NCBI GenBank assembly: GCA_014729135.1
Contig: WJKK01000001.1
Span: 192,593 to 256,592, forward strand
Origin: a candidate division WWE3 bacterium
GTDB taxonomy: Bacteria > Patescibacteriota > WWE3 > UBA101185 > UBA10185
DNA length: 64,000 nucleotides
Reading direction: 5' to 3'
Shown here: in pieces, positions 1 through 64,000 of the stretch
Layout of the letters: each line of letters begins with the position of its first letter
How positions within the stretch are numbered: position 1 is the stretch's first letter
Notes under the pieces: model-generated
Seen by the model: the letters and a program-made list of their open reading frames with translations, nothing else
The model's database searches: none
Told to the model about the DNA's origin: nothing
Program-made: the position numbers and the translations under genes

Positions 1-124
1 TTGTAAAGGCAGAAAGAGTTTTGGGATCAAGGATCATCCTTGGAGTTTTAACTAGAAGATTATATCAAAGGATTTTGACTTTCGTTGGTTTGCCCGCAAA
101 AAAAGCTTCCTTCGCAAGATCAGT

Positions 125-1183
125 CTAAACCAAATCCAGCTTTAGCCTCTCCTTAACTTTTGCCAAAGTCTCCTGAGCCTCCTTACGTGTTTTTACAGTG
201 CCCGCCTCTATAATCTCTTGCACCTCCTCCAAATGACCCTCATAATAAGCATACTTCTCCCTTACCGGCGCCAGAAAATCACTAAGTGCCTTATAAAGCT
301 TTTCCTTAACCTCCACATCTCCCACAGAGCCTTCTCTATAACGTTTCTTCAGATCCGCAACCTCCTCTTTATTTGGGTTAAAAGCATCATGATAAATAAA
401 AACAGGATTTCCTTCCACCGTTCCCGGATCCGTAGGATGAATTCGATTAGGATCCGTGTACATGCTCATAACCTTTTTCTTAAGGCTCTCCTCAGGCTCG
501 TTTAAATAAATAGTGTTTCCAAGCGACTTACTCATTTTGGCGTTACCATCAAGGCCAACCAGACGAGCAGTCTCACCTACAAGAGGCTCCGGCTCTACAA
601 AAGTTTCGCCATAATAAGAATTAAATCTGCGGGCTATTTCCCTCGTTAACTCCACGTGAGGAACTTGATCCTCTCCCACCGGCACCAAATCAGCATTAAC
701 ACAAAGTATGTCTGCTGCCTGTAGAATAGGGAAATTAATGAAACCCACCGAGAATTTATCGCCCATGTTTTTGTCCCTAATTTCTTCTTTTAGCGTTGGG
801 TTGCGGAGGGCTCTGTTGTGGGAAACCAGCATACTGAAAATGATTCCTAGCTCGTAAATTTCAGGGATTGCAGATTCGGGGAAGAAGTAGGTTTTTTCGG
901 GGACCATTCCAATGGCCAAGTTTCCCATAGTTACTTCTAAAACGGAGCGAGCCACTGTTTCGGGGTTTTTGACGTATTTGGGATATGCAAGGGCGTGCAT
1001 GTCGGCAATGATGATAAAGGTTTCGTAGTCGTGTTGCAGTTTTACGCGGTTTTGCAGGGAGCCTACGTAGTGGCCTATGTGTAGTTTTCCGGTGGCGTTG
1101 TCTCCTGTGAGGATGCGTTTTTGGTTGTTTTTTGCGGTCTGTTTTTGAGAGGCGCTTTGTTGCTGAGCTGTTTTTCCATCCAT
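125..1183 (-). CDS. trpS: Tryptophanyl-tRNA synthetase
   Basis: Class I aaRS HIGH motif (HIGHYVGS) and KMSKS motif are present. Full-length 352 aa with TrpRS-like architecture. Confidence 0.9.
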   Translation of the reverse strand: MDGKTAQQQSASQKQTAKNNQKRILTGDNATGKLHIGHYVGSLQNRVKLQHDYETFIIIADMHALAYPKYVKNPETVARSVLEVTMGNLAIGMVPEKTYFFPESAIPEIYELGIIFSMLVSHNRALRNPTLKEEIRDKNMGDKFSVGFINFPILQAADILCVNADLVPVGEDQVPHVELTREIARRFNSYYGETFVEPEPLVGETARLVGLDGNAKMSKSLGNTIYLNEPEESLKKKVMSMYTDPNRIHPTDPGTVEGNPVFIYHDAFNPNKEEVADLKKRYREGSVGDVEVKEKLYKALSDFLAPVREKYAYYEGHLEEVQEIIEAGTVKTRKEAQETLAKVKERLKLDLV

Positions 1184-1221
1184 GCAGGTATTATACAGGA
1201 TGGTTATGGAGTAGGTGTGGG

Positions 1222-1851
1222 TTATTTACTTTTTACCTCAGAATATCCAAACACCATTTCATAAAAACAGGAGGCTCCAAAGCCTACACTAAAAGCAAAT
1301 GCCAGCTCCTCTATAGGTATTCTAAAGAAATTTATTCCGGTTAAGTTTTCCAGCATCCAATGATTTTCAAAAAGTTGCGGATATAAAATCAACAGAATTT
1401 GAAAGACCGCAAAAGTTAGTAGTGTCGTTAGGACTCCATTTGCTAGTTCGAAGGCAAAAAGATCTTTTCTTAGCAAAGCAGCAATAAGCCCTATCAGCAA
1501 AGGAGGTAGGATGTGTGCAATGATGGAGTTATGTTGCAGTAGATCTATCAGCACTGCAAAGGCAAGTGTTGTTATTACAGCGGAAACTAGAAAAATTGAT
1601 TTGTGAGTTTTGTGGTTTGGTTTTTTGGAGTCTTGCACTTTGAAAAAGATTTCATAGAGTTCGGCGCTGACTCCTCCAAAGATGAATCCGTAGTAAAAGT
1701 CTTCAAAAGGGAATTGCGGGAATAGAAAAATCGGCTGCCAGTAATCCCATTTTGCATAGAGGTGTTCTATTATTACGGCGCCTATTCCTATGAGGACTCC
1801 TATTGTTATCATGTCTTTGCGGTGGTTTTTTTCCAGAAGAGGTATACCCAC
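1222..1851 (-). CDS. Lycopene cyclase domain-containing membrane protein
   Basis: 209 aa, multi-TM hydrophobic profile. Resembles the small lycopene-cyclase-domain membrane proteins common in CPR genomes. Call rests on pattern only. Confidence 0.35.
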   Translation of the reverse strand: MGIPLLEKNHRKDMITIGVLIGIGAVIIEHLYAKWDYWQPIFLFPQFPFEDFYYGFIFGGVSAELYEIFFKVQDSKKPNHKTHKSIFLVSAVITTLAFAVLIDLLQHNSIIAHILPPLLIGLIAALLRKDLFAFELANGVLTTLLTFAVFQILLILYPQLFENHWMLENLTGINFFRIPIEELAFAFSVGFGASCFYEMVFGYSEVKSK

Positions 1852-2158
1852 AAGGGGATTATGAGTGTTGTTCCTATGAAGTAGAAGTATTGCACGAAGG
1901 TATTCTAGCAGAGGTTTTGTTTGGAGCTTTTATGTTGCAGCTAAATTTTTTAATATGCAAAGTTCGCCTTTGGCGAAACTTTGCAGGCATATCAAAATTT
2001 ATAGGTGTATCCTTTCACAAGTCCTTTGGACTTGTGAGGCAACAAACAAATGTTCGCATATGAGCTCAATCCGCCTTCGGCGGATTTCGGGTCCAGCTAA
2101 ATTCTCCCGTTCGGTCGAATTTACCTGGCCCAGAAACATTCGCGAAGCGAATGGTTTC

Positions 2159-2249
2159 TGGCGGAGGGGATGGGATTCGAACCCATGTGTGACTATTGCC
2201 ACGCTTGGTTTTCGAGACCAGCCCGTTATGACCGCTTCGGTACCCCTCC
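2159..2249 (-). tRNA. tRNA-Ser (anticodon CGA), long variable arm
   Basis: Reverse complement folds as a 91-nt tRNA. Acceptor stem GGAGGGG/CCCCTCC, anticodon loop CUCGAAA (U33, anticodon CGA), long variable arm, T-arm ATGGG-TTCGAAT-CCCAT, discriminator G plus encoded CCA. Confidence 0.85.
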
Positions 2250-2292
2250 TTATCTTCTTTAATTTTTGAATGGTTTTGGTGGGTTTTAAGGT

Positions 2293-2336
2293 GCTCGCCT
2301 TTCACTTTGTGAAAGCTTCGGGTATAACAAAAAGCT
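2293..2336. repeat. 44-nt repeated element copy 1 (hairpin CTTTCAC-N3-GTGAAAG followed by TCGGGTATAACAAAA)
   Basis: Near-identical (40/44) to copy 2 at 2417-2460. Contains a perfect 7-bp hairpin. Lies upstream of tRNA-Ser on the minus strand. Confidence 0.8.
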
Positions 2337-2416
2337 TCTTCTCAAGTTGGTTGAAGCTGTTAAAGAACTGAGTACAGTTTTTATGTCGTAGCTAAATTTT
2401 TTTTGTTTTCGCAGAG

Positions 2417-2460
2417 GCTCGCCTTTCACTACGTGAAAGCCTCGGGTATAACAAAATGCT
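2417..2460. repeat. 44-nt repeated element copy 2
   Basis: Direct repeat of 2293-2336. Lies downstream of tRNA-Ile on the minus strand. Confidence 0.8.
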
Positions 2461-2512
2461 CTCTCCCGTTCGCATTATTGTTAAACCATTCAGGTTGCTG
2501 CGCAACACTGAA

Positions 2513-2589
2513 TGGTGGGCGTTCCTGGATTCGAACCAGGGACCGGTCGTGTATAAGACGACTGCTCTGACCAACTGAGCTAAACGCCC
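2513..2589 (-). tRNA. tRNA-Ile with apparent UAU anticodon
   Basis: Reverse complement is a canonical 77-nt cloverleaf. Acceptor GGGCGTT/AACGCCC, D-arm GCTC-AGTTGGTCA-GAGC, anticodon stem GTCGT/ACGAC with loop CTTATAC (U33, anticodon TAT, A37), T-arm CCTGG-TTCGAAT-CCAGG, discriminator A plus CCA. Confidence 0.8.
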
Positions 2590-2593
2590 TAAA

Positions 2594-2870
2594 AAATTTG
2601 TAACCAAATTTTTTTGGTTAAGCAAATCTGAAAGATTTGCTTATGCTTGAAATACTCGCCTACGGCGAGTTTTCAAGCTGACCAAAATGCGCATGCATTT
2701 TGGACTGCCGTACAAGTCTGTAAGACTTGTACGATAAGCCTTTGTAAACAAATTTTTAAGGTGATCAAAATGTGAGCGTATTAACGCGAGCATTTTGAAC
2801 TCCCTTACAAGTTGCTATGCAACTTGTAAGCATTCCGACTAAGTACTCGTTCGCTTGTACGCTAAGCCTC
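2594..2870. ncRNA. Dense array of at least 7 consecutive perfect hairpins (candidate structured RNA or repeat array)
   Basis: Back-to-back inverted repeats: TAACCAAA/TTTGGTTA; AGCAAATCT-GAAA-AGATTTGCT; CTTGAAA(ACTCGCC-TACG-GGCGAGT)TTTCAAG; CCAAAATGC-GCAT-GCATTTTGG; GTACAAGTC-TGTAA-GACTTGTAC; CAAAATG...CATTTTG; CTTACAAGTTGC-TAT-GCAACTTGTAAG. No ORF. Confidence 0.4.
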
Positions 2871-2964
2871 GGTAAATTTCTAAGAAGCATCTCTTTGGAA
2901 AAATCCCAACACCACAACACCTCCACCAAAGCAAACGAATTCTATCAAAACCTCAAAAACTAAT

Positions 2965-3390
2965 CTACTTTATCTTTAAAATACGGGAAGAAAACTGCTT
3001 ACCCTCCTCCGTCGTGGCCACCACCTGCAAAAAATGCTCCTTTTCGGGAAGAAGTAACGCCGTTGTAAGAGTCTGTTCCTTTAGATAGCTTTTCGCGCTC
3101 TCATCAAAAGTACTCTTAGCCGTGACAAGATGCTCCTGACTTGTCCCATACTTTAGGTAAGCCTCCACCGGAACTTTTGTTTTCACATCGACGCGAATAA
3201 CATGATCTGTAGGATTTCTTTCCAAATGAAATTCCTGAAATGGGCTCCAAAGCTGAATGTACAAATAAACGGCAGTCAAAATCACCGTGCTTAGTCCAAA
3301 AGCAGCCAAAGCAGCTGTGCTAATAATATATGAATGTGTCCACTTGTCGCTTCTTTTTGGATTTATTTTAGTTTTGGCTTTTTTTAACAT
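2965..3390 (-). CDS. Hypothetical membrane-anchored protein
   Basis: 141 aa with an N-terminal TM helix after a basic stretch. No recognisable motif. Confidence 0.4.
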   Translation of the reverse strand: MLKKAKTKINPKRSDKWTHSYIISTAALAAFGLSTVILTAVYLYIQLWSPFQEFHLERNPTDHVIRVDVKTKVPVEAYLKYGTSQEHLVTAKSTFDESAKSYLKEQTLTTALLLPEKEHFLQVVATTEEGKQFSSRILKIK

Positions 3391-3438
3391 TTTAGGTTTG
3401 ATACTTTTTGTAAAGAGCAGAAGTTCCTTTTAAGTTTC

Positions 3439-3807
3439 TTATTTTTCCGCTGCCATTTCTTCCTCCTCTGAGGATGTAACTTTCATCTCCCTCCTTTTCT
3501 CCCAATCCCTCTCTTGCTTACCGCGCTCCTTTTCCACCTGCCTTTCAATAGCTTCCACAGCTCCAATAACAGCGCTCTCCATGGAATAATCTGTTTCATC
3601 TCCATAGTAAAGCTTTCCTGCCACTTCCAGTTCCACTTTAGAAACAAAAGTATCTTCCTCGGAGCCTTTGTTTAAGACTACCCGGGAAATTACCAGATCT
3701 TCGTCGGTGTTAGGGAAGTACTTTTCGAGTTTGGAAACTTTGTTTTCTGCAAGAGTTTTCATGCTCTCGCTGAGTTTGAGGTTGTCGGAGGTTATTTGAT
3801 AAATCAT
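3439..3807 (-). CDS. hpf: Ribosome hibernation promoting factor (HPF/RaiA family)
   Basis: N-terminal MIYQITSDNLKLSESMKTLAENKVSKLEKYF matches the HPF/YfiA signature. Acidic C-terminal tail. Confidence 0.75.
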   Translation of the reverse strand: MIYQITSDNLKLSESMKTLAENKVSKLEKYFPNTDEDLVISRVVLNKGSEEDTFVSKVELEVAGKLYYGDETDYSMESAVIGAVEAIERQVEKERGKQERDWEKRREMKVTSSEEEEMAAEK

Positions 3808-3867
3808 CTTCTTTATTTTAGCAAACTTGTGGAATTGGCTCTTTTTACAGAACTATTTTGTTGTTTT

Positions 3868-4086
3868 TTATTGCCCGTTTTTAACGGAGTTTAGATCCTC
3901 CACAAGCTCTTCCACAGTTTCATCGGATAATCCATGTGTTTTTGCCCCCTGCTCCAGGGAGTCAAATCCTGCAGCCATGCAGCCTACGCAATGCAATCCG
4001 TATTTCATAAAAATTTCCGCCGTTTCCGGATGCTCCTCAAGGATTTTAGCTATGTTTGTGTTTTTAGTTATTTCCATATTTTTCAA
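3868..4086 (-). CDS. DUF1858-type redox disulfide domain protein
   Basis: 72 aa with a CVGC motif, the family often found with Fe-S assembly genes. Adjacent to the suf operon. Confidence 0.55.
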   Translation of the reverse strand: MKNMEITKNTNIAKILEEHPETAEIFMKYGLHCVGCMAAGFDSLEQGAKTHGLSDETVEELVEDLNSVKNGQ

Positions 4087-4095
4087 ATCAGGGGT

Positions 4096-4461
4096 TTAAA
4101 TTTTTTCCAAAGCCTTCTTCAAGGCTGTTAGAACAAGTGTAGCACAGCGTAATCTAGTCATACTCACAGTAATTCCCAGCAATTCCAGCAAATTCTCCTG
4201 CTTCAAATTCAAAGCATCCTCAACAGTGCGTCCTTCAATAAACTCCAACAACTTTTCAGAAGATATTACGCTAACGGCACAAGCAACTCCTTTAAATTTA
4301 GCCTCCTTAATAATGCCCTTTTCTACCTTTAATTGCAGCGTTACTTCATCACCGCAAAAGGGATTTTCGCCTTGTTGGATCACCGTGGGATTTTTAATTG
4401 TGCCTTTGTGCTTCGGGTTTTTATAAGTTTCCAGAAGTTCTTCTTTATAAATGCTATCCAT
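4096..4461 (-). CDS. sufU: Fe-S cluster assembly scaffold SufU/IscU-like (NifU family)
   Basis: Conserved NPFCGDE, GVACAVS and C-terminal Cys. Located downstream of sufS. Confidence 0.8.
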   Translation of the reverse strand: MDSIYKEELLETYKNPKHKGTIKNPTVIQQGENPFCGDEVTLQLKVEKGIIKEAKFKGVACAVSVISSEKLLEFIEGRTVEDALNLKQENLLELLGITVSMTRLRCATLVLTALKKALEKI

Positions 4462-4509
4462 CTTTTCTTTCCGGGAATTTGTTTTGATGTTAGCTTTGCC
4501 TAAAGCACC

Positions 4510-5745
4510 TCAACGTAAAAGTTTAAGGCCTTCTCTTAAGCTCTCAATAAAATAATCAATTTCTTTTTTAGTGTTGTAAATTTGGAAACTTACTCTAGCA
4601 GAGGCGTTTAAACACAGCGCCTTATGCAATGGAGCTGTGCAGTGTTGACCTGCTCTAATGGCGATTCCCTTGGCATCCAAAACTCCTGCAATGTCATGCG
4701 CATGAACACCTTCTATTACAAAACTTACCAAACCGGCTCTTTTTTCTGCATCTAAAGGTCCTAGAATTCTCACGTCCTCTAAAACCCTTAACTCTTTAAT
4801 TGCATGTGCCGCTAAATCTTGAGTGTGTTTTTTCACTTCCTTCATTCCGATTTTTTCCAAGTATTTTACTGCTTCCGCCAATCCCACTGCTCCTGCTACA
4901 TTAGGAGTTCCTGCTTCAAATTTATGAGGAGTTGCTGCCCATGTACTCTTTTCAATAGAGACTTTGTTAATCATTCCGCCACCATAGCTAAAGGGAGTCA
5001 GTTTTTCTGCCAGTTCCTCCCGAATCCATAGACCTCCTATACCCATAGGTCCTAGCATTTTATGTCCGGAGAAAGTCAAGAAATCTATTCCAAGTTTTTT
5101 AACGTTTACCGGTATGTGTGGAACAGACTGAGCTCCGTCGACAACGATTTTGATATCCTTGTTGTACTTATGCACTTCCCGGGAAATTCCCGTAACGGGA
5201 AATACCGTACCTAAAACGTTAGAAACATGCCCCAAAGCAACTATTTTTGTTTTTTTGCTAAGCAAGTTTTTTAACTGTCTCATGGGGAAATCGGGCGATC
5301 CTTCTCTTTGTGACTCTTTCATTGAAATCACCTTTAAAACAGCTCCTTTTTCTTCTGCAATCCTTTGCCAAGGGATAAAATTGCTGTGATGCTCCACTAC
5401 CGTTGTAATAATCTCATCGCCCTTTTTTATATCCCTCTGCAGCATTAAGGCTACAGCATTTAAGGAATCCGTTGTCCCTTTAGTAAAAACCAACTCTTCC
5501 GGCTTACCTCCAATAAACTCAGCTACAGTTTTTCGAGCATCCTCATACAAATGTGTGGCCTCATCGCTTAAAGTATGAATCCCTCTATGCACATTTGCAT
5601 TATGCTTTTCATAATAGTTCAGCATAGCTTCAATAACCTGCTTAGGCTTTTGGGAGGTTGCCGAATTGTCCAAATACACAAGCGGTTTCCCGTTTATTTT
5701 TCTTTCCAAAATGGGAAAGTCTTTTCTGATTTTTTCTGTGCTCAT
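4510..5745 (-). CDS. sufS: Cysteine desulfurase SufS (class V aminotransferase)
   Basis: 411 aa with a PLP-lysine region (FSGHKMLGPMGIGGLW) and the active-site loop RAGQHCT. Confidence 0.9.
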   Translation of the reverse strand: MSTEKIRKDFPILERKINGKPLVYLDNSATSQKPKQVIEAMLNYYEKHNANVHRGIHTLSDEATHLYEDARKTVAEFIGGKPEELVFTKGTTDSLNAVALMLQRDIKKGDEIITTVVEHHSNFIPWQRIAEEKGAVLKVISMKESQREGSPDFPMRQLKNLLSKKTKIVALGHVSNVLGTVFPVTGISREVHKYNKDIKIVVDGAQSVPHIPVNVKKLGIDFLTFSGHKMLGPMGIGGLWIREELAEKLTPFSYGGGMINKVSIEKSTWAATPHKFEAGTPNVAGAVGLAEAVKYLEKIGMKEVKKHTQDLAAHAIKELRVLEDVRILGPLDAEKRAGLVSFVIEGVHAHDIAGVLDAKGIAIRAGQHCTAPLHKALCLNASARVSFQIYNTKKEIDYFIESLREGLKLLR

Positions 5746-5771
5746 TTTTTAAGCTTATTTCATACCGATGG

Positions 5772-6383
5772 CTACCTTTTAATCTTCTCTATTATAGCCC
5801 TCTTTAAATCTTGATCTTGCCTATCTTTCAAAATCGTTTCCACAGCTTCTGCTAAAAAGCCGTCTTGTAGCATAACACTTGCCTCTGCTTTTTCAAATCC
5901 CCGCGACCTCAGATACATTAGCTGCCTTTCATTAAAGGAAGTAAGACTAGCTTTATGGTCAAGTTTTACATTTTCATTTTCCACCTCAAGATTTGGTTTC
6001 ACTTCCCAAGATATCCCTTCTCCTGCCGCCAGTCCCTTGATATTTACTTCACCTTCTGCATTCTTGGCTTTAACTTTTGCATGAACATTTCCGGAGAATT
6101 TAGCTTTAGCGCCCTTTTCCATGACAGCTCTAATTTGCACATTTGACTTAGTATTAGGCGCTCCATGGATGGTTTCAACGCTCAAATCCAGTGCTTTTTT
6201 TACATATCCCGCATAAATCACAGAAGCCCTAACGCCTTCCTCCTCCAGATTTAATTCCAGTTTCCATTTTTCTGTATCTGAAACCGACTCCAAAAAAGAA
6301 GGAATCACAAAAACAGTATCTTCCTTTACAACAAGGCTTTTACTGCAGTCTTTTTCATTTTCAAAAATGCTAACAACTTTCAC
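5772..6383 (-). CDS. sufD: SufD-like Fe-S assembly protein (short form)
   Basis: C-terminal ERQLMYLRSRGFEKAEASVMLQDGFL matches the SufB/SufD C-terminal signature. Only 203 aa, where a typical SufD is about 400. Confidence 0.6.
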   Translation of the reverse strand: MKVVSIFENEKDCSKSLVVKEDTVFVIPSFLESVSDTEKWKLELNLEEEGVRASVIYAGYVKKALDLSVETIHGAPNTKSNVQIRAVMEKGAKAKFSGNVHAKVKAKNAEGEVNIKGLAAGEGISWEVKPNLEVENENVKLDHKASLTSFNERQLMYLRSRGFEKAEASVMLQDGFLAEAVETILKDRQDQDLKRAIIEKIKR

Positions 6384-7699
6384 AACAAATCCCCTTGCAA
6401 AAGTTGATTAAACTCCAAAGCATACTCCAAAGGAAGCTGCTCCAAAACCGGCTCAATAAAGCCCTGCACTATAAGATCCTTAGCCTCCAAAAAACTCAAG
6501 CCCCGCGAACGCAAATACTGCAACTTTTCCTCCTCCAGTTTACTTGCAGACGCCTCATGCTCCACTTGAGCAGATGCCTCCTTTATAACCAGTTTAGGAT
6601 AACTGTTGCTTTTAGCCGTCTTTGTCAAAAGCAAACTGTCGCACTCCACAAAAGCTCTGGAATTTTTTGCACCCTCTTTCACGAGAACCTCTCCCCGATA
6701 GTTGCTTACTCCTTTAGAGCCGGCCAAAGATTTAGAAACCACCTTAGAAGTAGTCATTGGAGCCTCATGAACCATACGAGCGCCAGCACTAATCACCTGT
6801 CCGGAACCTGTATAAGCCACCGAAAGCATCTCCCCATGAGCCCCCGAACCGCGCAAATAACATGCCGGATATTTCATGGTAACCTTAGAACCCAAGTTCG
6901 CATCTACCCAAGACATTTTTCCGCGCGCCTCCACAGACGATTTTTTAGTCACCAGGTTATAAACGTTTTTGGACCAATTCTGAATCGTTGTGTATTTCAC
7001 CTGAGCATCTTCCGCCACAAAAACCTCCACCACACCGGCATGCAACATGTTTTTCAAATACGAAGGAGCCGTACATCCCTCCACGTAATGAACCTTGCTT
7101 CCTTTTTCAGCAATTATTAGAGTTCGTTCGAACTGTCCCAAATTTAAAGCGCCTATTTTAAAATAAGCCTGTAAGGGGAGTGTCACTGTCACGTTTTCCG
7201 GCACGTACAAAAAGGAGCCCCCTGACCAAACCGCCCCATTAAGAGCTGAAAATTTGTTATCTGTTGGCTTTACAAGTTTGCCAAAGTACTTTTGAAAAAT
7301 CTCCGGATGTTTTTGGAGGCCTTCCTCAATATTCGTAAAGATTATGCCTTGTTTTTTTAGCTTTTCCTTAAGGGATCCGTAAATGGCTTCCGAATTCATT
7401 TGTGCTTCTACTCCCGCCAAAAAGTCCTTTTCCGCTTGAGGGATTCCTAATTTGTCAAAGTCTGCCTTTACATCTGCCGGAATATCTTCCCAAGAGTTTT
7501 TCTTTGCCGTTTCAGGGGATTTATAAAAAGTGATGTCTTCCAAATTCAGGTTTTTAAGTGACGGGCCAAACGATGGTAGAGGTGTTTTTTTATAGACTTC
7601 TAGAGCTTCAAGTCTTAGATCCAACATCCAAAGGGGTTCCTGTTTGCGTTTGGAAAGTTTGCGGACAGTATTTTTATCCAGTGTTTTAAAATTCGGCAT
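6380..7699 (-). CDS. sufB: Fe-S cluster assembly protein SufB
   Basis: 439 aa with C-terminal KLQYLRSRGLSFLEAKDLIVQGF. Overlaps sufC and sufD in the operon. Confidence 0.85.
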   Translation of the reverse strand: MPNFKTLDKNTVRKLSKRKQEPLWMLDLRLEALEVYKKTPLPSFGPSLKNLNLEDITFYKSPETAKKNSWEDIPADVKADFDKLGIPQAEKDFLAGVEAQMNSEAIYGSLKEKLKKQGIIFTNIEEGLQKHPEIFQKYFGKLVKPTDNKFSALNGAVWSGGSFLYVPENVTVTLPLQAYFKIGALNLGQFERTLIIAEKGSKVHYVEGCTAPSYLKNMLHAGVVEVFVAEDAQVKYTTIQNWSKNVYNLVTKKSSVEARGKMSWVDANLGSKVTMKYPACYLRGSGAHGEMLSVAYTGSGQVISAGARMVHEAPMTTSKVVSKSLAGSKGVSNYRGEVLVKEGAKNSRAFVECDSLLLTKTAKSNSYPKLVIKEASAQVEHEASASKLEEEKLQYLRSRGLSFLEAKDLIVQGFIEPVLEQLPLEYALEFNQLLQGDLL

Positions 7700-8411
7700 A
7701 ACCCTCTTCTCTGATTTGACGGGCTAGATCTTCGCGTCCTTCTTTTACTATTTTGCCCTCCTTCATTAAAAAGATTTTTTCCGGTTCTACCTGTTCCAAC
7801 AAAGAAGGGTAATGTGTTATATAAAGGATTGTAGTGTTTTCGTTGTTTTGAAGGTTTTTTACGGCCTCGATTATGACTTTCAAAGCATCTACATCTACAC
7901 CACTATCAATCTCATCCAAAATAGCAATTTTTGGTTTTAAAAGGAGCATTTGCAGAATTTCCATTTTCTTTTTTTCTCCTCCCGAAAAACCTTCATTTAA
8001 GTAACGGTTTTTAAATTCTTTGGGGAGGTTTAAGGCAGTGAACTTTTCCTCCAAAAGGTTTGCAAATTCCGCCGGATTTAAATTTGTGTCGTGCTTTTTG
8101 TTATAGATTTGGCGAAGGTACTGCGAAATATTTAAACCGGGTATTTCCGGAGGATGTTGGTAGGAAATAAAAATCCCTTGGAGGGCAAGTTCCTCCGGCT
8201 TTTTTTCAAGGAGGCTCTCCTCCTCCCAAGAAATACTACCTTCAGAAACTTTATACGAGGGATCTCCCGATAAAGTTTTAGCTAGCGTGCTTTTACCGGA
8301 TCCGTTAGGTCCCATTAGCACATAAGTTTTTCCTTTCTCCAAAGTCAAATCCAGCCCTTTTAGGATTTGTTTATTTTCTTTTTCTGTTTTTAGATTTTGG
8401 ATTTTTAGCAT
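7686..8411 (-). CDS. sufC: Fe-S cluster assembly ATPase SufC
   Basis: Walker A GPNGSGKST, ABC signature FSGGEKKK, Walker B ILDEIDSG. First gene of sufCBDSU. Confidence 0.9.
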   Translation of the reverse strand: MLKIQNLKTEKENKQILKGLDLTLEKGKTYVLMGPNGSGKSTLAKTLSGDPSYKVSEGSISWEEESLLEKKPEELALQGIFISYQHPPEIPGLNISQYLRQIYNKKHDTNLNPAEFANLLEEKFTALNLPKEFKNRYLNEGFSGGEKKKMEILQMLLLKPKIAILDEIDSGVDVDALKVIIEAVKNLQNNENTTILYITHYPSLLEQVEPEKIFLMKEGKIVKEGREDLARQIREEGYAEF

Positions 8412-8438
8412 GTTTTTTGATCGCTTTTTCGGCAGAAT

Positions 8439-18205: not shown

Positions 18206-18604
18206 ATGTTTAGGTGGTTGAAGCATATAGATTCCCTGGAGGATGCAGAAAAAAATATTAAGCGTGGGTATATCCTTGCGTATTTGTTAGGGGCCTTCAA
18301 CGCCCTCATTCCGCTTTTTATGGATCTCTCGGAAATTATGGATCTCTCGGAAAATTCATATTTAGTTTCTGTTCCCGGTAGTTTAGTGCACTTCATCTTG
18401 GGCTGGCTACTTCATAAGAAAAGAAGTCTTATTGCTAATTATGCGCTTCTTATTCTTAGCGTTTCGAACTTAATATTGTTGTTCACAATGGATGTAGGTG
18501 GGCTGGCCATCGGTATCAGGGCTTTTATGGTTTATATCTTTTTAAATTCTCTGAGAGCGTTATACTGGTTGAGGAAAGATAATTTACCTACTCAGGGCAC
18601 TTAA
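18206..18604 (+). CDS. Hypothetical membrane protein (contains tandem MDLSEI/MDLSEN repeat)
   Basis: 132 aa with 3-4 TM segments, transcribed divergently from the XRE gene. An internal 18-bp tandem repeat lies at about 18321-18356. Confidence 0.35.
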   Translation: MFRWLKHIDSLEDAEKNIKRGYILAYLLGAFNALIPLFMDLSEIMDLSENSYLVSVPGSLVHFILGWLLHKKRSLIANYALLILSVSNLILLFTMDVGGLAIGIRAFMVYIFLNSLRALYWLRKDNLPTQGT

Positions 18605-18616
18605 TTTTGGCAATGT

Positions 18617-19246
18617 ATGCTAGCAAGAGTTTTTTCCCCTAAAACAAGGAAGATCTTAGGCATATTTTTCTTGTTGCTTGGGTTGTCATGGGGATATGTG
18701 GTTGCCCAAAATGATATTTGGGAGCAGGGCAGCTTCTTCCAGGAAGTTTTATGGAAGGTACAAAATGCGCAAAATGAGGGGTCTGCTTTAGTCGGAGCAA
18801 AAGCCTCTAAAAAGATTGAAATGTGTATGGATACGCTTACTGCCGGACAATTCAAGTTAGTTTCTGAGAACCTACCTGAAGAATTAAAAACTGTTTTCGA
18901 AGTAACTTCCCTGCTAGAAAAAGAGTGCCTTTGGGTATTTCGTGCTGCCTACAAAGATATAACTAAAGACGGTATTAATGAAATTTTTTTAAATACCGCA
19001 GGTGCTGGGTGCGCTAGTTGCCATGCGCGACGTCTCTTAATACTTGACGGTGCCAGTTATGCCACCCTGTTTGATGAAAGTGTGGACCAAGGCTCTTTCA
19101 TCTTTGACGGTGATGCAGATTTTAAAACTAAAGAAGCGGTGCGTTTATCCAACGAAAGCTACTGCTGCCCTAGTAAAGCAATCATCCGAGACTATTACTT
19201 CGACAAACGCCCCTATTTACAAGATTTACAAGTGAGAGAGTTCTAA
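18617..19246 (+). CDS. Hypothetical secreted Cys-containing protein
   Basis: 209 aa with an N-terminal signal/TM segment and several Cys. Confidence 0.35.
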   Translation: MLARVFSPKTRKILGIFFLLLGLSWGYVVAQNDIWEQGSFFQEVLWKVQNAQNEGSALVGAKASKKIEMCMDTLTAGQFKLVSENLPEELKTVFEVTSLLEKECLWVFRAAYKDITKDGINEIFLNTAGAGCASCHARRLLILDGASYATLFDESVDQGSFIFDGDADFKTKEAVRLSNESYCCPSKAIIRDYYFDKRPYLQDLQVREF

Positions 19247-20049
19247 GCGGCTCTTTTTAAACGCATTCTTATAATTCCGATAAATTCGAGCGTCCATTCA
19301 ACGATAGACTTGTCTGTACAAAAGTTGAATAGTGCAAGTGCTCCCATAGAGATTATGAAATGCAACATGTAAGGTTCTCCCGAGAAGAATTTGATTACCC
19401 CTAAAGTAACTTCGGTTAATACTATAAGCCCTACAAACCGCCTAACGAACCTGTTGTTTAGTTCTCGTTCTTTTACTTCAGGAGGGTTTGGATCCACGCT
19501 TTTGTACTCTTGTAAGACTATCGCTAGTATTTTTTTGCCAAATTCATTCGCGTAATAGGTATAGGGGGCTATCTCATTAACTATGCCGAAGATCAAAAAA
19601 CATTTAGCCAATGGTGAATATTCCGCCGTACCGTCTAATTTCCAGAGGTTCCCGTTGACTAGAAATATAAGCGTCTTCTTAATTTGTTGTTTACTACCGA
19701 AAAACTTTGTGGGCAGTTCTTTCGTGAGTTCAATTACAATGCTTTCTCCTCCACCAGTAGCTTTTTCCTTACAACTCTCTGAGAATTTTTTTCCTTTTCT
19801 ACCTGAAGTAGGGGCTCCCTCCTCTGTCAGAAATAACAATTTGACCTCGTGTAAATACTCCTTACTTGCTTCTACCAAAAGTCTAAAATCTTCTGAGTCA
19901 CCAAGCTTTGAATCTCCTACTTCCTCTATCGTTTCCAAAAAAACTTTTAGTCTGGAGGTTCCCTCAGTTGCTAACCACTTTTTATAAGCTTCCTCCGCGT
20001 AGTAGGCTTTCTTACTAAAGTTTAATTGGCTGGGATCTTGTAAGTGCAT
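19243..20049 (-). CDS. Hypothetical protein with two C-terminal TM helices
   Basis: 268 aa, immediately downstream of and co-oriented with the 991-aa gene (5-nt gap). Confidence 0.35.
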   Translation of the reverse strand: MHLQDPSQLNFSKKAYYAEEAYKKWLATEGTSRLKVFLETIEEVGDSKLGDSEDFRLLVEASKEYLHEVKLLFLTEEGAPTSGRKGKKFSESCKEKATGGGESIVIELTKELPTKFFGSKQQIKKTLIFLVNGNLWKLDGTAEYSPLAKCFLIFGIVNEIAPYTYYANEFGKKILAIVLQEYKSVDPNPPEVKERELNNRFVRRFVGLIVLTEVTLGVIKFFSGEPYMLHFIISMGALALFNFCTDKSIVEWTLEFIGIIRMRLKRAA

Positions 20050-20053
20050 GGTG

Positions 20054-23029
20054 CTAGCTTTCTCCTGGAGTTTCCGGGTAATCTATTCGCCCTTTTCCTA
20101 ATTCAGCTACATAGCAGCTAAATGCTTCTTGAATGTAACTCCAAAACCAATTCACCTTGGGTTTAGCGTTATTTCGCCTAAACCACTTGTATATCACTTG
20201 AAACGGCACAAAAGAACCTTTTTCCGACAAGTTAGCTATGTACTTTTCTGTCCCTTTCCATATGTACAGGACGTAGGACCAGAAGTCAGAGTCTTTCTCC
20301 AGAAGTTCTATAGTGAAGTCCAAGAGGCTCAGGAAATTCGGCAAAAACAACGGATTCTTCAAATCTATTAAAGGGCTAAAAAAGGTTAAAGAAGATAGTT
20401 CCCCCTCTAGGGTGCTTACGCTGTGAACACCTTCTTTAGGAGTGTGTTTCTGAGCACGCTTTTCGATTTGGTTAAACCTCCACCAAATAGCCTCGCGATC
20501 TTCGTAGGCTCGAATCAAGATTTCGTTGCTAAGCTCTCGTATAATTTCAGCACGGGTACCTTCTTTGGTTTTGTTTTCCTGAAAAAGCTTCTTTAAGTAT
20601 TCTTCTCCTTCCCATAAACCTTTTGTGGTGAGTAAGCGTAAAACTTCCAGAGAAGAACGAACAACGTGTTCCTCCATAGAGGGATCTTCAATTAAACTCT
20701 GTACTACTTCTGCCGGGCTCGAAAGGTTAGAGGTTTGTTGTAGAAGTTGCTCCACTGTATAGGTGTAAGCAGAAGGCATGAGGCGTCTGCTATCACTGTT
20801 CGGGCTCAGGTAGCAAGAATTAACGTGGGAAAGTTCAGCATCTTCAACTTTTTGGGCAATATCTAAAATAAAACGCTGATCCTCGTAGTAGGCAAAGGGA
20901 ATATAGTCAATAAGCTTTTGCCGGTAATGTTTACGCACATAGTTTCTCCCTAGGAGTTCTCCTAAGACGCGCGCAGCTTCTCCAAAATACTGGGCTACAC
21001 CCGGACTCAATGTATAATGTTTAGAGTTGCCCGATGTGCCTTCAATAGTCACAGAGAATTCGCGTACTTTGGCTTTATCTAAAGCATTTTTAGCTATTTT
21101 TTGCAGACCTTCCTTATATTTAGGGGAAATTCTGTTTTCCAGGATCTCTTTGTTATTAAGGTAGTATCGAAATACATCCGTCATGTAGCGGTTTTCGTTT
21201 CCGCCGGCATGTAGGCGTGCTTCAAAACCTTGTAGAATTTCCTTTATTTGCTCTTCCTGGTATGTGTGCGAATTCTCGTTGTTTTCACTCTTAGGTGTCC
21301 CTTGCAATAGTGGTTTTACCCGGTTTCTTGCTTTTTCAATAGTGCTTTTAGCATTTTCGTTGTAGATCTCCTCGAAAGATTCATCCAAATCCCTTAGTAG
21401 ATTTGCATACTCTGGTCTATAGGTAAGTGCTAGAAGCTCTACCTGAGCTCCAAAGTTTCGCAGGGGTTCTTTTTCCGATTTAACAGCATCAACAACTTTT
21501 GAAAAATAAGTCTTATTGTGCGCCAGTACTTCTTTAAGAAAGTTTAGAACTATGTAGGACTTGTCGTAGTAAAGCTCATTGTTAAGTGCGTAGTATTGAG
21601 TAACTACATCCTCCAGAGCTGATAGTACTTCCTCGTCAAAAACTTCTATGACATGCTCTATTATTAGTCGGTCGCTTTTTTCCCTGTCGGGGCGACCGCC
21701 GTCGAAAATGGATTCCTTGTCTAAAAACGCCTTAAAAAATTTCTCGTCGCTAGCCATTTTCTTTAAAAAGTATACGATTCCTTCTTTACTGGAAATTTCA
21801 AAGAAGCCGTAACGTGCATAAATGTCCAGTCCTTCCTTTGTACCACGTACAAGATAGTCTATAGTTAAAGGAAGGTTTGGTGCTATTGTATAGGCTAGCT
21901 GTAAAAAGGCTTGTTTAACAAGCTTATCCTCAAACTCATACGAGTCCTTAGTTACTTCAACAATACTCGGATCGTCGAAATTTTCTAGTGCATGCAAAGA
22001 ATGCCTCTGCAAAACCCCATTACCCACATCAGAAGTAGCATAGTTAATGAGAATGTTCTTAACCTTCGTAAGCTCCCCGCTCTCAAAGGCTCCAAATTCA
22101 ACTAAAGGCCCTAATAAGGAGGCGATGTTTCCTGCTTTAGTGTAGCCTTCGTCCGTATCTATATCTACGCGACCAATTTCCCCAAAGAGGAAATCCTTTG
22201 CTTTCGGTGTTACAAACTTAGCTAAATTTTGGCCTGTCCAAACGGGGAACCATACTCTTAGCTCTTGGTAAAAGTCATAAAAGAGGTGGAAAGTAGTCTC
22301 GCATTCTTCCTCCGAAAAGGTAGTGGTAGAAACATTAGTGAGCGTTTGGGAGAGGTTTTCATTGATGTTTAAAGGATTTTTTTCTAAAAATTCGACTAAA
22401 GATGTGTGTAGAGCGTGAAGGTGCTCCGTGTCCGTTAAGAATGCATAAACTCCCAGCCAACTATGTTTAAAGGCCCTTATGCCCTCCTGTTCAAAAATAG
22501 CCGTTTTCAAAAAATTCCGCACAGGGTTTTCACGTTTAAGAATATACTGGGCCGCCAGATACTCTTGAACGGTATGATGTAGGAAACATAGACGTTCCAC
22601 CCCATCTTCACGCGTGTACGTAATAAGCGAAGAGGTGGCTAAGTCTTGTGTAAGTACGCCCTTATCACGTAGTTGCTGCAAAGTGGAATTCTCTACTTTA
22701 TTTTGCTGCAAAAGCTCCAGCGCGTAAGCCAGCGTTTCCAGCTGTCCCAGCTTTGCCGAGTTAGATTCCCTTGAGCGCACAAAGTGGTTATAAAAGTCAG
22801 ATCTAGAGAAAGAAGAGGAGTGCTTCTTGCGTAAGAAGGATTTTAGAGAAGCATACGCTTCTTTTTGGCGAACAAACGCGTTGTAGTAGTCTTTAAACCA
22901 AAAAAGATCTATGATCTCATTAACTTCTTCCTCTGTTAGTTCGAAACCCAACTCTTCAGAAGACAGCAAGCCCTCCCGTATTTCGGAAAGGTCAAGTTTA
23001 GCAGTTTCTACTTCATTTGCTGATGACAT
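20054..23029 (-). CDS. Large (~991 aa) alpha-helical hypothetical protein
   Basis: The ORF track begins at a TTG (23044). The first ATG (MSSANEVET) is at 23027-23029. Contains a CFLHHTVQEYLAAQYIL segment that resembles the winged-helix region of STAND/NACHT NTPases, but no P-loop. Confidence 0.45.
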   Translation of the reverse strand: MSSANEVETAKLDLSEIREGLLSSEELGFELTEEEVNEIIDLFWFKDYYNAFVRQKEAYASLKSFLRKKHSSSFSRSDFYNHFVRSRESNSAKLGQLETLAYALELLQQNKVENSTLQQLRDKGVLTQDLATSSLITYTREDGVERLCFLHHTVQEYLAAQYILKRENPVRNFLKTAIFEQEGIRAFKHSWLGVYAFLTDTEHLHALHTSLVEFLEKNPLNINENLSQTLTNVSTTTFSEEECETTFHLFYDFYQELRVWFPVWTGQNLAKFVTPKAKDFLFGEIGRVDIDTDEGYTKAGNIASLLGPLVEFGAFESGELTKVKNILINYATSDVGNGVLQRHSLHALENFDDPSIVEVTKDSYEFEDKLVKQAFLQLAYTIAPNLPLTIDYLVRGTKEGLDIYARYGFFEISSKEGIVYFLKKMASDEKFFKAFLDKESIFDGGRPDREKSDRLIIEHVIEVFDEEVLSALEDVVTQYYALNNELYYDKSYIVLNFLKEVLAHNKTYFSKVVDAVKSEKEPLRNFGAQVELLALTYRPEYANLLRDLDESFEEIYNENAKSTIEKARNRVKPLLQGTPKSENNENSHTYQEEQIKEILQGFEARLHAGGNENRYMTDVFRYYLNNKEILENRISPKYKEGLQKIAKNALDKAKVREFSVTIEGTSGNSKHYTLSPGVAQYFGEAARVLGELLGRNYVRKHYRQKLIDYIPFAYYEDQRFILDIAQKVEDAELSHVNSCYLSPNSDSRRLMPSAYTYTVEQLLQQTSNLSSPAEVVQSLIEDPSMEEHVVRSSLEVLRLLTTKGLWEGEEYLKKLFQENKTKEGTRAEIIRELSNEILIRAYEDREAIWWRFNQIEKRAQKHTPKEGVHSVSTLEGELSSLTFFSPLIDLKNPLFLPNFLSLLDFTIELLEKDSDFWSYVLYIWKGTEKYIANLSEKGSFVPFQVIYKWFRRNNAKPKVNWFWSYIQEAFSCYVAELGKGRIDYPETPGES

Positions 23030-23035
23030 GGCCCC

Positions 23036-23063
23036 ACTATACAATAGAAGAAAGAGAAGTCAA
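23036..23063 (-). promoter_or_regulatory. Sigma70-like promoter (TTGACT-N16-TATAGT) driving the 991-aa gene, predicted leaderless
   Basis: On the minus strand the sequence is TTGACT tctctttcttctattg TATAGT ggggcc ATG. The -10 ends 6 nt before the ATG. Confidence 0.5.
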
Positions 23064-23069
23064 CGAATT

Positions 23070-23115
23070 TTAATGTGTTTGTCACAATCTTGGGAAGACT
23101 TGGACGTGCCCGAGG
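23070..23115. promoter_or_regulatory. Palindromic operator-like element, copy 1 (degenerate arms)
   Basis: TTAATGTGTTTGTCACAATCTTGGGAAGACTTGGACGTGCCCGAGG is collinear with copy 2 at 25176-25222. Sits about 10 nt upstream of the -35. Confidence 0.5.
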
Positions 23116-23225
23116 TTCTCATGCGAAACAAAAGGTGCGCTAGGGGAATCTCTAGGGGTGCGCTAGGGAATTGTGAAATAATTCCCGAGCTTCCTAGAAG
23201 AGGTCAAAAATAACTTGCGCAATTA

Positions 23226-24248
23226 CTATTCCGAGGGGATTTTGTATTTAATGTCCTTGTTCCCGTGCAGAACTATCAAACTGTAGCTAGAAGCATCCGC
23301 AGGTATCTCGTAAAATAATTTACCTTTCTCTGCAAGAGAAGGACCCAATGTTCTATAGTCCAAATAATCTTCTATTCCAATGGAATCATCATAAGTTTCA
23401 AAGGTTCTTCCAGCAGAATCTTCTAGGGTTATACGTGAGTCGGGATTAAAGTCAAATTCAGAGTTTGTGGTATTGACTAGCTTCAAATTCACAGTAACAA
23501 ACTTTGCTCCCTCTCTTGCGATATGGGGCTCTCCATAAGAAGCGGGGAGCTCTTGTGACTCTTCAAAGGATTCAACTGTTAATTCATAGGTGGCGGTCTT
23601 TATCGTTTCCCCGACATTTGCCTGTACGATTTCTAAATTATCCTTGTTAGAGCTTGTGCCCTCGTCTTCAGGAATCTCTCCGATTTTCATGCCCAAAAAA
23701 GAGCCATATTCTGAGTAATCCCGGAACACTTCAAAGGCAATGTTCTCGAACCCAGCCTTATTAGAACTACATTTTGCGATTTTCTCTCCGGTTTCTTCGT
23801 CATTAAAGTTGATAGTAAAGTGCTCAATTGAGTATCCGGATAAGTAGGATTCATAGTCTTCGCCTTCTTTGAAATTTTCTACTATTTCTTTTTGGTCTTC
23901 CGATAAATTGGATTCCTCAGCAAAGAATCCTTCATTAAAGGCGGAACAGGTAAGGTTAACTAGGAAAGGAGCAGTTGTAACAGTTTCTCCTAGGAATTCA
24001 GTATATTCGTCATCGTCTGCCACGGGTAAATCCGTAGAAATATCTGCACTTTTTGTAACTTTGTTCCTTACAACTGTTACTTTAGTGTCACCCTTTTCGT
24101 ATGAAATTTCGTCGGTGACGATTTTCTCCTTTTTGGTGCGTGTACCTCCTTCCTCATCTATCTGGGCTTTAGGTCTGAAAATGAGCCAAGCTGTTCCTAA
24201 AAGCAGTACTGAGGCAGCTATTATGGTTATTAGATCCTTCTTTTTCAT
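23226..24248 (-). CDS. Membrane-anchored extracellular protein with C-terminal DUF4352-like domain
   Basis: Start placed at MKKKDLITIIAASVLLLGTAW (TM anchor). The C-terminal beta-rich domain looks DUF4352-like. Confidence 0.4.
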   Translation of the reverse strand: MKKKDLITIIAASVLLLGTAWLIFRPKAQIDEEGGTRTKKEKIVTDEISYEKGDTKVTVVRNKVTKSADISTDLPVADDDEYTEFLGETVTTAPFLVNLTCSAFNEGFFAEESNLSEDQKEIVENFKEGEDYESYLSGYSIEHFTINFNDEETGEKIAKCSSNKAGFENIAFEVFRDYSEYGSFLGMKIGEIPEDEGTSSNKDNLEIVQANVGETIKTATYELTVESFEESQELPASYGEPHIAREGAKFVTVNLKLVNTTNSEFDFNPDSRITLEDSAGRTFETYDDSIGIEDYLDYRTLGPSLAEKGKLFYEIPADASSYSLIVLHGNKDIKYKIPSE

Positions 24249-24350
24249 GCCCGTATTATAACAGGACTTAGACGTACTATTGACAGCGAGTATTACTAGC
24301 TCCAAAAGGTCGTGCGAGAAAGCTTCTACGTGAGTTGCTTTGGCATATGA

Positions 24351-25031
24351 TTAGTTTTCTAATCTCATGAATACAGGTTCAATAGTTTCTTCTTCGCTTC
24401 GATTTTCATTATTATAGCTTAGATTATTATACAATTGAATTCCTACATGGGAGGGTCTTACTTCAATGGGGTAAAGAAGAATTTTGTCCACCGTACCTTC
24501 TCTCGTGATCTCTATGGTGTCATGCCCTTTGAATTTGGCTCTGCCCTCAATTAGGCTTCCCTCCACCTTTAAAAGCCATACATTGTTATATTTTCCGTAT
24601 AGGGACGCTGGGGCCGCTTCTAGCTTCTTCTCGACTTTTTTTGCCAAATCTTTTTGAGGGCACTTAAGCGAGTACGTGTTATTACAACTAAACATGTCAT
24701 TCCATTTTGCTAATTCTTGGTTAAAAATTTCGACGTAAGGGTAATAAAGGTTTTCTTTGTCATATTTTTCACATTGCCTGTCACCATAAGCCCCGGACCA
24801 TTTATTGCAGATAGTAAATTTTTCATCCAAATTGTCCAGATATAGACTTTTGTCCACCTCATTTTTCAGGTTTCTGGGGAGTTCCTCGTATGTATAGACT
24901 TTTGCATCCTTAAAGATATAGGCCTCACGAAATTCTTCCGTATAAGAAGTTGTAGATGGAGTCTCTTGAAAAGTACAGGCGGTTAGTAGGGAGGCAAGCA
25001 ACGTTATGTATATTAGACTCTTAATCCTCAT
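24351..25031 (-). CDS. Putative lipoprotein
   Basis: Signal peptide with lipobox MRIKSLIYITLLASLLTAC. Confidence 0.5.
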   Translation of the reverse strand: MRIKSLIYITLLASLLTACTFQETPSTTSYTEEFREAYIFKDAKVYTYEELPRNLKNEVDKSLYLDNLDEKFTICNKWSGAYGDRQCEKYDKENLYYPYVEIFNQELAKWNDMFSCNNTYSLKCPQKDLAKKVEKKLEAAPASLYGKYNNVWLLKVEGSLIEGRAKFKGHDTIEITREGTVDKILLYPIEVRPSHVGIQLYNNLSYNNENRSEEETIEPVFMRLEN

Positions 25032-25175
25032 TTACAGCCATTTTAGATTTTTTATTCAGTTTTGTCTAAATGGGGCATATTTGGTTTGAATTTCGTTCTT
25101 AGTTCTATCCCAAAATTTCTACCAGATTTCTAATAAAGTGCTGTACGGGGAGCCATTAAAGTTCGTATTCGAACT

Positions 25176-25222
25176 TTAATGCGCTTGTCAAAATCTTAAA
25201 AAGATTTTGACATGCCCGAAAG
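25176..25222. promoter_or_regulatory. Palindromic operator-like element, copy 2
   Basis: Core is GTCAAAATCTT-AAA-AAGATTTTGAC, a perfect 11-bp inverted repeat. The same flanks (AATG..CTTGTCA / ATGCCCGA) as copy 1. Contains TTGACA on the minus strand. Confidence 0.55.
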
Positions 25223-25327
25223 AATCGCAAAGCGATTCTTGAGCAAGAGGCGAAGCAACTCGCATGGGCCAGGTAAATGCGACTGAACAGGAGCATTTAG
25301 CTGCACCCGAAAACTTGCGTAGCAAGT

Positions 25328-25807
25328 TTGAGCTCCGGAGAAACTTTGAGCTCGATTCTGAGTATTAGAATTTATATGAACAACACAGAGCTTATTAATT
25401 TTATATGGGACAATATGATAGCAATATTTCTGTTTATTTTTTCACTGCTTCCTGTTCTTCCGGCAAAAATAGTTGATAAGTTTGGCTATGAAATAGCTCA
25501 GCGCTATGAAAATCCAAATCCGGCGAACTGGTCCATAATGAAGTTTATCACGAGGCAACTGTTTAATGGGGTAATTAGCGAAATAGCAATCAATTTAGGG
25601 TTGAGGGGAACAGTATCCCTAGTATTATTTGCTGTGGTTTTTACGGATCTATTAAATAACAAGACACTTTCAAACCAATCATTAACAGTTATTGCAGTAG
25701 CAGTTTTATCTCTATATCTTGAATATCTTGTTCAAAACGCAGAAGAAATTGAATTTTTCAGGTTATTCAAGTACAAAAGTAAAAAACCTAAAAAGGATCA
25801 GCAGTAG
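25328..25807 (+). CDS. Hypothetical membrane protein
   Basis: 159 aa with 4 TM segments. Confidence 0.35.
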   Translation: MSSGETLSSILSIRIYMNNTELINFIWDNMIAIFLFIFSLLPVLPAKIVDKFGYEIAQRYENPNPANWSIMKFITRQLFNGVISEIAINLGLRGTVSLVLFAVVFTDLLNNKTLSNQSLTVIAVAVLSLYLEYLVQNAEEIEFFRLFKYKSKKPKKDQQ

Positions 25808-26073
25808 TTACTTTTCTTATTCTCATCTCTCCTTGTCTTCAATAATTCCCACGGAGCGCTCCTACTAAATACCAAAAATACTTTGTTTAACGAATCATGT
25901 GGGTCAGGGGTTTTTGCCCGTTGCCCTGTAATTATTGAGTGAATTAGCTCCTTGTTTTGAATAATTATTTCCGCAATTTAGAATCCTTTTCAATATTAGT
26001 TAGGCAATACAGTGTTACAGAAAAATCTCCTTTCCTACGGAATGTGGAATTTTTAATGATATACTTTTCGTGC

Positions 26074-26538
26074 ATGGAAAATATGCCTTTAAAAACTCTA
26101 AAAGGAAACAATGGTCAAATAGAGTTGTATGGTTCTTGCATTGTTATTAAAAGAAAAGGCTTTTTGGCTAAACTTACGCATGGTTTTACCAAAGGTGAAA
26201 AAACAATATCTTTTGATAATATTAGTGGAATTCAAGTCAAAAAGCCGGGACTAACCTCGGGGTACATCCAGTTCAGTATCTCCGGGGGTAATGAGAGTAC
26301 GGGAGGTGTGTTTCAAGCTACTCAAGACGAGAATACTGTAGTTTTTCCACACAAAAAGGATTATCCGATTGCTGAAGAGATAAAGAGTTACATTTTGAAG
26401 CACAAAAGAGACAGCACCTTAGTTTCTACCTCGGGTAGTAGTGCTGACGAAATTCTTGAGTTTAGAAAACTTGCGGATGCAGGAGTAATTTCAGAGGAGG
26501 AGTTTGAGAAAAAGAAGAAGGTATTATTGAACCTTTAA
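26074..26538 (+). CDS. Bacterial PH-like domain protein with C-terminal SHOCT domain
   Basis: C-terminal EILEFRKLADAGVISEEEFEKKKKVLL matches the SHOCT motif. Start placed at the internal Met (MENMPLK); the ORF track starts at 25957. Confidence 0.45.
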   Translation: MENMPLKTLKGNNGQIELYGSCIVIKRKGFLAKLTHGFTKGEKTISFDNISGIQVKKPGLTSGYIQFSISGGNESTGGVFQATQDENTVVFPHKKDYPIAEEIKSYILKHKRDSTLVSTSGSSADEILEFRKLADAGVISEEEFEKKKKVLLNL

Positions 26539-26542
26539 CTCT

Positions 26543-27550
26543 ATGAGAACCATCTTTAACCCACTCAAATCCCTCTGGGACAAAAGTCCCCTCCATAAAA
26601 TCCTCCTCATACTCCTCTTTCCCATAACCCTCACATACATAATCATTGCTTACAAAAACTGGTCCGCCAAAACAAAAACCATTGTAATAGTACTCTTTTG
26701 GGCTCTTATAGGCGCTTTAAATACATCCTCAAATACATGCACGGTCTCCACTCCTTTAACCTCAGCGGAAAATTCCACCTCCATAAACCCCTCAACTACC
26801 GCTAAGTTAGCACAAGAAACCACTCCCAAAACCCCCTTTGAAAAAGGAACTGTAACCTCCGTTGTTGACGGCGACACAATTCACGTTTTAATTGAAGACA
26901 CCGACGTGACAGTTCGCTTGATAGGTATCGACACCCCTGAAACCAATCACCCTTCGGAGCCGGTTCAATGCTTTGGCAAAGAAGCCACACAGGCCTTAAA
27001 AGATTTAATTTTAGATACCGAAGTAGCTTTAGAAAAGGATGTTTCTTCTGTTGATAAGTACGGCCGGGCTTTGCGTTATGTTTGGTCGGGTGACGTTTTG
27101 GTAAACGAGTTCATGGTTCGCAATGGATATGCTTTTGCGTCGGCTTATCCTCCCGATGTGAAGTTTCAGGATCGTTTGGATTCTGCAGAGGAGTATGCGC
27201 GAACTAATTCTGCGGGTTTGTGGGCAGAGGCTACATGTGATGGTGATGTTTATACGGGAACTTATAGGGATCCTGATTTTGTGGAAGAGGCTGTCGACAC
27301 TGGAGGGGCTGCGCCCTCTTCCAATACTTCTGTGTCAACTACAGAGAGTGTTCCCGCTTCAAATGTTTCATCGGTTCCTTCCGCACCTGCTCCGGAACCG
27401 GCAGCTGCTCCAGCCTTTTCTTGTAGCTGCAGCAAAACTTGTAGTGAAATGGTCTCTTGTGAAGAAGCTTACTTTCAGCTAAATACTTGTGGCTGTTCCG
27501 CTAGAGACGGTGATAGCGATGGTGTTCCCTGTGAGAGCATTTGTCGGTAA
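26543..27550 (+). CDS. Secreted thermonuclease (SNase/micrococcal nuclease family) with C-terminal Excalibur Ca-binding domain
   Basis: SNase core with DGDT and RLIGIDTPE motifs. N-terminal TM anchor. C-terminal Cys-rich tail containing DGDSDGVPCE. Confidence 0.75.
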   Translation: MRTIFNPLKSLWDKSPLHKILLILLFPITLTYIIIAYKNWSAKTKTIVIVLFWALIGALNTSSNTCTVSTPLTSAENSTSINPSTTAKLAQETTPKTPFEKGTVTSVVDGDTIHVLIEDTDVTVRLIGIDTPETNHPSEPVQCFGKEATQALKDLILDTEVALEKDVSSVDKYGRALRYVWSGDVLVNEFMVRNGYAFASAYPPDVKFQDRLDSAEEYARTNSAGLWAEATCDGDVYTGTYRDPDFVEEAVDTGGAAPSSNTSVSTTESVPASNVSSVPSAPAPEPAAAPAFSCSCSKTCSEMVSCEEAYFQLNTCGCSARDGDSDGVPCESICR

Positions 27551-27568
27551 CTCCCTCTTCTCTCCACT

Positions 27569-28375
27569 CTAAACAACATCAAGTAGCAGCTTAATTGCCG
27601 TAGCCACAACAACAAGCGTCAAAAGAATCTTCATGTACTTACTACCCAACTTATCTGCAAGAGCCACACCGTACCAAGAGCCCAGAACAGTACCTAGGCC
27701 TAAAGGAAAGAAAAAATTCCAAGCAATTGCTCCTTTAGACAGAAAAATCCCGGTAGCTGCAAGCGACATTAGAAAGCCCACGAGGCGAGAGTTCCCTGCT
27801 CCCCGGAGAAGTTTCATTCCTCCAATGGTAGTGAAAGCTATTAGCGAGAAGGTTCCAAAGCCCGCTCCATAAAAGCCCCCGTAAAGGCCCAGCAAAATAA
27901 AGATTCCCATCAAAAGTATAATTCTTTTTTGTGGGATAGTTTCAATAGCACTCTCATCTATTAGATTTTTATAAACGCTACGTAAAACGTATATTGAACG
28001 GAAAGTTTTGGTTTTGCTGTGCAGAATAGGGATGGCAAAAGCAAGAAGAAGCATGAGAACAGCTATCATAGGTGTAAGGGTTGTATCAGAAACGCGGAAA
28101 ACGAGTATTGCCCCTAAACCGGAAGCTAAGGAGGCCAGCCCGCCCAGAAGGAGCGAGAGTTTTACATCAATTAACTTCCTTTTTAAGAAAGCCACAAGAG
28201 CTACTCCTTCTTGAACAAGCGAAAGTAGACGCATGGTACCGATTGCAACATGCGGTGGAAGGCCCGAAATTGAAAGCACGCCCATTAGAGCTAAACCCCC
28301 GCTTCCAACGACGGCATCATAAAGTCCAATAACTAAGCCGACTCCGAAAAGAAGTAGAACTTGGAGTATGCTCAT
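27569..28375 (-). CDS. TauE/SafE family (DUF81) membrane transporter
   Basis: 268 aa polytopic membrane protein with GxGGG-type motifs (VVGSGGLALMG, GGFYGAGFG). Confidence 0.6.
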   Translation of the reverse strand: MSILQVLLLFGVGLVIGLYDAVVGSGGLALMGVLSISGLPPHVAIGTMRLLSLVQEGVALVAFLKRKLIDVKLSLLLGGLASLASGLGAILVFRVSDTTLTPMIAVLMLLLAFAIPILHSKTKTFRSIYVLRSVYKNLIDESAIETIPQKRIILLMGIFILLGLYGGFYGAGFGTFSLIAFTTIGGMKLLRGAGNSRLVGFLMSLAATGIFLSKGAIAWNFFFPLGLGTVLGSWYGVALADKLGSKYMKILLTLVVVATAIKLLLDVV

Positions 28376-29238
28376 TTGCGCTGTTGTAGCAGAACTGTAG
28401 TCGTGGGGTAAGGCATCTCTATGCCTTCTTTTTCATAGCTCTCCAATAAAGACTCTATAACTTCAGATTTTACGGCATAAAGCTCTTTTTGGGAGTTTTT
28501 GAAATTTATCCAGAATCTTAAGACGAATTTTAGGGCGCTGTCGCCTAAATCCTCGAAAAAATACTCAATGGGAAGACTTTTATTAACTTCCGGAACTTCT
28601 CTTACGGCCTGCAAGCCAGTTTTTTTAGCTTTTGTGCGGTCACTATCGTAGGAGATACCTCCCTGAATTTCCAGACGACGTACTCCCTTTTCTGTAAAGT
28701 TTATAATCGTGTTATTGATTACGTTTTTATTTGGTACTTCCAGTATTTGACCTCGTGGGCTTTCAATGACAGTTGAACGACTTTTGATTTGTTTTACAAC
28801 TCCCAGGCGGCTGTCAATTTCAACAAGATGTCCGGTGCGGAAGTGGTCACTGATGGAAAGTGTTACGCCGGATAAGTAGTTGGAAATGACCTCCTGCATA
28901 GCAAAACCGATGATCAAACCGGCAACTCCTGCTCCGGCGAGAAGTGATGTAACGGCTTTATCTAGGTTAAGGATGCTAAGCGTAACTAGAAAACCTATGA
29001 GCATAATGAAGCCCTGCAAAAAGGACGTGCTGAATTTGGAAAGGCTCCGTTTTTGGATAAATCGTTTTGATAGGCGAAAGGTTCCCTTTTTTAACAGTAG
29101 GGATAAAAGGTAGAAGAATAAGAGAATAAGGAGTGCCGCTAAAATGTTGGGAAGAAAGTTGAGTGTGTTTGCCCCCCAAGTTGAGGCGCGCTCTGAGAGA
29201 ATGAGGCTGGCTTGCTGTAACATATTTACATTATACAC
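28372..29238 (-). CDS. Mechanosensitive ion channel MscS family protein
   Basis: 288 aa with N-terminal TM helices and the MscS beta-domain. Overlaps the TauE gene by 4 bp. Confidence 0.65.
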   Translation of the reverse strand: MYNVNMLQQASLILSERASTWGANTLNFLPNILAALLILLFFYLLSLLLKKGTFRLSKRFIQKRSLSKFSTSFLQGFIMLIGFLVTLSILNLDKAVTSLLAGAGVAGLIIGFAMQEVISNYLSGVTLSISDHFRTGHLVEIDSRLGVVKQIKSRSTVIESPRGQILEVPNKNVINNTIINFTEKGVRRLEIQGGISYDSDRTKAKKTGLQAVREVPEVNKSLPIEYFFEDLGDSALKFVLRFWINFKNSQKELYAVKSEVIESLLESYEKEGIEMPYPTTTVLLQQRK

Positions 29239-29547
29239 ATATGTTTTTTTGCGGGAATTTTTACAGATGCATATTATGTAGCTATTTTTTATGGAAATTT
29301 ACGGCTCTTTTATGTAATCTGTAAATCCCACTTACAGATTACATAGAGTTTCCCGTTTGCTCGTATGGTATAGTCCGTCAACCTCCCCATACCATATTGG
29401 TGTTTTTAGTTAATCTTGCAAAGGTTTCGTCCACAGCATTCATGCTACAATTCCTCCATGAAAAACAACCTAAATCTCCAGTATTTTAAAGATAAATTAT
29501 CCATTTTGTTTTAATTCGTGCTAATAAGACCCAACGAAGTAAAAGGA

Positions 29548-30435
29548 ATGTTTCATGTTCATCCTGAGGGCACTGATGAACATGCTCATGCAGAGGGAGA
29601 GCAGCTTCGGCAAGAGGTGCAGGAAAAGTTAGATTTGCAAGAGGTTTATGGAGGCATTCATTTTGTGGATCCTTCGAGACCTGAAAAAACACCTGATATA
29701 GAGGAGAATCTCGACTCTCTGGAGGCTGCCGGTATTCGTCCCGGAATTGAATTCAACATTATACAAGCAGAAGAAGGTTGGCGTCTTGATATTTCCCCGG
29801 AGGAATTACGTGCTCTAAAAGAAGAACATCCGGGGCTTCTTGCTATTGCCTCTATTCATGCAGTTAAGGCTTTTGGTTTTACAAAGGAATCCGACAGTGA
29901 GGCTGCTCCCGAGCAGACGGCGGATGCAATGCTAGCAGCTTATACCGATTTGATAGGTACTTATGGTTCCAGCCTGGATGTTTTAGGTCATCCCTTTGGG
30001 TATGTTACAACGGAGGTGACCCCTGAACATATGCGACAGCTTGCTTCTTTGGCTTCGGAACAGGGGATTGCGCTTGAGATTAATCTTGCTAATACAGGTC
30101 TTTATAATTTGCATGAAAAAGAGTTTTTGCCTTCTGTGGAACAGATTACCCAATGGAATCCGGTTCTAAGATTTCCCGAGGTTCTGGAAGAATCTGATGT
30201 TTTGCTCTCTATTGGTGGGGATTTTCATGGCAACTCAACTATAGAGCAGAAAATGCTTGCCGGAACTTTAACGGATGAGGAAAGATTTCAAGATTCTGAG
30301 TTTACGTATGCTGCATTGCGAATGATGGTTGCCTTGGATCGTTATATGCAGCAACATGATATTTCTAGGGAACGTATCATAAATACTTGGGATTCTGAGG
30401 ATGTCGCATCTTGGTCTAGCCGTTGTTTTAGATAA
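29548..30435 (+). CDS. PHP-domain (polymerase/histidinol phosphatase family) phosphoesterase-like protein
   Basis: N-terminal HVH..EHAH metal-binding motifs and a C-terminal GGDFHGN motif. Start placed at MFHVHPEG. Confidence 0.4.
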   Translation: MFHVHPEGTDEHAHAEGEQLRQEVQEKLDLQEVYGGIHFVDPSRPEKTPDIEENLDSLEAAGIRPGIEFNIIQAEEGWRLDISPEELRALKEEHPGLLAIASIHAVKAFGFTKESDSEAAPEQTADAMLAAYTDLIGTYGSSLDVLGHPFGYVTTEVTPEHMRQLASLASEQGIALEINLANTGLYNLHEKEFLPSVEQITQWNPVLRFPEVLEESDVLLSIGGDFHGNSTIEQKMLAGTLTDEERFQDSEFTYAALRMMVALDRYMQQHDISRERIINTWDSEDVASWSSRCFR

Positions 30436-31507
30436 AATAACTCTTCACAGCAAACTCCTGCTGCTCTACAAACAAACGCTTCAAATGGAACAAATTATTC
30501 TGCTCATAAAACAAAAGCAAAGCCTTTTTATACTCCACTTCATCCACACTTCTATACGACAGCGGATAATATCCATTTGCTAAAAGCAGCGCATTACTAA
30601 TCATTCTAGAAGTTCTTTTATTACCGTCTCCAAAAGGTTGTATATAAGAAATCATTGCCAAAAGGAGCAGGGCTTTTTCAGGAATGCTTTTCTCATTCTT
30701 CAACAACCTAAGAGTTTTCTCCAAAGCCTCCGTAATTTGCTGCTGATTATCTAAAGGAATATACTTAGTCCCCGTAATTCCCACCGCGTGCTTTCTAAGC
30801 CCTTCCTTGATTTCAAGATCCTTAGTAAGAGTTGCATGTAGCGCTCTTAAATCATGTAGCGAAATTTCCCTATAATCTTTTTTGTGCTCTAGAATCGTGC
30901 CAAAAGCTTCTTTATGGTTCAAAATCATTAGAGCCTCCTCTTTGGAATGTCCTTTAGCCTCCTTTTTATTTTTGATAAGCTCCTCTGTTTCCAGAAGGGA
31001 GTAGGTATTTCCCTCTATTTGAGAGGACTTCCAGCTTAGCTCTATAGTGAATCTTTCCAACTCCTTTCGAATTATTGTGGGATCCAGTGTTTTAAACTTT
31101 TTTGTAAGTTTTTCCCTGCCTTGTTCAAAGATTGCCTCTTCCTTAGGATTTAAAAGTTTCGCACTTTTTAAAGCAGAAAAAACACTAAAATTGAAATTTT
31201 CACTCTTTAGTGTCCGGCTATCTGGCGGAGTTTCAAAGTAGTTATCGAGGCCTACGGGGCTTAAAAGGCCTGTTTTTCTAGTAGTTTTATATTTGACATA
31301 CCTTCCTTTGCCTTCCGTCGCCAAAAGACCTTGATCTATTAGGGAATTTAAATCTCTCAGAAGCGTTATTTTTGATACTTTTTCCTCAAGGTTTGCTTCT
31401 TTTGCTATTTCAGCTCTTGTTTTTGGAGTGGTTTTAGCTAAGAAATCTAGGATTTTTTGCTGCCTTGATGTGGGTTTCGTTTCATTCATGTGTTTCCAGC
31501 GTATCAT
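30428..31507 (-). CDS. Fic family protein with N-terminal winged-helix domain
   Basis: Fic motif HPFGDGNKRTSR (HxFx[DE]GNxR). N-terminal wHTH. Confidence 0.75.
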   Translation of the reverse strand: MIRWKHMNETKPTSRQQKILDFLAKTTPKTRAEIAKEANLEEKVSKITLLRDLNSLIDQGLLATEGKGRYVKYKTTRKTGLLSPVGLDNYFETPPDSRTLKSENFNFSVFSALKSAKLLNPKEEAIFEQGREKLTKKFKTLDPTIIRKELERFTIELSWKSSQIEGNTYSLLETEELIKNKKEAKGHSKEEALMILNHKEAFGTILEHKKDYREISLHDLRALHATLTKDLEIKEGLRKHAVGITGTKYIPLDNQQQITEALEKTLRLLKNEKSIPEKALLLLAMISYIQPFGDGNKRTSRMISNALLLANGYYPLSYRSVDEVEYKKALLLFYEQNNLFHLKRLFVEQQEFAVKSYFI

Positions 31508-31566
31508 AAATGATACGCTGGAGCTAGGTTTTTGAAACGATGGAATGTCTTTGAAACTTTCAAGAC

Positions 31567-32376
31567 TTAGCCTCTTTTGGGTAAGGGCACCAGCACACTC
31601 GTTTCATCTTTATATTGTTCATAAGCCGGAATGCCTGCAAACTTCTCCTCCATGCTCTTTTCCGCGGGAGGTAGGCCTGAAACAAACAGTAAAAGTGCCG
31701 TAATATACAAAGGGCTGGCAGCAATGTAAAAATAATCAGGCCCTAAAAACGACATGGCAAAAACAAAAACACCTATCCAGCAGAGAATCTCCCCAAAATA
31801 ATTAGGATGTCGCGAATACTTCCATAAACCCACATTAACCCAGCGACCTTTATTTGCCTTCTTATTAAGGAATTCAAATTTTTGCTGATCAGCAATAGCC
31901 TCTGTTAGGAAACCGGCTAACCACACCACAAATCCTAAAATAGACAAAATATTTGGTTGCAAAACTTCATTATTAGCCGGAGGCACATTTAGCAGCACCA
32001 TTACAGGAAGTGATATCATCCAAATGGATATAGCCTGCAGAAACCAGAACCCTGCAAACTTCAGAAAATCCTCGCGAATTTTGTCAAAACGCTTATCCTT
32101 TTTTGTTTTTAGAATGCGAATTAAAAGATAGGTTGCCAAGCGAACTCCCCAAAGCGTAACCATAGCCAAAATTAAAAACTTTGCTAAAGGGATTTTTGGT
32201 AGGGAAAATAAGGGTTGATGCGTTTTTATCAGAACAAAAAAAGCGGTAATTATAAAAGAAGCTCCGTAAGCAAAATCGGTGAATTTGTCGGTTTTTAGCG
32301 TGTAGGCCAGAATGAAAAAAGCTACTTGAATGGCAAAAATCAGGATAAAAGCTTGGAGCAGTGTCTCTATTAGCAT
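31567..32376 (-). CDS. DUF1295 / steroid 5-alpha-reductase-like membrane protein
   Basis: RHPNYFGE motif. Polytopic membrane protein, 269 aa. Confidence 0.55.
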   Translation of the reverse strand: MLIETLLQAFILIFAIQVAFFILAYTLKTDKFTDFAYGASFIITAFFVLIKTHQPLFSLPKIPLAKFLILAMVTLWGVRLATYLLIRILKTKKDKRFDKIREDFLKFAGFWFLQAISIWMISLPVMVLLNVPPANNEVLQPNILSILGFVVWLAGFLTEAIADQQKFEFLNKKANKGRWVNVGLWKYSRHPNYFGEILCWIGVFVFAMSFLGPDYFYIAASPLYITALLLFVSGLPPAEKSMEEKFAGIPAYEQYKDETSVLVPLPKRG

Positions 32377-32417
32377 GGATTTATTTTAGCACAGAGTGGG
32401 GAACTGTTATACTGTAG

Positions 32418-32819
32418 TTGATGATTGAGAAGACTCTCACAGGAACTTATCGGCTTTTGGAAACCAAAGCGGATACAAAAGTTCTTATTCTCTCTCCGCA
32501 GGCTCCGGATGCGGATTCCACGGCTACAGAAGACCCCCAAGAAACACAAACTTTTGCATGGATAACTGCTAAAGAAATTGGCGAAATACTTGTAACTGCC
32601 AAAAAAGATCATGATGTTCAGTGTGTCCTTTCCATGGGAGAATTTAACCTTTATGACGTAGATGACGACCCCGATCTTGTAGATCTTCAGCATCTAGAAC
32701 TTTACGTAGGAGCAGATGTTTGGCAAGGCTATCTTCTTCCAACGGGACTTCCCACAAAAACAGATAAAAGAAATCGCATTATTCCCACGGAGGAAGTGAT
32801 TACGGGAATTAAAGCCTAG
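32418..32819 (+). CDS. Hypothetical acidic protein
   Basis: 133 aa. No recognisable motif. Confidence 0.3.
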   Translation: MMIEKTLTGTYRLLETKADTKVLILSPQAPDADSTATEDPQETQTFAWITAKEIGEILVTAKKDHDVQCVLSMGEFNLYDVDDDPDLVDLQHLELYVGADVWQGYLLPTGLPTKTDKRNRIIPTEEVITGIKA

Positions 32820-32977
32820 TGGCAAAATCCGCTTTTTTCTCCCGAGAAGAATTTTATGTTGCGCTTCCTAAATTTACAGTGTTCTTACAAGCTACTTATG
32901 TTGTTTTAAGATGCTCTTTTCATAATAACTACGCAAAATTAGAAAATTTAAGGATATTAATTTAAAGAAAGGAAAGT

Positions 32978-33316
32978 ATGAAGACATTAATTCAATTTTT
33001 AGTAAACGGACTGGCAGTTTTTGTCAGCGGGTACTTACTTCCGGAGGTATATATAGAAAATTATTGGATTGCCTTATTAACGGCTTTTGTATTGGGTCTT
33101 CTCAATCTATTGGTAAAGCCCTTCCTCCTGTTTTTCTCCCTTCCGATAACTATAGTTACTTTTGGGCTCTTTACTTTGGTAATCGATACCATTGTGATTC
33201 TGCTGGCTGCTGAGCTTGTTCCCGGATTTGCAGTTAATAGTTTTTTGAGTGCATTCCTGTTTGCCGTTGTGCTGTCAGTTTTTGCTTATTTGTTTCACAC
33301 TTTGCTCGGGGTTTAA
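32978..33316 (+). CDS. Phage holin family 4-like (DUF360) small membrane protein
   Basis: 112 aa with 4 TM segments and a conserved LVPGF segment. Confidence 0.5.
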   Translation: MKTLIQFLVNGLAVFVSGYLLPEVYIENYWIALLTAFVLGLLNLLVKPFLLFFSLPITIVTFGLFTLVIDTIVILLAAELVPGFAVNSFLSAFLFAVVLSVFAYLFHTLLGV

Positions 33317-33510
33317 CCGGACTTTTATAGTCACAGCGGGGCTTATTAATTTAAGTCCCGCGTGGGAAGATTTTTCTCTAGGTTCTAGCTGTCTGGGAGC
33401 ACCTGTAGATATCCGTTGGAAACCCTCCAAAAAGGTCATCCTCAAAAACCCCCAAACCAAAAACACCTTATGCTAAGATACTCTTGTAGCAAATTTACAG
33501 AAAGGACATT

Positions 33511-33774
33511 ATGACTAAAGTAATAGACTTTTATGCTGATTGGTGCGGCCCTTGCAAGGTTATGAAACCGATTTTTGCAGAATTAAAAGAAGAATATGAA
33601 GGAAAAGTAGAATTTGAAAGTATTGACGTGGAGGAAAACGGCTCCATGGCCTCAAAGTATCAGGTTATGAGCATTCCGACTTTTGTGATTTTAAAGGACG
33701 AAAAAGAAGTGGCGCGTCGTTTGGGTGCTATGCCTAAAGAGGCTTTCAAAAGTTGGATTGAAGAGAATAAGTAG
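33511..33774 (+). CDS. trxA: Thioredoxin
   Basis: WCGPC active site. 87 aa. Confidence 0.9.
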   Translation: MTKVIDFYADWCGPCKVMKPIFAELKEEYEGKVEFESIDVEENGSMASKYQVMSIPTFVILKDEKEVARRLGAMPKEAFKSWIEENK

Positions 33775-33783
33775 CCTTTAATT

Positions 33784-34944
33784 ATGACAAATAAAACTGC
33801 CCAGACTCCAAAAAACACTTCTAAAAAGACACGCGTAGCTATTAACGGTTTTGGGCGTATTGGGCGCGCTTCTTTTAAGATCTTGCTCTCAAAGCCTAAC
33901 GTAGAAATTGTAGCTGTTAACGATTTGACTAATCCGCGTATTTTGGCGCATTTGTTAAAGCACGATTCGGCTTATGGGACTTTTAATGCTGCTGTTTCTC
34001 TTGTGGAGGATAGTTCTGAAGTTTCTTTGGATTCCTACAGAGGGGATAAAGCTTTTTATGCTGAAACTGCTTCGGAGACCTCTTTAATTGTAGATGGAGT
34101 TTCGGTTCAGGTGTTGTCTGAGCCTAATCCGGAGAAGCTGCCTTGGAAAGACTTGGATATAGATGTGGTTTTGGAGTGTACTGGTCGTTTTGTAAAGGAT
34201 GGAGCTTCTTATGCCCATATTAAGGCTGGTGCCAAAAAAGTCGTGTTATCGGCTCCTGCAAAGGGTGAGTGTAAAGAGGCTTGCGGTGCTATAAATACTT
34301 ATTTAATGGGTGTTAATGCTGCTGATTATCAAGGCGAGCAAATTGTTTCCAATGCTTCATGTACTACTAATTGTATTGCTCCGGTGGTGCAGATTATGAA
34401 GAATGCTTTTGGAGTGAAAAAGTCTGCTATGACAACTATTCATGCTGTTACGGCCTCTCAAAATATAGTAGATGGTCCTCACAAGGATATGCGTCGTGCT
34501 CGTGCTGCCGGTTACAATATTATTCCTACTACTACAGGGGCAGCTCTTGCCACAACAAAGGTTATTCCCGAGCTGGAAGGCGTTTTTGACGGAATGGCTA
34601 TGCGGGTTCCGGTTTTAACAGGATCTGCCAGCGACATTACGTTTTTACTGGAGCAGGAGGTTACGGTGGAGCAGATTCAGGAGGCTTTTGTTAAGGCTGC
34701 TGAGTCCGAAAAGTACAAGGGAGTTGTTGATTACTCTTATAAGCCCTTGGTTTCCTCGGATATTGTGGGAAGTTCTTTTTCATCTATTGTTGATCTAAAC
34801 ATGACAAAAGTTGTGGATGGTGATTTGGTTAAGGTTTTGGCTTGGTATGACAATGAGTGGGGTTATAGTAATAGACTTGTGGATTTGGCTTTGTTGGTGG
34901 CAGGTTTTTCGCAAGCTTCCCCTGAAGGATTTTCTATAGTATAG
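33784..34944 (+). CDS. gap: Glyceraldehyde-3-phosphate dehydrogenase
   Basis: NGFGRIGR NAD-binding motif and the SCTTNC active site. Has a short N-terminal extension. Confidence 0.9.
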   Translation: MTNKTAQTPKNTSKKTRVAINGFGRIGRASFKILLSKPNVEIVAVNDLTNPRILAHLLKHDSAYGTFNAAVSLVEDSSEVSLDSYRGDKAFYAETASETSLIVDGVSVQVLSEPNPEKLPWKDLDIDVVLECTGRFVKDGASYAHIKAGAKKVVLSAPAKGECKEACGAINTYLMGVNAADYQGEQIVSNASCTTNCIAPVVQIMKNAFGVKKSAMTTIHAVTASQNIVDGPHKDMRRARAAGYNIIPTTTGAALATTKVIPELEGVFDGMAMRVPVLTGSASDITFLLEQEVTVEQIQEAFVKAAESEKYKGVVDYSYKPLVSSDIVGSSFSSIVDLNMTKVVDGDLVKVLAWYDNEWGYSNRLVDLALLVAGFSQASPEGFSIV

Positions 34945-34951
34945 TTTACTT

Positions 34952-35518
34952 ATGCCTACAACAGCAGCATCTTTAGGAAGAAGTCGCGAGAGGGGGGAAA
35001 AGATTCGTTTTGAACATACTGATAAGCTAGGTTATGAAAGGGATGGGGATGTTGAAATGCGTCACTCCTTTAAACCTGATCCCGAAGTTCCTTTGCAAGT
35101 TCTTGTGGGTACTACCCACCATGGAACACGCAATCTAGAAATAGTTCAGCGAGGGGTTGACCCGACTAGAGAGAATGGTCAGGCGCTTGGTCACTTGGTC
35201 TCTGATGAGAAAAAGGGTCTTCGTTGGGAGCGCGCTAAGACTGGTAGACTGGTTGGTAGCTGTGATTCCGAGGGAGCCATTTCTTCTACTATTGTTGTTG
35301 CTTCTGAAAAATATCCTGAGACTTTAGAAGCAGATGTGTCTCCGCAGACAGTGTTGAAATATTACGAGGTTAGGGTTGATTTTGAAAAGGATCCTTTTTC
35401 AGATGCACAGGGTGATCACTCAAAGAGGAAGATAGAAAATTATCATGGGGAGCGCACAAAATACACTTTGAGGGTTACCGAGATTGAAAACCCAGTGTTG
35501 GCAAATAAAAATTCCTAA
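34952..35518 (+). CDS. Hypothetical protein
   Basis: 188 aa. No recognisable motif. Confidence 0.3.
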   Translation: MPTTAASLGRSRERGEKIRFEHTDKLGYERDGDVEMRHSFKPDPEVPLQVLVGTTHHGTRNLEIVQRGVDPTRENGQALGHLVSDEKKGLRWERAKTGRLVGSCDSEGAISSTIVVASEKYPETLEADVSPQTVLKYYEVRVDFEKDPFSDAQGDHSKRKIENYHGERTKYTLRVTEIENPVLANKNS

Positions 35519-35599
35519 ACCTCTTCTGAGCTTTTTGTTTCTTAATCGAGTGTTCTTCTTCTTTCCCTCCTAATGCTACTGTTTTCGTATTTCTCATTC

Positions 35600-36229
35600 T
35601 TACTTATTGTAGTTGGGTGGATTGCTTTTTTCCCTATTCGTGTCCATTTTTTCCAAATGTCTTTCTATATCTGGGTCAAGGGGGTCCTCTATTTCCTCAG
35701 GGGTTTTGTAGCCAGCTTCCTCTAAAAGACTTGAGTAAAACTCTATATCCTCTTGGGCATCTCTAATATCTTCTTCTGTTCCTCCTAACTCTCTTGCGTA
35801 TCTGAGCTTTTCTCTGTTTGCTTCTATTTCCATCAGTGCAATTCCTATTCTGGGATACTGAGTTTCCAAATGTCTTCTTATTTCCAGTGGAGGTCTTTTT
35901 TCCATTGCTTCCAGAAATTGTCCTATATGGATTAGCTCCTCCACTAGGTCTATTTCATCATATCTGCTAGTATCTCCCGGCAGAGTTAATAGGAGGGTGC
36001 CTTTTGGGTCTATTTCTACGCCCATTTCTCCCGGGTATTCTACTTTGTTTTCGTATGCCTCAATTCTTATAACGCCTCCTGTTTTTTGTAGCAGTTTGGA
36101 GATATCCTCTCTTGTATATTCCTTTTTTTCCCTAAAAAAGCTTTCAATTTCTTGCCTTGCGCGGGATATATCTGTCTCCGCGTGCCTTTCCCCTTCATTA
36201 ATAGTTGCTCCAGATTTTCCAGAATACAT
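35600..36229 (-). CDS. Hypothetical acidic protein
   Basis: 209 aa. Preceded by the tandem CTGT-N12-ACAG palindromes. Confidence 0.3.
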   Translation of the reverse strand: MYSGKSGATINEGERHAETDISRARQEIESFFREKKEYTREDISKLLQKTGGVIRIEAYENKVEYPGEMGVEIDPKGTLLLTLPGDTSRYDEIDLVEELIHIGQFLEAMEKRPPLEIRRHLETQYPRIGIALMEIEANREKLRYARELGGTEEDIRDAQEDIEFYSSLLEEAGYKTPEEIEDPLDPDIERHLEKMDTNREKSNPPNYNK

Positions 36230-36285
36230 AAGAGTATATTAGCAGATATATATGATGTGTTTTTATTCTATGGAGGATTTTTGCA

Positions 36286-36340
36286 CTGTCAAATATATTT
36301 GACAGTTTTAGGGTTGAACTGTTCAATATATTTTACAGTT
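36286..36340. promoter_or_regulatory. Tandem palindromic operator-like sites (CTGT-N12-ACAG, SOS-box-like)
   Basis: CTGTCAAATATATTTGACAG (36286-36305) is a perfect 20-bp palindrome. AACTGTTCAATATATTTTACAGTT (36317-36340) is an imperfect copy. Both lie 57-110 nt upstream of the 35600-36229 gene. Confidence 0.5.
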
Positions 36341-36436
36341 GAATTATTTCCCTCTATTATGGGGATAAACAAGTTTTGACTAGAAAATTCTTTGTTTAAG
36401 AGGCTTCCTGCTGGCGATTTTTCCCAATTTAGAGAT

Positions 36437-37354
36437 TTAAAGGTCTCTATACTCTTTCAACAACTTCCTTTGCTTTTTAGACAACCTCTGCGGAATCTTC
36501 ACAAAAACCTCCACAATAACATCACCTCTACCGGAACTATTTAACCTAGGCATGCCCTTACCGCGTACTCTAAACTGCGTTCTAGGTTGTGTGCCCTGAG
36601 GAATCTTTAACTTAGCCTTACCAACTCCCGACTTTTTATCCGGATCAACAACAGGCACCTCCACATTATCGCCCAAAGCAGCTTGCACAAAATCAATCTC
36701 TACAGTTGTTCCCAAATTATCCCCAACACGCTGAAACTCCTTTGGACTTGCCACCCTAAACGTAATGTACAAATCCCCCGGAGGAATCCCATTTGGCCCC
36801 GGCATTCCCTTACCTGCAAACTTCATTTCAGTGCCTGTTCTTATACCCGCGGGAATCTTCACCTTAAGCTCTCCACTTTCAACTTTAATTTCACGTTCAG
36901 CTCCATGAACTGCATCCGCAAAATTCACGCGCATTTCATAGTACAAATTCTTCCCTTTACGAGGACGGCGCCCCCCGGAAAATCCCCTAAACCCAAACAT
37001 CTCCTCAAAAATGTCAAAAGGATCCACATTCCCAAAAGGAGAACTTCCTGAAGTAGTGTACGTATAAGTAAAAGGCCCTTGCTGATTAAACCCGCCACGA
37101 GCACCGCCTCCCTGTGGCCCAAATCCTGCATTAACCGTCCCAAACTGATCAAACATCTTACGTTTCTGAGGATCACTTAACACCTGATAAGCCTCATTAA
37201 TCTCCTTAAACCGCTTCTCCGCCTGAGCCTTATCCGCAGGATCAACCATATCAGGATGGTGCTCTTTTGCCAGCTTTTTGTAGGCCTTTTTTATTTCAGC
37301 AGCGGAAGCGTCTTTGGAAACACCTAAAATGTCGTAGTAGTTCTTGTTTGCCAT
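36437..37354 (-). CDS. dnaJ: DnaJ-class co-chaperone lacking the Cys-rich zinc-finger domain (CbpA-like)
   Basis: J-domain with HPD (YYDILGV...EHHPD), a G/F-rich region and a C-terminal substrate-binding domain. No CxxCxGxG repeats. Confidence 0.8.
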   Translation of the reverse strand: MANKNYYDILGVSKDASAAEIKKAYKKLAKEHHPDMVDPADKAQAEKRFKEINEAYQVLSDPQKRKMFDQFGTVNAGFGPQGGGARGGFNQQGPFTYTYTTSGSSPFGNVDPFDIFEEMFGFRGFSGGRRPRKGKNLYYEMRVNFADAVHGAEREIKVESGELKVKIPAGIRTGTEMKFAGKGMPGPNGIPPGDLYITFRVASPKEFQRVGDNLGTTVEIDFVQAALGDNVEVPVVDPDKKSGVGKAKLKIPQGTQPRTQFRVRGKGMPRLNSSGRGDVIVEVFVKIPQRLSKKQRKLLKEYRDL

Positions 37355-37375
37355 AAGACGCTCTCTGCTCTATTT

Positions 37376-39307
37376 TTATTCGTTTCCGTCGACAACTTCG
37401 CCTTCTACAGGTTTTTCGCCTTCGTTGTTTTCATTGTTGCCCCTCTCACCGGAGCCTCCGGCAGAACCTCCCATTCCTTGTGGTCCTTGCTGAGGGCCTT
37501 GTCCCGCCCCTTGCTGCCCTTGATAAAGGTGCTCCCCAATCTTTTGCAAACTCCCCGATAACTCCTGAGTTTTCTTGTTCAACTCCTCTTTATCTGCTGT
37601 CTGCAAAACATCTCGAACCGACTTCACTTTTTTCTCAATTTCTGACTTCACATCCTCCGGAACCTTATCGCCGGCATCCTTCAAAGACTTTTCAGCTGTG
37701 TAGCAAAGACTATCCGCCATATTTCGCGCCTTAATCAACTCCTCTTTTTTCTTATCCTCTTCCTTCATCTTCTCCGCTTGCTGAACCATCTTCTCCACCT
37801 CATCTTCCGACAAACCGGTACCTCCCTGAATGGTAATCTTTTGCTCTTTACCTGTGCCTTTATCTTTAGCCGACACATTCAAAATTCCATTAGCGTCAAT
37901 GTCAAAAGTCACTTCAATTTGAGGCACTCCTCTTGGAGCAGGCGCAATTCCATCGAGAATAAAGCGTCCTAAGGATTTGTTGTCAGCAGCCATCTTGCGT
38001 TCACCTTGAACCACGTGAATTTCTACACTTGTTTGGTTATCCGCTGCTGTACTAAACGTTTGCGAAGCTGATGTTGGAATTGTTGTATTTCGCTCTATTA
38101 AAGGAGTCGCTACGCCTCCCAGGGTTTCAATTCCCAAAGTCAACGGAGTAACATCCAGCAGCAAAACGTCTTTAACATCTCCTGCCAGGACACCTCCCTG
38201 GATTGCTGCACCTACAGCTACAACTTCATCCGGATTAACTCCTTGGTGCGGTTTCTTACCAAAGAACTCTTCAGTAACCTCCAAAATCTTTGGCATTCGC
38301 GTCATTCCGCCCACCATAATAACTTCCGCAATGTCTTCTTTCTTAAGACCCGCGTCCTTTAAGGCTGCCTCCATAGGAGGAATAGTTCGATTAATTAAAT
38401 CCTCGGTCAACTGCTCCAGTTTTGCACGTGTTAACTTTAAGTTCAGGTGTTTTGGCCCTGACTGATCCGCCGTAACAAAAGGAATGTTAATTTCAGTTTC
38501 CATTGTGGATGAAAGTTCAATCTTTGCTTTTTCGGCAGCATCTTTTAGGCGCTGCATTGCTTGACGATCTTGGGACAAGTCGATTCCTTCCTCTTTTTTG
38601 AATTCTGCAACCATCCAGTTGATAATTTTGCGATCCCAGTCGTCTCCTCCCAAATAGGTGTCTCCATTTGTGGCTTTAACCTCAAAGACACCGTCGCCAA
38701 TCTCCAAAATAGAAATGTCGTAAGTTCCTCCACCCAAGTCGTAAACGGCAATTATCTCGTTCTCCTTTTTGTCCATTCCGTAGGCTAAGGCAGCAGCGGT
38801 GGGCTCGTTAATAATTCGATCTACTTTAAAGCCTGCAATTTTTCCTGCCTCTTTTGTTGCTGATCTTTGGGAGTCGTTAAAGTAAGCGGGCACTGTAATA
38901 ACCGCTTCTTCCACTTCTTCACCCAAGTAAGTTTCCGCGTCTTTTTTCAACTTTGCCAAGATTTTTGCGGAAATTTCTTGTGGTGTGTAAGTTTTACCCT
39001 CAACCTCAACACAAGCTAATCCATTTTTACCCTCTACAATTTTGTAAGGATAATCTTTTTGGATTTCCTTTATTTCAGGGTCGCTGTACTTTCTGCCCAT
39101 TAATCTTTTTACACTAAATATGGTGTTTTTGGGGTTCACCACCTGTTGTCTTTTAGCGGGTACTCCAACTAAATCTGCTTCAGGTGCAACCACCGAAGGA
39201 GTTGTGTGCCCTCCTTCTGCGTTTACAATAACTTTGGGTTGTCCTCCCTCCATTACTGCCATACAACTATTTGTTGTTCCTAAGTCTATTCCTATGATTT
39301 TTGCCAT
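37376..39307 (-). CDS. dnaK: Chaperone DnaK (Hsp70)
   Basis: [22 protein letters not shown] and the rest of a full-length Hsp70 with a Gly-rich C-terminal tail. Confidence 0.95.
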
Positions 39308-39336
39308 GTTTTTCCTTTCTTTTAATTTTTAATTAA

Positions 39337-39888
39337 TTATTTACTTGTTTCTTGGGAAGTTTTTCCCACAACAACTTTAACCGGTTTCAAAACTCTATCC
39401 TTAAACTTATAACCATTTTGCAAAACTTCCAGCACTTTTCCTTTCTGTGTTTCATCCTCAACTTCTTGAGCTTCAATTGCCTCCATAAGATTTTCGTCAA
39501 ACTCTTTCCCCCCAGCTTCAATTTTTTCTATACCTGTAGTCTTTAAAACTTCCCAAAACTGATCAACTACCATTTTCAATCCCTGGTCCTCTGAATGTTT
39601 TTCCACCATTAGCAAATTGTCGTAAACCGGAATTAACTCTGACGCTAAAACAAAATTTGAAAATTTTACTGCATCTTCTTTCTCTTTTATTGTTCTACGC
39701 TGTAAGTTTTTGTAATCAGCCAAAGCGCGTTTCCAATTATTTTCCATTTCTTGCAGCTGCTTTTCCAAATCCCCTGTATCTTGAGTCACTTTTTTAGTCT
39801 CCTTCCCAGTTTCCTTATTTTCCTCCACACGCTCATCCTGATTTTTTGGCGCATTCTTATTATTGTCTTTCATCTTTTTCTTATTCAT
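39337..39888 (-). CDS. grpE: Nucleotide exchange factor GrpE
   Basis: 183 aa with coiled-coil and C-terminal GrpE pattern. Sits between hrcA and dnaK. Confidence 0.8.
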   Translation of the reverse strand: MNKKKMKDNNKNAPKNQDERVEENKETGKETKKVTQDTGDLEKQLQEMENNWKRALADYKNLQRRTIKEKEDAVKFSNFVLASELIPVYDNLLMVEKHSEDQGLKMVVDQFWEVLKTTGIEKIEAGGKEFDENLMEAIEAQEVEDETQKGKVLEVLQNGYKFKDRVLKPVKVVVGKTSQETSK

Positions 39889-39892
39889 ACTT

Positions 39893-40609
39893 TTAAGAGG
39901 CTAATTCTTCTACTAAATCCTTGGCGTACCTAAGCGAAGGAAGCACTTTGTCGTATTCCATTCTGGCCGGTCCTATAACTGCAATGTAGCCTTTTTTCTT
40001 GTTGGTTTGGTATCCGGTGGAGGCAATGCAGCATTGTTCCAGGTTTTCGTTGGGAAGGTCATCGCCAATTAAGCAGTAGACGTCTCTTTCTCCGCCGGTT
40101 TTACTTAAGATGTTGTTTAAAAGTTCGTAATTATCTGCTAAGTAAAGTGCTGATTTTGCAACTTCTATATCCCAGAATTCTTTTTCATCAAGCATGTTAA
40201 CGGCACCGGAGTGTATTGAGAAGCCCTCTGTTGTTGTGGCTACTGAAAGGAGTTTGTTAAATTCCGCCAGGGAGCTAACTATTTCTCTTAGAAGTTTGTG
40301 AAACTCATAACGTGCAGGCCACACTTGCTGTTTTATTGCTACTTCTTGAAGCACCGGCATTTCCTGTTCTTCTAGAAGTTCCTGTATAAAGAAGCGGTAA
40401 GCCATTGGAGTAGGTACGCGCCCTGAAGAAGTATGTAGCATGTCCAAAAATCCCTTTTCTATAAGTTCTGCCATTTCATTACGTACAGTAGCTGCTGAAT
40501 AATCCAGCTTGTATTTTTTGACCAGATATGTGGAACCAACCGGTTTGGGGCTTTCCATGTATTCTTGAATTATGTATTCAAGCAGTTGGATTTGTCTATT
40601 GCTAAGCAT
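39893..40609 (-). CDS. hrcA: Heat-inducible transcription repressor HrcA (compact, 238 aa)
   Basis: N-terminal wHTH (RQIQLLEYIIQEY...PVGS..L). First gene of hrcA-grpE-dnaK-dnaJ. A CIRCE-like palindrome abuts the start codon. Confidence 0.7.
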   Translation of the reverse strand: MLSNRQIQLLEYIIQEYMESPKPVGSTYLVKKYKLDYSAATVRNEMAELIEKGFLDMLHTSSGRVPTPMAYRFFIQELLEEQEMPVLQEVAIKQQVWPARYEFHKLLREIVSSLAEFNKLLSVATTTEGFSIHSGAVNMLDEKEFWDIEVAKSALYLADNYELLNNILSKTGGERDVYCLIGDDLPNENLEQCCIASTGYQTNKKKGYIAVIGPARMEYDKVLPSLRYAKDLVEELAS

Positions 40610-40610
40610 A

Positions 40611-40637
40611 TTATCACTATAATATCACGAGTGATAA
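40611..40637. promoter_or_regulatory. CIRCE-like operator (TTATCACTA-N9-GAGTGATAA)
   Basis: Perfect inverted repeat matching the CIRCE consensus TTAGCACTC-N9-GAGTGCTAA, with one complementary substitution per arm. Directly upstream of the hrcA ATG. Confidence 0.7.
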
Positions 40638-40649
40638 AGAAGTCAAGAA

Positions 40650-40735
40650 CTCAAAATCTTTCTAAAAGCTTCTTGGGGAACGTCAACAGAACCAATCCGT
40701 TTTAGACGCTCCTTACCTTTTTTCTGGCGCTCCAA
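40650..40735 (-). pseudogene. Duplicated 3'-terminal fragment of lepA (86 bp, 83/86 identical to 42221-42306)
   Basis: Encodes LERQKKGKERLKRIGSVDVPQEAFRKILSS, identical to the LepA C-terminus. The upstream reading frame is unrelated. Confidence 0.8.
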
Positions 40736-41315
40736 GGCAAAAAATAGCTCTTTCCAGACTGATGTTTTTTCTTTGCAAGAGCTTTTTCCAGTCTTTAACT
40801 TCTTTTGTCGCAATGAATTGTTGTTTTGTAAACAATTCATTTCCTATTGTCAATCTAAGGTTTCCTGCCACACTCTCTAAGAGATATGTCATTAGGTTTG
40901 TTGATCTGTAAGGGGTATCCATAAAAATTATTGTTTTTTTACTTTCCAGGATCGTTTTTTCTGCCTTTTTAAAAAAGATGTTTCTCTGAGTCCTTTTAAT
41001 TGGAGCATAACCTGTGAACTCAAAATTTTGCCCATTTAGCCCTGATGCACTAAGTGTTAGTAGTATTGAGGAGGGTCCTACTAGAGGTATAACCTCAAAG
41101 TTGTTTCGATGTGCGTAGGAAACAATATTATTTCCCGGATCTGCAATGCAGGGATTTCCTGCCTCTGAAATAAGGCACAGCATCCTTTCTTTTTCCAAGT
41201 AGCTTTTTATTTCAGAATTTATTGCGTAATTTTTTCTCTTGGGTAATTCGACAAAATTTTGAGGTGGTATTTCCAAATCTAGACACTCTCCTATGGGTAA
41301 TGGAAATAGTACCAT
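40713..41315 (-). CDS. rsmI: 16S rRNA 2'-O-methyltransferase RsmI-like (tetrapyrrole methylase family), compact
   Basis: PIGE(N)..D, LISEAGNPCIADPG, IPLVGPSSILLTLSASGL and F.F.GY.P segments match the RsmI order. 200 aa. Its 3' end lies inside the duplicated lepA segment. Confidence 0.55.
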   Translation of the reverse strand: MVLFPLPIGECLDLEIPPQNFVELPKRKNYAINSEIKSYLEKERMLCLISEAGNPCIADPGNNIVSYAHRNNFEVIPLVGPSSILLTLSASGLNGQNFEFTGYAPIKRTQRNIFFKKAEKTILESKKTIIFMDTPYRSTNLMTYLLESVAGNLRLTIGNELFTKQQFIATKEVKDWKKLLQRKNISLERAIFCLGAPEKR

Positions 41316-41360
41316 TTTTTTTTGCCTGTTATTCTAGCCAAGACAACTGTTTCCTATCTT

Positions 41361-42194
41361 TTATCTTCCAAAGTCACCCAAGTAATTTTCATTTGATAAA
41401 TCGATTTTTCCTTCTTTGTATTCTTCTACGGCCTCCTCAATAAGGCTCGCTAAATTTTTATTAAATTGTCCCTTTAATGTTTTTAAGTTGTCAATTCTTT
41501 TTTGAGCTACATAGTTATTTTTCAAATTAAATCCCTCTAATGGGTTTTCTTTAGATCTGCTGGGCAAGTCCATCAGCACATTTATGAGATGCTGCTTCTC
41601 GTAAGGGGGTTTTGGAAATACTTCTCTCATTAGGCGTTCTGTTTTTTCAGGCAGTATATTTGTTACAACTTCATACAATCCCTCAATGCCTTGGGCAGGT
41701 GGTCGAAAGTGTACCTTTATGTTTGAGGGGGTTTCGAAGAGTTCAAAATCGAAATTTTCAGCGATAATGTAATACGTCAATTCTTGTTTTTCCCTGTATT
41801 CAATAACCTCAAGTAACAATTTGAGGCAGTTTTCCGAGGTTGTCCCCGTTCCTATTTCAGTATCGATAAAAAGGATATTTTTGAAAGATTCTATATTGTG
41901 TTCCTTGATTTGGTTTTTGACAGCGTATTTCAGTATCGAATTATCCCATCTGTTTTGAGGTATTTCTTTTTTATTAGGTTTGTAGCGTACAAATGGAATT
42001 CTGATAATTTCGGGAGGTTGTTGGGCGATGTGATTATAAAAGATATGCGCGATGTGGGCGCACATTATTCCTGAGTTTCCTCCAGCCAGAATAATATCTA
42101 AGTGCACTTTTTCATCGTTGATAAGTTTATAAAGTGTTGCGATAGTTCTTTTTAAACGCACTTTTGCAAGCTTCTCAAGGGAATCCATTTTCAT
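41361..42194 (-). CDS. Hypothetical protein, possible PRTase-like fold
   Basis: 277 aa. ILFIDTEIGTGTT weakly resembles a phosphoribosyltransferase PRPP-binding loop. Confidence 0.25.
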   Translation of the reverse strand: MKMDSLEKLAKVRLKRTIATLYKLINDEKVHLDIILAGGNSGIMCAHIAHIFYNHIAQQPPEIIRIPFVRYKPNKKEIPQNRWDNSILKYAVKNQIKEHNIESFKNILFIDTEIGTGTTSENCLKLLLEVIEYREKQELTYYIIAENFDFELFETPSNIKVHFRPPAQGIEGLYEVVTNILPEKTERLMREVFPKPPYEKQHLINVLMDLPSRSKENPLEGFNLKNNYVAQKRIDNLKTLKGQFNKNLASLIEEAVEEYKEGKIDLSNENYLGDFGR

Positions 42195-42213
42195 ATGGAA
42201 ATTTTAACATAGC

Positions 42214-44028
42214 CTAACTACTCAAAATTTTTCTAAAGGCTTCTTGGGGAACGTCAACAGAACCAATCCGTTTTAGACGCTCCTTACCTTTTTTCTGGCG
42301 TTCCAACAGCTTATCCTTGCGTTCCCGATGGCCGCCGTAAATCCCTTGCAAAACCGTTTTTCTCATAGCCGGAAGATTCTCACGTGCCACAATCCTGCCT
42401 CCAATAGCTGCTTGCAAAGCCACTTTAAACTGCTGCTTGGGCAGAATTTCTTTCAACTTCAGCAAAACATCACGCCCCTTACGCTCCGCCTCCCTACGCA
42501 AAACCATATGCGACAAGGGTTCCACCACATCACCATGAACCAAAATGTCCAACTTAACCACATCTGCTTGGCGATACTCCAAAAACTCATAATCCAAGCT
42601 GGCAAAACCTGACGAAGTACTTTTCAAATCATCAAAAAAGTTTGCTATCAGCTCACTTAAAGGAAGTTCATATTCAAAAATTACCCGGTTTTCAGTAGGG
42701 TACTCCATGGAGCGTTGCACGCCTCGCCGCTTTTCGCAAAGCGTAATAATATTGCCCACATACTCCGCCGGAGAAACTATATTTATTAAAATCCAAGGCT
42801 CTTCAATACTTTCAATTCTAGAACGATCCGGCATTTCCGAAGGGCGCTTAACAAACTCCGTTTCACCTCCCGTCAAATTTACCTTATATTCAACACTTGG
42901 AGTTGTAGAAATTAGCTCCAAATTGTACTCGCGTTCTAAACGCTCTTGAACCACATCCGCATGCAAAAGCCCCAAAAATCCACATCTAAAACCAAACCCT
43001 AAAGCCCCGCTACTTTCCGGTTCATAAGTTAGGGCTGCATCAGATAAGGCCAGCTTTTCCAGTGCTTTGCGTAAATCCTTAAAATCGTCATTTTCAATAG
43101 GATAAATTGACACAAAAACAAAAGGCTTAATTTCCTTATATCCCGGCAAAGGCTGCACGTCTTCTTTTTGGTTGTAGTAAGTTAGCGTATCGCCCACGTG
43201 AATTGAGTGGATGTCCTTTAGGCCTGTAGCCACATAGCCCACTTCGCCGGTTTTAAGAGTGCCTGTCTTTTTTCTTTGAGGCGTAAAGATGCCTATTTCT
43301 TGAACTGTTGCTGCTTTTTGTGATGCTAAGAAGTAAATTTCCTCGTTTTCTTTGGTCTTTTGAAGCGTGCCTTCTGTTATTTTTACTACAGCCACAACTC
43401 CCAAGTAGTCGTCGTAAAATGTATCAAAGATTAGCGCTTTAAGAGTTTTTTCGCGTTCTTTTGGAGTTGGAGGAGGCACTTTTGTAATTAGCTCTTTTAA
43501 AAGAGTCTCTACATTTTCTCCGGTTTTAGCCGAGACTCTAAGGATTTCCTCTCTTTTAAAGCCAAACGTGTTTATAAGATCTTGTTCTACTTCGTCGGCT
43601 TGATGACCTTTAACGTCGATTTTGTTGATAACGGGAATTATGGTGAGGTCTGCTTCTAGGGCTTTGTAAACGTTGGAGACGGTTTGGGCTTCAATTCCTT
43701 GTGTGGCGTCAACAACGAGGATTGCTCCTTCGCAAGCTGCTAATGAGCGGGATACCTCGTAGGAGAAGTCGACGTGGCCGGGTGTGTCTATGAGGTTTAG
43801 TTGGTAGGTTTGGTTGTTGTCTTTCCCAAAGGAATAGTTCATGCGCACAGCTTTAAGCTTTATAGTAATTCCCTTTTCGCGCTCCAAATCCAGCTGATCC
43901 ATGGTTTGCTCTTTAAGTTTGCGTTTTTCCACGGTTCCTGTAATTTCCAGGAGTCTATCTGCTAACGTAGATTTTCCATGGTCGATGTGAGCAATTATGC
44001 AAAAGTTTCTAATATTTTTTGTGTCCAT
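42214..44028 (-). CDS. lepA: Translation elongation factor 4 (LepA)
   Basis: G-domain IIAHIDHGKSTLADRLL and DTPGHVDF, plus the LepA C-terminal domain. Start placed at MDTKNIRNF (ATG 44026-44028); the ORF track extends to 44181. Confidence 0.9.
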   Translation of the reverse strand: MDTKNIRNFCIIAHIDHGKSTLADRLLEITGTVEKRKLKEQTMDQLDLEREKGITIKLKAVRMNYSFGKDNNQTYQLNLIDTPGHVDFSYEVSRSLAACEGAILVVDATQGIEAQTVSNVYKALEADLTIIPVINKIDVKGHQADEVEQDLINTFGFKREEILRVSAKTGENVETLLKELITKVPPPTPKEREKTLKALIFDTFYDDYLGVVAVVKITEGTLQKTKENEEIYFLASQKAATVQEIGIFTPQRKKTGTLKTGEVGYVATGLKDIHSIHVGDTLTYYNQKEDVQPLPGYKEIKPFVFVSIYPIENDDFKDLRKALEKLALSDAALTYEPESSGALGFGFRCGFLGLLHADVVQERLEREYNLELISTTPSVEYKVNLTGGETEFVKRPSEMPDRSRIESIEEPWILINIVSPAEYVGNIITLCEKRRGVQRSMEYPTENRVIFEYELPLSELIANFFDDLKSTSSGFASLDYEFLEYRQADVVKLDILVHGDVVEPLSHMVLRREAERKGRDVLLKLKEILPKQQFKVALQAAIGGRIVARENLPAMRKTVLQGIYGGHRERKDKLLERQKKGKERLKRIGSVDVPQEAFRKILSS

Positions 44029-44059
44029 ACTGGAGGGATTATACAGGAGTTTTGGGGAT

Positions 44060-45043
44060 TTAAGCTGCAGGAAGGGCGTAGATAATTCCCATGACCACAA
44101 GTCCCCATAAAATAACCGTGAAAAACAAAGGCTTGTCTGAAAGCAGAACTCGTGCAGGTGATTCCCCCTCTTCGCGCTCATAAATAACGTACAAATAACG
44201 CGCTACTCCATAAATAACAACAGGAATAGTTAACATCATCCACTTGGGACTGCGCAAAGTAGAGGGCAAAAGCTCCGTTAAAATGTTGCCGGCCCCTTGA
44301 GGTGAAACCTGAAATGTAAAAAGAGCATAAGTCATAATGCATAAGGACGAAGACATTGAAATCATGCTGTCCAAAAGTGTATCCGGATAATGACGAAGCG
44401 TTTTTCGAGTGTCGCCGTCCTCTTCGTTAAATTTTCTCAAAAGCGTTTTCTCGGATCGGCGCTTTCCAAAAGCCATTAAAAGTGAAAGACCAATAGTAGT
44501 TAAAGCCAACCAGGAGGAGAGCGATGTGTTGGTTCCAAAGCCTCCTGCAAAAACGCGAATTACAAATCCTGTAGCCACAACTAAAGAATCTAAAATGATT
44601 ACGTTTCTAAAGTAAAGTGAGTACAAAAACTGCATGACGATGTAGGCAATGACGCTTAAGGTGAAGAAGGTTCCCACCGCGGTGTAGGCAAAGACCAGAG
44701 CAAAAAGGATTAAGCCGACTGCAATTACCCAGGCTGTTTTGATTCCTACTTTTCCGGAGGCAATAGGTCTGTTCTTTTTTACAGGATGTTTGCGGTCTTT
44801 TTCTACGTCGTTAATGTCGTTGATGAAGTAAGCTCCCGAGGAGATTGCGGAGAAAGCAATGAAGCATTTAGTAGCTGTCCAGATGTTTTCGTCTGAGAAC
44901 AAAGCTCCGGAAAAGAAGGGAGCTGCAAAGACGCTTAGGTTTTTAAGCCATTGGCGCGGGCGCGCGGTTCTTACAATTTGATATAGTTTTCCGATCATCT
45001 TTAGCATTAGCTTAATGATAGAGTTTTCGCCCTTTTTTCGCAA
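44060..45043 (-). CDS. UbiA-family prenyltransferase (decaprenyl-phosphate phosphoribosyltransferase-like)
   Basis: RPRQWLKN and the NDINDVEKD Asp-rich motif. Polytopic membrane protein. The true start may be a downstream Met. Confidence 0.65.
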   Translation of the reverse strand: MRKKGENSIIKLMLKMIGKLYQIVRTARPRQWLKNLSVFAAPFFSGALFSDENIWTATKCFIAFSAISSGAYFINDINDVEKDRKHPVKKNRPIASGKVGIKTAWVIAVGLILFALVFAYTAVGTFFTLSVIAYIVMQFLYSLYFRNVIILDSLVVATGFVIRVFAGGFGTNTSLSSWLALTTIGLSLLMAFGKRRSEKTLLRKFNEEDGDTRKTLRHYPDTLLDSMISMSSSLCIMTYALFTFQVSPQGAGNILTELLPSTLRSPKWMMLTIPVVIYGVARYLYVIYEREEGESPARVLLSDKPLFFTVILWGLVVMGIIYALPAA

Positions 45044-45106
45044 CTTATTTAAGTTTTGCCGGTAATGTTGAATTAGGCTAAATCAATTATCATACTTTAA
45101 CTTTTC

Positions 45107-45841
45107 CTACTTCATTATCGACTCATCACTGTCATCAAAAACATATCCAAGCCCGTAAACAGTTTTAATCAAATTAGCGGCATCAAATCCCATTTCCTCA
45201 AATCTTTCCCTTAAGTAACAAACATAAACAGAAACTATTTTAGGGTTATCTATTTTTTCATCTCCCCAAACCGATTCCAAGATTTGTTCTTTAGATAAAC
45301 GAAATCCCTTGTTTGTAACCAGCAATTCCAAAAGGTCAAATTCCTTTCTTCGCAAATGAATTTCCTCACCTTTATAAATTAAAATTCGATTCCAAAAATC
45401 AATTGAAACGTCGCCAATTTCGTAAATATTGTTTTTGGGAATTGCTGGAGTGGTTCTTCGAATTAAAGTTTTTATTCTTGCGCACATTTCCGCGGGTGAA
45501 AAGGGGCGTTCTAAACAGTCATCTGCTCCGCGTTTTAGGCAACTTACTCGCCCTGAAACTCCTCTTTTTTTGTTTAGCATTAAAATGGGAATATCTGTTC
45601 CTTTTTGGCGCAGCATTTGGCAAACTTGGGAGCCTCGCATACTTGTAAGATCGTTATCTAGAATTATTAGACCGTATTTTTCAGAAGTTGCTGTATACAA
45701 GGCATAGGAAGCTTCTTTTTCAATATCGCAGACATACTTATCGGCAAGACACTTTTTCAGGTCTTTTATTAAATTCTTATTGTCGGCAATTATTAATATT
45801 TTCATTTTGGTTGTTGTAGCAACCTCCTTCATCTTTAACAT
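45107..45841 (-). CDS. OmpR-family response regulator (receiver + winged-helix output), orphan
   Basis: Receiver domain (KILIIADN...LIILDNDL) and a C-terminal trans_reg_C domain (LRRKEFDLLELL...YGLGYVF). No adjacent histidine kinase. Confidence 0.75.
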   Translation of the reverse strand: MLKMKEVATTTKMKILIIADNKNLIKDLKKCLADKYVCDIEKEASYALYTATSEKYGLIILDNDLTSMRGSQVCQMLRQKGTDIPILMLNKKRGVSGRVSCLKRGADDCLERPFSPAEMCARIKTLIRRTTPAIPKNNIYEIGDVSIDFWNRILIYKGEEIHLRRKEFDLLELLVTNKGFRLSKEQILESVWGDEKIDNPKIVSVYVCYLRERFEEMGFDAANLIKTVYGLGYVFDDSDESIMK

Positions 45842-46054
45842 ACAAATATTAAGGGATTATTAAGCCAAAATGGGAAATTGAGTGTCTGATATGTTCCCGA
45901 TACTATGGTTATAGGATAAAGTTATTAAGAAATGTTTTACAGTAACTCTAAAAATTTATATCAAAATATCAAAACATTTCCTTTTAGGCTTATTTTCCCG
46001 CTTTTTTGCAAATTTTCACCAAAATCCCGAAAACTCAAATGCTAAAATACAACT

Positions 46055-46423
46055 ATGCCCAAATTTCTTTACACAATACTTTTAACTAACATTCTCTCTT
46101 GGGCCGCATTTTTTAGAATCATCTTTACAAAAACACCAAACACAACAAATGCACTCTTTATTTTTCTCATTTTGTTTGGCCTTTCCACGTTTTTAACCAC
46201 CTCCGTTTTTAGCTATTTTCTAAAATCCCGTCAAAAGCACGGCAAATTCCACAATCCCCGTTTAACCTATCGCCAAGGCCTAAAATTCTCACTAATTCTT
46301 AGCCTAGGCCTCTCCACACTCCTGGGACTACGCCTTTTTAAAATCCTAAATCTCCTTACAGGAAGTATATTCCTACTCCTTTTCGTATCTGTTCTAATGG
46401 TCACAACTTCAAATCGGCGCTAA
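46055..46423 (+). CDS. Hypothetical membrane protein
   Basis: 122 aa with 4 TM segments. Confidence 0.35.
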   Translation: MPKFLYTILLTNILSWAAFFRIIFTKTPNTTNALFIFLILFGLSTFLTTSVFSYFLKSRQKHGKFHNPRLTYRQGLKFSLILSLGLSTLLGLRLFKILNLLTGSIFLLLFVSVLMVTTSNRR

Positions 46424-46512
46424 ATTTGTTAGAATAAGGGTACTGTTCAGCAGCTTTTGCTATTCGGTATTTAGAAAGGCTGTTAAAGTTTAAAGTTAAA
46501 GAAAGGCATTTA

Positions 46513-46932
46513 ATGGATAATCACGTTTACAAATTTAGAGTTTGGCATAAGGAAAAAGAGTACATGTATGAAAATATAGCTATGGGGCTTAATGGAAAGG
46601 TTTTGTATTCTCGAGGAAATCCTAAGAAGCGCGGTCCTGACTGGTATGTTAGTGAGGAGTTTAGCGAGGATACTGTGCCCATGCAGTTTATAGGTCTTAA
46701 GGATGATAAGGGCAAGGAGATTTATGAGGGGGATCTTTTAAAGATTGGTGCTCAGGAGAATTTGGCAAAGGTGTTTTGGAATCCGGAAAACGCTCGTTTT
46801 GAACTGGAGTTTTTGGAGGAGGAGCGTGTTATTGGGTTTGAGGATAAGCGTTCTTTGCGTGGTGTGAAGCTAGCGGGAAATATTTTTGAGCATCCTGAGT
46901 TGTTAGAGGAAGACGGGGAAGAAGAGGAGTAG
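46513..46932 (+). CDS. YopX-family protein (phage-associated)
   Basis: KFRVWHKEKEYMY...FIGLKDDKGKEIYEGDLL matches the YopX signature. Confidence 0.6.
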   Translation: MDNHVYKFRVWHKEKEYMYENIAMGLNGKVLYSRGNPKKRGPDWYVSEEFSEDTVPMQFIGLKDDKGKEIYEGDLLKIGAQENLAKVFWNPENARFELEFLEEERVIGFEDKRSLRGVKLAGNIFEHPELLEEDGEEEE

Positions 46933-46942
46933 GTTAAACCGC

Positions 46943-47605
46943 ATGACAGCCATGACATCCAAAGAAAAAATGGAAAAAGGGTGGAAAGCACGTGAGGCTC
47001 ATGAATTTGAGGAAGCGGAAAAACTGCTTCGCGAAGCCCTGGAAGAATTTCAGGAAAAAGAAGATTGGTTTAATGCTACTGAATGCTTGAATCACTTGGC
47101 CTATTTAAAAAAGATTCAATCAAAACTAGCCGCAGAGGAGGGTTTTTCTTTGGCAAAACAGGGCCTTGAGCTGGCGGAAAAACATGGCTCTAAAAAGGTT
47201 CATGTTTACAGGTCTTTAAGGTCACTTTCCGATGAACAGGGCCGTTTTGAAAAGGCTTTGGAGTATGCGGAAAAGTGCTTGGAAGGTTATGAAAATCCCA
47301 TGAGTAGGGCAGATATGCAAAGTCATATAGCTTTGTATAAAATGCGAACGGGCCGTTTGGAGGATGCAAAAGAGTTAGCGGAACAGGCTTTAACGACTCT
47401 GGAGACTCATTGGGAGGAGGAACGGGAGCCTCATCGTTCGATTTGGAAGACAAGTGCTTTATTGGTTCTAGGGTTGATTGCTTACAATGGAGGCTTTCTA
47501 GATCAGGCGCATGATTACGGCGAGGAAGCTCTGGAGTTAGCGGAGAAGGCCGATTCAAAAACGCGAATTTTGCAAGCTAAGCAATTCTTAGACCTTTTTT
47601 CTTAA
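46943..47605 (+). CDS. TPR-like helical repeat protein
   Basis: 220 aa, all-alpha with repeated LA/EKAL segments. Confidence 0.35.
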   Translation: MTAMTSKEKMEKGWKAREAHEFEEAEKLLREALEEFQEKEDWFNATECLNHLAYLKKIQSKLAAEEGFSLAKQGLELAEKHGSKKVHVYRSLRSLSDEQGRFEKALEYAEKCLEGYENPMSRADMQSHIALYKMRTGRLEDAKELAEQALTTLETHWEEEREPHRSIWKTSALLVLGLIAYNGGFLDQAHDYGEEALELAEKADSKTRILQAKQFLDLFS

Positions 47606-47704
47606 GTGAGGCTCGAGAAATAACAAAGACACCCTTATGAGACCTAAGATTTCTCAAGTTCTATTTTGATTTCCCTCTAATGCAAAATGTGATAAAATGC
47701 ATTC

Positions 47705-48292
47705 ATGAGTAGTCGAGAAAAATCTGCCAAAAAGTTTCCAAAAATATCAAATTTCAAATTCTCTCAGGAGGACTACATCCTCTATCTTTTAAATCAACCC
47801 GCTTTAAAAGAGGCAGATTTTTACAGAATCAATAAGCTGGCCTTTTTTGTGGAATTTGGGTACATCTACAAAACATCCCGTGAACTAACTCCCCTTAAGT
47901 ACGCCGGAATTAACAAAGGCCCCGTAATAAATGACTACACTTCTCTGTTCGCTAAGATGGAAGCTAAAGGGCTTATTAAAATTTCTTCAGGGTTTAAAGT
48001 TTCTCCGCTTGTGAAGCCTTCCAAAAACCCTCCAAAGGATGTGAGAGCATGCATTGATTCCCTAATAGAGGAGTATGCATCCCTTTCAACATCTAAGCTA
48101 ATTGCTTTGTCACATGAAACAGATTCTTACAAAATAGCTACTGAAAATGAAGAAGTGATGGGTGCCGTCATAGACAAGAACCTGGCTCATTTAGAGGCAT
48201 TTTTTGAAGATTCTGCCGATCGTTTAGATGAAACGACAGTTAATGCGCTTCCTCCTGTAGAGACCGAACTTGAAGCGTATGCCTTTGGATGA
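47705..48292 (+). CDS. Panacea-domain (DUF4065, SocA-like) putative antitoxin
   Basis: NKLAFFVEFGYIYKTSRELTPLKYAGINKGPV resembles DUF4065. Overlaps the downstream RelE-like gene by 23 nt. Confidence 0.5.
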   Translation: MSSREKSAKKFPKISNFKFSQEDYILYLLNQPALKEADFYRINKLAFFVEFGYIYKTSRELTPLKYAGINKGPVINDYTSLFAKMEAKGLIKISSGFKVSPLVKPSKNPPKDVRACIDSLIEEYASLSTSKLIALSHETDSYKIATENEEVMGAVIDKNLAHLEAFFEDSADRLDETTVNALPPVETELEAYAFG

Positions 48293-48593
48293 GGCGTATA
48301 CTATTCTTGTAAGTAGAAAATTCAATAAATATGTTAAGAAAAAACTTCCTCGTTCTTTAAAAAAAGCTTTAGATCGCAAGGTAAAGTTTCTGGCTCAAAA
48401 CCCCTATCATACAAGTCTCAATACAAAAAAGTTAAAGGTTAGTCGAAGGCGTTTAAGAGACTTAGAGGTGGATCATGTTTATGAGTTTCGAATAAATATG
48501 GGATTTAGGTGTGTCTTTTACGTTAGGAATAAAACCAAAACTATTATTTTGGCTAGGGTTGGTAATCATGGGGATGTTAGGACTTGGTTTTAG
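48270..48593 (+). CDS. RelE/ParE-superfamily toxin-like protein
   Basis: Shows KKALDRKVKFLAQNPYHTSLNTKKLK....HVYEFRINMGFRCVFYVRNKTKTIILARVGNHGDV, which follows the RelE/ParE pattern. Confidence 0.5.
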   Translation: MKRMPLDEAYTILVSRKFNKYVKKKLPRSLKKALDRKVKFLAQNPYHTSLNTKKLKVSRRRLRDLEVDHVYEFRINMGFRCVFYVRNKTKTIILARVGNHGDVRTWF

Positions 48594-48733
48594 CTGTGTT
48601 TGAAGTTGTTTGGGGTTATGTTCAGATACATTCAATACACTTTTCTAATTCAAAACTAAATAAGCTATTAAAACCTTGAGCTCAAAGCAATTTCCTGTTA
48701 TTGTAATCTTGTTGTACTCAAAAGGAAAACGAC

Positions 48734-49981
48734 ATGCTTTATACAAAACTATTTGGTAAAACAAAAAAAGAAACTCCGGCGGATGAAGTAAGTAAAAGTG
48801 CGCGGCTTTTAATTCAGGCCGGTTACATTCAAAAAGAAATGGCGGGAGTCTATGCGTTTCTCCCTTTGGGGAAGCGTGTTTTAGACAACATTATTCAAGT
48901 GATCCGTGAGGAAATGGAAGCAATTGGAGGACAGGAAATCCATTTGGGGGCACTTCAGAATCCTGAAATTTGGGAAACTACGGATCGTTGGAGTGATGAG
49001 GGCATAGACGTGTGGTTTAAAACGCAACTTAAAACAGGTGCAGAAGTAGGTTTGGCTACAACACATGAGGAACCTTTAACAAAACTGGTTAGTCAGTATG
49101 TGCAGTCTTATCGGGATTTACCTGTTTATTTGTTTCAGTTTCAAACCAAATTTAGAAATGAGCTGCGTTCAAAAAGCGGAATTCTAAGGACGCGCGAGTT
49201 TATCATGAAGGACCTTTATTCCTTTAATACGACTGGAGAAGCCCTTGATACTTTCTACGAAGAAGCTCAAACGGCCTATTTTAAAGTGTTTAATCGGCTA
49301 GGGCTTGGTGACAAAACTTACCTTACATTTGCCAGTGGGGGGCCTTTTAGTAAGTATAGTCATGAATTTCAAACTATTTGCGATGCCGGCGAAGACACCA
49401 TTTACGTGGACGAGGAAAAAAAGTTAGCGGTTAATGACGAGGTTTATACAGATCAAGTTCTTCAAGATTTGGGACTTGAGAAAGAGAATCTCAAAGAAGT
49501 ACCTGCTGTAGAAGTTGGAAACATTTTTAAACTTAAAGATAAATATTCAAAGCCTTTAGGTCTAACTTATACAGATAGCTCCGGTGTAGAAAAGCCCGTT
49601 ATTATGGGAAGCTATGGTATTGGTCCTGCTCGCTGCATGGGAACAATAGTCGAGGTTTTAGCCGATAAAGAGGGAATTGTGTGGCCCGCGGAAGTAGCTC
49701 CTTTTAAAGTTCACATTGTTGGTTTAGGTTTGCAAAACGCGGAAGTAGCCGAAAAAGCGCAAAAAATCTACAAGCAACTCCAGCAGGAAAAAGTAGAAGT
49801 TCTTTTTGACGATCGCGCCGATGTTAGCGCCGGTGAAAAATTTGCCGATGCAGATTTAATAGGCATTCCCTACCGTTTAGTAGTTTCCGGCAAGACCTCC
49901 GAGAAAATAGAATTTAAAGCGCGCAATGAAACAGAAGCAAAAATGTTAACTCTGCCTGAAATTCTGGCAGAAATTAGCTAG
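48734..49981 (+). CDS. proS: Prolyl-tRNA synthetase (short, editing-domain-less form)
   Basis: Class II aaRS. LIQAGYIQK..GVYAFLPLG..V and QFQTKFRNELRSKSGILRTREFIMKDLYSF (motif 2) are present, with an anticodon-binding C-terminus. Confidence 0.85.
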   Translation: MLYTKLFGKTKKETPADEVSKSARLLIQAGYIQKEMAGVYAFLPLGKRVLDNIIQVIREEMEAIGGQEIHLGALQNPEIWETTDRWSDEGIDVWFKTQLKTGAEVGLATTHEEPLTKLVSQYVQSYRDLPVYLFQFQTKFRNELRSKSGILRTREFIMKDLYSFNTTGEALDTFYEEAQTAYFKVFNRLGLGDKTYLTFASGGPFSKYSHEFQTICDAGEDTIYVDEEKKLAVNDEVYTDQVLQDLGLEKENLKEVPAVEVGNIFKLKDKYSKPLGLTYTDSSGVEKPVIMGSYGIGPARCMGTIVEVLADKEGIVWPAEVAPFKVHIVGLGLQNAEVAEKAQKIYKQLQQEKVEVLFDDRADVSAGEKFADADLIGIPYRLVVSGKTSEKIEFKARNETEAKMLTLPEILAEIS

Positions 49982-50008
49982 CCTTTGCCGTATAATTAAA
50001 CTAAATCC

Positions 50009-51508
50009 ATGCCCATTCAAGAACAGCAATTAAACAATAAGCAGCACGCCGTTCCCCAAAACATTATGCAAGTGGAGTTTAAGCTAATTGGGGAGTTGAC
50101 GATGCGTCAGTTTGTTTATGTGGCGGTTTTCGCTGTAGCAGCTTACATGGCTAAGCTGTCTGTTCCGCAGCCTTTTACTTGGTTTTTTGTGATTGGTTTG
50201 GCCTTAACGGGATTGGCTTTGGCTTTTGTGCCTTTTGAGGAGCGGGGTTTAGACGAATGGATTGTAAACTTTTTAACTGCAATTAGTTCCCCCACGGAGC
50301 GGATTTGGCGTAAGGAAGCGGAGGTTCCTTCGGTTTTTGCTTATGAGCAGAATCTTAGGTTTGTTCAGCAGGAGATGATTACGTTGGCTCCAACGGCAAG
50401 TCGTCGTAAGTTGGAGGAGTTTTTGCATCAGCGTAAAACTCAGGTTGATGATGACGATTATCTTGACATTCCCGAGCAGGAGTATATTGACAAGGTTCGC
50501 GAGGCTTTTAAGGATGTTGAGGAGGTTTCAGAGGAGGGTTTTGAGGGAGAGACTATGGAGTCTTCTGTTAAGGTAACCCATGAAATGGAGCAAGAGGAGT
50601 TAGAGATGCAGGAAATGCAAGAGCATTCTGACCAACCGGAGCAGGGGGAGCTTGAGGAGAAGCCGGAAATAGAACAAGAGGTACCTCAGAGTCAAGAGGA
50701 GGAGTTGAAAGAAGAGCAACTCCCACAGGAATCTCCTGTTGAGAAGGTTCAGGAGGAAGAAAAAGTGCAAGCAGCTGAGGTTCTTCAGGAGGCTTCGCAA
50801 CAGGAACCTCCCGCAATAGAAAAGGCAAAGGCCACAGTGCAGCAGGTTCAAACGAAAACGCCTTCTGCTGCAGCATCAAAAACACAGGAATCTCAAAAAA
50901 CAAAGCAGCAAGCAGAAAAACAGGACAAAATGTCCAAACTAATTCAATCTCGCTTAAAGAAGTCTCGTCTTAAACCGCTAGATGAAGGAAAGTCAGGTCA
51001 AGCACAGCTTCGTCCGGTGTCCACACACTCCGGAAGGAAATTTGTGAACCTAACTCCCGGGCAAGGTGAAATTATACTCCCAATTAGGGGAGAAAAAGTT
51101 CTTCCCACAGTAGAAGAAACTGAACGACAACTTTCGGAAAAAACTAAGAAATTGCAGCAGCTTTTGGATAAGGACGGCAAAGACGATGGTGCCAAAGATG
51201 GCAAAAAACTTCATGTTCGAAAAATCCCTTCGCTAGTTCAACGCCCCAATGTTTTATCAGGGGTTGTAAAAAATCGCAAGGATGAATATTTGGAAAACGT
51301 TGTAGTTGTAGTTAAAAATGAAGAAGGCGAACCGGTACGAGCTCTAAAAACCGACAAACTAGGCAAATTCTTAATTTCATCGCCGCTTCCAAACGGCAAT
51401 TACAAAATTGAGGTTGACAAGACAAATGAAACCAGCCTTTCCTTTGATATAATTCCTTTTAAGGTCGAGGGAGGTGTTTTGCCTTCTTACGAAATTATAG
51501 GTCGTTAA
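50009..51508 (+). CDS. Membrane protein with 2 N-terminal TM helices, long E/Q-rich low-complexity linker and C-terminal CarboxypepD_reg/PEGA-like beta domain
   Basis: TM segments near the N-terminus. Acidic repeat region (EEQ/QEE). C-terminal VVKNEEGEPV...GNYKIEV. Confidence 0.4.
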   Translation: MPIQEQQLNNKQHAVPQNIMQVEFKLIGELTMRQFVYVAVFAVAAYMAKLSVPQPFTWFFVIGLALTGLALAFVPFEERGLDEWIVNFLTAISSPTERIWRKEAEVPSVFAYEQNLRFVQQEMITLAPTASRRKLEEFLHQRKTQVDDDDYLDIPEQEYIDKVREAFKDVEEVSEEGFEGETMESSVKVTHEMEQEELEMQEMQEHSDQPEQGELEEKPEIEQEVPQSQEEELKEEQLPQESPVEKVQEEEKVQAAEVLQEASQQEPPAIEKAKATVQQVQTKTPSAAASKTQESQKTKQQAEKQDKMSKLIQSRLKKSRLKPLDEGKSGQAQLRPVSTHSGRKFVNLTPGQGEIILPIRGEKVLPTVEETERQLSEKTKKLQQLLDKDGKDDGAKDGKKLHVRKIPSLVQRPNVLSGVVKNRKDEYLENVVVVVKNEEGEPVRALKTDKLGKFLISSPLPNGNYKIEVDKTNETSLSFDIIPFKVEGGVLPSYEIIGR

Positions 51509-51511
51509 AAT

Positions 51512-52210
51512 ATGCCCAACATAACTGCCACAACACAACAACATTTAGACATTGAGGACATTCGGGATGATTTGGTAGTTTTAAAAAATGGGTCAGTGGC
51601 AGGTGTTTTAAAAACAACCGCAGTAAACTTTGATCTTCTTTCCGAAATTGAGCAGGATGCCATTATTGCAGCTTTTTCCATGCTTATTAATTCCATTACC
51701 TTCCCCATTCAGATTGTAATTCGGTCAAAAAAGCTTGATATTTCGGGCTATTTGGAAAAGGTGGTTCAGGTGGAAAATAAGATTGAGGATAAGTTACTGA
51801 AGCACCAGGCAGAGGCTTATCGTCGTTTTGTTCAGGAGACGATTCAGCAAAATGAGGTTTTGGATAAAAAGTTTTACATCATTATTTCCACAAATAAGCC
51901 TATCAGTAAGGAAGGTAGTGCTAATCCATTTGAGTTTTTCACTCGTTTGTTTGGGATGCATACTAAACGTAGGAGTTTTAACGTTGACAAGTCTTTGCGG
52001 GATGCAAAAATGGAGCTTGAGCCTAAATTGGGACATGTCCAAAAGGAGTTTCGCCGAATTGGAGTTAAGGCTGAGAAGTTGACTACTCAGGAATTAGTTG
52101 AGCTTTATTTTGATATTTACAATCCTAGTGCGGTGCATGGTCAGCGGATTCAGACGGATATAAATGATTATCAGACGGCTATAGTTAATCCGGCAATTTT
52201 TGAGGAGTAG
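51512..52210 (+). CDS. Hypothetical protein immediately upstream of virB4-like gene (possible T4SS accessory component)
   Basis: 232 aa, only 4 nt after the preceding gene. Contains DIRDDLVVLKNGSVAGVLK..VNFDLLSEIEQDAII. Confidence 0.3.
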   Translation: MPNITATTQQHLDIEDIRDDLVVLKNGSVAGVLKTTAVNFDLLSEIEQDAIIAAFSMLINSITFPIQIVIRSKKLDISGYLEKVVQVENKIEDKLLKHQAEAYRRFVQETIQQNEVLDKKFYIIISTNKPISKEGSANPFEFFTRLFGMHTKRRSFNVDKSLRDAKMELEPKLGHVQKEFRRIGVKAEKLTTQELVELYFDIYNPSAVHGQRIQTDINDYQTAIVNPAIFEE

Positions 52211-52275
52211 TTGGTTTTTAGAAACGTCATTCCGTGCTTGACACTGAATCAAGGAACCAAAAAGAAAAATAAAAA

Positions 52276-54717
52276 ATGAACATACCGTTTTTAAACAAGA
52301 AAAAAGAAGATAAAGCAGCAGAAAATCCGGGAGAGCAAATGGAAAACAAAGAGCCTGCAGAAACTCTAGCAGAAGGCATGGTAAACATTCAGGACATCAT
52401 TGCTCCTTCTGCAATTGAAGTTGATTTTAACCATATAAAAGTAGGTAACTCTTATTACAGAACGCTTTTTGTTTCAGGTTATCCTCGATTTGTAGGCGCT
52501 AACTGGCTGGCTCCCGTAATTAACTTTGAACACACGCTGGACATTTCCATGTTCTACTATCCGGTGAAAGCCAAAATGATTTTGGATGATTTGCGTCGTA
52601 AGATCACGGAGCTTGAGGCCACTTCCATGTCGGACCGCGAAAAAGGCAAGCTAACAGATCCCGCGGTTAAAGCTGCCCTCGAAGACGCCAATGCTTTACA
52701 AGAACAGCTGGTAAAAGGTATAGAAAAGTACTTTCAGTTTTCGTTTTACATTACAATTCCGGCATCGTCACTAGAAGAACTTAACAACGTTACAGCCAAA
52801 CTGGAATCCACGCTAGGTTCGCTGCTTCTAATCTCAAAGACGTCTACACTCCAAATGGAAGAGGCCTTTCAGTCGACGGTTCCAACAGGAATGGACAAAC
52901 TTCTAATTACTCGAAATATGGATACAACAAGTTTGGCTACAACTTTCCCATTTACGTCATCTGAGCTGACAATGGATGAAGGCATTATGTATGGGATTAA
53001 TCGGCACAATGGTTCGCTTATCATTTTTGATCGGTTTTCGCTGGAAAACGCTAACTCGGTAGTTTTTGCTAAATCCGGTTCAGGTAAGTCTTATTTTGTA
53101 AAGCTGGAAGCGTTGCGGTTAATGGTTTTTGGTGCAGAAGTCATGATTATTGATCCTGAAGAAGAGTATCGTACTTTGTGTGAAGCCGTAGGTGGAAACT
53201 ATATTGACTTCTCCGCAAATTCTCCGCAAAAGATTAATCCCTTTGACCTGTCAGGCATTGCGGTTGAGGGTGAAAATGAGCTTGGTCAAAAGCTGCTGTC
53301 GCTTCATACGCTGCTGAAGTTAATGATGGGGGATTTGAATCCTACGGAGGAGGCCATTCTGGACCGTGCTTTAATAGAGACTTATCGTCTAAAGGGAATT
53401 ACTTCCGATCCGGATACGCAAATGACAAAGGAGCCTCCGGTTATGGAGGATTTGTACAAAGTGCTTTTAGGCTCTGCAGAGGAGGAAGCTCATGGGATGG
53501 CGGAGCGTTTGGAGAAGTATGTTCGCGGGTCGTTGGCGGGAATCTTTGATTCGCAGACTTCTGTTGACCTAAATAGTGGAATGACTGTCTTTTCAACCAA
53601 GAATTTAGAGGAGCTTTTGCGACCCATTGCTTTTTACATTATTTTGGACTTTGTTTGGACTACGATTCGTCGCGATTTGAAAAAGCGTATTCTAATTGTT
53701 GAGGAGGCGTGGTACTTGATGGAAAATGAGGATAGTGCTCGCTTTATTTATGGTATTGCTAAGCGTGCTCGTAAGTATTACTTGGGGTTAACAACGATTT
53801 CCCAGGACGTTGACGACTTTTTGAAGTCTGAGTACGGAAAGGCTATTGTTACGAACTCTTCAATCCAGGTTTTGCTAAAGCAGCATCCGGCAGCTATTGA
53901 TTTGGTGGCAGAGACGTTTTACCTGTCAGAAGGAGAGAAGCGTTTGTTACTTGGTGCCGGTTTAGGTGAGGGGTTGTTTTTTGCAGGTACAAATCACGTA
54001 GCTATTCGTATTAAGGCTTCCCCGGAGGAGCATAAGTTGATTACGACAAATCCGAAGGAGCTTTTGAAGTTGCGTAAGGAGGGGATTATTGAGGAGAAGA
54101 AAAAGACGACTCCGCAGAAGAAGTACAAGTCTTTTAAGCCAACGGATACGGATAAGTATGAGACGTTTGATGAGAGTGGTAAGCCCAAGGAAGGATATAA
54201 GCCTCAAAGTAAGGAGGTCAAGTCAAAGTCATCTCAGGCGCAGGGATCTAAGAGCATCGCCTCGAATTCACCACAAGCACAGAATAATGTCATCCCGGAC
54301 TCGATCCGGGATCAACCTTCCAAAGAGGTCGCCTCGAAAGAAATGTTGCAGCGCCCCGCTCCGGAGAAGGCTCCCCAGAAGACGGACCTGCCTCCTCCAA
54401 CAAAGCCCCCAAAGCCCCCGGAAATTAAACCACCGGAAATAAAGCCGCTTGAGATAAAAAAATCACAAAATCACAGTAATGCGCAGGGCACTCCAAGGCA
54501 GCAACCGCAGAAACAAACCCCAGCGAAAAAACCTGCCGATAATAATACAGTGAAGCCCCCGCAAAGAGAACAGCCTCAACCACAGCCACAGACACAAGCG
54601 GAAAAGCAAAAGCCAAGTGAAACCACCATAATTGATCAAATGAACACATTGCGCCCGCAGAAAGGCGACTCTGCCGGTAGTATAGACCTAAAACCTCCTC
54701 AAAATAATAACCAATGA
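52276..54717 (+). CDS. virB4: VirB4/TrsE/TcpF-like type IV secretion (conjugative transfer) ATPase
   Basis: N-terminal VirB4-type domain (GNSYYRTLFVSGYP..WL), Walker A AKSGSGKS, IIDPEEEY motif, and Walker B ILIVEEAW. C-terminal Pro/Lys/Gln-rich tail with PPEIKP repeats. Confidence 0.75.
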   Translation: MNIPFLNKKKEDKAAENPGEQMENKEPAETLAEGMVNIQDIIAPSAIEVDFNHIKVGNSYYRTLFVSGYPRFVGANWLAPVINFEHTLDISMFYYPVKAKMILDDLRRKITELEATSMSDREKGKLTDPAVKAALEDANALQEQLVKGIEKYFQFSFYITIPASSLEELNNVTAKLESTLGSLLLISKTSTLQMEEAFQSTVPTGMDKLLITRNMDTTSLATTFPFTSSELTMDEGIMYGINRHNGSLIIFDRFSLENANSVVFAKSGSGKSYFVKLEALRLMVFGAEVMIIDPEEEYRTLCEAVGGNYIDFSANSPQKINPFDLSGIAVEGENELGQKLLSLHTLLKLMMGDLNPTEEAILDRALIETYRLKGITSDPDTQMTKEPPVMEDLYKVLLGSAEEEAHGMAERLEKYVRGSLAGIFDSQTSVDLNSGMTVFSTKNLEELLRPIAFYIILDFVWTTIRRDLKKRILIVEEAWYLMENEDSARFIYGIAKRARKYYLGLTTISQDVDDFLKSEYGKAIVTNSSIQVLLKQHPAAIDLVAETFYLSEGEKRLLLGAGLGEGLFFAGTNHVAIRIKASPEEHKLITTNPKELLKLRKEGIIEEKKKTTPQKKYKSFKPTDTDKYETFDESGKPKEGYKPQSKEVKSKSSQAQGSKSIASNSPQAQNNVIPDSIRDQPSKEVASKEMLQRPAPEKAPQKTDLPPPTKPPKPPEIKPPEIKPLEIKKSQNHSNAQGTPRQQPQKQTPAKKPADNNTVKPPQREQPQPQPQTQAEKQKPSETTIIDQMNTLRPQKGDSAGSIDLKPPQNNNQ

Positions 54718-55412
54718 TCGGCTTGGTTTACGGAAAAAACGACCTTGCAATTCAAAAGGCGTTAAAAACTCTGAAAACAAAAATAGACCCTCAAGAAAAA
54801 ATTGAACTAAATTTAGAAGATCTTGAGCCCACTCATTTTGCAGATTCCGTTTTAACGCCCAACATGTTTGGTTTCAAAAATTTAGTTGTAGCTAATGCGG
54901 ATGGCGTTGCCCAAAAGGAGTTCCTAAAGTTTATTGAAATTGCAGGAAGAGCGCCGGCGGAAACTTCCGTTGTTTTTGTGCTGCCTAAATCGCTGCGAAG
55001 TAACAGCAAGATTATCAAGGCAGTAAAAGCTTTTAAGGATGCCGAAATAATTAAGGTGGAGGAAGAAAAAGACTCCATTATTTTTGACTTTTTAGATGCG
55101 GTTTTTAATAAGAATCGACCAAAGGCATATGCAAGTTTAAAAAAGCTTCAGGACAAGGAAGAACCTCCGTTTAAAACGCATTCAATGTTAGTTTATCAGT
55201 TGCGAAATGTAGCAAAAACTAAGTTTGGGGCAAAAGTTTCGGCGCCTCCCTTTGTAAAGCGCAAGTTGGCAAAACAGGCGGAGAAGTTTTCGCAGGAGGA
55301 TTTGCTGGCTTTATACACTCATTTTTATGAAACTGATAGGGATATGAAATTGGGTTTGGTTCCTGATAACGTTTTAAATGTGGTGAGTACGGAGAAGGTA
55401 TTGGAGGTTTAG
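54714..55412 (+). CDS. holA: DNA polymerase III delta subunit-like (HolA), short
   Basis: N-terminus LVYGKNDLAIQKALKTLKTKI...NLEDLEP...MFGFKNLVV aligns with the HolA N-domain pattern (YG, NLS..DLE, FG..RLVV). ATGA overlap with virB4. Confidence 0.5.
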   Translation: MIGLVYGKNDLAIQKALKTLKTKIDPQEKIELNLEDLEPTHFADSVLTPNMFGFKNLVVANADGVAQKEFLKFIEIAGRAPAETSVVFVLPKSLRSNSKIIKAVKAFKDAEIIKVEEEKDSIIFDFLDAVFNKNRPKAYASLKKLQDKEEPPFKTHSMLVYQLRNVAKTKFGAKVSAPPFVKRKLAKQAEKFSQEDLLALYTHFYETDRDMKLGLVPDNVLNVVSTEKVLEV

Positions 55413-55460
55413 GAGGAGCTTTGTGTTTAAGGCGCTTAGCCAACGGAGGTTTAGAAGCAA

Positions 55461-56201
55461 ATGTTTAAAAAGAAGGTTTACATAAAAGACGAGTCGTTTG
55501 ATCCCATTTATAAAGCGCGTAGTAAGAATTTCATGCTTAAAAGTCGCCTCATTCCGGTTACGCTGATTTTGGGGGGCTTGTCATTGCTTGGTTCGCAGGT
55601 GGTTTTTCCTTTGGTTTACTTTACGACTCAGGAGGATAAGGTGCAGACACAGCAGGCTAAAAAGGTGGAGTCTAGTGTTTTAGGTGCGGTTAGTGGCTTT
55701 AAGGATTTTGAGTTTGAGGAGTTGTCGGAGGAGGGGGTTGATACAGGAGTAGCTGAGGAGTCCCCGAAAGATTTACCGAAGTTTTTCACACTTTCTATTC
55801 CGGCCTTGGGCATAGAGGATGCTTTAGTTGAGGTTAATGCTGCTTCCCTGGATCCAAAGGAGGCTTTGGGGCATTATCCCGGTTCAGGATTGCCGGGAGA
55901 AACCGGGAATAGCTTTATTTTTGGGCACTCGGTTCTTCCCTGGTTTTTTAATCCCAAAAATTACAAGACTATCTTTTCAACGTTGGATCAGCTTAAAGTG
56001 GGAGATGAGATTTTTATTGAGTTTAATGGAGCGCGTTTAACTTATCGTGTGGAGACTTCGGAAATTTTGTATCCCGATCAGGTGGCTCCTTTAAAGGAAG
56101 TGAAACCTGACTTTTTAAATGAGTCTACGATAACGCTTATGACGTGTGTTCCTCCGGGGACTAAGATGAAGCGTCTCCTTGTTCATGCGGTTTTGGAGTA
56201 A
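55461..56201 (+). CDS. Sortase family transpeptidase
   Basis: N-terminal TM anchor, FGHS (His), TLMTC (catalytic Cys) and a conserved Arg near the C-terminus. Confidence 0.7.
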   Translation: MFKKKVYIKDESFDPIYKARSKNFMLKSRLIPVTLILGGLSLLGSQVVFPLVYFTTQEDKVQTQQAKKVESSVLGAVSGFKDFEFEELSEEGVDTGVAEESPKDLPKFFTLSIPALGIEDALVEVNAASLDPKEALGHYPGSGLPGETGNSFIFGHSVLPWFFNPKNYKTIFSTLDQLKVGDEIFIEFNGARLTYRVETSEILYPDQVAPLKEVKPDFLNESTITLMTCVPPGTKMKRLLVHAVLE

Positions 56202-56207
56202 GGGGTC

Positions 56208-57251
56208 TTAGGCAATCGTAGAAACTTCCGAAGACTTCTTAAAAATATCCTCAATCATCTCCTCCAGTGGAATTGACACAATATCAATATCCAAAACACT
56301 TGTATGTTCTATAACAGTAGTAATAAGTTGCGAAGCTTCCTCTTTTTTAACCTCATAAACAAGCGCATCCTCCTCCGGAATTTCCTCCACAATCTCTGCA
56401 TAACAAACCTCTACTTTTTCCGGCGCCTTTTCAAAATAAAACTTAATAAATTTGCGTTGATTATATTCAGCCATCAACTTTTCAAGATAGTCGTCATATA
56501 CTTTACGCCCTTCATTAATAACAATAACGCGATCGCAAACTTTTTCCACGTCGTCCATGTCATGGCTGGTTAAAATTAACGTGATATTTGAATTGTGTTG
56601 TATATCTCTTAAGAAAGTTCGAATATTCTTCTTTGAGGTTATGTCCAGGCCTATTGTAGGCTCATCCAGAAAAAGTACTTTAGGTCTGTGCAGGATTGCT
56701 CCAATAAGCTCCATTTTCATGCGTTCTCCCAAAGAGAGTTTTCGTACACGTTTGTTCAAAAGTTTTTTAATGTCTAAAAGTTCTGCAAGTTGATTTAAGT
56801 TTTTCTTATATTCAGAATCTTCCAGCTGATAAATGCTTTTAATAAAGTCAAAATTTTGTTGTCCTGTTAAATCCCACGAGAGTCCCGATTTATTACCCAT
56901 AACAAGCCCTATTTGCCTTAAAAACTCTCGATTTCTTTTAAAAGGGGTATATCCCAATACTTTTGCCTCTCCTTCAGAGGGGTAAATTAATCCCGTGAGC
57001 ATTTTTGTAGTAGTAGTTTTCCCTGCTCCATTAGGCCCGAGAAAAGCCAAAGATTCTCCCTCTTCCACCTCAAAGCTGATGTTTTTTACAGCTTCCACAT
57101 GTTTGTAATTGGGTTTAAAGATTCCCGTTACAATGTTTTTATTGGTTCTGATTTTAAAGTTTTTTGTTAGGTTTTTAACTTGTACTGCTTTTTCCATTTT
57201 AGTATGTTTCTTTTGCCTAAGAGGAGGCTGATGAGTATTTTCGTAGAGCAA
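56208..57251 (-). CDS. ABC transporter ATP-binding protein (ABC-2 type)
   Basis: Walker A GPNGAGKTT, signature LSLGERMK, Walker B LFLDEPT. Confidence 0.85.
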   Translation of the reverse strand: MLYENTHQPPLRQKKHTKMEKAVQVKNLTKNFKIRTNKNIVTGIFKPNYKHVEAVKNISFEVEEGESLAFLGPNGAGKTTTTKMLTGLIYPSEGEAKVLGYTPFKRNREFLRQIGLVMGNKSGLSWDLTGQQNFDFIKSIYQLEDSEYKKNLNQLAELLDIKKLLNKRVRKLSLGERMKMELIGAILHRPKVLFLDEPTIGLDITSKKNIRTFLRDIQHNSNITLILTSHDMDDVEKVCDRVIVINEGRKVYDDYLEKLMAEYNQRKFIKFYFEKAPEKVEVCYAEIVEEIPEEDALVYEVKKEEASQLITTVIEHTSVLDIDIVSIPLEEMIEDIFKKSSEVSTIA

Positions 57252-58065
57252 TTATCCAGCCTACTTGTTTAAGAATCAAGAATATTACGGCTACGGTGGA
57301 TGCTAGTAAAAGCGCCGGGAGAGGTTGCGTTTTTCCTAGAAGTACGGAGGTGCTTAGACGAGCGGCTATTAAGGAGGGAATGACTGTTGTGAACGCTGTT
57401 TTTAGTTTATCCGGAAAACCTTCAAACGGAATATCTTTTAAGTCTCCCAAAGCCCCTGAAACTTGAAATATTTGTCTGGCATTGCCTATAAAGAAAGTTG
57501 GTAGCGCAAAAAGAAATCTAAACCCGTGCCATGCCAATTGTCCCAGAATAAAGAGAATTATTGCGGTTACAATTCTGATTCCGTTCGTGTGAATCTGAGA
57601 CCAGTCAATAAATAAGGAAATCAGTATTACATTAGGTAAACTATCCTTTATTCTGTTAACAATACTAATTTCTTTGAAAGTAACAAAGAAAAGTGCAGGA
57701 ATTGGTCTTGAAAGTATAATATCCAGATCACCCTCTCTAATTGCATTGATAAGAAAGTTCAGGTTATTTGTGTTCCATAGCCAGTCAACATAGAAATTGA
57801 ACTGCGCAATAAACACAAGAATAAGCATTTCTGTTTTCGTGTATCCTGCAAAAGTATCTACGTTTCCATAAAGAATTTGTATGAATAAAAGTTGTGTGAG
57901 CGTGTAGAAAAGTGTTGAACCTAGTCCTGCAACATTCTCAAAAAAATACGCTGTTTGTACTTTATAAGAATTAATTGCATTGTTTTTTAAAATGTTAAGT
58001 CTCAGTTTAAGTTCTTTCCACATTAGATACCTACTCCATCGTAATTTTTTAAAGCCTTTTCCCAT
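57217..58065 (-). CDS. ABC-2 family transporter permease
   Basis: 282 aa with 6 TM segments, in an operon with the ATPase. Confidence 0.6.
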   Translation of the reverse strand: MGKGFKKLRWSRYLMWKELKLRLNILKNNAINSYKVQTAYFFENVAGLGSTLFYTLTQLLFIQILYGNVDTFAGYTKTEMLILVFIAQFNFYVDWLWNTNNLNFLINAIREGDLDIILSRPIPALFFVTFKEISIVNRIKDSLPNVILISLFIDWSQIHTNGIRIVTAIILFILGQLAWHGFRFLFALPTFFIGNARQIFQVSGALGDLKDIPFEGFPDKLKTAFTTVIPSLIAARLSTSVLLGKTQPLPALLLASTVAVIFLILKQVGWIIALRKYSSASS

Positions 58066-58805
58066 AAGATTTTACCTAGAGTTAAGAGAGCTACTGCCCA
58101 TCCTGCTGAAATTAGAAGCATTATTAAAACGCTTTGCAATGGCTCGGTGCCTTGCACAATAACAGTGGGATAGTAAGTGAGTACCGGAAAGAAGGAGATC
58201 TCTGTTAATTTTTTAATAAGAGGTGGGAAGTAACTTAAGGGTATTAACGCACCCGACAAGAGCCTCCTTGTGTGTTCAAAGACGTTTTTTAAGCTGCCTG
58301 CTTCCGGAGTATAAAAGCCCACAGTTGCCATGATTATGTTTACACCTAAGCCGGTTAGCGTTGTTAATATTATAGAGGTCAGGGCTAAAGGTAGGTATAG
58401 TAAGCTTTTTGGTGGCTGTAGATAGATTCCCACGGTTAACAAAATGATTGCAAAAAAAGCTACGGTTCCTTTTCTGCCTATATAACCCGCAAACAAGTAT
58501 TTAATAGTGTCTATTGGCTTTAGCAAATAATTAGATAGCTCGCCTCTTTTAATTAATTTTTGAATTCTTCTGCCAAAACGGGTTCCATTAAGAAAGGTTA
58601 TATCTACAATTGCGCTGGATATGAGAAAGTAGGAGATGGTTTTTCGTGCTTCAAAGATTTCTCCGTTGTCTTGCGTAACCACGACCCAAAAGATTATTAG
58701 GAAGCCTAAGTGGATTGATTTTCTAATGAAATAGGCAACAACCTCACTCGGATATGAAAATATTTCTTTAAAATTAAATTTGATAACGTCGTAGTAGACT
58801 TTCAC
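58023..58805 (-). CDS. ABC-2 family transporter permease
   Basis: 260 aa with 6 TM segments. Overlaps the next permease gene. Confidence 0.6.
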   Translation of the reverse strand: MKVYYDVIKFNFKEIFSYPSEVVAYFIRKSIHLGFLIIFWVVVTQDNGEIFEARKTISYFLISSAIVDITFLNGTRFGRRIQKLIKRGELSNYLLKPIDTIKYLFAGYIGRKGTVAFFAIILLTVGIYLQPPKSLLYLPLALTSIILTTLTGLGVNIIMATVGFYTPEAGSLKNVFEHTRRLLSGALIPLSYFPPLIKKLTEISFFPVLTYYPTVIVQGTEPLQSVLIMLLISAGWAVALLTLGKILWEKALKNYDGVGI

Positions 58806-58858
58806 CCTTTAATAGTACAACATTTCGGGGATTTGTGTTTTATGGAAGGGGTTATAAC

Positions 58859-59383
58859 TTAGTTTAAGAATTTGTCCTCAAAGCTTTCAAGGGCAAGGTT
58901 GCGAGGGCCCAGATAGACATAGTAAATCCCTCCACCCAGAATCACCAAAGATGCAACCAAGGACAGCGTTATACTTAGGATTCCTGTGTCGGGTACTGTG
59001 CTTTCCGTTGTTTCCGGAGTAGTGGTAGTTGTCGTTGTTGTTCCTGTTGCAGTTTCCTCTTCAGTAGCGCCATCCGCTCCTGCTAAGACAGAGCGACGGG
59101 GAACAGAAACCTCCGTTTTATTTAAGTCTGCAAAAGGACTCTCAGCAGAATCTTCTTCTCGGGCATCTTTATCTCCTGCCACTGCTCCCTTTTCATCGGA
59201 GGCCTCAACATCCTCCTCCAAAGACTCCACACGCCCCATAGAATCTCCCGTTGACTCCTCAATATCCAGCTGATAAGTAGGGTAAGAAGTTAAATAGTAA
59301 ACCGCTGCAAAAACTCCCAGCGAAATAATCAAAGTAACTAAAAATGTTTTAAATCCGTTTTTTGCTTGGTAAGAATTATTCAT
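58859..59383 (-). CDS. Hypothetical membrane protein with poly-Thr tract
   Basis: N- and C-terminal TM segments with a TTTTTTTTPETTEST run in the middle. Confidence 0.35.
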   Translation of the reverse strand: MNNSYQAKNGFKTFLVTLIISLGVFAAVYYLTSYPTYQLDIEESTGDSMGRVESLEEDVEASDEKGAVAGDKDAREEDSAESPFADLNKTEVSVPRRSVLAGADGATEEETATGTTTTTTTTPETTESTVPDTGILSITLSLVASLVILGGGIYYVYLGPRNLALESFEDKFLN

Positions 59384-59572
59384 AGGCAGGCTTCAAATTC
59401 TTTTTCAAAAATTCTGAATCTATTGTAACACTAAACTCCCTACTAAAATCAAGTACTTTCCTGGAGTAGTTCAAGTTGTCTGTGGAGTTCACGTCTTTGA
59501 ACAGCAATAATAAGAGAAAGTTTAAGCTGGTGACAACTATGAAAAGGCCTAGGTAAAAGAATTTTCGCATGT

Positions 59573-60301
59573 TTAATTTTCCTCCTTTTTTGGAGTTTCT
59601 TGGGTTGAATTTGTTACGGGAGTTTCTTCAGGGGCGTTTTCAGTGCCTTTCTCTGAGTCCGGCAAATTATAAAGTTTTAGTGAAAGTGATATTTGATCTT
59701 CTTTAGAAAGCTTTTTAGTAAAAGAAACACTCACATTTTCAACGGAAAGGCTAAGTGGACTTGCCTCAATGCTTTTTAGCAGGCTATCCAGATTTTTAAA
59801 AGATCCTTCCAAAGAAACTGTCATCTTTGTGTAATTGCCTCCTCTTTCTGAAAAGTTAACATCTTCCAGTTTGTAGGCGTGGGGAGAAACTAAAAGCAGC
59901 ACCTCTACAATTTCTTCATCGCCATAAACCTCCCCGGGAATAGCTTCGTTTAAAGCCGGTAGATAGGGCTCTACATCTGTATAAACATGGTTTTTTTGCT
60001 GCGCTGTGTTTAAAGTTTCTGCAAATTCTACATTTTTTGCCTGTGCTTCACGAAAAAACTTATATTTTTTGTAGAGGGCCTTTGTAGCTGGGCGTGTTCC
60101 AAATGTTCGCAGCCCAAAAATATGCAAAAACAAAAGGAGTACATACAGGTCATGATAGGCTCTAAATGATATAGGTGCCTTTTTTCTTTCCCGCTTTTTT
60201 AGCTTTTTTCTCTCTTTGCGGGCTTTTTTTTCCATTTCCTTTTGGATTTTTCGCTTAGCCTTTTCTATTTCTTTTTGTTCTTTTCGTTCTGCTTTATTCA
60301 T
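59573..60301 (-). CDS. PilO-like type IV pilus assembly protein (tentative)
   Basis: Lys-rich N-terminus, single TM, periplasmic domain. Follows a PilN-like gene. Confidence 0.3.
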   Translation of the reverse strand: MNKAERKEQKEIEKAKRKIQKEMEKKARKERKKLKKRERKKAPISFRAYHDLYVLLLFLHIFGLRTFGTRPATKALYKKYKFFREAQAKNVEFAETLNTAQQKNHVYTDVEPYLPALNEAIPGEVYGDEEIVEVLLLVSPHAYKLEDVNFSERGGNYTKMTVSLEGSFKNLDSLLKSIEASPLSLSVENVSVSFTKKLSKEDQISLSLKLYNLPDSEKGTENAPEETPVTNSTQETPKKEEN

Positions 60302-60346
60302 TTTAGTTTCCTTTTCTTGCCTTTGCTGCTGTTTTTCCGATTACCC

Positions 60347-61069
60347 CTACTCCTGCTTTAGAGAAGTGCGAACCGACAGCTCATACACATTATCCTCCTT
60401 ATCTAAACTAGCCGACTCCAATGTAATTGAATCCACCAGGCCACTTTCCAGAAACCTTTCCGTTAAAAGCGAAAAAGTCAGTGGAGAAGGAGTTGCTCCT
60501 TTAAAAGCTGCCGTATTAGCATTTAAATCAAATGAAGTAAATTCAAATCCTGTGCCACTTGCAGAATTCAAAAATAGCTGGGCATAAGGTGTTAAATCCT
60601 GCGAAGTAGTTTTGTACTTTTTAAAAAGCTCCACCTTTTCGGATAGCCGAGTTAGTGTAGTAAGAGTTTCCGCGTATTCTTCCAGATTTGTAGCCTTGGC
60701 ATTTAAAGCCTCTTTTTCCTGCGAAATTTTGTAGTTAAAAAACATATTTCCCAAAGTTAAAAGAATAAACAGCGCCGTTAAAGTCAGTATAATCACCTGA
60801 GCCGACAGCACAAAAACGGGAGTTTCATAGTAATATCTAATATCCTTTTTAAAGCGTTCTTTTTCCTGTGGGTATAATTCCTTTTTTAGAAGGTTGGGAT
60901 CATTAATTTCAAAGTCGGGGGGTGTTTTTGAACGTGAAAATTTATTTTGCAGAATCTGCAGAGGCTTTTTCAGCAGCTTTCTTAGACTTTTCTCCAGCTC
61001 CTCCGGATTTTCCTGCAGTTTTCTTAGCTTTTCCTGAATTTTTGAGATAGGCAGTGACTTTTTGGGCAT
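60347..61069 (-). CDS. PilN-like type IV pilus assembly protein (tentative)
   Basis: Cytoplasmic N-terminus, single TM (VFVLSAQVIILTLTALFILL), periplasmic coiled-coil plus beta domain. The annotated start overlaps the rpsT 3' end. Confidence 0.3.
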   Translation of the reverse strand: MPKKSLPISKIQEKLRKLQENPEELEKSLRKLLKKPLQILQNKFSRSKTPPDFEINDPNLLKKELYPQEKERFKKDIRYYYETPVFVLSAQVIILTLTALFILLTLGNMFFNYKISQEKEALNAKATNLEEYAETLTTLTRLSEKVELFKKYKTTSQDLTPYAQLFLNSASGTGFEFTSFDLNANTAAFKGATPSPLTFSLLTERFLESGLVDSITLESASLDKEDNVYELSVRTSLKQE

Positions 61070-61310
61070 AACGTGATTTTAATCGGTCCGCCTTATTTTT
61101 GTGAATAACATTTTTCTTAGCAGCTTTATCCAAGTACTTTTGAAGAAGGCTTTCCTTTTCTTTTAGTATATCAGGAGAGGTTCCTTTAGTCGCCAACAAA
61201 TTTTTCAACTCTTTTACAACGCGCTTAACACGAGTTTTCCAAAAAAGATTATGAGCTCTTTTTCTTTCCGACTGCCTAAGAGCTTTTTTTGCTGACATAA
61301 TATTAGGCAT
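60942..61310 (-). CDS. rpsT: 30S ribosomal protein S20 with Lys/Ala-rich C-terminal extension
   Basis: MPNIMSAKKALRQSERKRAHN...KKNVIHKNKADRLKSR matches the S20 signature. At 122 aa it is longer than the usual ~88. Confidence 0.7.
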   Translation of the reverse strand: MPNIMSAKKALRQSERKRAHNLFWKTRVKRVVKELKNLLATKGTSPDILKEKESLLQKYLDKAAKKNVIHKNKADRLKSRYAQKVTAYLKNSGKAKKTAGKSGGAGEKSKKAAEKASADSAK

Positions 61311-61342
61311 ATAGCGCCTGCAATGATAACATATTTATTGTC

Positions 61343-63028
61343 ATGGTCAAGATTTCGGGCAAGAACTTTATCACTACACTACGGGATAATATGAGCTTTT
61401 TAACGAGGGCTCAAACGACTATTTTATCGGCTGCGGCTATTTTGGGATTTACTAGTGGCTTAAGTGCTTTGTTGGGCTTTGTTAAGAGCCGTTTGCTAAG
61501 CGCTTCCTTTGGAACTTCCACTGAACTGACAATCTTCTTTACTGCCGATAAGATTCCTAATCTAATTTATTCTCTGTTGGTAGTAGGTGGAATGTCGACG
61601 GTTTTCATTCCGGTTTATACGGAGGCTTTAAAAAACGATGGTGACAAGGCGGATGAGATTGCCTCGCAGATTATTAATGCGGGAGTTTTGTTGTTTGCAG
61701 TTTTAGGTGGTTTGGCGTTTGCTTTTGCTCCGGGAATTATTCGGCTGTTGGCAGTGAACAAGTTTACTCCGGAGGAGGTTATTTTAGGCGCGCGTTTGTT
61801 ACGTCTGATGCTTGGAGCTCAGATAATCCTTTTAGTTAGCAGCTTTTTAACCAGTCTTTTGCATTCTTATAGTTGCTTTATTTTGGCAAGTTTGGCTCCA
61901 GTTTTGTACAACCTGGGAATGATTGTAGGTATCCTAGCTTTTTCGGACCAGTTTGGGATTTTAGGGCCTACTTATGGAACTTTAATTGGAGCTGCTGCAC
62001 ATTTGTTGATTCAAATTCCCGCTATTAGGAAAATTAGGTACAGCTATCGTCCGATTTTTAAATTTAGAAGCAAGTACCTGCGAAAAGTTTCCGACCTTTT
62101 GCCGGCGCGTTTACTAAGCGTAGCTGCTGCTAATTTTTTGGCTACTATTAACAACTCTCTGGCAATTTTAATTTCTAAGCCTTCCTCTATTTATTTAAAA
62201 TTTGCAGGCCAGTTGCAGTTTTTTCCGGTTAATCTTTTTGCGGTTTCTATTGCTTCCGCTGCCCTCCCCACATTGTCTCGAAAGGCTGCTGCCTCAAATA
62301 AAGACAAGTTCAAAAAGATTTTCATCACCTCCCTCCACCAAATGCTCTTTTTAGTTATTCCCTGCTCTGTAATTTTGTTGGTTTTAAGAATTCCTGTAAT
62401 TCGTTTAGCTTATGGCGCTAAAAAATTCCCTTGGGAGGCAACCGTCAAAACTTCCTATACCTTAGCTTTTTATAGCATCTCAATCTTTGCACAAAGCACT
62501 GTTTATTTGTTAACCCGCAGTTTTTACGCTTTAAAGGACACAAAAACTCCCGTTAAAATTTCACTTGTAACGCTGTTTTTAAACATTGGCTTGTCGCTAC
62601 TTTTCATTAGGATCCTTAATTGGGGGGTTTGGGCAATTGCTTTTTCCTATTCAATAACTTCTATTTTGGACATGCTTGTGATGTTTTACTTTTTGGACCG
62701 CTCTTTGGGAGGCTTTTCTCTAAAGGAGGTTTTGCAGCCTTTTATAAAGATAAGTTATGCTGCTATCCTAATGGGAGGGGCTTTATATGCTCCCTTGAAG
62801 CTGTTGGATGAGTATGTTTTTGACAGTACGCGCACTATTCAGTTGCTTTTTATTACGATTTTAGCTTCTTTAGTCGGTGTTGGAACTTATTTGCTTTTTA
62901 CAAAGCTTTTAAAAGTGGAGGAAGTGGAGCTTTTGCACAAGCTTCTTTACAAGTTAAATGTGAGAGGTCTTTTAAAACAGGAGCAGGGTGTAGAGGAGTC
63001 TGCTGAAATTAAACCTGTGGAGGCTTGA
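61343..63028 (+). CDS. murJ: Lipid II flippase MurJ (MviN)
   Basis: 561 aa with 14 TM segments and MurJ N-terminal motifs (FGTSTELTIFFTADKIPN). Confidence 0.8.
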   Translation: MVKISGKNFITTLRDNMSFLTRAQTTILSAAAILGFTSGLSALLGFVKSRLLSASFGTSTELTIFFTADKIPNLIYSLLVVGGMSTVFIPVYTEALKNDGDKADEIASQIINAGVLLFAVLGGLAFAFAPGIIRLLAVNKFTPEEVILGARLLRLMLGAQIILLVSSFLTSLLHSYSCFILASLAPVLYNLGMIVGILAFSDQFGILGPTYGTLIGAAAHLLIQIPAIRKIRYSYRPIFKFRSKYLRKVSDLLPARLLSVAAANFLATINNSLAILISKPSSIYLKFAGQLQFFPVNLFAVSIASAALPTLSRKAAASNKDKFKKIFITSLHQMLFLVIPCSVILLVLRIPVIRLAYGAKKFPWEATVKTSYTLAFYSISIFAQSTVYLLTRSFYALKDTKTPVKISLVTLFLNIGLSLLFIRILNWGVWAIAFSYSITSILDMLVMFYFLDRSLGGFSLKEVLQPFIKISYAAILMGGALYAPLKLLDEYVFDSTRTIQLLFITILASLVGVGTYLLFTKLLKVEEVELLHKLLYKLNVRGLLKQEQGVEESAEIKPVEA

Positions 63029-63052
63029 GATATTGTATACTTAACTTAATCT

Positions 63053-63586
63053 ATGGACGAAAAAAATCTGCCTACAAATTCTGAGTCCGAAAACCCTCGC
63101 TCTTTTGAGGAGGCGCCTGCGCCTGTAGAGGACTCCACCGAGAAAACTCCCGACCCGGAATCCCTCCTGGAAGCAATGAAACTATCCGGGGGTAACTCCA
63201 CTAACACAGGAATCTCTCCCGATACCAAAAGCAAAATAATCAAACTTGTCATTGTCCTTATTGCCACAGCCCTAGGAAGCGTCTTTGCAATAGACCTTCT
63301 ATTTACAGACTACGAGCCTTCCTCGCCCATAGACACTCCCGTTGAAGAAACCACCAACTCCTATTTAGAAGGCTATGTTAAATATGTTCCTCCCTTTGAT
63401 GCGCCTTCGGAAGACATCTCCTACAAACTAGTTGACCCTCAAGGAAAAACAAGAACCTATTTGAAATCGGAGGATGCCCGTTTAGAAGTGGCGGAAAACC
63501 TATTGGTAAGGGTTTCGGGGCTAAGGACAAAGACAGAGTCAGGCGAAGATGTTTTAATAGTAAGTGAGTTGGTTGTTTCAAATTAG
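63053..63586 (+). CDS. Hypothetical single-TM protein
   Basis: 177 aa. Acidic N-terminus and one TM segment. Confidence 0.3.
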   Translation: MDEKNLPTNSESENPRSFEEAPAPVEDSTEKTPDPESLLEAMKLSGGNSTNTGISPDTKSKIIKLVIVLIATALGSVFAIDLLFTDYEPSSPIDTPVEETTNSYLEGYVKYVPPFDAPSEDISYKLVDPQGKTRTYLKSEDARLEVAENLLVRVSGLRTKTESGEDVLIVSELVVSN

Positions 63587-63607
63587 GGGGTTTTAAATTT
63601 AGAAGTT

Positions 63608-64000
63608 ATGCCAAAAACAGAACAAAAAACAAAACAATTAGAGTTTAAAAACATTACAAAAGTTTACATGCCGGAAGACGCTTCTGACGAATTAGACATG
63701 GCTTTTCAAGGGATTACGGTTTTAGATGGCATCAGTTTAGACATTTATCAAGGTGAGTTTGCCTTTTTAGTGGGCGAATCCGGCGCTGGTAAGTCTACAT
63801 TAGTGAAGATTTTAATTAGAGAGGAAGAGCCTACAGATGGAGAAATTTATCTTGAAGGTGAAAGCGTTTTAGACATTCCCAAGGAAATGGTTCACGTAGT
63901 TCGTCGCAAAATAGGAGTCGTTTTTCAGGACTTTAAACTTTTAGATTCTAGAACGGTTTTTGAAAATGTCGCAATTGCTTTAGCAGTGGTAAAGGCGCCC
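63608..64000 (+). CDS. ftsE: Cell-division ABC transporter ATP-binding protein FtsE (partial, runs off window)
   Basis: Walker A GESGAGKST. The start MPKTEQK is at 63608. Truncated by the window end. Confidence 0.7.
   Translation, partial: MPKTEQKTKQLEFKNITKVYMPEDASDELDMAFQGITVLDGISLDIYQGEFAFLVGESGAGKSTLVKILIREEEPTDGEIYLEGESVLDIPKEMVHVVRRKIGVVFQDFKLLDSRTVFENVAIALAVVKAP

What the first reader, a model, noticed from the sequence alone, without database searches (positions are those of the whole stretch)
2250..2964. 700-bp non-coding tRNA island packed with back-to-back perfect hairpins and a duplicated 44-nt element
Two tRNAs (Ser-CGA, Ile-UAU) lie between the lycopene-cyclase-domain gene and a membrane-protein gene. 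A 44-nt element with a 7-bp hairpin (CTTTCAC/GTGAAAG) plus TCGGGTATAACAAAA appears twice (2293-2336, 2417-2460). Further on, 2594-2870 holds at least 7 consecutive perfect stem-loops with 7-12 bp stems, several capped by GAAA or UACG tetraloops, with no coding potential. This density of perfect hairpins is not explained by a single terminator. It suggests a structured ncRNA, a processing scaffold for the tRNA transcript, or a family of miniature repeats.
Basis: seen in the sequence. Interest (0 to 1): 0.6.

Follow-up and report, generated by a model that had tools for sequence, protein, structure and literature searches.

The report
Conserved hairpin modules flanking tRNA genes
The hairpin-packed stretch around two tRNA genes of this candidate-phylum (WWE3) bacterium is built from a previously undescribed three-hairpin module that is kept, with compensating base changes, behind the same tRNA genes in related genomes, so it is a real structured element, most likely part of the tRNA transcripts, whose job is still unknown.

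Summary
The non-coding stretch runs 1852-2964. It holds 12 of the window's 34 perfect hairpins, and a second hairpin cluster lies at 25153-25353. The window comes from a candidate division WWE3 (CPR) genome.

The hairpins are not a random set. Most belong to a ~100-nt unit:
- a hairpin that starts exactly at the encoded CCA of a tRNA and ends in UGG;
- a long irregular hairpin (SL1) with an invariant AAAU/AUUU segment and tandem G.A pairs;
- a CCCGA linker;
- a variable 8-9-bp hairpin (SL2);
- GAG.

Seven units from four genomes align collinearly. Of their pair cells, 88% form pairs, and covariation exceeds all 500 shuffles. Two window copies differ at 14 positions, 12 of which form 6 compensatory pairs.

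The island is present at the same locus (HPF, small ORF, tRNA-Ile(UAU), tRNA-Ser(CGA)) in a WWE3 subclade and absent from more distant relatives. There is no Rfam match, no U-tract terminators, no transposase and no Nop-domain (Tas) gene.

Best reading (confidence about 0.5): lineage-specific structured spacer/trailer modules of tRNA transcripts that act in 3'-end processing, termination or stability. Main rival: a DNA-level palindromic repeat family. It is a new family of a known general kind, of moderate interest.

The parts
2757..2832 (+). Module D. It is an inverted (antisense to the tRNAs) copy of the SL1-linker-SL2 module. SL1 is 2765-2798 (UCAAAAUG-UGA-GCGU auua ACGC-GAG-CAUUUUGA). SL2 is the 12-bp perfect hairpin at 2804-2830.
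   Evidence: It scores 22.8 bits with model R1 and 55.2 bits with R2, although it was one of the sequences R2 was built from. Weak antisense hits at the same relative position upstream of tRNA-Ile occur in L093, L095 and L097.
2682..2733 (.). Two perfect hairpins (unit E): CCAAAATGC gcat GCATTTTGG (2682-2703) and CGTACAAGTCT gta AGACTTGTACG (2709-2733). They are a tandem paralogue of module D.
   Evidence: (repeat D7). The second hairpin has an orthologue in L093 (CGTACAAGTTC tac GAACTTGTATG) with compensatory changes.
2619..2678 (.). Two hairpins (unit F): TAAGCAAATCT gaa AGATTTGCTTA (2619-2643) and GCTTGAAA(T)ACTCGCC tac GGCGAGTTTTCAAGC (2645-2678).
   Evidence: Both have orthologues in L093 (TAAGCAAATCC aca GGATTTGCTTA; CTTGAAAAATTTCG taaaa CGAAATTGTTTCAAG).
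2591..2620 (.). AT-rich overlapping palindromes that form the leader hairpin, ending 1 nt before tRNA-Ile position +1.
   Evidence: Leader hairpins abut G1 in L093 and L095 as well.
2513..2589 (-). tRNA-Ile, anticodon UAU, with CCA encoded.
   Evidence: 72.1 bits.
2486..2515 (-). Trailer hairpin H0 of tRNA-Ile. It starts at the encoded CCA and ends in UGG (CCAUUCAG(U)GUUGC gca GCAACCUGAAUGG).
   Evidence: -17.3 kcal/mol; alignment A5.
2414..2488 (-). Module B (SL1 2449-2487, linker ACCCGA, SL2 2423-2439, GAGC).
   Evidence: It scores 29.5 bits with R1 and 57.3 bits with R2.
2371..2402 (-). Spacer motif AAAUUUAGCUACGACAUAAAA, repeated at 1925-1951. A similar GUAAAUUAGCUACGCAAC lies between modules in L097.
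   Evidence: repeat D6, 89%.
2290..2366 (-). Module C, a degenerate tandem copy of B (SL2 2299-2315).
   Evidence: (repeat D1). It scores only 9 bits with R1.
2159..2249 (-). tRNA-Ser, anticodon CGA, with CCA encoded.
   Evidence: 51 bits.
2130..2161 (-). Trailer hairpin H0 of tRNA-Ser. It starts at the CCA and ends in UGG (CCAGAAAC(C)AUUCGC uuc GCGAAUGUUUCUGG).
   Evidence: -18.3 kcal/mol. The orthologue in L093 shows compensatory changes.
2062..2132 (-). Module A, the best-preserved copy: UGGGCCAGGUAAAUUC-GA-CC gaac GG-GA-GAAUUUAGCUGGACCC (SL1), then GA, then AAUCCGCC gaa GGCGGAUU (SL2), then GAGCUC.
   Evidence: 102.6 bits.
1957..2037 (.). Two further hairpins downstream of module A: GCAAAGTTCGCC ttt GGCGAAACTTTGC (1957-1984) and TCACAAGTCC ttt GGACTTGTGA (2015-2037). 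Their stems resemble those of units F and E.
   Evidence: (repeats D12, D19).
25153..25181 (+). Orphan H0-type hairpin that begins with CCA but has no tRNA in front of it (CCAUUAAAGUUCG uauu CGAACUUUAAUG).
   Evidence: It aligns with tRNA trailer hairpins in A5.
25180..25246 (+). Module R2' (simple SL1 25186-25212, linker UGCCCGA, SL2 25220-25240, GAGC). It is collinear with the tRNA-Ser trailer unit of L097.
   Evidence: It scores 23.7 bits with R1.
25265..25353 (+). Module R2 (25265-25335) is 57/71 identical to module A, and 12 of the 14 differences form 6 compensatory pairs. It is followed by a GAGCUC...GAGCUC hairpin (25330-25353), and an ORF starts at 25376.
   Evidence: 100 bits.

Best explanation
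The island is made of a lineage-specific family of structured modules that belong to the transcribed flanks (leader, spacer and above all 3' trailer) of the tRNA-Ile(UAU) and tRNA-Ser(CGA) genes in one subclade of candidate division WWE3.

The basic unit is about 100 nt and has these parts:
- H0: a hairpin whose 5' arm begins at the encoded CCA of the tRNA and whose 3' arm ends in UGG.
- SL1: a rod of about 18 bp. From base to tip it has GG/CC and CCA/UGG base pairs, a few covarying pairs, an invariant AAAU/AUUU segment, two covarying pairs, tandem G.A/A.G, and often a 2-4-bp mini-stem.
- A single-stranded (A/G)CCCGA linker.
- SL2: 8-9 covarying pairs that begin AA..UU, with a 3-4-nt loop.
- GAG(C).

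Shown here: the unit exists, it is repeated, it is conserved in position and in pairing across genomes, and its helices covary.

Inferred: it acts as RNA in the pre-tRNA transcript. By sequestering the CCA end and stacking stable helices right behind it, the unit would define where the tRNA 3' end is cut, block read-through and 3' exonucleases, and so insulate neighbouring transcription units. The cut would come from an endonuclease such as RNase Z or RNase III, since exonucleases would be stopped. tRNA-Ser appears to have its own TAAAAT-type -10 box just after the tRNA-Ile trailer modules. The released trailer could itself persist as a stable ~100-nt RNA.

Units have also been duplicated, inverted, shuffled and decayed. 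Region 25153-25353 is a tRNA-less copy.
For: - Hairpin density is far above chance.
- The module motif occurs three times (A, B and R2) with 0 expected. CCCGA-perfect hairpin-GAG has 5 distinct instances against 1 chance-like hit in 1.39 Mb searched on both strands.
- A and R2 differ at 14 positions, and 12 of these are 6 compensatory pairs.
- The island is conserved at the orthologous locus HPF - small ORF - tRNA-Ile - tRNA-Ser in L093/L094, L095, L097/L098 and L096.
- SL1 alignment of 10 copies from 4 genomes: 9 of 14 pairs change on both sides. Covariation is 0.308 against 0.164 in shuffles (0/500) and <=0.09 when the structure is slid.
- Seven whole trailer units align collinearly. 88% of pair cells are paired. 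Covariation is 0.346 against 0.134 (0/500).
- In L093 the G.A/A.G flanks of SL2 are replaced by U-A/A-U pairs, which shows these positions lie within the helix.
- The spacing between AAAU and AUUU varies from 9 to 20 nt. This fits recognition of a folded hairpin and not of duplex DNA by a dimer.
- Six of seven tRNA trailers in the subclade fold into a hairpin that starts at the CCA (-10 to -18 kcal/mol). None does so in distant relatives.
- In the relatives, all seven modules behind tRNAs are on the tRNA-sense strand.
- There are no coding signals, and nothing else is annotated between locus tags GF360_00870 and GF360_00890.
Against: - No expression or end-mapping data exist.
- Stems are almost purely Watson-Crick (1-3% G.U). 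They fold equally well on both strands, and G.U against A.C counts are not decisive. RNA-level selection is therefore not proven.
- One module per genome lies inverted upstream of tRNA-Ile.
- Units are lost (no structured unit behind L093 tRNA-Ile), shuffled in order between genomes, and decayed (module C; 2838-2876). This is typical of repeat families.
- The second cluster is not behind any tRNA and sits between divergent genes.
- More distant WWE3 relatives manage without the island.
- The conserved CCCGA/GAG and AAAU/AUUU elements have no identified partner.
Confidence: 0.5

Rival explanations
1. The modules are a DNA-level palindromic repeat family, comparable to REP/BIME, BOX or MITE elements. 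It spreads by local duplication, inversion and occasional transposition. Stems are kept perfect by hairpin-templated (quasi-palindrome) correction during replication, or by selection on cruciform or single-stranded DNA hairpins. Any RNA effect is a by-product.
For: - Stems are nearly free of G.U and fold equally on both strands.
- Pairing runs in to the minimal 3-nt loop in 12 of 16 hairpins.
- C(GNA)G triloops and tandem sheared G.A are especially stable in DNA hairpins (own knowledge).
- Some arm changes are symmetric indels (units D and E).
- Copies occur in both orientations, in tandem, as decayed remnants, and as a tRNA-less copy 23 kb away that is 80% identical (57/71) to module A.
- The order of units differs between genomes.
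Against: - Non-canonical features (G.G mismatch, bulged A, tandem G.A) are conserved while neighbouring pairs covary. Templated correction would be expected to erase them.
- Position and orientation relative to the tRNA CCA end are conserved across genomes whose HPF proteins are only 62-71% identical to the window's.
- Stem sequences differ between copies, unlike REP or MITE families.
- There is no GTAG/CGTC tag.
- No RAYT, Y1 transposase or other transposase was found in the window.
Confidence: 0.27
2. The unit is a trans-acting small RNA, or the RNA part of a dedicated ribonucleoprotein. One possibility is a stable trailer-derived sRNA bound through its tandem-G.A-bracketed hairpins, in the manner of box C/D or K-turn-type recognition. 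In the extreme case it would be a guide-like system related to the TIGR stem-loop arrays known from CPR bacteria.
For: - Sequence-invariant helix segments and a single-stranded CCCGA point to a specific binding partner.
- Two G.A-bracketed hairpins occur per module.
- The tRNA-less copy suggests the unit can work on its own.
- CPR genomes do carry arrays of variable palindromic stems with minimal box C/D motifs (PMC12045711; bioRxiv 10.64898/2026.09.09.750476).
Against: - There is no pair of 8-12-nt variable spacers.
- The would-be spacers are self-complementary and carry invariant AAAU/AUUU.
- Hairpin loops are 3-4 nt.
- There is no 3-nt bulge for a K-turn.
- No Nop-domain or other candidate partner gene lies in the window or beside the islands in relatives.
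- There is no promoter-like site in front of the orphan copy.
Confidence: 0.12
3. The hairpins are ordinary intrinsic terminators, or chance palindromes in AT-rich spacer DNA.
For: The hairpins sit behind tRNA genes and behind the HPF/141-aa operon, where terminators are expected.
Against: - None of the family's perfect hairpins is followed by a T tract. The four terminator-like hits in the region (1.9 expected from shuffles) are other weak stems, and there are none in the second cluster.
- Density, covariation and orthologous conservation exclude chance.
Confidence: 0.03

Closest known systems
REP/BIME, BOX, ERIC and Correia-type stem-loop repeat families of bacterial intergenic regions (general survey: PMC2267715; REP tags: PMC3733652)
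   Same: They are short intergenic palindromic modules that occur in mosaic clusters, in tandem and inverted, with decayed copies. They form stable stem-loops in transcripts and can stabilise or terminate RNAs.
   Different: Here the stems differ in sequence between copies while pairing is kept. The unit is anchored to the CCA end of tRNA genes and is conserved at an orthologous locus across genomes. There is no GTAG/CGTC tag and no RAYT gene was seen. Copy number in the genome is unknown.
Structured 3' trailers and terminators of bacterial tRNA transcripts, such as the E. coli leuX terminator that follows the CCA closely (PMC2811032) and the 3' external transcribed spacer of glyW-cysT-leuZ that acts as an sRNA sponge (own knowledge)
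   Same: A stable hairpin follows the mature tRNA 3' end directly and has to be removed by processing. The trailer can be a functional RNA in its own right.
   Different: The unit here has no U tract. It is a three-hairpin module with conserved non-canonical features, it is repeated several times per locus, and it also occurs without a tRNA.
RNase III processing signals between cistrons (phage T7 early RNA, rRNA operon spacer stems; own knowledge)
   Same: Both are irregular hairpins of about two helical turns with internal loops, repeated between units of a polycistronic transcript, with partly conserved sequence.
   Different: No cleavage data exist. SL1 carries tandem G.A and an invariant AAAU/AUUU segment that is not known from RNase III sites.
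TIGR stem-loop arrays of TIGR-Tas systems (PMC12045711; bioRxiv 10.64898/2026.09.09.750476)
   Same: They are found in CPR bacteria. They are arrays of units with variable but consistently palindromic stems, and conservation is limited to a few nucleotides (box C/D G.A motifs) near the stem. A hairpin can sit between the two halves of a unit.
   Different: TIGR units carry two variable 8-12-nt spacers in a large loop and lie next to a Nop-domain tas gene. Here the loops are 3-4 nt, the inner arms pair with each other and are partly invariant, and no tas gene is present.

Membership tests
TIGR-Tas stem-loop array | A tas gene encoding a Nop-domain protein lies next to (or around) the array. | tested here: not met
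   No Nop domain was found in the roughly 70 window ORFs scanned with Pfam, including a scan at E<=1 for unannotated ORFs. Genes beside the islands in relatives are HPF, a small ORF, Metallophos and LytR. A very divergent Tas could escape Pfam.
TIGR-Tas stem-loop array | [quoted passage not shown] | tested here: not met
   Perfect hairpins have 3-4-nt loops. In SL1 the segments in spacer position are 7-8 nt, complementary to each other, and carry AAAU/AUUU invariant in 10 copies.
TIGR-Tas stem-loop array | A conserved CUU lies at the base of the stem, marking the processing site. | tested here: inconclusive
   Two leader hairpins begin with CUU (CUUACAAG.., CUUGAAAA..), but the modules do not.
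REP/BIME (RAYT-associated repeats) | 20-40-nt imperfect palindromes whose sequence is shared by all copies. | tested here: not met
   SL2 and the other stems differ almost entirely between copies.
REP/BIME (RAYT-associated repeats) | A GTAG or CGTC tetranucleotide tag at one end of the palindrome (PMC3733652). | tested here: not met
   The flanks are CCCGA and GAG. GTAG occurs only across some loop/stem junctions.
REP/BIME (RAYT-associated repeats) | A RAYT (Y1 transposase-like) gene in the genome, and high copy number. | not testable with these tools
   No such gene lies in the 64-kb window. The rest of the 864-kb contig could not be fetched.
Intrinsic (Rho-independent) terminator | A G+C-rich hairpin followed directly by a U tract. 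| tested here: not met
   None of the family's hairpins was picked up by the terminator scan. There were 4 weak unrelated hits against 1.9 expected, and 0 hits in the second cluster.
Any Rfam 15 family | A covariance-model match. | tested here: not met
   Only the tRNAs reach gathering scores. Nothing credible appears at E<=10 in the island or at E<=1 in the relatives' loci.
CRISPR or other direct-repeat array | Near-identical direct repeats at regular spacing. | tested here: not met
   Tandem Repeats Finder finds nothing in 1800-3000. The direct repeats that exist are few and 70-90% identical.
tRNA genes | Cloverleaf structure with an anticodon. | tested here: met
   ARAGORN and Rfam RF00005 detect both genes.

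The most novel reading that the evidence does not exclude
The three-hairpin unit is the recognition element of a dedicated, so far unknown RNA-handling system of this CPR lineage. One possibility is a tRNA 3'-end maturation and termination pathway in which the CCA is deliberately sequestered. Another is a stable trailer-derived RNA bound by a protein that reads tandem-G.A-bracketed hairpins. In either case the tRNA-less copy at 25153-25353 would show that the unit can be deployed away from tRNA genes.
Probability: 0.12. Interest if true: 0.75.

Novelty: new member of a known kind. Interest (0 to 1): 0.5.

Why it matters
CPR/Patescibacteria have tiny, tightly packed genomes (89% coding in this window). 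A conserved 1-kb block of non-coding structure is therefore unlikely to be idle. The unit gives a concrete, covariation-supported RNA (or single-strand DNA) motif with unusual conserved features: the CCA end locked in a helix, tandem G.A pairs, an invariant AAAU/AUUU helix segment, and a CCCGA linker. It can be searched for in other CPR genomes and tested for a role in tRNA 3'-end formation, a step that is poorly understood in these organisms. It also serves as a caution for searches for TIGR-type arrays in CPR genomes, because it resembles them superficially without being one.

Tried and rejected
- **Rfam**, on both strands of the island, the window and the relatives' loci: only tRNAs.
- **Strict module motif in 185,579 species genomes**: 0 hits.
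- **Looser motif in JGI metagenomes**: 7 hits, all lacking the hairpin and of unrelated G+C content, so treated as chance.
- **Same looser motif in viral contigs**: 0 hits.
- **Exact-protein look-ups to fetch more of this genome**: failed.
- **Lycopene_cyc homologues' contigs**: no synteny and no island.
- **TrpRS-based loci from 80 genomes** (1.29 Mb): no module with model R1. Model R2, run on 27 sources, found none outside the subclade. The WWE3 relative L040 has HPF followed by tRNA-Ile after 21 nt.
- **Riboswitch or 5'-UTR idea**: rejected. The genes downstream of the modules differ between genomes, and in L097 the next gene is convergent.
- **Intrinsic terminator**: rejected.
- **Strand assignment from G.U pairs or folding energy**: inconclusive.
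- **K-turn reading of CCCGA/GAG**: rejected by inspection. There is no C-stem partner and no 3-nt bulge geometry.
- **Pseudoknot between the SL1 loop (CGGG) and CCCG**: rejected, because R2 does not covary.
- **attC (integron) reading**: rejected. GTTRRRY/RYYYAAC boxes are present in only one or two copies, and there is no integrase of that type.
- **att-site duplication linking the second cluster to the serine-integrase element at tRNA-Asn**: not found.
- **Resemblances to tmRNA (UUCGAC), Y RNA (GGUCCGA), SRP and tRNA 5' ends (UUUAGCU)**: noted by eye. They are present in single copies only and unsupported by Rfam, so treated as chance.
- **TIGR-Tas membership**: rejected (see the membership test).
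Full report
**1. What is in the sequence**

Two tRNA genes lie on the minus strand: tRNA-Ser(CGA) at 2159-2249 and tRNA-Ile(UAU) at 2513-2589. They sit in a non-coding stretch that runs from 1852 to 2964, so the island is about 1.1 kb and not 700 bp. On one side is the start of a Lycopene_cyc-domain ORF (1222-1851). On the other is the stop of a 141-aa membrane-type ORF (2965-3390).

- A mechanical search for perfect hairpins (stem >=7, loop 3-8) finds 34 in the 64-kb window. Twelve lie in 2015-2830 and four more in 25154-25329.
- Folding energies are far below those of shuffled sequence. The z-score is -9.9 (minus strand) and -9.6 (plus strand) for 2590-2964, -7.5 for 1852-2158 and -5.9 for 25032-25377.
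- These two regions are the most structured of 25 intergenic regions in the window.
- The loops are mostly three nucleotides, not GAAA/UACG tetraloops. Triloops make up 12/16 island hairpins against 1/18 elsewhere.

**2. The hairpins belong to one modular family**

On the tRNA-sense (minus) strand, the sequence behind tRNA-Ser reads: CCAGAAACCAUUCGC uuc GCGAAUGUUUCUGG | GCCAGGUAAAUUC GA CC gaac GG GA GAAUUUAGCUGGACCC | GA AAUCCGCC gaa GGCGGAUU GA GCUC.

- Almost the same 71 nt occur on the plus strand at 25265-25335. The two copies are 57/71 identical. Of the 14 differences, 12 form 6 compensatory pair changes. The non-canonical features (a G.G mismatch, a bulged A, tandem G.A) are unchanged.
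- A covariance model built from the two best copies also finds B, a simpler copy at 25180-25246, and an inverted copy at 2757-2832 on the plus strand. It matches nothing convincing in coding sequence.
- Other hairpins in the island share stem cores with each other (ACAAGU, UCGCC/GGCGA, CAAAAUG), which points to tandem and inverted duplication.

**3. Origin and comparison with relatives**

The Lycopene_cyc ORF and the HPF ORF are 100% identical to proteins GF360_00870 and GF360_00890 of a candidate division WWE3 bacterium on an 864-kb contig. Nothing else is annotated in the island.

- *Distant relatives lack the island.* In WWE3 SURF_46 (L040), HPF is followed by tRNA-Ile(UAU) after 21 nt. tRNA flanks in L013, L017 and L001 are unstructured. 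Neither model finds the module in the relatives' loci fetched through TrpRS. Motif scans of public genome, metagenome and viral collections gave nothing real.
- *Closer relatives keep it.* Contigs carrying the closest HPF homologues (62-71% identity) keep the gene order HPF, small ORF, hairpins, tRNA-Ile(UAU), modules, tRNA-Ser(CGA), modules. These are L093/L094, L095, L097/L098 and the contig-end fragments L092 and L096.
- *Orthologous hairpins differ by compensating changes.* One example is CGTACAAGTCT/AGACTTGTACG against CGTACAAGTTC/GAACTTGTATG. Another is TAAGCAAATCT/AGATTTGCTTA against TAAGCAAATCC/GGATTTGCTTA.

**4. The conserved unit**

In six of the seven tRNA genes of this subclade, the trailer folds into a hairpin whose first nucleotides are the encoded CCA and whose last are UGG. 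The folding energy is -10 to -18 kcal/mol. No distant relative shows this.

Seven units of about 100 nt align collinearly: [CCA-hairpin-UGG][SL1][(A/G)CCCGA][SL2][GAG]. They come from behind window tRNA-Ile and tRNA-Ser, L093 tRNA-Ser, L095 tRNA-Ile, L097 tRNA-Ile and tRNA-Ser, plus the tRNA-less window copy at 25153-25250.

| Alignment | Pair cells paired | Covariation score | Shuffled control | Slid-structure control |
|---|---|---|---|---|
| Seven whole units (A5) | 88% | 0.346 | 0.134 +/- 0.032 (0/500 reach it) | <=0.135 |
| Ten SL1-SL2 modules from four genomes (A4) | 80.8% | 0.308 | 0.164 (0/500 reach it) | <=0.09 |

- In the ten-module alignment, 9 of the 14 SL1 pairs change on both sides.
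- Three consecutive pairs of the AAAU/AUUU helix segment never vary (the fourth is kept in 7 of 10 copies). The distance between the two halves varies from 9 to 20 nt. This fits recognition of a folded hairpin and not of duplex DNA.
- CCCGA-perfect hairpin-GAG has five distinct instances in these genomes, against one chance-like hit in 1.39 Mb searched on both strands.
- In L093 the G.A/A.G flanks of SL2 are replaced by U-A/A-U pairs. This places those positions inside the helix.

**5. What it is not**

- It matches no Rfam family.
- It is not a set of canonical terminators.
- It is not a direct-repeat array.
- It is not associated with a transposase, RAYT or integron integrase in the window.
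- It is not a 5'-UTR element, because the downstream genes differ between genomes.
- It is not a TIGR stem-loop array, although those arrays of variable palindromic stems with box C/D G.A motifs are common in CPR bacteria (PMC12045711; bioRxiv 10.64898/2026.09.09.750476) and were examined closely. The units here have no pair of variable 8-12-nt spacers. The inner arms pair with each other and are partly invariant. Loops are 3-4 nt. No Nop-domain gene lies nearby.

**6. RNA or DNA?**

For RNA:
- The units are anchored to the tRNA CCA end.
- In the relatives, all seven modules behind tRNAs are on the tRNA-sense strand.
- Non-canonical features are conserved next to covarying pairs.
- tRNA-Ser appears to have its own TAAAAT-type -10 box directly after the tRNA-Ile trailer modules in three genomes (inspection output). 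This would make those modules a boundary between transcription units.

For DNA:
- Stems are almost free of G.U and fold equally on both strands.
- Pairing runs to the minimal loop.
- Triloops of the C(GNA)G type and tandem G.A pairs are very stable in DNA.
- Units are inverted (one per genome, upstream of tRNA-Ile), shuffled, lost, decayed, and copied to a tRNA-less site.

I weight the RNA reading at about 0.5, the DNA-level repeat family at about 0.27, and a trans-acting RNA or ribonucleoprotein at about 0.12.

**7. Mechanism proposed (inferred)**

In the primary transcript, H0 locks the CCA end into a helix, and SL1 and SL2 stack behind it. Such a 3' flank would stop 3' exonucleases. Maturation would then need an endonucleolytic cut at or next to the CCA. 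The same stack would hinder read-through into the next unit and would protect the 3' end of whatever lies upstream. Leader hairpins that end at position -1/+1 of tRNA-Ile (window, L093, L095) would likewise leave the upstream HPF/141-aa mRNA with a protected 3' end after RNase P cleavage. The released trailer may persist as a structured RNA. The conserved CCCGA, GAG and AAAU/AUUU elements imply a specific partner that remains unidentified.

**8. Verdict**

This is a genuine, lineage-specific structured element with no match in Rfam 15 or in the literature I could search. It is a new family within the known general kinds of intergenic stem-loop repeats and tRNA-transcript spacer structures. Its function is not demonstrated. 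Interest is moderate (0.5).

Noticed in passing
window 13989-17907: An integrated-element-like gene set lies next to tRNA-Asn(GUU) (13989-14063, +). It includes a large serine recombinase/integrase at 14022-15629(-), whose 3' end overlaps the tRNA, a weak DnaD-like or replication-initiator-like ORF at 15665-16279(-), and a small terminase at 17410-17907(-). The extent of the element is unknown, and no att duplication was found.
   Followed up: partly
window 45842-46054: A 213-nt intergenic region with G+C 0.28 lies where gene orientation switches from minus (36437-45841) to plus (46055-56201) and cumulative GC skew reaches its minimum. It could be a replication origin or simply an operon boundary.
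   Followed up: no
window 2513-2589; L040 6425-6500; L013 768-839; L017 7915-7989; L093, L095, L097: A tRNA-Ile with anticodon UAU, uncommon in bacteria, is conserved in all seven loci: directly downstream of the HPF gene (or of the small ORF after it) in L040 and the subclade loci, and upstream of TrpRS in L013 and L017. The small ORF (122-146 aa) between HPF and the tRNA is present only in the subclade that has the hairpin island.
   Followed up: partly
window 8439-12692 and 20054-23044: Two very large ORFs (1417 aa and 996 aa, both on the minus strand) have no Pfam match. The second also has no PHROG match.
   Followed up: no
window 50009-56201: A type IV secretion/pilus-like gene set is present: a PrgI-family protein, a TraG/VirB4-like P-loop ATPase (52276-54717) and a sortase. 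A DNA polymerase III delta-like ORF lies among them.
   Followed up: no
window 25957-27550, 30428-31507, 47705-48292: Several genes that often travel with mobile elements or defence are scattered through the window: a DUF4429/SHOCT protein, a secreted SNase-type nuclease with an Excalibur domain, a Fic/DOC protein, and a SocA/Panacea antitoxin-domain protein. A YopX protein (46513-46932) and a holin-family protein (32978-33316) are also present.
   Followed up: no
window 18318-18353: A perfect 18-nt tandem duplication (TTATGGATCTCTCGGAAA x2) lies inside ORF 18206-18604.
   Followed up: no
window 1925-1951 and 2371-2402; L097 about 5035-5055: A short motif (AAAUUUAGCURCRAC on the tRNA-sense strand) recurs between modules in the window, and a similar one occurs in L097. 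It shares UUUAGCU with the 3' arm of SL1 in modules A and R2, and with the 5' part of tRNA-Ile. Its meaning is unknown.
   Followed up: partly

Follow-up and report, generated by a model that had tools for sequence, protein, structure and literature searches.

A tRNA-Ile gene with a genomic UAU anticodon in a WWE3 chromosome and its relatives in uncultured lineages

The tRNA-Ile(UAU) gene and its neighbourhood

The DNA analysed here (hereafter the window, a stretch of 64 kb) is chromosomal DNA of WWE3 (Katanobacteria, Patescibacteria/CPR), with a G+C content of 41% and with all three stop codons used as stops. Its LepA and TrpRS show 100% identity to NCBI proteins assigned to candidate division WWE3. 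ARAGORN detected only three tRNA genes in it, namely tRNA-Ser(CGA), tRNA-Ile(UAU) and tRNA-Asn(GUU). The tRNA-Ile(UAU) gene occupies positions 2513..2589 on the minus strand and is 77 nt long including an encoded 3′ CCA (2513-2515). It was called by ARAGORN as tRNA-Ile with anticodon tat at exactly these boundaries, and its score under the Rfam model RF00005 is 72.1 bits, where the gathering score is 29 (E = 8.5e-14 with the full window searched). The minimum free energy (MFE) fold, at -28.4 kcal/mol (z = -3.2 versus shuffles), is a cloverleaf with an acceptor stem of 7 bp, a D stem of 4 bp, an anticodon stem of 5 bp and a T stem of 5 bp. On the minus strand, the 5′ part of the molecule reads GGGCGUU UA GCUC AGUUGGUCA GAGC A GUCGU CUUAUAC ACGAC and the 3′ part reads CGGUC CCUGG UUCGAAU CCAGG AACGCCC A CCA. 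As read from the sequence, the anticodon loop C32-U33-U34-A35-U36-A37-C38 corresponds to positions 2551..2557 (minus strand) and the anticodon UAU to 2553-2555, where the plus strand carries ATA. The gene shows the features of its class: T34-A35-T36 is encoded in the genome, the loop has 7 nt, position 33 is U and position 37 is a purine. The initial annotation of this locus had described a canonical cloverleaf with a genomic UAU anticodon in a C-U-UAU-A-C loop, and ARAGORN, Rfam and the MFE fold all agree with it; the D-arm that it quoted is correct, and the strand, which it did not give, is minus. An anticodon loop offset by one position, which it had named as grounds for rejection, was looked for and ruled out, because the loop in the MFE fold is a regular one of 7 nt. 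The feature at 2513-2589 is therefore confirmed as a real tRNA gene.

The gene order on the minus strand is sufC-sufB-sufD-sufS-sufU, HPF, an ORF of 141 aa, tRNA-Ile(UAU), tRNA-Ser(CGA), a gene for a lycopene-cyclase-domain protein, and trpS. The suf genes and the gene for the hibernation factor HPF, assigned by Pfam, lie upstream of the tRNA-Ile gene (3439..8411, minus strand). Its downstream neighbour is the tRNA-Ser(CGA) gene (2159..2249, minus strand; ARAGORN, and Rfam with 51 bits), and trpS, encoding TrpRS (125..1183, minus strand; Pfam), is found 1.3 kb downstream. A hairpin that can be read from the sequence begins at the CCA end of tRNA-Ile (2486..2515, minus strand), with the structure CCATTCAG-T-GTTGC GCA GCAAC CTGAATGG followed by TTTAA. 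A scan for consensus terminators gave no call for this hairpin, which is possibly a terminator or a 3′-processing signal. The tRNA-Ser gene likewise has a comparable 3′ hairpin (about 2129-2162), and both hairpins take in the CCA ends of their tRNAs.

Directly upstream of tRNA-Ile in the minus sense, the segment 2590-2830 contains three or more short hairpins that are perfect or nearly perfect. A direct repeat of 63 nt (2274-2336 and 2398-2460; 79% identity) is located between tRNA-Ile and tRNA-Ser, with its copies 124 nt apart and each copy carrying a small hairpin of the form GCTTTCAC-NNNG-TGAAAGGC on the minus strand. Within the window this repeat occurs only at these two sites, and it is missing from the shorter spacer of a related contig (L056, described below). 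A scan of 1800-3500 against Rfam at a permissive E-value returned no known RNA family for the repeat. Another motif, AAAAAATTTAGCTNCNACATAAAA on the minus strand, is found at 1925-1951 and 2376-2402, preceding both the lycopene-cyclase-domain gene and tRNA-Ser, with a weaker copy at 2076-2103. This motif may represent a promoter whose consensus is not that of sigma-70.

Conservation in WWE3 and a wider family with the same anticodon arm

The contig L056, whose TrpRS is 83% identical to that of the window, keeps the tRNA-Ile(UAU)/tRNA-Ser(CGA) pair. Its tRNA-Ile(UAU) differs from that of the window by one nucleotide, located in the D-loop, and the spacers are unalignable. The order of suf operon, HPF and tRNA-Ile(tat) was found in nine other WWE3-like contigs (L056, L059, L091, L101, L113, L121, L135, L145 and L151), the proteins of which are only 40-70% identical. 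This conserved suf/HPF context points to vertical inheritance of tRNA-Ile(UAU) with the chromosome. On the basis of these comparisons, we regard the gene as functional, chromosomal and vertically inherited, and as being under strong purifying selection.

A semi-specific search pattern revealed the same tRNA in one Doudnabacteria MAG, one Kerfeldbacteria MAG and two MAGs labelled as Gammaproteobacteria. These tRNAs have a mean column identity of 95% and show compensatory changes in the acceptor and T stems. The two MAGs titled ‘uncultured Gammaproteobacteria’ (L052 and L055) carry a CPR-type tRNA-Ile(UAU), with ftsH nearby in L052 and with tRNA-Val(GAC) downstream in L055, as in the Kerfeldbacteria locus L053. 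Their label may be a binning artefact.

Metagenomes were scanned for the anticodon arm with the pattern GAGCAGNCGTCTYATACACGNCCGGTC, in which position 34 was allowed to be C or T, and at least 120 contigs matched. Among the matches listed, position 34 was T in 120 of 120 and C in none, and the free pair 28-42 was always complementary (T-A in 39, C-G in 43, G-C in 22 and A-T in 16). The loop CTTATAC was identical throughout these matches, although the invariance of the anticodon arm is partly by construction, since the pattern fixes most of it and allows variation within 22-48 at positions 34, 28 and 42 alone, all positions beyond this span being free. ARAGORN predicted 126 tRNA(tat) genes in the loci of the matches listed, with 88 distinct trimmed sequences and about 38 types of acceptor stem. 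Over these 88 distinct sequences (again among the matches listed), 1847 of 1848 stem cells are paired, with many double substitutions. The number of pair types is between two and six at acceptor positions 1-7 and two or three at T-stem positions 49-51/63-65, while A73, U8-A9 and the D stem show no variation. The arm that characterises the family, as seen in the matches listed, consists of A26, G27, N28-N42, C29-G41, G30-C40 and U31-A39 with the loop CUUAUAC, and is accompanied by the variable loop CGGUC. The near-invariance of the arm, including C38, suggests that some partner recognises it, perhaps IleRS, an enzyme of tRNA modification, or the decoding centre.

The G+C content of the host contigs among the matches listed ranges from 27% to 75%. 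Thirty-five of these contigs, with 65-75% G+C, an acceptor sequence GGGGGAG and a G1-U72 pair, are clearly not WWE3. This high-G+C group (L062, L075, L100, L125, L154, L163 and 29 more loci) consists mostly of soil or rhizosphere contigs. Its tRNA has a GGGGGAG/CUCCCCU acceptor stem, an encoded CCA and the same anticodon arm, and it often adjoins a gene for a class-V aminotransferase that is 26-28% identical to SufS.

Isoleucine identity and the meaning of AUA

Beyond the anticodon, the determinants recognised by E. coli IleRS are reportedly A73, C4-G69, U12-A23, C29-G41, A37 and A38, a set attributed to Nureki et al. in 1994. The window tRNA has five of these six (A73, C4-G69, U12-A23, C29-G41 and A37) and has C at position 38, in line with the earlier description of its body as Ile-like. 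In the wider family, A73, U12-A23 and C29-G41 are invariant among the matches listed and the pair 4-69 varies; since C4-G69 is not conserved, the identity rules of E. coli apply here only partially. A comparison of the window tRNA with all tRNA genes from 5,426 genomes of E. coli placed first, by E-value, a prophage tRNA with a CAT anticodon, which PGAP annotates as tRNA-Ile (Ile2 type). The next-best E. coli match was tRNA-Lys, with a whole-sequence similarity about equal to that of tRNA-Ile2. Among annotated phages, the best-covered matches with annotation were tRNAs labelled Ile or Met, for which a CAT anticodon was assumed.

The similarity to tRNA-Ile2(CAU) includes the D-arm GCUCAGUUGGUCAGAGC, which is identical in the E. 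coli prophage Ile2-type tRNA, as well as C29-G41, G30-C40, the N-GGUC variable loop and A73. The two differ in the anticodon loop, where tRNA-Ile2(CAU) has a C34 that TilS converts to lysidine and an A38, whereas the window tRNA has T34 and C38. Because position 34 is a genomic T, lysidine is neither needed nor possible in this tRNA. The Ile2-like body is consistent with descent from tRNA-Ile2(CAU) through replacement of C34 by T, a route that was proposed by Taniguchi et al. (PMC3575796). IleRS would be the enzyme that charges tRNA-Ile(UAU), as a tRNA with this body and an N-A-U anticodon appears to suit no other synthetase. LysRS depends on a UUU-type anticodon, and MetRS on CAU.

AUA was expected to be frequent in the window, and a codon count bore this out: it accounts for 216 of 13,276 codons in 33 ORFs (16.3 per 1000) and for 26% of Ile codons, and is used more than AUC. 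A genome with AUA use at this level would be classed as ‘high’ (PMC12514573). The AUA positions of the window were examined in two protein alignments, LepA and TrpRS, each comprising about 100 homologues. The AUA columns contained Ile in 64% (LepA) and 46% (TrpRS), plus Val and Leu. Met accounted for 2% (LepA) and 1% (TrpRS) at AUA columns, similar to AUU and AUC columns, and for 45-71% at AUG columns; these homologues were standard-code translations of related genomes, so that the test is not fully independent. That the AUA columns carry Ile and not Met indicates that AUA means Ile in this organism. It is almost certain that the gene specifies a functional tRNA reading AUA as Ile. For annotation, this means that 2513-2589 can be entered as a real tRNA-Ile and AUA treated as a normal Ile codon here.

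tilS, ftsH and the decoding of AUA

The distinction between AUA and AUG is a classic decoding problem, for which bacteria are said to use, almost universally, lysidine made by the essential TilS. According to one report, about 98% of annotated bacterial genomes contain tilS (PMC12514573). Previously, nine tilS-less species with tRNA-Ile(UAU) were described from three clades, plus a few species with both systems (PMC3575796). Other surveys found TAT genes in 19 species (PMC4013482) and ‘Ile3(UAU)’ in 17 genomes of Bifidobacterium, Mycoplasma and Neorickettsia (PMC8450103), and a 2026 preprint still speaks of ‘rare cases’ (10.64898/2026.02.03.703510). The initial annotation, too, had treated bacterial tRNA-Ile(UAU) as rare and as known from a few TilS-lacking bacteria. 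The rarity agrees with the nine species (PMC3575796) and 17 genomes (PMC8450103) of the literature, but the distribution was understated, as the tRNA is present in at least 120 contigs from many lineages. The family probably represents a large clade, hitherto unreported, within a known type of tRNA. The phenomenon of a bacterial tRNA-Ile(UAU) is already known, and the possible extension is a large, ftsH-linked cellular family in uncultured lineages. Our literature search found nothing linking lysidine or tilS to Patescibacteria/CPR.

In Mycoplasma mobile, which has neither tilS nor tRNA-Ile(CAT), experiments showed that U34 of tRNA-Ile2(UAU) is unmodified, that IleRS is adapted through Arg865, and that AUG is discriminated through the ribosome and competition by tRNA-Met (PMC3575796). 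The present case resembles it, by description rather than by sequence comparison, in that a genomic UAU reads AUA as Ile in a small genome with frequent AUA; A37 (the t6A site) and G46 (the m7G site) are also present. M. mobile differs in that it belongs to the Mollicutes and not to the Patescibacteria, and in that its decoding traits have been established by experiment. A modification of U34, which had been taken to follow from the UAU anticodon, is not implied, because M. mobile uses an unmodified U34 (PMC3575796). Bifidobacterium and Neorickettsia are alike in having a lineage-wide, not strain-specific, tRNA-Ile(UAU), which in their case replaces tRNA-Ile2(CAU), and they have no tilS and a horizontally acquired IleRS of eukaryotic type (PMC3575796, PMC8450103). 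In the archaea Nanoarchaeum equitans and Korarchaeum cryptofilum, which are also ultra-small or deep-branching, tRNA-Ile(UAU) makes a C34-modifying enzyme unnecessary (PMC8450103, PMC3575796); here the likeness is by description and the domain differs. The domain differs likewise for eukaryotic tRNA-Ile, with its anticodon of pseudouridine-A-pseudouridine in which U34 and U36 are modified (PMC8450103, PMC3575796). Finally, Lactobacillus casei, L. plantarum, Cyanothece PCC 7424 and Ferrimonas balearica have a chromosomal tRNA-Ile(UAU) as in the window, but theirs is redundant with the lysidine system, since they carry tRNA-Ile(TAT) and tilS together, a co-occurrence interpreted as a transitional state by Taniguchi et al. 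(PMC3575796). Because such bacteria carry both, the presence of a UAU gene does not imply the absence of tilS that had been predicted from it.

Among about 60 ORFs of the window, which covers about 7% of an 864-kb contig, Pfam and NCBIfam revealed no TilS, PF01171 or PP-loop protein. When E. coli TilS and IleRS served as phmmer queries, neither protein was found among 7122 six-frame ORFs from the window and all loci, and the only matches were LeuRS-like. With phmmer at maximum sensitivity and a search for the SGGxDS motif, only a PAPS-reductase-like ORF was retrieved, from a viral contig. Among the matches listed, no TilS turned up in the cellular loci with the tRNA, 126 in number and about 715 kb in all; this zero carries little weight, since it is close to the roughly 0.7 that chance would give with a single tilS in each genome of 1 Mb. 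Three ORFs of 643, 183 and 238 aa at 37.4-40.6 kb in the window were considered as ftsH-hpt-tilS and ruled out, as they are dnaK-grpE-hrcA. The related loci among the matches listed contain 12 CAU tRNAs, which form six pairs of an initiator-like type and a second type, presumably elongator. A third, Ile2-like CAU tRNA was not found among these 12.

In Bacillus subtilis, tilS-hprT is located directly upstream of ftsH. Among the matches listed, ftsH is situated immediately upstream of tRNA-Ile(UAU), on the same strand and within less than 700 nt, in 22 of 62 informative loci, which represent 15 acceptor types, and it is nearby in 21 more of the 62. The ftsH-linked loci include L061, L084, L096, L120, L124, L128, L138, L164 and others. 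In L056-L059, trpS and ftsH are adjacent and the gene before ftsH is trpS. In ten other ftsH-linked tRNA lineages, TilS or Hpt was never found upstream of ftsH; this place is taken by an S1-domain protein, an oxidoreductase, DUF805, a recombinase, ORFs without a Pfam match, and others. Given that the window tRNA is 1.3 kb upstream of trpS and that the order in WWE3 is tRNA ... trpS-ftsH, ftsH is expected to lie just beyond window position 1. The arrangement fits the view that tRNA-Ile(UAU), rather than tilS, travels with ftsH in this lineage.

The best explanation overall, to which we give a probability of about 0.6, is that the gene encodes a functional, inherited tRNA-Ile(UAU) that has likely replaced the tRNA-Ile2(CAU)-plus-TilS system in WWE3. 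According to this explanation, the tRNA would be charged by IleRS and the frequent AUA codon would be decoded through U34-A pairing. In the course of evolution of the lineage, tRNA-Ile(UAU) would most likely have taken the place of tRNA-Ile2(CAU) and its TilS-dependent lysidine. Misreading of AUG may be limited by competition from tRNA-Met together with features of the tRNA or the ribosome, as in M. mobile, or by a modification of U34. We infer that tRNA-Ile(UAU) is probably the main or only reader of AUA; the stricter claim, that it is the sole and TilS-independent AUA decoder, has a little better than even odds.

The serious alternative, with a probability of about one third, is redundancy with the TilS system, in which the genome also has tilS and tRNA-Ile2(CAU) and tRNA-Ile(UAU) is a second reader of AUA. 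The co-occurrence of tRNA-Ile(TAT) with tilS is documented (PMC3575796), the annotated bacterial genomes with tilS amount to the 98% mentioned above (PMC12514573), and our view covers only 7% of the genome, all of which would be compatible with a second system elsewhere. However, an Ile2-like backbone with C34 occurred in none of the at least 120 contigs, as far as the matches listed are concerned, and neither the stretches upstream of ftsH nor the sampled loci contained TilS. The lack of a third, Ile2-like type among the 12 CAU tRNAs of the loci listed also speaks against redundancy. In addition, the position and sequence of the tRNA are fixed across WWE3, as expected of an essential decoder where AUA makes up 16 per 1000 codons. 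Replacement of the lysidine system by tRNA-Ile(UAU) is our preferred reading.

It is very improbable that the tRNA stands outside host translation, either as a passenger on a phage or another mobile element or as a decaying pseudogene. Phages often carry tRNA(UAU), and a looser, broader pattern matched 51 IMG/VR viral contigs (L001-L051) with a tRNA(UAU) and an Ile-like D-arm; mobile-element genes (serine recombinase, VirB4, YopX and Fic) are also present elsewhere in the window. Many of these viral contigs are 100-200 kb long and come from one sample (3300045988). The phage tRNAs share the anticodon and the Ile-like D-arm with the window tRNA but differ in their anticodon stems, which are UUCGG/CCGAA in 21 and GGAUG/CAUCA in 8, and in position 38, which is mostly T or A and is U in these two dominant types. 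The anticodon arm of the window tRNA had 0 matches in 2.9 million viral contigs. The lack of this arm from viral contigs and the different arms of viral tRNAs show that the family is cellular and not phage cargo. The housekeeping flanks in conserved order, the perfect stems, the encoded CCA and the strong purifying selection with covariation likewise argue against a passenger or pseudogene.

AUA means Met in many mitochondria, and some CPR lineages use a variant code (UGA). A change of meaning, with an amino acid other than Ile (e.g. Met) on the tRNA or with AUA reassigned, is the least probable reading of all, having nothing positive in its favour besides the existence of that variant code and the fact that E. 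coli tRNA-Lys resembles the whole sequence about as closely as tRNA-Ile2 does, and being opposed by AUA columns with Ile, Val and Leu like those of AUU and AUC (Met 1-2% versus 45-71% at AUG), by the use of all three stop codons as stops, and by the combination of A35-U36 with A73, U12-A23 and C29-G41, which fits IleRS and not LysRS or MetRS.

It is a tentative and rather doubtful extension that tRNA-Ile(UAU) is the standard AUA decoder of much of Patescibacteria (WWE3, Doudnabacteria, Kerfeldbacteria and many unnamed lineages) and of a high-G+C soil lineage. If Patescibacteria did routinely use tRNA-Ile(UAU), the exception would turn into a major lineage-level alternative, and lysidine-independent decoding of AUA would be a major bacterial strategy. 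In that part of the tree, tilS would no longer be safe as a ‘universal essential gene’ or as an antibiotic target. The invariant anticodon arm would then offer a handle for finding what stops U34 from misreading AUG, and it would suggest a dedicated arm-reading partner, such as an adapted IleRS, a U34-modifying enzyme or the ribosome.

Several other features of the window were noted. Directly upstream of sufC, an ORF of 1417 aa (8439-12692, minus strand) has no Pfam or NCBIfam match, and L056 has an ORF of more than 1101 aa at the homologous position. Within the suf operon (5772-7699, minus strand), a SufB/D-type protein of 439 aa is followed by a short SufBD-core protein of 203 aa; the corresponding pair in L056 is split otherwise, into 178 and 196 aa. 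The tRNA-Asn(GUU) gene (plus strand) overlaps by 42 nt with the 3′ end of an ORF for a large serine recombinase of 535 aa on the minus strand (13989-15629). Beyond the recombinase, at 15.6-25 kb, are about 10 kb of ORFs without a Pfam or NCBIfam match, one of which is 996 aa long. This tRNA-Asn/serine recombinase region may be an integrated element, and a search for an att-type repeat of the tRNA-Asn 3′ end found none. At 46.5-55.4 kb, YopX and a SocA/Panacea antitoxin are followed by a conjugation/type IV secretion set of Gram-positive type, including a PrgI-like gene (50009-51508) and an apparently split VirB4 (51512-52210 and 52276-54717). The set from YopX to VirB4 lies between proS and holA and adjoins a sortase. 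Lastly, within an ORF at 18206-18604, two perfect copies of an 18-nt unit, TTATGGATCTCTCGGAAA, stand in tandem at 18318-18353.

Follow-up and report, generated by a model that had tools for sequence, protein, structure and literature searches.

The closest described counterparts of the locus analysed here are the bacterial NACHT proteins, for which the Walker B signature D[GAS]hDE was defined and a C-terminal REase-like effector within a NACHT architecture was described by Kibby et al. (bioRxiv 10.1101/2022.07.19.500537). Also comparable are Dsr1, whose NTPase-less sensor is shared with the Avs7 STAND family (PMC13581612), and DSR2, which has an NTPase-less HEAT-repeat sensor (PMC10981675). 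The mobile setting recalls serine-recombinase elements and PICI-like satellites. Tyrosine integrases are typical of PICIs, and the immune repertoires of CPR bacteria are thought to be small.

The window (the whole 64-kb stretch of DNA analysed) belongs to the genome of a candidate division WWE3 (CPR) bacterium. Positions 14064-25145 form an 11.1-kb integrative island, delimited using homologous islands in two related genomes (L055 and L056). A 991-aa protein encoded on it resembles bacterial NACHTs and NLR-related proteins in its HD1, its winged helix (with an FxHxTxQEYLAA-type motif), its HD2 and the HEAT-repeat sensor after them, and its full-length relatives carry DALDE and a C-terminal REase-like effector. 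It differs in lacking the P-loop core (Walker A, Walker B and sensor 1), as do ~40% of the best representatives of its family, which share its short form; in having its putative effector encoded by a separate downstream gene instead of fused; and in being missed by the PADLOC bNACHT models and the Pfam NACHT model. With Dsr1 and DSR2 it shares a repeat-type, presumptive pattern-recognition sensor without a STAND NTPase switch, but in each of those two a SIR2 domain stands at the N-terminus of a single protein, whereas the 991-aa protein keeps the NACHT HD1, winged-helix and HD2 domains, has no SIR2 domain and is accompanied in its family by separate, variable candidate effectors (TIR, membrane and nuclease-like). 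The island matches serine-recombinase elements and PICI-like satellites in its size (~11 kb), in a recombinase at one end beside attL, in regulator, replication and small-terminase-like genes without structural genes, in defence-like accessory genes at the far end and in its place at a tRNA 3' end (a tmRNA in L003). It departs from PICIs in its serine recombinase and CPR host, and it has no known helper phage or induction. The literature searched contained no description of satellites of this kind in CPR bacteria.

We hold with moderate confidence, as the best explanation overall, that the locus combines an integrative island, a repeat that is a relic of the island's flank, and a sensor-effector pair formed by the 991-aa protein and a 268-aa partner.

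An integrative island at tRNA-Asn

The island borders follow from L055 and L056, both of which carry homologous recombinase islands (~62% recombinase identity) at this tRNA-Asn and share its left-hand neighbours. The post-tRNA sequence at attL is conserved in all three genomes (window, L055 and L056), and each has a second GGGGAGCCA ~10 kb away, preceded by a conserved island end; the GGGGAGCCA junction of the window recurs in L055 and L056. Window positions 25133-25156 match the far end of the homologous island in L056 (92% over 24 nt, E=3e-4), and this attR end sequence occurs once in the window. Both attL and attR are thus defined, and the element ends are conserved in related elements that occupy this target (Table 1). 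A search further right in the window found no third junction, and no direct repeat was found to bound the L003 island; a search for island-free variants returned no exact match on record for the two proteins that flank the island in the window. A layout that made copy 1 of the repeat described below the attR of an island of 9 kb, and read copy 2 as an intact attB, was rejected, as L056 places the conserved island end at 25133-25145.

Resolvase, Recombinase and Zn-ribbon domains, the composition of a large serine recombinase, occur together in an ORF at the element end; this enzyme would have inserted the island into the 3' end of tRNA-Asn. The 3' end of the ORF runs across P' into the tRNA gene, and in L003 the recombinase overlaps the tmRNA gene in the same manner. 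Judged from its predicted products, the gene content (recombinase, XRE regulator, replication-like and small-terminase-like proteins) resembles that of a phage satellite. The 991/268 pair and the lipoprotein/DUF4352 genes, which had been described as two operons, are accessory cargo at the right end. The assignment of the second as a lipoprotein and DUF4352 operon was borne out, with a lipobox in the 226-aa product and DUF4352 in the next gene.

Table 1. Features of the island and its borders, in window coordinates
Feature	Position	Strand	Basis or remark
tRNA-Asn(GTT)	13989..14063	+	Integration target; ARAGORN and Rfam
attL core CGGGGAGCCA	14054-14063	+	Last 10 nt of tRNA-Asn; same core again at 25146
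Large serine recombinase, 535-aa ORF	14022..15629	-	Pfam Resolvase, Recombinase, Zn_ribbon_recom; PHROG 95 integrase E=8e-81
Island maintenance genes, including small ORFs	15665..18152	-	Pfam and PHROG matches
DnaD-like/wHTH replication protein	15665-16279	-	Pfam/PHROG
Small-terminase-like HTH protein	17410-17907	-	Pfam/PHROG
XRE regulator	17940-18152	-	Pfam/PHROG
268-aa orphan, putative membrane effector	19243..20049	-	Hydrophobic C-terminus; GGAG 12 nt upstream
991-aa NTPase-less NACHT-derived protein	20054..23029	-	HD1, winged helix, HD2, then HEAT-repeat solenoid
Promoter-like site TTGACT-N16-TATAGT	23036..23063	-	-10 box six nt before ATG at 23029
Repeat copy 1	23064..23113	.	Inside island; degenerate, palindrome broken
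Structured spacer, DUF4352 stop to copy 1	about 23116..23225	.	GGGAATT-N7-AATTCCC hairpin then GA; two GGTGCGCTAGGG direct repeats
Cargo operon, lipoprotein and DUF4352 gene	23226..25031	-	
Membrane-anchored DUF4352 protein	23226-24251	-	Pfam DUF4352 E=5e-12; N-terminal anchor
226-aa lipoprotein	24351-25031	-	Lipobox LLTAC
Promoter-like site TAGACA-N17-TAAAAT	25040..25068	-	Directly before lipoprotein ATG
Island right end, P arm ATAAAGTGCTGTA and attR core CGGGGAGCCA	25133..25155	+	Displaced tRNA-Asn 3' end; core 25146-25155
Array of five or six consecutive hairpins	25154..25340	+	Starts at CCA of displaced tRNA end
Repeat copy 2	25170..25219	.	15-64 nt outside attR core; perfect palindrome 25186-25212

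The 991-aa protein, its family and its partners

The earlier note had read the 991-aa product as a winged-helix, NACHT-type protein without a P-loop, and this holds: the motif CFLHHTVQEYLAAQYIL is present, and neither a Walker A motif (GxxxxGK[ST] or variant) nor the Walker B NACHT signature D[GAS]hDE was found in the protein. The winged-helix and helical domains found after the NTPase core of NACHT and other STAND proteins are present, as is a C-terminal HEAT solenoid (~750 residues; HEAT/ARM by Foldseek) as the putative repeat sensor. A PDB profile search returned alphaRep, PBS-HEAT and weak AAA+ matches only, and Pfam HEAT_2 was found in relatives. The protein itself had no match in Pfam, NCBIfam or any system model of PADLOC-DB v2, where its relatives were recognized only as PDC-S66 (through a fused TIR domain) and mad1 (through an HTH domain). 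A large family, of 563 cluster representatives at 50% identity, escapes Pfam, PADLOC and NCBIfam.

Among full-length representatives, none of the 32 short forms (~990 aa) has Walker A or B; of the 72 long forms (~1345 aa), 67 have Walker B (DALDE) and 63 a C-terminal D..ExK. In two long-form relatives (P0009 and P0021), PGYGKT and DALDE precede the part alignable with the 991-aa protein, which is homologous over its whole length to NACHT proteins with nuclease effector domains. It descends from a NACHT-HEAT STAND family, the P-loop core having been lost and the HD1/winged-helix/HD2 scaffold kept, and we infer that it would act as a nucleotide-independent sensor.

The 268-aa ORF, reported earlier as co-transcribed with the 991-aa ORF, follows it after a gap of 4 nt. 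Two C-terminal transmembrane helices had been assigned to the 268-aa protein; in a simple hydropathy scan the one at residues 201-219 is clear, and the other, at ~228-246, is borderline. The protein has no recognizable domain and matched only itself among 5.8 billion proteins; PADLOC-DB v2 gave a weak SIR2 match only (E=0.011), and a single-sequence AF2 model was unusable (pLDDT 38). Of seven short-form loci, six have a downstream gene that overlaps the stop codon, and the product of that gene varies. TIR partners lie downstream in L048 and L051, and TIR is fused to the protein in P0013; in L003 and L053 the position is taken by a 206/231-aa family with a small membrane protein after it; L052 has a D..ECK protein there, L001 has PycTM and L006 something PycTM-like; and a 248-aa protein is a further type among homologues. 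The homologues sit in serine-recombinase islands, near restriction-modification, SIR2 (SIR2_2), PLD (PLDc_2) and ParE-type toxin or toxin-antitoxin genes.

A conserved putative sensor with swappable effector genes in mobile or defence islands, as found here, agrees with the earlier suggestion of a defence module on a mobile island; the recombinase islands, the swappable TIR, nuclease-like and membrane partners, and the defence-gene neighbours all point the same way. By guilt by association, the 991/268 pair is probably a two-gene anti-phage system. On binding a phage component, the 991-aa sensor would switch on its translationally coupled partner, the 268-aa membrane protein, which might then damage the membrane or cause abortive infection; in other family members TIR, nuclease-like or small membrane proteins would take the partner's place. 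Should the pair indeed function in defence, an NLR-type sensor and winged-helix scaffold can signal without ATP binding or hydrolysis, which would extend the recurrence of STAND sensors in NTPase-less systems such as Dsr1 (PMC13581612). The locus would also provide a concrete att-delimited, satellite-like defence island in a CPR genome. We tentatively suggest, as a possibility somewhat short of probable, that the ~990-aa proteins form a distinct, uncatalogued two-gene immune class, in which an NLR/NACHT scaffold without a nucleotide switch recognizes a phage component and relays this to interchangeable effectors encoded in trans, and which in CPR bacteria is carried on satellite-like serine-recombinase islands stacking at tRNA/tmRNA 3' ends.

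A two-copy repeat and the tRNA-trailing hairpin arrays

The repeated element reported earlier exists. The best local alignment of its copies spans 50 nt with 40 identities (80%) and scores 50, against a shuffle maximum of 29, and both copies have the flanks TTAATG and GCCCGA. The inverted repeat of copy 2 is perfect, as claimed, with arms of 12 bp, not 11 bp, and a 3-nt spacer. Copy 1 is degenerate, again as claimed, with three stem substitutions, all non-compensatory; its fold z-scores of -0.3 and +0.1 indicate no hairpin, compared with -5.4 and -6.1 for copy 2. The 64-kb window contains no third copy and no excess of half-sites, and a metagenome scan for the repeat gave only one unrelated human-gut palindrome. 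Only three tRNAs passed the Rfam gathering threshold in the window, and at E<=10 over 22900-25500 Rfam returned only a spurious miRNA hairpin. No intrinsic terminator was called at either copy, the palindrome being AT-rich and without a T-run or U-tract. The spacer 3' of the DUF4352 gene has a minus-strand fold z of -3.4; no canonical terminator was called there, and it is possibly a terminator or an insulator.

The array that contains copy 2 folds strongly on both strands (z about -7). Among its parts are a 71-nt module (25265-25335) and two modules of the form hairpin-RCCCGA-hairpin. Perfect hairpins cluster in the window only at 25154-25340 and, in tRNA trailers, at 2015-2830, and the hairpin-RCCCGA-hairpin module occurs five times and in both of these regions. 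The 71-nt module, unrelated to the 50-nt repeat, recurs with 80% identity and compensatory stem changes in a tRNA-Ser trailer 23 kb away. Since the array and that trailer have this module in common, module sharing belongs to these tRNA-trailer arrays and not to the two operons. In L055, hairpins after tRNA-Ser likewise begin at the CCA. A genome scan for the neighbouring module ATTTAGCTGNACCCGAAA gave 39 matches scattered over phyla, approximately the number expected by chance.

Alternative readings and the origin of the repeat

The principal claim of the earlier note was that the palindrome is an operator through which a dimeric island regulator, the XRE protein or else the wHTH protein, represses or activates the 991/268 and lipoprotein/DUF4352 operons together. 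We consider this improbable, and the shared-operator reading is not supported. It has in its favour the perfect dyad of copy 2, of a size that suits a dimeric HTH protein as in XRE/Cro-type operators, the presence of an XRE gene on the island, and the location of both copies, the only two in 64 kb, in intergenic DNA 5' of minus-strand genes. The promoter TTGACT-N16-TATAGT is present as described, the ATG six nt past its -10 box fitting a leaderless transcript. However, the two copies lie in different genetic units, copy 1 within the island and copy 2 beyond attR, where it would be left behind upon excision. Copy 1 had been placed 10 nt from the promoter, but no gap separates the aligned block from the -35 box (23064 versus 23063). 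Copy 2 is upstream of the lipoprotein operon, as stated, but 139-188 nt from the ATG and ~100 nt from that operon's own promoter-like site. Relative to the predicted starts, the palindrome of copy 1 is centred at about -63 and that of copy 2 at about -166; the former could suit an activator, but the distances differ by ~100 nt, neither site overlaps its promoter, and the copy 1 arms no longer fold as a dyad. In further contrast to XRE/Cro-type operators, the motif and its half-sites are absent near the XRE gene, including its promoter region, and elsewhere in the window, and the motif is missing from all homologous loci (L001-L007 and L048-L056). The perfect 12-bp palindrome of copy 2 could still be a protein binding site.

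It is somewhat less improbable, though still unlikely, that the repeat belongs to a dispersed family of structured intergenic elements (REP-like or tRNA-trailer terminators) selected as RNA or DNA hairpins for making 3' ends or for insulation, copy 1 being the DUF4352 terminator and the resemblance of the two copies reflecting nothing more than common family membership. The tRNA-flanking arrays beginning at the CCA end, the five hairpin-RCCCGA-hairpin modules and the compensatory changes in the 71-nt module, which indicate selection for pairing, would fit such a family, as would the position of copy 1, precisely in the interval that separates the end of one gene from the promoter of the following one, beside a structured spacer. 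Against it, the hairpin of copy 1 was destroyed without compensation, neither site has a U-tract or a terminator-like call, the repeat matches no Rfam family, and this module is visible in just two copies within the window. For the 991-aa protein itself, we likewise doubt that it is a structural or scaffold HEAT protein of the island life cycle (helper-phage interference, packaging or host takeover) with unrelated cargo genes downstream. HEAT solenoids are generic interaction scaffolds, and the protein has no catalytic or NTPase domain, goes unmatched in PADLOC, Pfam and NCBIfam and is always found on satellite-like islands, but its whole-length homology to nuclease-bearing NACHT proteins and its translationally coupled partner, replaced elsewhere by TIR and even fused to it, speak against this role, such effector swapping being the hallmark of defence systems.

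The repeat is most likely the leftover of a mobile island inserting beside a tRNA gene, rather than a shared switch. Copy 2 lies just past the attR crossover, in a hairpin array of the tRNA-trailing kind. Copy 1 would be a degraded duplicate of that flank within the island, left behind, on the simplest view, when an earlier junction formed or a rearrangement took place at this integration hot spot; today copy 1 would be at most part of the spacer between the DUF4352 operon and the 991-aa promoter. No GGGGAGCCA core was found next to copy 1, nor were internal copies of their own flanks found in L055 and L056. For genome scanning this is a warning that a palindrome upstream of two neighbouring operons can be an integration by-product beside a tRNA. 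The flank right of attR has weakly significant similarity to the P' side of the island (reached by 22/1000 shuffles). As a secondary possibility, the segments to the right of copies 1 and 2 may be recombinase-less elements with a P'-like end only, mobilized in trans.

Borders and gene content of the island

Homologues of the window's large serine recombinase (~62% identity) were found in two other genomes, L055 and L056. In each of them the recombinase gene lies directly against a tRNA-Asn(GTT), and beyond this tRNA come the window's own neighbours, a DUF1189-like gene and a very large ORF. The sequence after tRNA-Asn (ATTGGACGATATWCGAAC...) is conserved in all three genomes and is the P' side (an island-side arm) of the island, and each genome has a second GGGGAGCCA ~10 kb away. 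In L056, the island end before this second GGGGAGCCA matches window positions 25133-25156 (92% over 24 nt, E=3e-4), a junction sequence that occurs once in the window. The island limits and border cores follow from this conserved P' side and from the second GGGGAGCCA with its matching island end. A related recombinase gene in locus L003 likewise overlaps the 3' end of a tmRNA gene. Both proposed operons, 991/268 and lipoprotein/DUF4352, are cargo of this island. Copy 1 of the repeat is internal to the island, and copy 2 is outside it, 15-64 nt past attR, in the part left in the chromosome upon excision.

Features of the window island and its neighbours, with gene order taken from the ORF listing and from Pfam and PHROG searches
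Feature	Position in window	Strand
tRNA-Asn	13989-14063	+
attL core	14054-14063	
Island	14064-25145	
Large serine recombinase	14022-15629	-
DnaD-like/wHTH protein	15665-16279	-
Small-terminase-like HTH protein	17410-17907	-
XRE regulator	17940-18152	-
Two genes, membrane or secreted proteins	between XRE regulator and 268-aa gene	+
268-aa gene	19243-20049	-
991-aa gene	20054-23029	-
Copy 1 of repeat (best local alignment)	23064-23113	
DUF4352 protein	23226-24251	-
Lipoprotein	24351-25031	-
attR core	25146-25155	
Copy 2 of repeat (best local alignment)	25170-25219	
Small membrane protein, DUF4429-SHOCT protein, SNase-Excalibur nuclease	right of lipoprotein gene	+

The attP reconstructed from 25126-25145, 25146-25155 and 14064-14081 is ~45 bp long, with an imperfect dyad TTCTAATA... 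/ ...TATTCGAA around GGGGAGCCA; about 45 bp is a typical size for serine-integrase attP sites. Public annotation gives the recombinase as a 360-aa protein (P0158) without the Resolvase domain; the window ORF is intact and encodes 535 aa, and its final ~25 codons, a stretch not covered by homologues, cross P' and then the attL core to end inside the tRNA gene. In many island genes a -10-like box precedes the ATG by 4-7 nt and a Shine-Dalgarno sequence is absent (window 23029, 25031 and 18206; L048 4138; L006 5261), and leaderless transcripts may be common on such islands. An SNase homologue (35% identity) is island cargo in L055 (3928-4968) and the window SNase gene (26543-27550) lies just outside attR, a placement that fits remnants of additional elements stacked on the island's right side. 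In gene content the island resembles PICI-type satellites, from which it differs in using a serine recombinase; no description of satellite-like serine-recombinase elements in CPR was found in the literature searched.

The 991-aa protein family and its partners

The 991-aa product is hypothetical protein GF360_00995 of candidate division WWE3 bacterium (100% identity), WWE3 being a candidate phylum, and had no match in Pfam, PHROG, PADLOC or NCBIfam. A word-indexed search returned ten relatives, one of which (P0009, 1363 aa) carries a P-loop at the N-terminal end and, just above threshold, a match to Pfam NACHT. A profile search of 1.84 billion representatives yielded a family of 563 proteins at E<=1e-3, of which 314 reach E<=1e-30. 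Two architectures make up the family: a short form of ~990 aa, which begins where the window protein begins and lacks a Walker A or B motif in all 32 cases, and a long form of ~1345 aa. The long form has ~180 additional N-terminal residues with PGYGKT and DALDE, the Walker B motif (67 of 72) fitting the NACHT signature D[GAS]hDE (bioRxiv 10.1101/2022.07.19.500537), and ~170 additional C-terminal residues with a D..ExK nuclease-like motif (63 of 72). An AlphaFold model built from the family alignment had a mean pLDDT of 80, and Foldseek and PDB profile searches detected a HEAT solenoid and nothing else. On this comparison of architectures and models, the earlier note was correct in describing a NACHT-like winged helix with no P-loop: the protein retains HD1, WHD, HD2 and a HEAT sensor, with the nucleotide-binding core lost.

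The protein would work like NLR-type and Avs-type sensors, yet it fails their defining NTPase features and is therefore not to be filed as a NACHT NTPase. By analogy, its nearest functional precedents would be the NTPase-less sensor-effector proteins Dsr1, whose sensor is common to Avs7 (PMC13581612), and DSR2, with a HEAT-repeat sensor (PMC10981675). Unlike both, the 991-aa family keeps the NACHT helical and winged-helix scaffold, and its effectors are separate and variable.

Among ten homologue contexts examined, five have a large serine recombinase gene nearby (L001, L003, L006, L049 and L053), and genes of the small-terminase-like or XRE type are also recurrent; all three kinds are present on the window island. 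Of seven short-form loci, six have a following gene that overlaps the sensor stop codon. The family of the following gene differs between loci: L048 and L051 have TIR_2; L003 and L053 have a 206/231-aa family, after which comes a small membrane protein with a single pass; L052 has a 257-aa protein carrying a D..ECK motif; L049 has a protein of 248 aa; and the window has the 268-aa orphan. In relative P0013 a TIR domain is fused at the C-terminus, PycTM or PycTM-like proteins lie immediately upstream in L001 and L006, and a restriction-modification pair, SIR2_2, PLDc_2 and ParE toxins are among the other neighbours. Within mobile islands, a conserved sensor whose translationally coupled effectors are swappable is the usual signature of antiphage systems. 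Structure and comparative context support the earlier suggestion that the 991/268 pair is a defence module, and the pair points to an uncatalogued NTPase-less branch of a NACHT-HEAT family. In such a module, the HEAT solenoid would bind a phage protein, and binding would make the WHD-containing scaffold change conformation or oligomerise, which would release or activate the partner; with a membrane protein as partner, as here, the outcome would be abortive infection. The L049 sensor gene (6001-8974) is split into 595-aa and 400-aa ORFs that jointly span the full-length protein.

The repeat, its hairpins and its origin

The sequence observations of the earlier note are largely borne out. The two copies are identical at 40 of 50 positions, with an alignment score of 50 (best of 300 shuffles, 29), and copy 2 contains a perfect inverted repeat with 12-bp arms and a 3-nt spacer. 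The TTGACT-N16-TATAGT promoter-like site is present, with the ATG 6 nt after it, the 991/268 gene junction is tight, and the copy-2-side operon encodes a lipobox and DUF4352.

That the palindrome is an operator common to both operons is, however, not supported on any testable point. The copies occupy differing, promoter-distal positions: the palindrome centre lies ~63 nt upstream of the 991-aa gene's start in copy 1 and ~166 nt upstream of the lipoprotein gene's predicted start in copy 2, since a separate promoter-like site for the latter gene lies at 25068-25040, immediately before the ATG. The dyad of copy 1 is broken by three arm substitutions, all non-compensatory, and hairpin folding is absent on both strands (z -0.3 and +0.1), against strong folding in copy 2 (z -5.4 and -6.1). 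Searches allowing 2-3 mismatches, run with the entire palindrome and with the half-sites and flanks singly, found no third copy within the 64 kb; no palindrome sites lie close to the XRE gene or to its divergent promoter, the motif is missing upstream of all homologues, and the two copies are parts of different genetic units. The perfect palindrome of copy 2 may still be bound by a protein.

The repeat is better explained by a history of integration at a tRNA-Asn hot spot together with hairpin arrays in tRNA trailers. Copy 2 belongs to an array at 25154-25340 of five or six hairpins in succession, with strong structure on either strand (z about -7); the array starts with ...CGGGGAGCCA, an exact match to the final 10 nt of tRNA-Asn. 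Perfect hairpins with stems >=8 bp cluster at only two places in the window, this array and the tRNA-Ser/tRNA-Ile spacers at 2015-2830, and a module of hairpin, RCCCGA and triloop hairpin occurs five times, confined to these regions. They share a 71-nt segment at 80% identity (25265-25335, plus strand; 2062-2132, minus strand), in which one stem has a G-C to U-A change and another is wholly replaced with pairing kept. Hairpins starting at the CCA end trail tRNA genes in the window and in the related genome L055. The arrays (window 1940-2830 and 25154-25340) had no match in Rfam and could be lineage-specific tRNA 3'-processing or termination elements.

To the right of attR, the flank is similar to the P' side of the island itself, with TATTCGAA at similar spacing followed by CAARATCT and TAAAAGRTTTTGA, a resemblance score matched by 22 of 1,000 shuffles. 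Read against the general features of serine-integrase att sites, this hints that 25146-25219 may be a P-core-P'-like junction within tandemly stacked elements; on that reading copy 1 would be the decayed remnant of a similar junction. No attachment core sequence adjoins copy 1, and L055 and L056 contain no internal copies of their own flanks. Copy 1 as the true attR was dropped, as L056 fixes the island end.

The sole metagenome match, probably coincidental, was a human-gut contig (L008 3454-3482) with a perfect palindrome that has the same arms, TTTGTCAAAATCTT-ATA-AAGATTTTGACAAA. Two direct repeats, GGTGCGCTAGGG(G)AAT, lie ~23 nt apart (23131-23170) in the spacer that separates copy 1 from the DUF4352 stop codon. 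Elsewhere in the window, an 87-nt direct repeat (40649-40735 and 42220-42306, 97% identity) lies at the 3' ends of two minus-strand ORFs separated by 1.6 kb.

Follow-up and report, generated by a model that had tools for sequence, protein, structure and literature searches.

Two overlapping genes on the plus strand, panA and panT, lie in the 64,000-nt stretch of DNA analyzed here (hereafter the window; GCA_014729135.1, WJKK01000001.1:192593-256592) and encode, respectively, a Panacea-domain protein and a small protein that most likely belongs to the RelE/ParE superfamily (Table 1). Genes for a small membrane protein, a YopX-family protein and a TPR protein precede the pair, and proS follows it. 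The source organism is a candidate division WWE3 bacterium, a member of the CPR/Patescibacteria. The original prediction had described overlapping ORFs for a DUF4065/Panacea-like antitoxin and a toxin with RelE/ParE-superfamily features, located downstream of YopX and TPR genes in a CPR-like genome, and each of these elements was recovered in the present analysis, with an adjustment to the start of the second gene.

Table 1. Features of the panA-panT region. Positions are counted from the first nucleotide of the window.
Feature	Position	Strand	Remarks
Response regulator gene	45107-45841	-	opposite in orientation to the pair; flanks the region
Small membrane protein gene	within 46055-48593	+	upstream of the pair
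YopX gene	46513-46932	+	Pfam, 70.8 bits; PHROG 98
TPR protein gene	46943-47605	+	upstream of panA
Candidate extended -10 element, TGaTAAAAT	47690..47698	+	read by hand from the sequence
panA, predicted Panacea-domain antitoxin gene	47705..48292	+	195 aa; ATG ORF; Pfam SocA_Panacea
PanA C-terminal tail, residues 148-195	48146..48289	+	low pLDDT, acidic, conserved motifs
Putative panA end/panT start overlap, 14 nt	48279..48292	+	homolog-based start
panT, predicted RelE/YoeB/YafQ-like toxin gene	48279..48593	+	104 aa; start from homologs
proS	48734-49981		downstream of panT

A mechanical call placed the second ORF at 48270-48593 on the plus strand, with a TTG start, a product of 107 aa and 23 nt shared with the panA ORF. 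However, the Met equivalent to the ATG at 48279 is the first residue in all homologs of the small protein, and because every homolog begins at this position, the real start of panT is most likely this ATG, which yields a protein of 104 aa and an overlap of 14 nt. Such an overlap suggests translational coupling of the two genes. Among 26 loci, counted from the conserved ATG, it measures 29 nt in one and 11, 14 or 17 nt in the other 25. Dozens of conserved homologs were found for each of the two genes, and thus neither is a chance ORF. Identical proteins are named 'DUF4065 domain-containing protein' (PanA) and 'hypothetical protein GF360_01150' (the toxin) at NCBI. Throughout, residue numbers of the toxin follow the 107-aa ORF.

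Between the candidate extended -10 element and the panA ATG lie 6 nt, which contain no Shine-Dalgarno sequence, and a TATAAT-like box is present 6-25 nt upstream of panA in most of the homologous loci. A generic promoter scan did not call the TGaTAAAAT element, and the promoter and terminator scan remained at background level. The putative promoter, together with its position, suggests a dedicated panA-panT transcript with little or no leader. A 'terminator-like' hairpin at 48277-48299, spanning the gene junction, was regarded as a chance feature or, at most, as a coupling element. No element was detected near the pair in an Rfam scan.

PanA matches the Pfam family SocA_Panacea (PF13274) with 39.4 bits over residues 43-142 of 195 (gathering score, 25.7), and its homologs carry precomputed PF13274 annotation. 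It also matches PHROG 1281 at 1.6e-10; among phages, no more than a marginal match was found. The score against the NCBIfam SocA_antitoxin equivalog is 18 bits (E 0.0017), compared with a cut-off of 190 bits, and because of this difference PanA is classified, by its profile scores, as a Panacea protein and not as a SocA ortholog. The AlphaFold model of PanA, built on 7 sequences only, has a mean pLDDT of 74, with a confidently modeled core spanning residues ~20-147. A Foldseek search of the PDB with this model gave nothing significant, and the weak winged-helix and DarTG matches were not taken as evidence; among viral models, the matches include one named 'Antitoxin SocA-like Panacea domain-containing protein'. 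Searches of PDB sequences with single sequences or small profiles of PanA and of the toxin yielded noise or non-significant RelE/YoeB matches, those to PARP9 and primase being attributable to chance. PanA has no recognizable DNA-binding domain, and autoregulation of the pair may therefore differ from that of the YefM and RelB/DinJ systems.

Beyond the core, the 48 C-terminal residues of PanA form a strongly acidic tail (net charge -10.1) modeled with a pLDDT of 39-64. Two motifs within it, IDKxLAxLExFF and LPxxDxxxLxxYE, are kept across 26 loci and are separated by a variable acidic linker. The tail is probably intrinsically disordered, judging from the model, but the low confidence may instead reflect the shallow data (7 sequences). 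Taking the Phd-C type PanA described by Ernits et al. 2023 (PMC10440598) as a model, we propose that the tail is most likely the element that binds and neutralizes the toxin.

The small protein scores above the cut-off of no Pfam or NCBIfam toxin model. Its closest Pfam matches are ParE-like_toxin (24.1 bits; cut-off, 28) and ParE_toxin (20.6 bits; cut-off, 23), whereas NCBIfam YafQ and RelE_StbE reach 17 bits (cut-off, 87) and 14.6 bits (cut-off, 27.9), respectively, the match to YoeB being weak as well. PHROG 1213, 'RelE-like toxin', is matched at 3e-5. A profile search recovered 77 homologs. Scanned singly, these gave no matches outside the RelE/ParE clan (the families hit being ParE-like, Gp49, ParE, HigB and YafQ), and any one clan model reached E <= 0.01 in at most 17 of 76 homologs. 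Direct sequence searches of the PDB with the CPR toxin family were not significant.

The AlphaFold model of the toxin, based on a 76-sequence alignment, has a pLDDT of 87.9 and a pTM of 0.80, and displays a beta-alpha-alpha-(alpha)-beta-beta-beta-alpha topology (E11-14, H18-25, H28-43, (H59-65), E69-74, E79-86, E91-99 and H100-106). This arrangement contains the RelE/ParE-superfamily fold, namely, an N-terminal strand, a two-helix hairpin and a three-stranded antiparallel sheet, with a family-wide insertion of ~10 residues that forms the extra helix 59-65 between alpha2 and beta2 in the model. Foldseek matched the model with a probability of 1.00 to the archaeal aRelE (1wmi, E 2.7e-6), Staphylococcus aureus YoeB (7v6w) and Helicobacter pylori HP0892, as well as to YafQ of Vibrio cholerae and Escherichia coli, RelE of Thermus thermophilus and Methanocaldococcus jannaschii, and RelBE of Mycobacterium tuberculosis. 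All 13 PDB matches at E <= 1e-3 are RelE, YoeB, YafQ or HP0892 mRNases. The similarity to YoeB, YafQ and RelE amounts to target-normalized TM scores of 0.74-0.78 and rmsd of 2.3-2.9 A, and sequence identity to solved toxins is only 15-26%. Thus, the predicted fold of the small protein is that of RelE/YoeB/YafQ toxins and not a non-toxin fold. The protein is also strongly basic (pI 10.65).

A second line of evidence came from shorter relatives. When 1.84 billion representative proteins were searched exhaustively with a profile, only ~10 clusters of the toxin family proper were retrieved, along with related proteins of ~90 aa. An alignment of 32 of these shorter sister-family toxins was compared in hhalign with that of the CPR toxin family, and the two were matched with 99.9% probability (E 6.8e-33). 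The NPxHPSL(N/R)TKK and GxH(D/E) motifs are common to both families, and the ~10-residue insertion is all that the sister family lacks. Pfam YafQ_toxin is matched by 12 of the 32 sister-family members and ParE_toxin by 10, and the sister-family profile retrieves from the PDB YoeB (7.7e-5), HP0892/HP0894 (~2e-3), RelE (0.03) and also HigB. Taken together, the confidently predicted fold and the profile link through the sister family indicate that the toxin most likely belongs to the RelE/ParE superfamily.

Polar residues that are invariant or nearly so across 76 homologs include K37, N51, T52, K53, E72, R80, Y84 and H100. Arg80, on beta3, is invariant, and at least 90% of the homologs retain His100, just past beta4; in the sister family, the equivalent of His100 is the sole invariant residue and that of Arg80 is nearly invariant. 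Catalysis depends on K52, K54, R61, R81 and Y87 in RelE and on E46, R65, H83 and Y84 in YoeB, residues situated on the sheet's open face and at the C-terminus. In HMM alignments, which are weak for all of these positions, Arg80 aligns with R61 of RelE and with the Arg of 'HQHR' in YoeB, and His100 aligns with R81 of RelE and with the C-terminal His of YoeB; E72 and R/Y74 align with K52 and K54 of RelE, respectively, with no YoeB residue assigned to either. The same weak sequence alignments place an aromatic residue 6-7 positions past His100, at the C-terminus. The positions aligned with Arg80 and His100 are ones that we take to be catalytic in RelE, YoeB and YafQ.

To assess how generally the two genes are associated, we surveyed one genome per GTDB species and found 25 loci encoding the toxin family proper, all in Patescibacteria. 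They are distributed over Woesebacteria, Blackburnbacteria, Daviesbacteria, Saccharibacteria, Andersenbacteria, Vogelbacteria, Taylorbacteria, Paceibacterota, Sungiibacteriota, Moraniibacteriota, Nealsonbacteria and others. In 24 of the 25 loci, the toxin gene is directly preceded by an overlapping gene for a PanA homolog (E 1e-64 to 1e-90) on the same strand, and the remaining locus is truncated by a contig end. The same pair was found on a separate metagenomic contig, in yet another gene context. Furthermore, PanA and the toxin have diverged in step, with a Mantel r of 0.74 between their pairwise divergences, a value that 0 of 2000 permutations attained, and therefore both genes have travelled together. 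In a Nomurabacteria genome, the toxin gene next to an intact panA is fragmented, a pattern expected of a harmful toxin. The pair is real and conserved, in keeping with the overlapping arrangement originally proposed, and it behaves as an autonomous two-gene cassette.

Members of the sister family occur with other partners. In a Curtissbacteria genome, a sister-family toxin gene follows that of an RHH/CopG antitoxin, and in a deltaproteobacterium, one follows the gene for a MazE/AbrB antitoxin. Because sister toxins sit with RHH or MazE/AbrB antitoxins, the toxin lineage appears, from these gene neighborhoods, to be one of classical type II toxins in which partners were swapped and PanA was taken up in the CPR branch.

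We consider it probable that panA and panT constitute a self-contained bicistronic type II toxin-antitoxin (TA) module of the PanA-PanT kind, in which the toxin is likely a ribosome-dependent mRNA endonuclease. Acting as RelE, YoeB and YafQ do, such a toxin would cut ribosome-bound mRNA, with the help of Arg80, His100 and the C-terminal aromatic residue, and thereby arrest growth. PanA would neutralize it through direct binding, probably with the acidic tail of ~50 residues folding onto the toxin, much as the C-termini of RelB and YefM do, and the charges of the two proteins (a pI of 10.65 for the toxin and a charge of -10 for the PanA tail) are complementary. The Panacea domain itself might serve as a platform or scaffold, or as a sensor. 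Both genes would be co-transcribed from their own promoter and their translation coupled via the short overlap. Toxicity, RNase activity and the mode of binding are properties that we infer for the module, as is its possible role in addiction, in stabilizing a genomic region or in defense against phages.

As to that role, the module might function primarily in anti-phage abortive infection, with the Panacea domain sensing a cue and freeing the RNase. This possibility is compatible with the mechanism outlined above, as it concerns the role of the module rather than how the toxin and antitoxin act, and we hold it to be rather doubtful. A sensor role of the Panacea domain and a link between type II TA systems and defense were proposed by Ernits et al. 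2023 (PMC10440598); restriction-modification methylases adjoin the module in a few loci, and the module is widespread but patchy over the CPR lineages. However, PADLOC matches neither PanA nor the toxin, the flanking genes are mostly of housekeeping function, and there is no clear defense-island context in the window. Unlikely, although a more specific idea, is that the insertion-bearing toxin and its dedicated PanA represent a TA lineage specific to Patescibacteria, which these genome-reduced episymbionts would keep for the useful work it does. Abortive infection triggered by phages, or an arrest of growth tied to attachment to the host, could be such work; the Panacea domain would then be the sensor of the cue, and helix 59-65 an adaptation of the toxin to the unusual ribosome of the CPR.

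The activity proposed for the toxin has to be weighed against a different one. RelE and ParE share a fold, and the fold alone cannot separate RNases from ParE-type gyrase poisons. To our knowledge, Arg and His at the positions of Arg80 and His100 are typically missing from ParE proteins, and PF05016 spans RelE-like and ParE-like proteins alike. We regard it as quite improbable that the toxin is a ParE-type DNA gyrase poison within what would otherwise be the same PanA-neutralized pair. The names of the two best Pfam matches, ParE-like_toxin and ParE_toxin, speak for this assignment, as do the presence of ParE among the CDD annotations of Panacea-associated toxins (Kurata et al. 2022, PMC8832971) and a Foldseek match to the 'YoeB/ParE toxin' 6n90, and the shared fold means that the Foldseek results are no bar to it. 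Yet both Pfam matches are below threshold, and the top structural matches, like the transitive sequence matches through the sister family, are all RNases, the sister-family profile having retrieved no ParE chain from the PDB at E <= 1. Because the Arg and His residues are conserved at what are probably the RNase positions and the sister family provides transitive homology to RNases, we favor mRNA cleavage over gyrase poisoning as the activity of the toxin.

A small mobile islet that would also carry YopX and the TPR protein was a further part of the original prediction, and this part was not upheld. Such an element, an islet or prophage remnant spanning 46055-48593 and made up of the small membrane protein, YopX and TPR genes and the pair, is improbable in our judgment. 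It is suggested by the phage-typical YopX family, for which only distant phage homologs (from Streptococcus, Fusobacterium and Vibrio phages) were found, and by the five genes all being on the plus strand, between the opposite-strand response regulator gene and proS. However, none of the small membrane protein, YopX and TPR genes recurs beside the module in the 25 other loci, the flanks of which vary and consist mostly of housekeeping genes (DnaE, GroEL, LepA, TruB, aminoacyl-tRNA synthetases and SmpB), a few loci being flanked by genes for restriction-modification methylases or NYN-domain proteins. No integrase or transposase was found between 40.7 and 56.2 kb, a repeat scan gave no flanking direct or att-like repeats above chance, and a tRNA scan found no tRNA within 30 kb of the pair, the nearest lying at 14 kb. 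The composition profile has no break, with a GC content of 0.34-0.44 across the region, as in its surroundings. Moreover, the pair has its own promoter-like element upstream, and no relatives of the toxin were found in IMG/VR or among GenBank phages. A search for empty sites covered 80 metagenome proS loci, none of which has any neighbor in common with the window; synteny around proS is uninformative because gene order there is not conserved in any relative found. A link between YopX and the TA pair is thus unsupported.

Finally, it is very improbable that PanA acts in a SocA-like manner, as a proteolytic adaptor passing a stable toxin to ClpXP (type VI) instead of inhibiting it by binding: the Pfam family is named after SocA and the SocA_antitoxin model is weakly matched, but the score is far below the equivalog cut-off, the partner has a predicted RelE fold rather than resembling the DnaN binder SocB, direct binding fits both the complementary charges and the conserved, predicted-disordered tail, and validated PanA antitoxins neutralize their toxins directly, in complexes with them (PMC8832971, PMC10440598).

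The type II PanA-PanT module that we propose is therefore to be seen against what is already known of Panacea (DUF4065), an antitoxin domain that partners dozens of toxin domains (Kurata et al. 2022, PNAS, PMC8832971). In the accessible text of Dataset S1 of that study, toxin clusters such as T14 and T28 have HHpred matches to HigB2, RelE, YoeB, ParE and YafQ, and entries of the T14/T28 type come from Methanobrevibacter, Cryosericum, Taylorella, Rodentibacter and Haloterrigena. The pairing of a Panacea protein with a RelE/ParE-fold toxin is thus already catalogued and fairly ordinary, and the term 'Patescibacteria' was not found in the accessible text of the dataset. Among the top-ranked full-text matches, no paper described a Panacea-RelE pairing in Patescibacteria. 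The novelty originally seen in such a pair in a CPR genome was accordingly overestimated: the kind of pairing was known from Dataset S1, and what is new is of limited extent, namely, a toxin subfamily that is confined to the CPR, carries a 10-residue insertion, is missed by curated models and is invariably coupled to one PanA subfamily. If active, the module would extend the PanA-PanT class into the CPR, where TA and defense biology is almost unknown. It would also provide a compact case of antitoxin partner swapping, one toxin lineage being associated with RHH, MazE/AbrB and Panacea antitoxins. In practical terms, current Pfam and NCBIfam toxin models miss the CPR family, which NCBI labels only as 'hypothetical protein'. 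The understanding of how such TA systems work is unchanged by the CPR module.

Of the known systems, the type VI module SocAB of Caulobacter shares with the CPR pair the Panacea domain in the antitoxin, but the CPR toxin is not SocB-like and a ClpXP-adaptor mechanism is not indicated. In the PanA-PanT pairs of Kurata et al. (PMC8832971), a Panacea gene lies directly upstream of a small RelE/ParE-fold toxin gene, with short overlaps between the two; compared with the descriptions of T14/T28, the WWE3/CPR toxin differs in its ~10-residue insertion and in falling below all curated cut-offs. Experiments have established that Panacea antitoxins neutralize their toxins and bind them in complexes (PMC8832971, PMC10440598). 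In Corynebacterium doosanense, PanA neutralizes the toxin Doc with a Phd-C tail, and a sensor role has been hypothesized for its Panacea domain (Ernits et al. 2023, PMC10440598). The CPR protein is laid out in the same way, its Panacea core being extended at the C-terminus by what is here proposed to be the neutralizing element, whereas the toxin has a predicted RelE fold rather than being Doc, and the tail has no detectable similarity to Phd-C, which consists of two Phd-like helices.

With YoeB-YefM, YafQ-DinJ and RelE-RelB, the CPR module shares the predicted toxin fold, the combination of a basic toxin with an acidic antitoxin, and the overlap of the two genes. The conserved Arg and His of the CPR toxin also align, albeit weakly, with the presumed catalytic positions of these toxins. 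The CPR toxin differs from YoeB, YafQ and RelE in the extra helix 59-65. The partner differs as well: the antitoxins of these three systems are of the Phd/YefM type or the ribbon-helix-helix RelB/DinJ type, whereas here a toxin of the same predicted fold is paired with an unrelated Panacea protein.

A single toxin lineage, that of the RelE-like toxin PanT, is accompanied by three unrelated antitoxin types. In addition to the Panacea antitoxin PanA of the WWE3 module, an RHH/CopG antitoxin accompanies a shorter, insertion-free relative of the toxin in a Curtissbacteria locus (L030, 3699-4219) and a MazE/AbrB antitoxin accompanies another such relative in a deltaproteobacterial locus (L032, 411-928), and it is from these two pairings that the exchange of partners is deduced. 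Furthermore, a locus of Candidatus Nomurabacteria (L029, contig JACKGF010000001.1, 3374-4300) encodes a whole PanA homologue of 195 aa, downstream of which the toxin gene is broken, its only remnants being an N-terminal ORF of 32 aa and a fragment that tblastn recovered out of frame. This homologue looks like an orphan antitoxin remaining after decay of its toxin.

In several loci of other genomes (L001, 4321-4734; L008, 1519-3372; L016, 4372-6186), the toxin-antitoxin cassette is adjoined by translation-related genes, namely those for SmpB, for LepA and for an aminoacyl-tRNA synthetase of class II. Within the window, the cassette adjoins proS, and lepA is located nearby. This adjacency may simply be a consequence of which genes small CPR genomes contain.

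Three genes located between the response regulator gene and the toxin-antitoxin pair (46055-47605) encode a predicted membrane protein, a member of the YopX family and a TPR protein. Only distant phage homologues of the YopX-family protein were found (33-42% identity), and none of the three genes was found again near the module at the other loci examined. Between the candidate -10 box (TGaTAAAAT) and the panA start codon there is no Shine-Dalgarno sequence, and many homologous loci display comparably short spacers devoid of such a sequence. The absence of this sequence, together with the proximity of the box to the ATG, suggests that the panA mRNA may be leaderless. At the other end of the pair, a scan for terminator-like hairpins called none in the 140 nt that separate proS from the stop codon of the toxin gene.

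Features surrounding the toxin-antitoxin pair
Feature	Coordinates	Strand	Length	Remark
LepA ORF, as mechanically listed	42214-44181	-	655 aa	
UbiA-family ORF	44060-45043			overlaps listed LepA ORF by 122 nt (44060-44181, -)
Predicted membrane protein	within 46055-47605	+	122 aa	
YopX-family protein	within 46055-47605	+		
TPR protein	within 46055-47605	+	220 aa	
Candidate -10 box and spacer to panA ATG	47690-47707			box ends 6 nt before ATG
Perfect palindrome TTGAGCTCAA	48676-48685		10 bp	in toxin-proS spacer
PrgI-family protein	50009-51508	+	499 aa	
Unannotated protein	within 50009-54717	+	232 aa	second-named of three genes
VirB4/TraG-type P-loop ATPase	52276-54717	+	813 aa	

Conserved LepA sequence begins approximately at the internal methionine in '...SSMDTKNIRNF', which indicates that the N-terminal extension of the listed ORF is probably not translated.

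Immediately 3' of proS lies a set of three genes (50009-54717), followed by those for a HolA-like protein and a sortase. The PrgI-family protein contains a long middle region rich in Glu, Gln and Lys and a CarboxypepD_reg-like C-terminus. Collectively, the three genes resemble the type IV secretion-like cluster that has reportedly been described for Patescibacteria.

Follow-up and report, generated by a model that had tools for sequence, protein, structure and literature searches.

A chromosomal PrgI-TrsD-VirB4 triad in a candidate division WWE3 bacterium as the probable energising module of a Patescibacteria-type T4SS

Introduction

What is a VirB4 ATPase gene without an adjoining relaxase gene doing on the chromosome of a candidate division WWE3 (Patescibacteria) bacterium: is it the remnant of a conjugative element, does it belong to a machine with which an ultrasmall episymbiont deals with its host, and which of the genes packed around it are actually parts of that machine? 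An earlier note on this DNA favoured a T4SS-like system, likely used for host interaction or uptake, over a conjugative element, and regarded the locus as minimal and oddly coupled. Relaxase-free chromosomal PrgI-TrsD-VirB4 T4SSs were described in 2025 by Quinonero-Coronel et al. (PMC12102498), whose Patescibacteria clade comprises 2,425 VirB4s nested within MPF-FATA, with 1,664 TrsD and 880 VirB3 homologues encoded near virB4, only 109 relaxases in 3,035 genomes, and the T4CP usually encoded elsewhere. Southlakia requires for its epibiotic growth a T4SS without a recognisable coupling protein or relaxase (Wang et al. 2023, PMC10633639).

The window analysed here is a stretch of 64,000 nucleotides, part of an 864-kb contig. 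About 75 ORFs of this window were annotated using Pfam and NCBIfam scans, along with a hydropathy scan for membrane proteins, the same ORFs being the ones covered by the gene-absence scans. Related loci from WWE3 (L001, L002, L004, L005 and L006) and one from Pontibacillus sp. ALD_SL1 (L007; NZ_CP062975.1) were used for comparison.

Results

Five ORFs of 499, 232, 813, 232 and 246 aa were recovered at exactly the coordinates given previously, the first three of which form a triad of co-directional, tightly spaced genes:

50009..51508, + strand: VirB3/PrgI-family membrane protein, 499 aa, extended at its C-terminus by a long tail (Pfam PrgI)
51512..52210, + strand: TrsD/TraC-like protein, 232 aa, corresponding to the beginning of the VirB4 N-terminal domain as a protein of its own (NCBIfam, PF26593, Foldseek)
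52276..54717, + strand: VirB4 ATPase, 813 aa, with a conserved core (aa ~31-590) and a disordered P/K/Q-rich tail (aa 591-813) (NCBIfam, Pfam, PDB)
53068-53091, + strand: Walker A of VirB4, AKSGSGKS, aa 265-272 (motif position)
53146-53169, + strand: IIDPEEEY of VirB4, aa 291-298 (motif position)
53689-53712, + strand: Walker B-like ILIVEEAW of VirB4, aa 472-479 (motif position)

The family matches of VirB4, holA, the sortase and PrgI all go far beyond what chance would give. The ATPase matches NCBIfam conju_CD1110 (E 1.6e-111; 373.9 bits against a cut-off of 325), Pfam P-loop_TraG (2.4e-28) and, over aa 229-590, the VirB4 C-terminal domain in PDB 4AG5 (E 4.9e-54), and all the motifs that the earlier note had read in it (Walker A, IIDPEEEY and a DEAW-like Walker B) were located. 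Its description there as a complete VirB4/TcpF-type ATPase stands as far as VirB4 is concerned, whereas the TcpF label does not, as the protein reaches no more than 25 bits against the TcpF model; it is instead a VirB4 of the CD1110 family (monoderm, MPF-FATA-like). More than 8000 homologues were found, the best 120 of which are 63-100% identical and, where named, come from WWE3, Patescibacteria or an unclassified "bacterium"; core identity is 63-87% across many metagenomes, and membership in the Patescibacteria clade is thereby read from similarity ranking rather than from a tree. The best plasmid VirB4 matches are less than 40% identical and all monoderm, the top one being annotated as CD1110 family. 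The PPEIKP repeat, previously called unusual, is indeed present (2.5 copies, aa 714-728, not called by Tandem Repeats Finder) within the 223-aa P/K/Q-rich tail, but tails of 78-222 aa in 20 of the 120 listed homologues, those with a locatable core-end motif, are likewise P/K/E/Q-rich, so that such a tail is nothing out of the ordinary in this family.

With Walker A and B intact, the VirB4 protein lacks the N-terminal part held by the TrsD-like protein: its conju_CD1110 match (aa 31-578) covers profile positions 180-735 only, the 232-aa protein covering positions 6-125, and the same division recurs in VirB4_plasma (105-236 for the TrsD-like protein and 286-893 for VirB4) and TIGR00929 (20-177 and 240-724), i.e., in each of three independent full-length VirB4 models, the stretches matched by the two proteins are collinear and do not overlap. 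The 232-aa protein, earlier taken to be of unknown function, is matched by NCBIfam TrsD (7.7e-8) and VirB4_plasma (1.5e-11), and all 120 homologues listed (63-100% identity; length 230-242 aa) have PF26593 (TraC-like) on record. Its AlphaFold model, at pLDDT 68, is of no more than moderate confidence, and the top 14 Foldseek matches in the PDB are all R388 TrwK/VirB4 chains (probability 0.80-1.0; E ~1e-3, TM-scores ~0.4, sequence identity ~14%). Going by profiles and predicted fold together, it is the initial stretch of the VirB4 N-terminal domain, detached from the rest.

The first protein of the triad carries a Pfam PrgI (PF12666) match at aa 15-98 (E 1.1e-8; 35.9 bits, cut-off 27), and its gene lies directly 5' of the TrsD and VirB4 genes in L001, L002, L004 and L005. 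At least 281 homologues exist, mostly named WWE3 or Patescibacteria, with PF12666 and PF13620 in nearly all of them. The transmembrane hairpin is followed by a tail of ~420 aa, in which a disordered acidic linker leads via a conserved short motif to a beta-sandwich:

50102..50242, + strand: two-helix transmembrane hairpin of the PrgI domain, aa 32-78 (hydropathy, AlphaFold)
50534..50890, + strand: acidic E/Q/D-rich disordered linker, aa 176-294 (composition, pLDDT, alignment)
51011..51103, + strand: conserved short motif in the disordered region, aa 335-365, HSGRKFVNL..GEIILPIRGE (alignment)
51215..51499, + strand: C-terminal CnaB/transthyretin-like beta-sandwich, aa 403-497 (Pfam, AlphaFold, Foldseek)

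Hydropathy places the hairpin segments at aa 34-53 and 55-78, and AlphaFold its helices at aa 32-51 and 57-73 (pLDDT ~94). The linker (E+Q+D = 40% across aa 160-330) is modelled without secondary structure at pLDDT <50, varies in length and is unalignable between homologues. In a 48-sequence alignment, H340, G342, R343, L357 and P358 of the short motif are invariant and their neighbours nearly so; the motif is still disordered in the AlphaFold model and may serve in partner binding. The beta-sandwich (pLDDT 93-95) matches Pfam CarboxypepD_reg at aa 416-473 (E 4.4e-7; 30.6 bits, slightly below the cut-off of 32.3), PF13620 being recorded in most homologues, and its Foldseek matches in the PDB (E 2e-5 to 1e-3) are UafA, CnaB2, the transthyretin-like domains of carboxypeptidases D and N, and BcpA/SpaA pilin domains. 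The two transmembrane segments and the long E/Q-rich linker of the earlier description are thus borne out, and its PEGA-like C-terminal domain gives way to CarboxypepD_reg as the best match; PEGA belongs to the same fold group as the CarboxypepD_reg/CnaB/transthyretin-like domain. The module, matched by 554 cluster representatives at E<=1e-10, sits at the very C-terminal end of proteins ~400-900 aa in length, 86 of 106 of which have N-terminal PrgI motifs. Both termini of canonical VirB3 are cytoplasmic (PMC12857230) and the tail has no further transmembrane segment, so by analogy it should lie on that same, cytoplasmic side. Typically, however, it is extracellular proteins spanning the wall that have CnaB-like domains and long acidic linkers, which sits uneasily with such a location.

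As for the rest of a T4SS, no VirD4, relaxase, VirB6 or pilin match was obtained in the Pfam and NCBIfam scans of ~75 ORFs of the window, in agreement with the earlier note on the first three, and the hydropathy scan returned no unannotated polytopic membrane protein in the window. VirB6, VirB8, VirB1 and pilin genes were likewise not found in the window or within ±10 kb of four related WWE3 loci. A relaxase gene together with VirD4 immediately beside the triad, which the earlier note had named as evidence against its reading, was found neither here, in the 50 kb on its upstream side and the 9 kb on its downstream side, nor within ±10 kb in the four related loci. A complete machine is assumed to be encoded in this genome.

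The surroundings are of a housekeeping nature (proS, holA, murJ, the dnaK operon, lepA), with a synteny common to related genomes, and the triad has a GC content of 0.434, the window one of 0.409. Elsewhere in the window, there are traces of mobile elements (YopX, a SocA/ParE toxin-antitoxin pair, and a serine recombinase gene adjoining tRNA-Asn, 34 kb from the triad and behind the dnaK operon, lepA and gap), as well as a gene for a secreted SNase-type nuclease (26543-27550).

Downstream of virB4 and further on, the following features are of relevance:

54714..55412, + strand: holA, DNA polymerase III delta, short 232-aa form (TIGR01128, 93.7 bits, cut-off 80; Pfam DNA_pol3_delta_C, 3.5e-14)
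55461..56201, + strand: membrane-anchored sortase, 246 aa (Pfam Sortase, TIGR01076, transmembrane segment)
58859..59383, - strand: 174-aa candidate sortase substrate with an N-terminal transmembrane segment, an acidic/Thr-rich middle, VP[DN]TG, a transmembrane segment and a conserved tail
58982-58996, - strand: VPDTG motif of the 174-aa protein (four-ortholog alignment)

The 4-bp overlap between the ATPase gene and holA, and the sortase gene following the latter, are as previously noted: in the ATGA at 54714-54717, the start codon of holA overlaps the stop codon of virB4, and the sortase matches Pfam PF04203 (E 4.2e-22) and TIGR01076 (56.4 bits, cut-off 39.35), with class E being its best class at a score under the class E cut-off. 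It has a transmembrane segment at aa 30-54 by hydropathy, and its motifs GHS (aa 155-157), TLMTC (225-229) and RLLVHA (238-243) are read as containing the catalytic residues. In the VPDTG protein, V130, P131, T133 and G134 are invariant among the four orthologues, and the motif is followed by a transmembrane segment; a motif scan of the whole window gave no other credible sorting signal, its three other regex matches falling in short shadow ORFs.

Every WWE3 locus compared for it (L001, L002, L004 and L005) retains the triad itself, although its flanks are of two different kinds. In L004-L006, the closer sub-lineage, virB4 is followed by holA and the sortase gene, with the overlap retained in all three loci, whereas in L001 and L002, with a VirB4 identity of 68-73%, the genes after the triad are convergent dnaN, jag, yidC, rnpA and rpmH, genes of the origin region, and neither holA nor a sortase gene was found within 10 kb of it. 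The VPDTG gene is convergent with the sortase gene and directly adjoins it in L004-L006.

Discussion

The locus very probably is a chromosomal, vertically inherited inner-membrane energising module of a Patescibacteria-type (monoderm, MPF-FATA-derived) T4SS in WWE3, consisting of a VirB3/PrgI anchor, a TrsD/TraC-like detached piece and a VirB4 ATPase. By analogy with the R388 TrwM/TrwK complex, VirB3 and the TrsD piece would tether VirB4 hexamers to the membrane, and ATP hydrolysis by VirB4 would drive the assembly of a channel and/or a VirB2-like pilus, the remaining parts (VirB6-like, pilins, a wall hydrolase, possibly a T4CP) presumably being encoded elsewhere in the genome.

The nearest published counterpart, the Patescibacteria-clade T4SS and its representative in Southlakia epibionticum (SEML1_0006-0019), shares the adjoining chromosomal PrgI/VirB3, TrsD and VirB4 genes, a FATA-like VirB4, the lack of a relaxase and an adjacent coupling protein, and a host-dependent ultrasmall bacterium as its bearer. 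The further genes of the Southlakia cluster, however (a VirB2-like pilin array, a VirB6 homologue and peptidase/lysozyme genes), do not occur in the window or the four WWE3 loci (±10 kb), and the flanks differ (proS and holA in this sub-lineage versus dnaA or dnaN in that comparison). Also close are the CD1110 (CTn2-type) subclass of MPF-FATA and the TrsC-TrsD-TrsE arrangement of plasmid pGO1; pGO1 and CTn2 are conjugative and have a relaxase and a T4CP. Of the actual clusters found for this kind, that of the Pontibacillus megaplasmid comes closest: it shows the same order of a small protein, TrsD (30% identical, E 1e-27) and VirB4 (38.9% identical over 98% of the core), and the same splitting of VirB4 into TrsD and a shortened, 621-aa VirB4. 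In contrast to the window, it has a pilin-like gene (Mbov_0395 family), a gene for a 779-aa protein upstream and one for a 1050-aa peptidoglycan endopeptidase by virB4, and its protein in the VirB3 position has 116 aa instead of 499, BLASTP revealing no similarity between the two. In R388, the order is likewise VirB3 then VirB4, the predicted TrsD fold matches only the TrwK chains of the TrwM(VirB3)-TrwK(VirB4) inner-membrane complex (PDB 7O41, 8RTB), and the N-terminal domain of VirB4 is in contact with both the membrane and VirB3 (PMC12857230), yet R388 is diderm and conjugative, with an outer-membrane core and an undivided VirB4, the N-terminal part of which is a separate polypeptide in WWE3.

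Could the triad be what is left of a conjugative element, an ICE or a plasmid, no longer functional after the loss of its genes for relaxase, coupling protein and channel? The T4SS genes of the window number only three, the nearest non-CPR relatives reside on plasmids of Bacillota and Actinomycetota, and the above-mentioned traces of mobile elements are there, but this is extremely improbable: all three ORFs and the ATPase motifs are intact, identities of 63-87% (VirB4 core) and 63-86% (TrsD) over many WWE3/Patescibacteria genomes are far above what decay would leave, the triad persists in two chromosomal contexts between syntenic housekeeping flanks, the recombinase gene is remote from it, and the plasmid homologues are less than 40% identical. 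That holA, the sortase and the VPDTG protein are partners of the T4SS, with the ATGA overlap tying secretion to replication and the surface protein acting like the PrgB/PrgC LPXTG adhesins of pCF10, is also unlikely, if less so. Gram-positive conjugative T4SSs do use sortase-anchored surface proteins, and the overlap and gene order conserved in three loci make a regulatory link conceivable. Replication genes are, moreover, often found near virB4 (PMC12102498). [quoted passage not shown] More plausibly, the sortase anchors the neighbouring VPDTG protein, and holA is a neighbour of the T4SS rather than a part of it, co-directional and overlapping only through genome compaction in one WWE3 sub-lineage. 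The minimal, oddly coupled locus thus gives way to a system already described at scale, of which holA and the sortase are not constant companions.

A machine importing DNA or other nucleic acids, like ComB of Helicobacter pylori or Ced of Sulfolobales, and feeding nucleotides to an organism unable to make them, is a somewhat better, albeit still doubtful, prospect. Ced and ComB use a VirB4-family ATPase without a relaxase, and neither a relaxase nor a coupling protein was found in the window; T4SS-mediated uptake of host nucleic acids has been proposed for Patescibacteria (PMC11665869, with Ced/ComB-like import as the analogy; bioRxiv 10.64898/2026.06.21.733656), and the secreted nuclease would fit. 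The NCBIfam CedB and CedD matches (E 1.3e-8 and 7.6e-6), however, reach 34 and 25 bits where the cut-offs are 700 and 600, i.e., generic VirB4/HerA similarity, the partner proteins are different, and nothing in the sequence indicates the direction of transport. Import is a sub-hypothesis on the substrate, compatible with the energising module of a Patescibacteria-type T4SS rather than opposed to it.

The system, then, is real but an ordinary member of the known Patescibacteria T4SSs, the earlier interpretation being right and not new. The sole feature of the locus for which no published description was found is the ~420-aa tail of VirB3 with its beta-sandwich, of which no mention was found in PMC12102498 and PMC10633639 for the Patescibacteria-clade and Southlakia systems and which is seen here as a WWE3-type elaboration. 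Host interaction or uptake in an ultrasmall episymbiont, rather than conjugation, is the reading that agrees with the published Patescibacteria-clade T4SS, and the housekeeping surroundings and the lack of an adjacent relaxase or coupling protein would likewise speak against a conjugation module. Extrapolating from a different class, Saccharimonadia, to which the functional reading owes its basis, the T4SS of this WWE3 bacterium would most likely mediate, as in Southlakia, an essential exchange with the host cell, be it effector export or macromolecule uptake.

Layout and chromosomal setting of the locus

All five open reading frames that the earlier note had called lie on the forward strand exactly where it had put them, and the overlap it had claimed between the ATPase gene and holA is there as well, being a 4-nt ATGA common to genes 3 and 4. 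The genes concerned, the first three of which are referred to as the triad, are the following:

50009-51508 (+), gene 1, PrgI/VirB3-family protein
51512-52210 (+), gene 2, TrsD/TraC-like protein
52276-54717 (+), gene 3, VirB4 ATPase
54714-55412 (+), holA
55461-56201 (+), sortase
58859-59383 (-), VPDTG protein, the first of four small convergent genes; directly adjoins the sortase gene in the related loci L004-L006

Gene 1 starts 27 nt after proS, genes 2 and 3 follow after a further 3 and 65 nt, respectively, and 48 nt separate holA from the sortase gene; scanning 48.5-56.4 kb for promoters and terminators gave counts no higher than those in shuffled sequence, and operon boundaries get no support from it. 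The setting of the triad is chromosomal, its flanks being housekeeping genes, and the gene content of the window is that of an ordinary small-genome chromosome (trpS/tyrS-type and proS synthetases, the suf operon and hrcA-grpE-dnaK-dnaJ, as well as lepA, gap, murJ and ABC transporters). With a GC content of 0.434 versus 0.409 for the window, the triad is no compositional island. Gene orientation changes from mostly reverse to mostly forward at the 45842-46054 intergenic region, and the minimum of the cumulative GC skew falls within about 44000-46100 (at about 45-46 kb, like the strand switch). A replication origin near the locus was considered as well, and none was called, the DnaA-box matches being scattered, without a cluster and without a single one in 45842-46054.

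A VirB4 encoded by two genes

The 813-aa product of gene 3 scores 373.9 bits with the conju_CD1110 model (cut-off 325), matches the solved VirB4 C-terminal domain 4AG5 with an E-value of 4.9e-54 and carries every ATPase motif that had been attributed to it (Walker A AKSGSGKS at aa 265-272, IIDPEEEY at aa 291-298 and the Walker B-like ILIVEEAW at aa 472-479), and is, in other words, the VirB4 with an intact NTPase that a T4SS of the Patescibacteria clade has. As for its tail, which had been described as a PPEIKP repeat, the motif itself is present (2.5 copies at aa 714-728, within a 223-aa P/K/Q-rich tail), but it does not constitute a true tandem repeat and was not called as one by Tandem Repeats Finder. 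When ranked by similarity, the best 120 of more than 8000 VirB4 matches were 63-100% identical, the named ones among them being WWE3, Patescibacteria or unclassified "bacterium", and the best plasmid-borne VirB4s were less than 40% identical, all of them from Bacillota or Actinomycetota, a ranking consistent with a place among the VirB4s of Patescibacteria and, next, those of monoderm FATA type. For each of the three triad proteins, the database holds an entry of 100% identity, all three from a candidate division WWE3 bacterium and a contig of 864 kb.

Gene 2, whose 232-aa product the earlier note had left as a protein of unknown function, can be given an identity: it belongs to the TrsD/TraD family (NCBIfam TrsD, E 7.7e-8), PF26593 ("TraC-like") is on record for all of the 120 homologues listed, and it also matches the N-terminal parts of three separate VirB4 models of full length (NCBIfam). 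Those same three models are matched by gene 3 from profile positions 180, 286 and 240 onward only, so that a single VirB4 is divided between genes 2 and 3, the break lying inside its N-terminal domain. A search of the PDB sequences with TrsD alone gave no match, and it was the fold comparison alone that succeeded, as the top 14 Foldseek matches of the gene 2 model in the PDB were all chains of R388 TrwK, the VirB4 of a solved diderm T4SS. Gene 2 is, therefore, a detached N-terminal piece of VirB4, and, ending 65 nt before virB4, it places a TrsD homologue right beside the ATPase gene.

The same arrangement is seen in a megaplasmid of Pontibacillus sp. ALD_SL1 (NZ_CP062975.1; locus L007), whose VirB4 is the top plasmid match and the closest relative outside Patescibacteria, and where the order is pilin-like protein, hypothetical protein, 779-aa protein, 116-aa protein, TrsD-like protein (30% identical to gene 2, E 1e-27), shortened VirB4 and large peptidoglycan endopeptidase. 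As the split is shared with this locus, it was inherited from the FATA subclass rather than invented in Patescibacteria. The Pontibacillus cluster (351362-361354) is itself relaxase-free and adjoins flagellar genes on a plasmid typed "non-mobilizable", and may serve a free-living member of the Bacillota as a non-conjugative T4SS.

Conservation of the triad and its neighbours

Five related loci were compared, four of which (L001, L002, L004 and L005) reach far enough upstream to show the whole triad, and all four keep it as a PrgI plus beta-sandwich protein, a TraC-like protein and VirB4. The closer sub-lineage (L004, L005 and L006; VirB4 72-87% identical to that of the window) shares the order proS, triad, holA, sortase, four small convergent genes and murJ, with the genes flanking the triad being syntenic and an overlap of virB4 with holA kept in all three. 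What comes after the triad in L001 and L002 (68-73% identical) is a convergent set of dnaN, jag, yidC, rnpA and rpmH, a replication-origin neighbourhood of the kind reported as common for virB4 (PMC12102498), and neither holA nor a sortase gene was found within 10 kb of it. Since holA and the sortase stand next to the triad in one sub-lineage only, they are neighbours and not parts of the system, and their coupling to the T4SS locus, to which the earlier note had drawn attention, is incidental.

Two insertions set the window apart from L004 and L005: an ABC-2 operon at 56208-58805 (-), consisting of an ATPase and two ABC2_membrane_6 permeases, between the sortase gene and the gene of its substrate candidate, and, at 46943-48593 (+), a TPR gene with SocA(Panacea)/ParE-like toxin-antitoxin genes, which are placed between yopX and proS.

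HolA, short at 232 aa, reaches 93.7 bits with TIGR01128 (equivalog cut-off 80), and the sortase matches PF04203 (E 4.2e-22) and TIGR01076 (56.4 bits, cut-off 39.35), the best class being E, at 69 bits versus a cut-off of 160. The sortase fold, the His, TLXTC Cys and Arg signatures and a membrane anchor (TM at aa 30-54) are all present, and the His, Cys and Arg in the motifs GHS, TLMTC and RLLVHA are read as the catalytic residues. Its putative substrate is the VPDTG protein (174 aa), the sole credible sorting-signal candidate in a motif scan of the window, whose ortholog alignment shows a TM at the N-terminus, a middle part that is acidic and rich in Thr, an invariant VP[DN]TG followed by a TM, and a conserved tail; a match to a CD1107-like mobile-element protein was discarded (E 0.03, one of four orthologues, compositional).

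The four-gene cluster between the sortase gene and murJ (58859-61069 (-) in the window; 13594-15499 in L004, 13485-15307 in L005 and 4019-5970 in L006) encodes the VP[DN]TG plus TM protein, a 64-aa single-TM protein, a protein with GspM/PilO-like hits and a TM plus coiled-coil protein, and is without family assignment. The GspM/PilO-like Pfam matches are weak and recurrent (three of the four orthologues), and the four genes may make up a small module for the envelope or for pilus alignment. Nothing beyond proximity in one sub-lineage ties the sortase/VPDTG group to the T4SS.

Components that are missing and the question of conjugation

The earlier note had seen no VirD4, relaxase or VirB6 in the window, and Pfam and NCBIfam scans of its approximately 75 ORFs bear this out: no VirD4/TcpA, relaxase, VirB6/TrbL/PrgH, VirB8, VirB1 or T4SS pilin was found anywhere in the 64 kb, a hydropathy scan revealed no unannotated protein with at least five TM segments, and the same T4SS components were not found within 10 kb on either side in L001, L002, L004 and L005. 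Two candidates from the vicinity were tried and dropped, namely two 240-aa membrane proteins (59573-61069) as VirB8-like (PDB profile searches were empty, and Pfam gave a weak GspM/PilO-like match for one) and, as a VirB2-like pilin, a membrane protein of 122 aa with four helices (46055-46423; no match to any pilin family even at E <= 1). The accessory parts of a T4SS (a VirB2-like pilin array, VirB6 and a wall hydrolase) are, accordingly, found neither in the window nor in the four related loci, which does not disqualify the locus from clade membership, as VirB6 and pilins are reported to be variable (PMC12102498).

A conjugative T4SS or an ICE would be expected to bring a relaxase (MOB) and a coupling protein, and neither was found in the window or the related loci; the adjoining relaxase and VirD4 that the earlier note had named as the mark of an ordinary mobile element are likewise lacking in the window and within 10 kb on either side in four of the related loci. 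Integrase or attachment borders and a plasmid replicon were not found around the triad, the only recombinase (14022-15629) being 34 kb off, beyond housekeeping operons. The absence of a relaxase and a T4CP, the housekeeping context and the vertical conservation argue that the system is not conjugative, and the reading of the locus as T4SS-like and not conjugative was essentially right.

Other features of the window

The large serine recombinase gene (14022-15629 (-)) is overlapped at its 3' end by a tRNA-Asn gene (13989-14063 (+)), and beyond it lie genes for a TrmB-like protein and a terminase small subunit (17410-17907), several ORFs without a family match and the gene of a 996-aa protein (20054-23044) with no Pfam or NCBIfam match, so that 13989-23044 looks like the remnant of a phage or element integrated at a tRNA gene. 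A 1417-aa protein (8439-12692 (-)) with a signal-like N-terminal hydrophobic segment and no Pfam/NCBIfam match may be a large surface protein of the episymbiont, and a staphylococcal-nuclease homologue with an Excalibur calcium-binding domain (26543-27550 (+)) is possibly secreted and relevant to nucleotide scavenging. Also encoded are a Fic/DOC family protein (30428-31507 (-)), a 4-TM holin-family protein (32978-33316 (+); Phage_holin_4_2, E 4.5e-29) and a tRNA-Ile with a UAU anticodon (tat; 2513-2589 (-)), adjoining tRNA-Ser(cga).

A VirB3-family protein with a long tail

Gene 1 (499 aa) contains a PrgI domain (PF12666, aa 15-98, 35.9 bits versus a cut-off of 27) and supplies the VirB3/PrgI homologue that adjoins virB4 in a T4SS of the Patescibacteria clade. 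Canonical VirB3 proteins, whose genes adjoin virB4, are of 10-15 kDa; they have two TM helices and a helix at the C-terminus, and their cytoplasmic ends are short (PMC12857230). Gene 1 shares the pair of TM helices, the helix after them and the position beside virB4, but not the size, owing to an extension of approximately 420 aa, and is thus a VirB3-family domain in a new architecture rather than a canonical VirB3. The AlphaFold model, built from 48 homologues, shows a two-helix TM hairpin and several helices up to aa ~167, followed by these parts:

176-294, acidic, disordered
295-319, helix
320-365, disordered
368-392, helix
403-497, beta-sandwich

The beta-sandwich is modelled confidently (pLDDT ~93), and structure comparison matches it to CnaB2, UafA, SdrD-B, pilin stalk domains and the transthyretin-like domains of carboxypeptidases, with which the near-threshold CarboxypepD_reg match of gene 1 agrees. 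Despite the disorder modelled for aa 320-365, H340, G342, R343, L357 and P358 are invariant in the homologue alignment. The tail architecture is widespread: the C-terminal module is matched by 554 cluster representatives (50% identity) at E <= 1e-10, almost always at the extreme C-terminus of proteins of 400-900 aa, and, among module-bearing proteins, 86 of 106 have N-terminal PrgI motifs and only two have any TM past residue 120.

As a third TM is absent, the tail should be on the cytoplasmic side, and P0211, a 752-aa protein from a Patescibacteria MAG that joins the PrgI-linker-beta-sandwich protein in frame with a TrsD-like protein, points the same way, albeit as a single record that could reflect a lost stop codon or an assembly error (a real fusion would inform the topology). 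CnaB-like domains on acidic stalks, however, are typically extracellular, which speaks against a cytoplasmic position. Taken together, the topology of VirB3, the absence of a further TM and the fusion suggest a cytoplasmic tail. That VirB3, with its acidic disordered tether of approximately 200-300 aa, the invariant motif HSGRKF...ILPIRGE and a CnaB/transthyretin-like beta-sandwich hanging from the inner-membrane platform of the T4SS, has become a large adaptor in WWE3 and related Patescibacteria is a speculative proposal that we consider improbable. No description of the extended architecture, with either a cytoplasmic or an extracellular role, was found in the literature searched.

Discussion

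The oddness that the earlier note had seen in this minimal locus does not hold, since relaxase-free, chromosomal PrgI-TrsD-VirB4 loci have already been described (PMC12102498); the system is known, and the window locus is one more member of it that adds no new principle. Quinonero-Coronel et al. (2025), surveying 3,035 genomes, found 2,425 VirB4s in 2,407 Patescibacteria assemblies, forming one clade nested in monoderm MPF-FATA, with TrsD, noted there as a remote homologue of the VirB4 N-terminus, as the most often retrieved partner (2,272 homologues, 1,664 near virB4), along with 1,649 PrgI/VirB3 homologues (880 near virB4), only 480 VirB6 homologues, pilins near virB4 in 1,135 assemblies, T4CPs mostly far from virB4 and relaxases numbering only 109 (PMC12102498). 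The name "WWE3" does not occur in the accessible part of the supplementary tables of that study.

The three proteins encoded together by the triad, all under strong conservation, are a VirB3-family membrane anchor, the split-off N-terminal piece of VirB4 and the VirB4 ATPase itself, which is intact. In the R388 structures, VirB3 and the N-terminal domain of VirB4 are in contact with one another as well as with the membrane, and hexamers of the ATPase are found where the channel begins (PMC12857230); by analogy, the triad proteins would form the membrane-tethered motor of a T4SS, the channel and pilus parts of which would be encoded elsewhere in the genome.

The T4SS cluster of Southlakia epibionticum, likewise without a recognisable coupling protein or relaxase, is essential for epibiotic growth by Tn-seq (PMC10633639), the essential genes including PrgI and TrsD homologues (PMC12102498), and it is from this organism only that a requirement for host-dependent growth is known. 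The role of the T4SS has been described as "completely unknown", and the proposals made for it are effector delivery and nucleic-acid uptake (PMC11665869; PMC12857230; a 2026 preprint). Few machines have been shown to be indispensable for epibiotic life; as the Patescibacteria T4SS is among them, every well-annotated example is useful, and what is added here is the identity of gene 2, the recognition of holA and the sortase as bystanders, and the conserved VirB3 tail with its beta-sandwich in WWE3-type proteins. This tail, though only a modest variation on an established system, is the most promising lead, and it offers a concrete handle on how cargo is picked by a T4SS that has no coupling protein beside it. 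On the improbable adaptor reading, the tail, if extracellular, would imply an unprecedented VirB3 topology and a wall-spanning adhesin of the T4SS; if cytoplasmic, it could recruit substrates or partner proteins, functionally standing in for the missing coupling protein.
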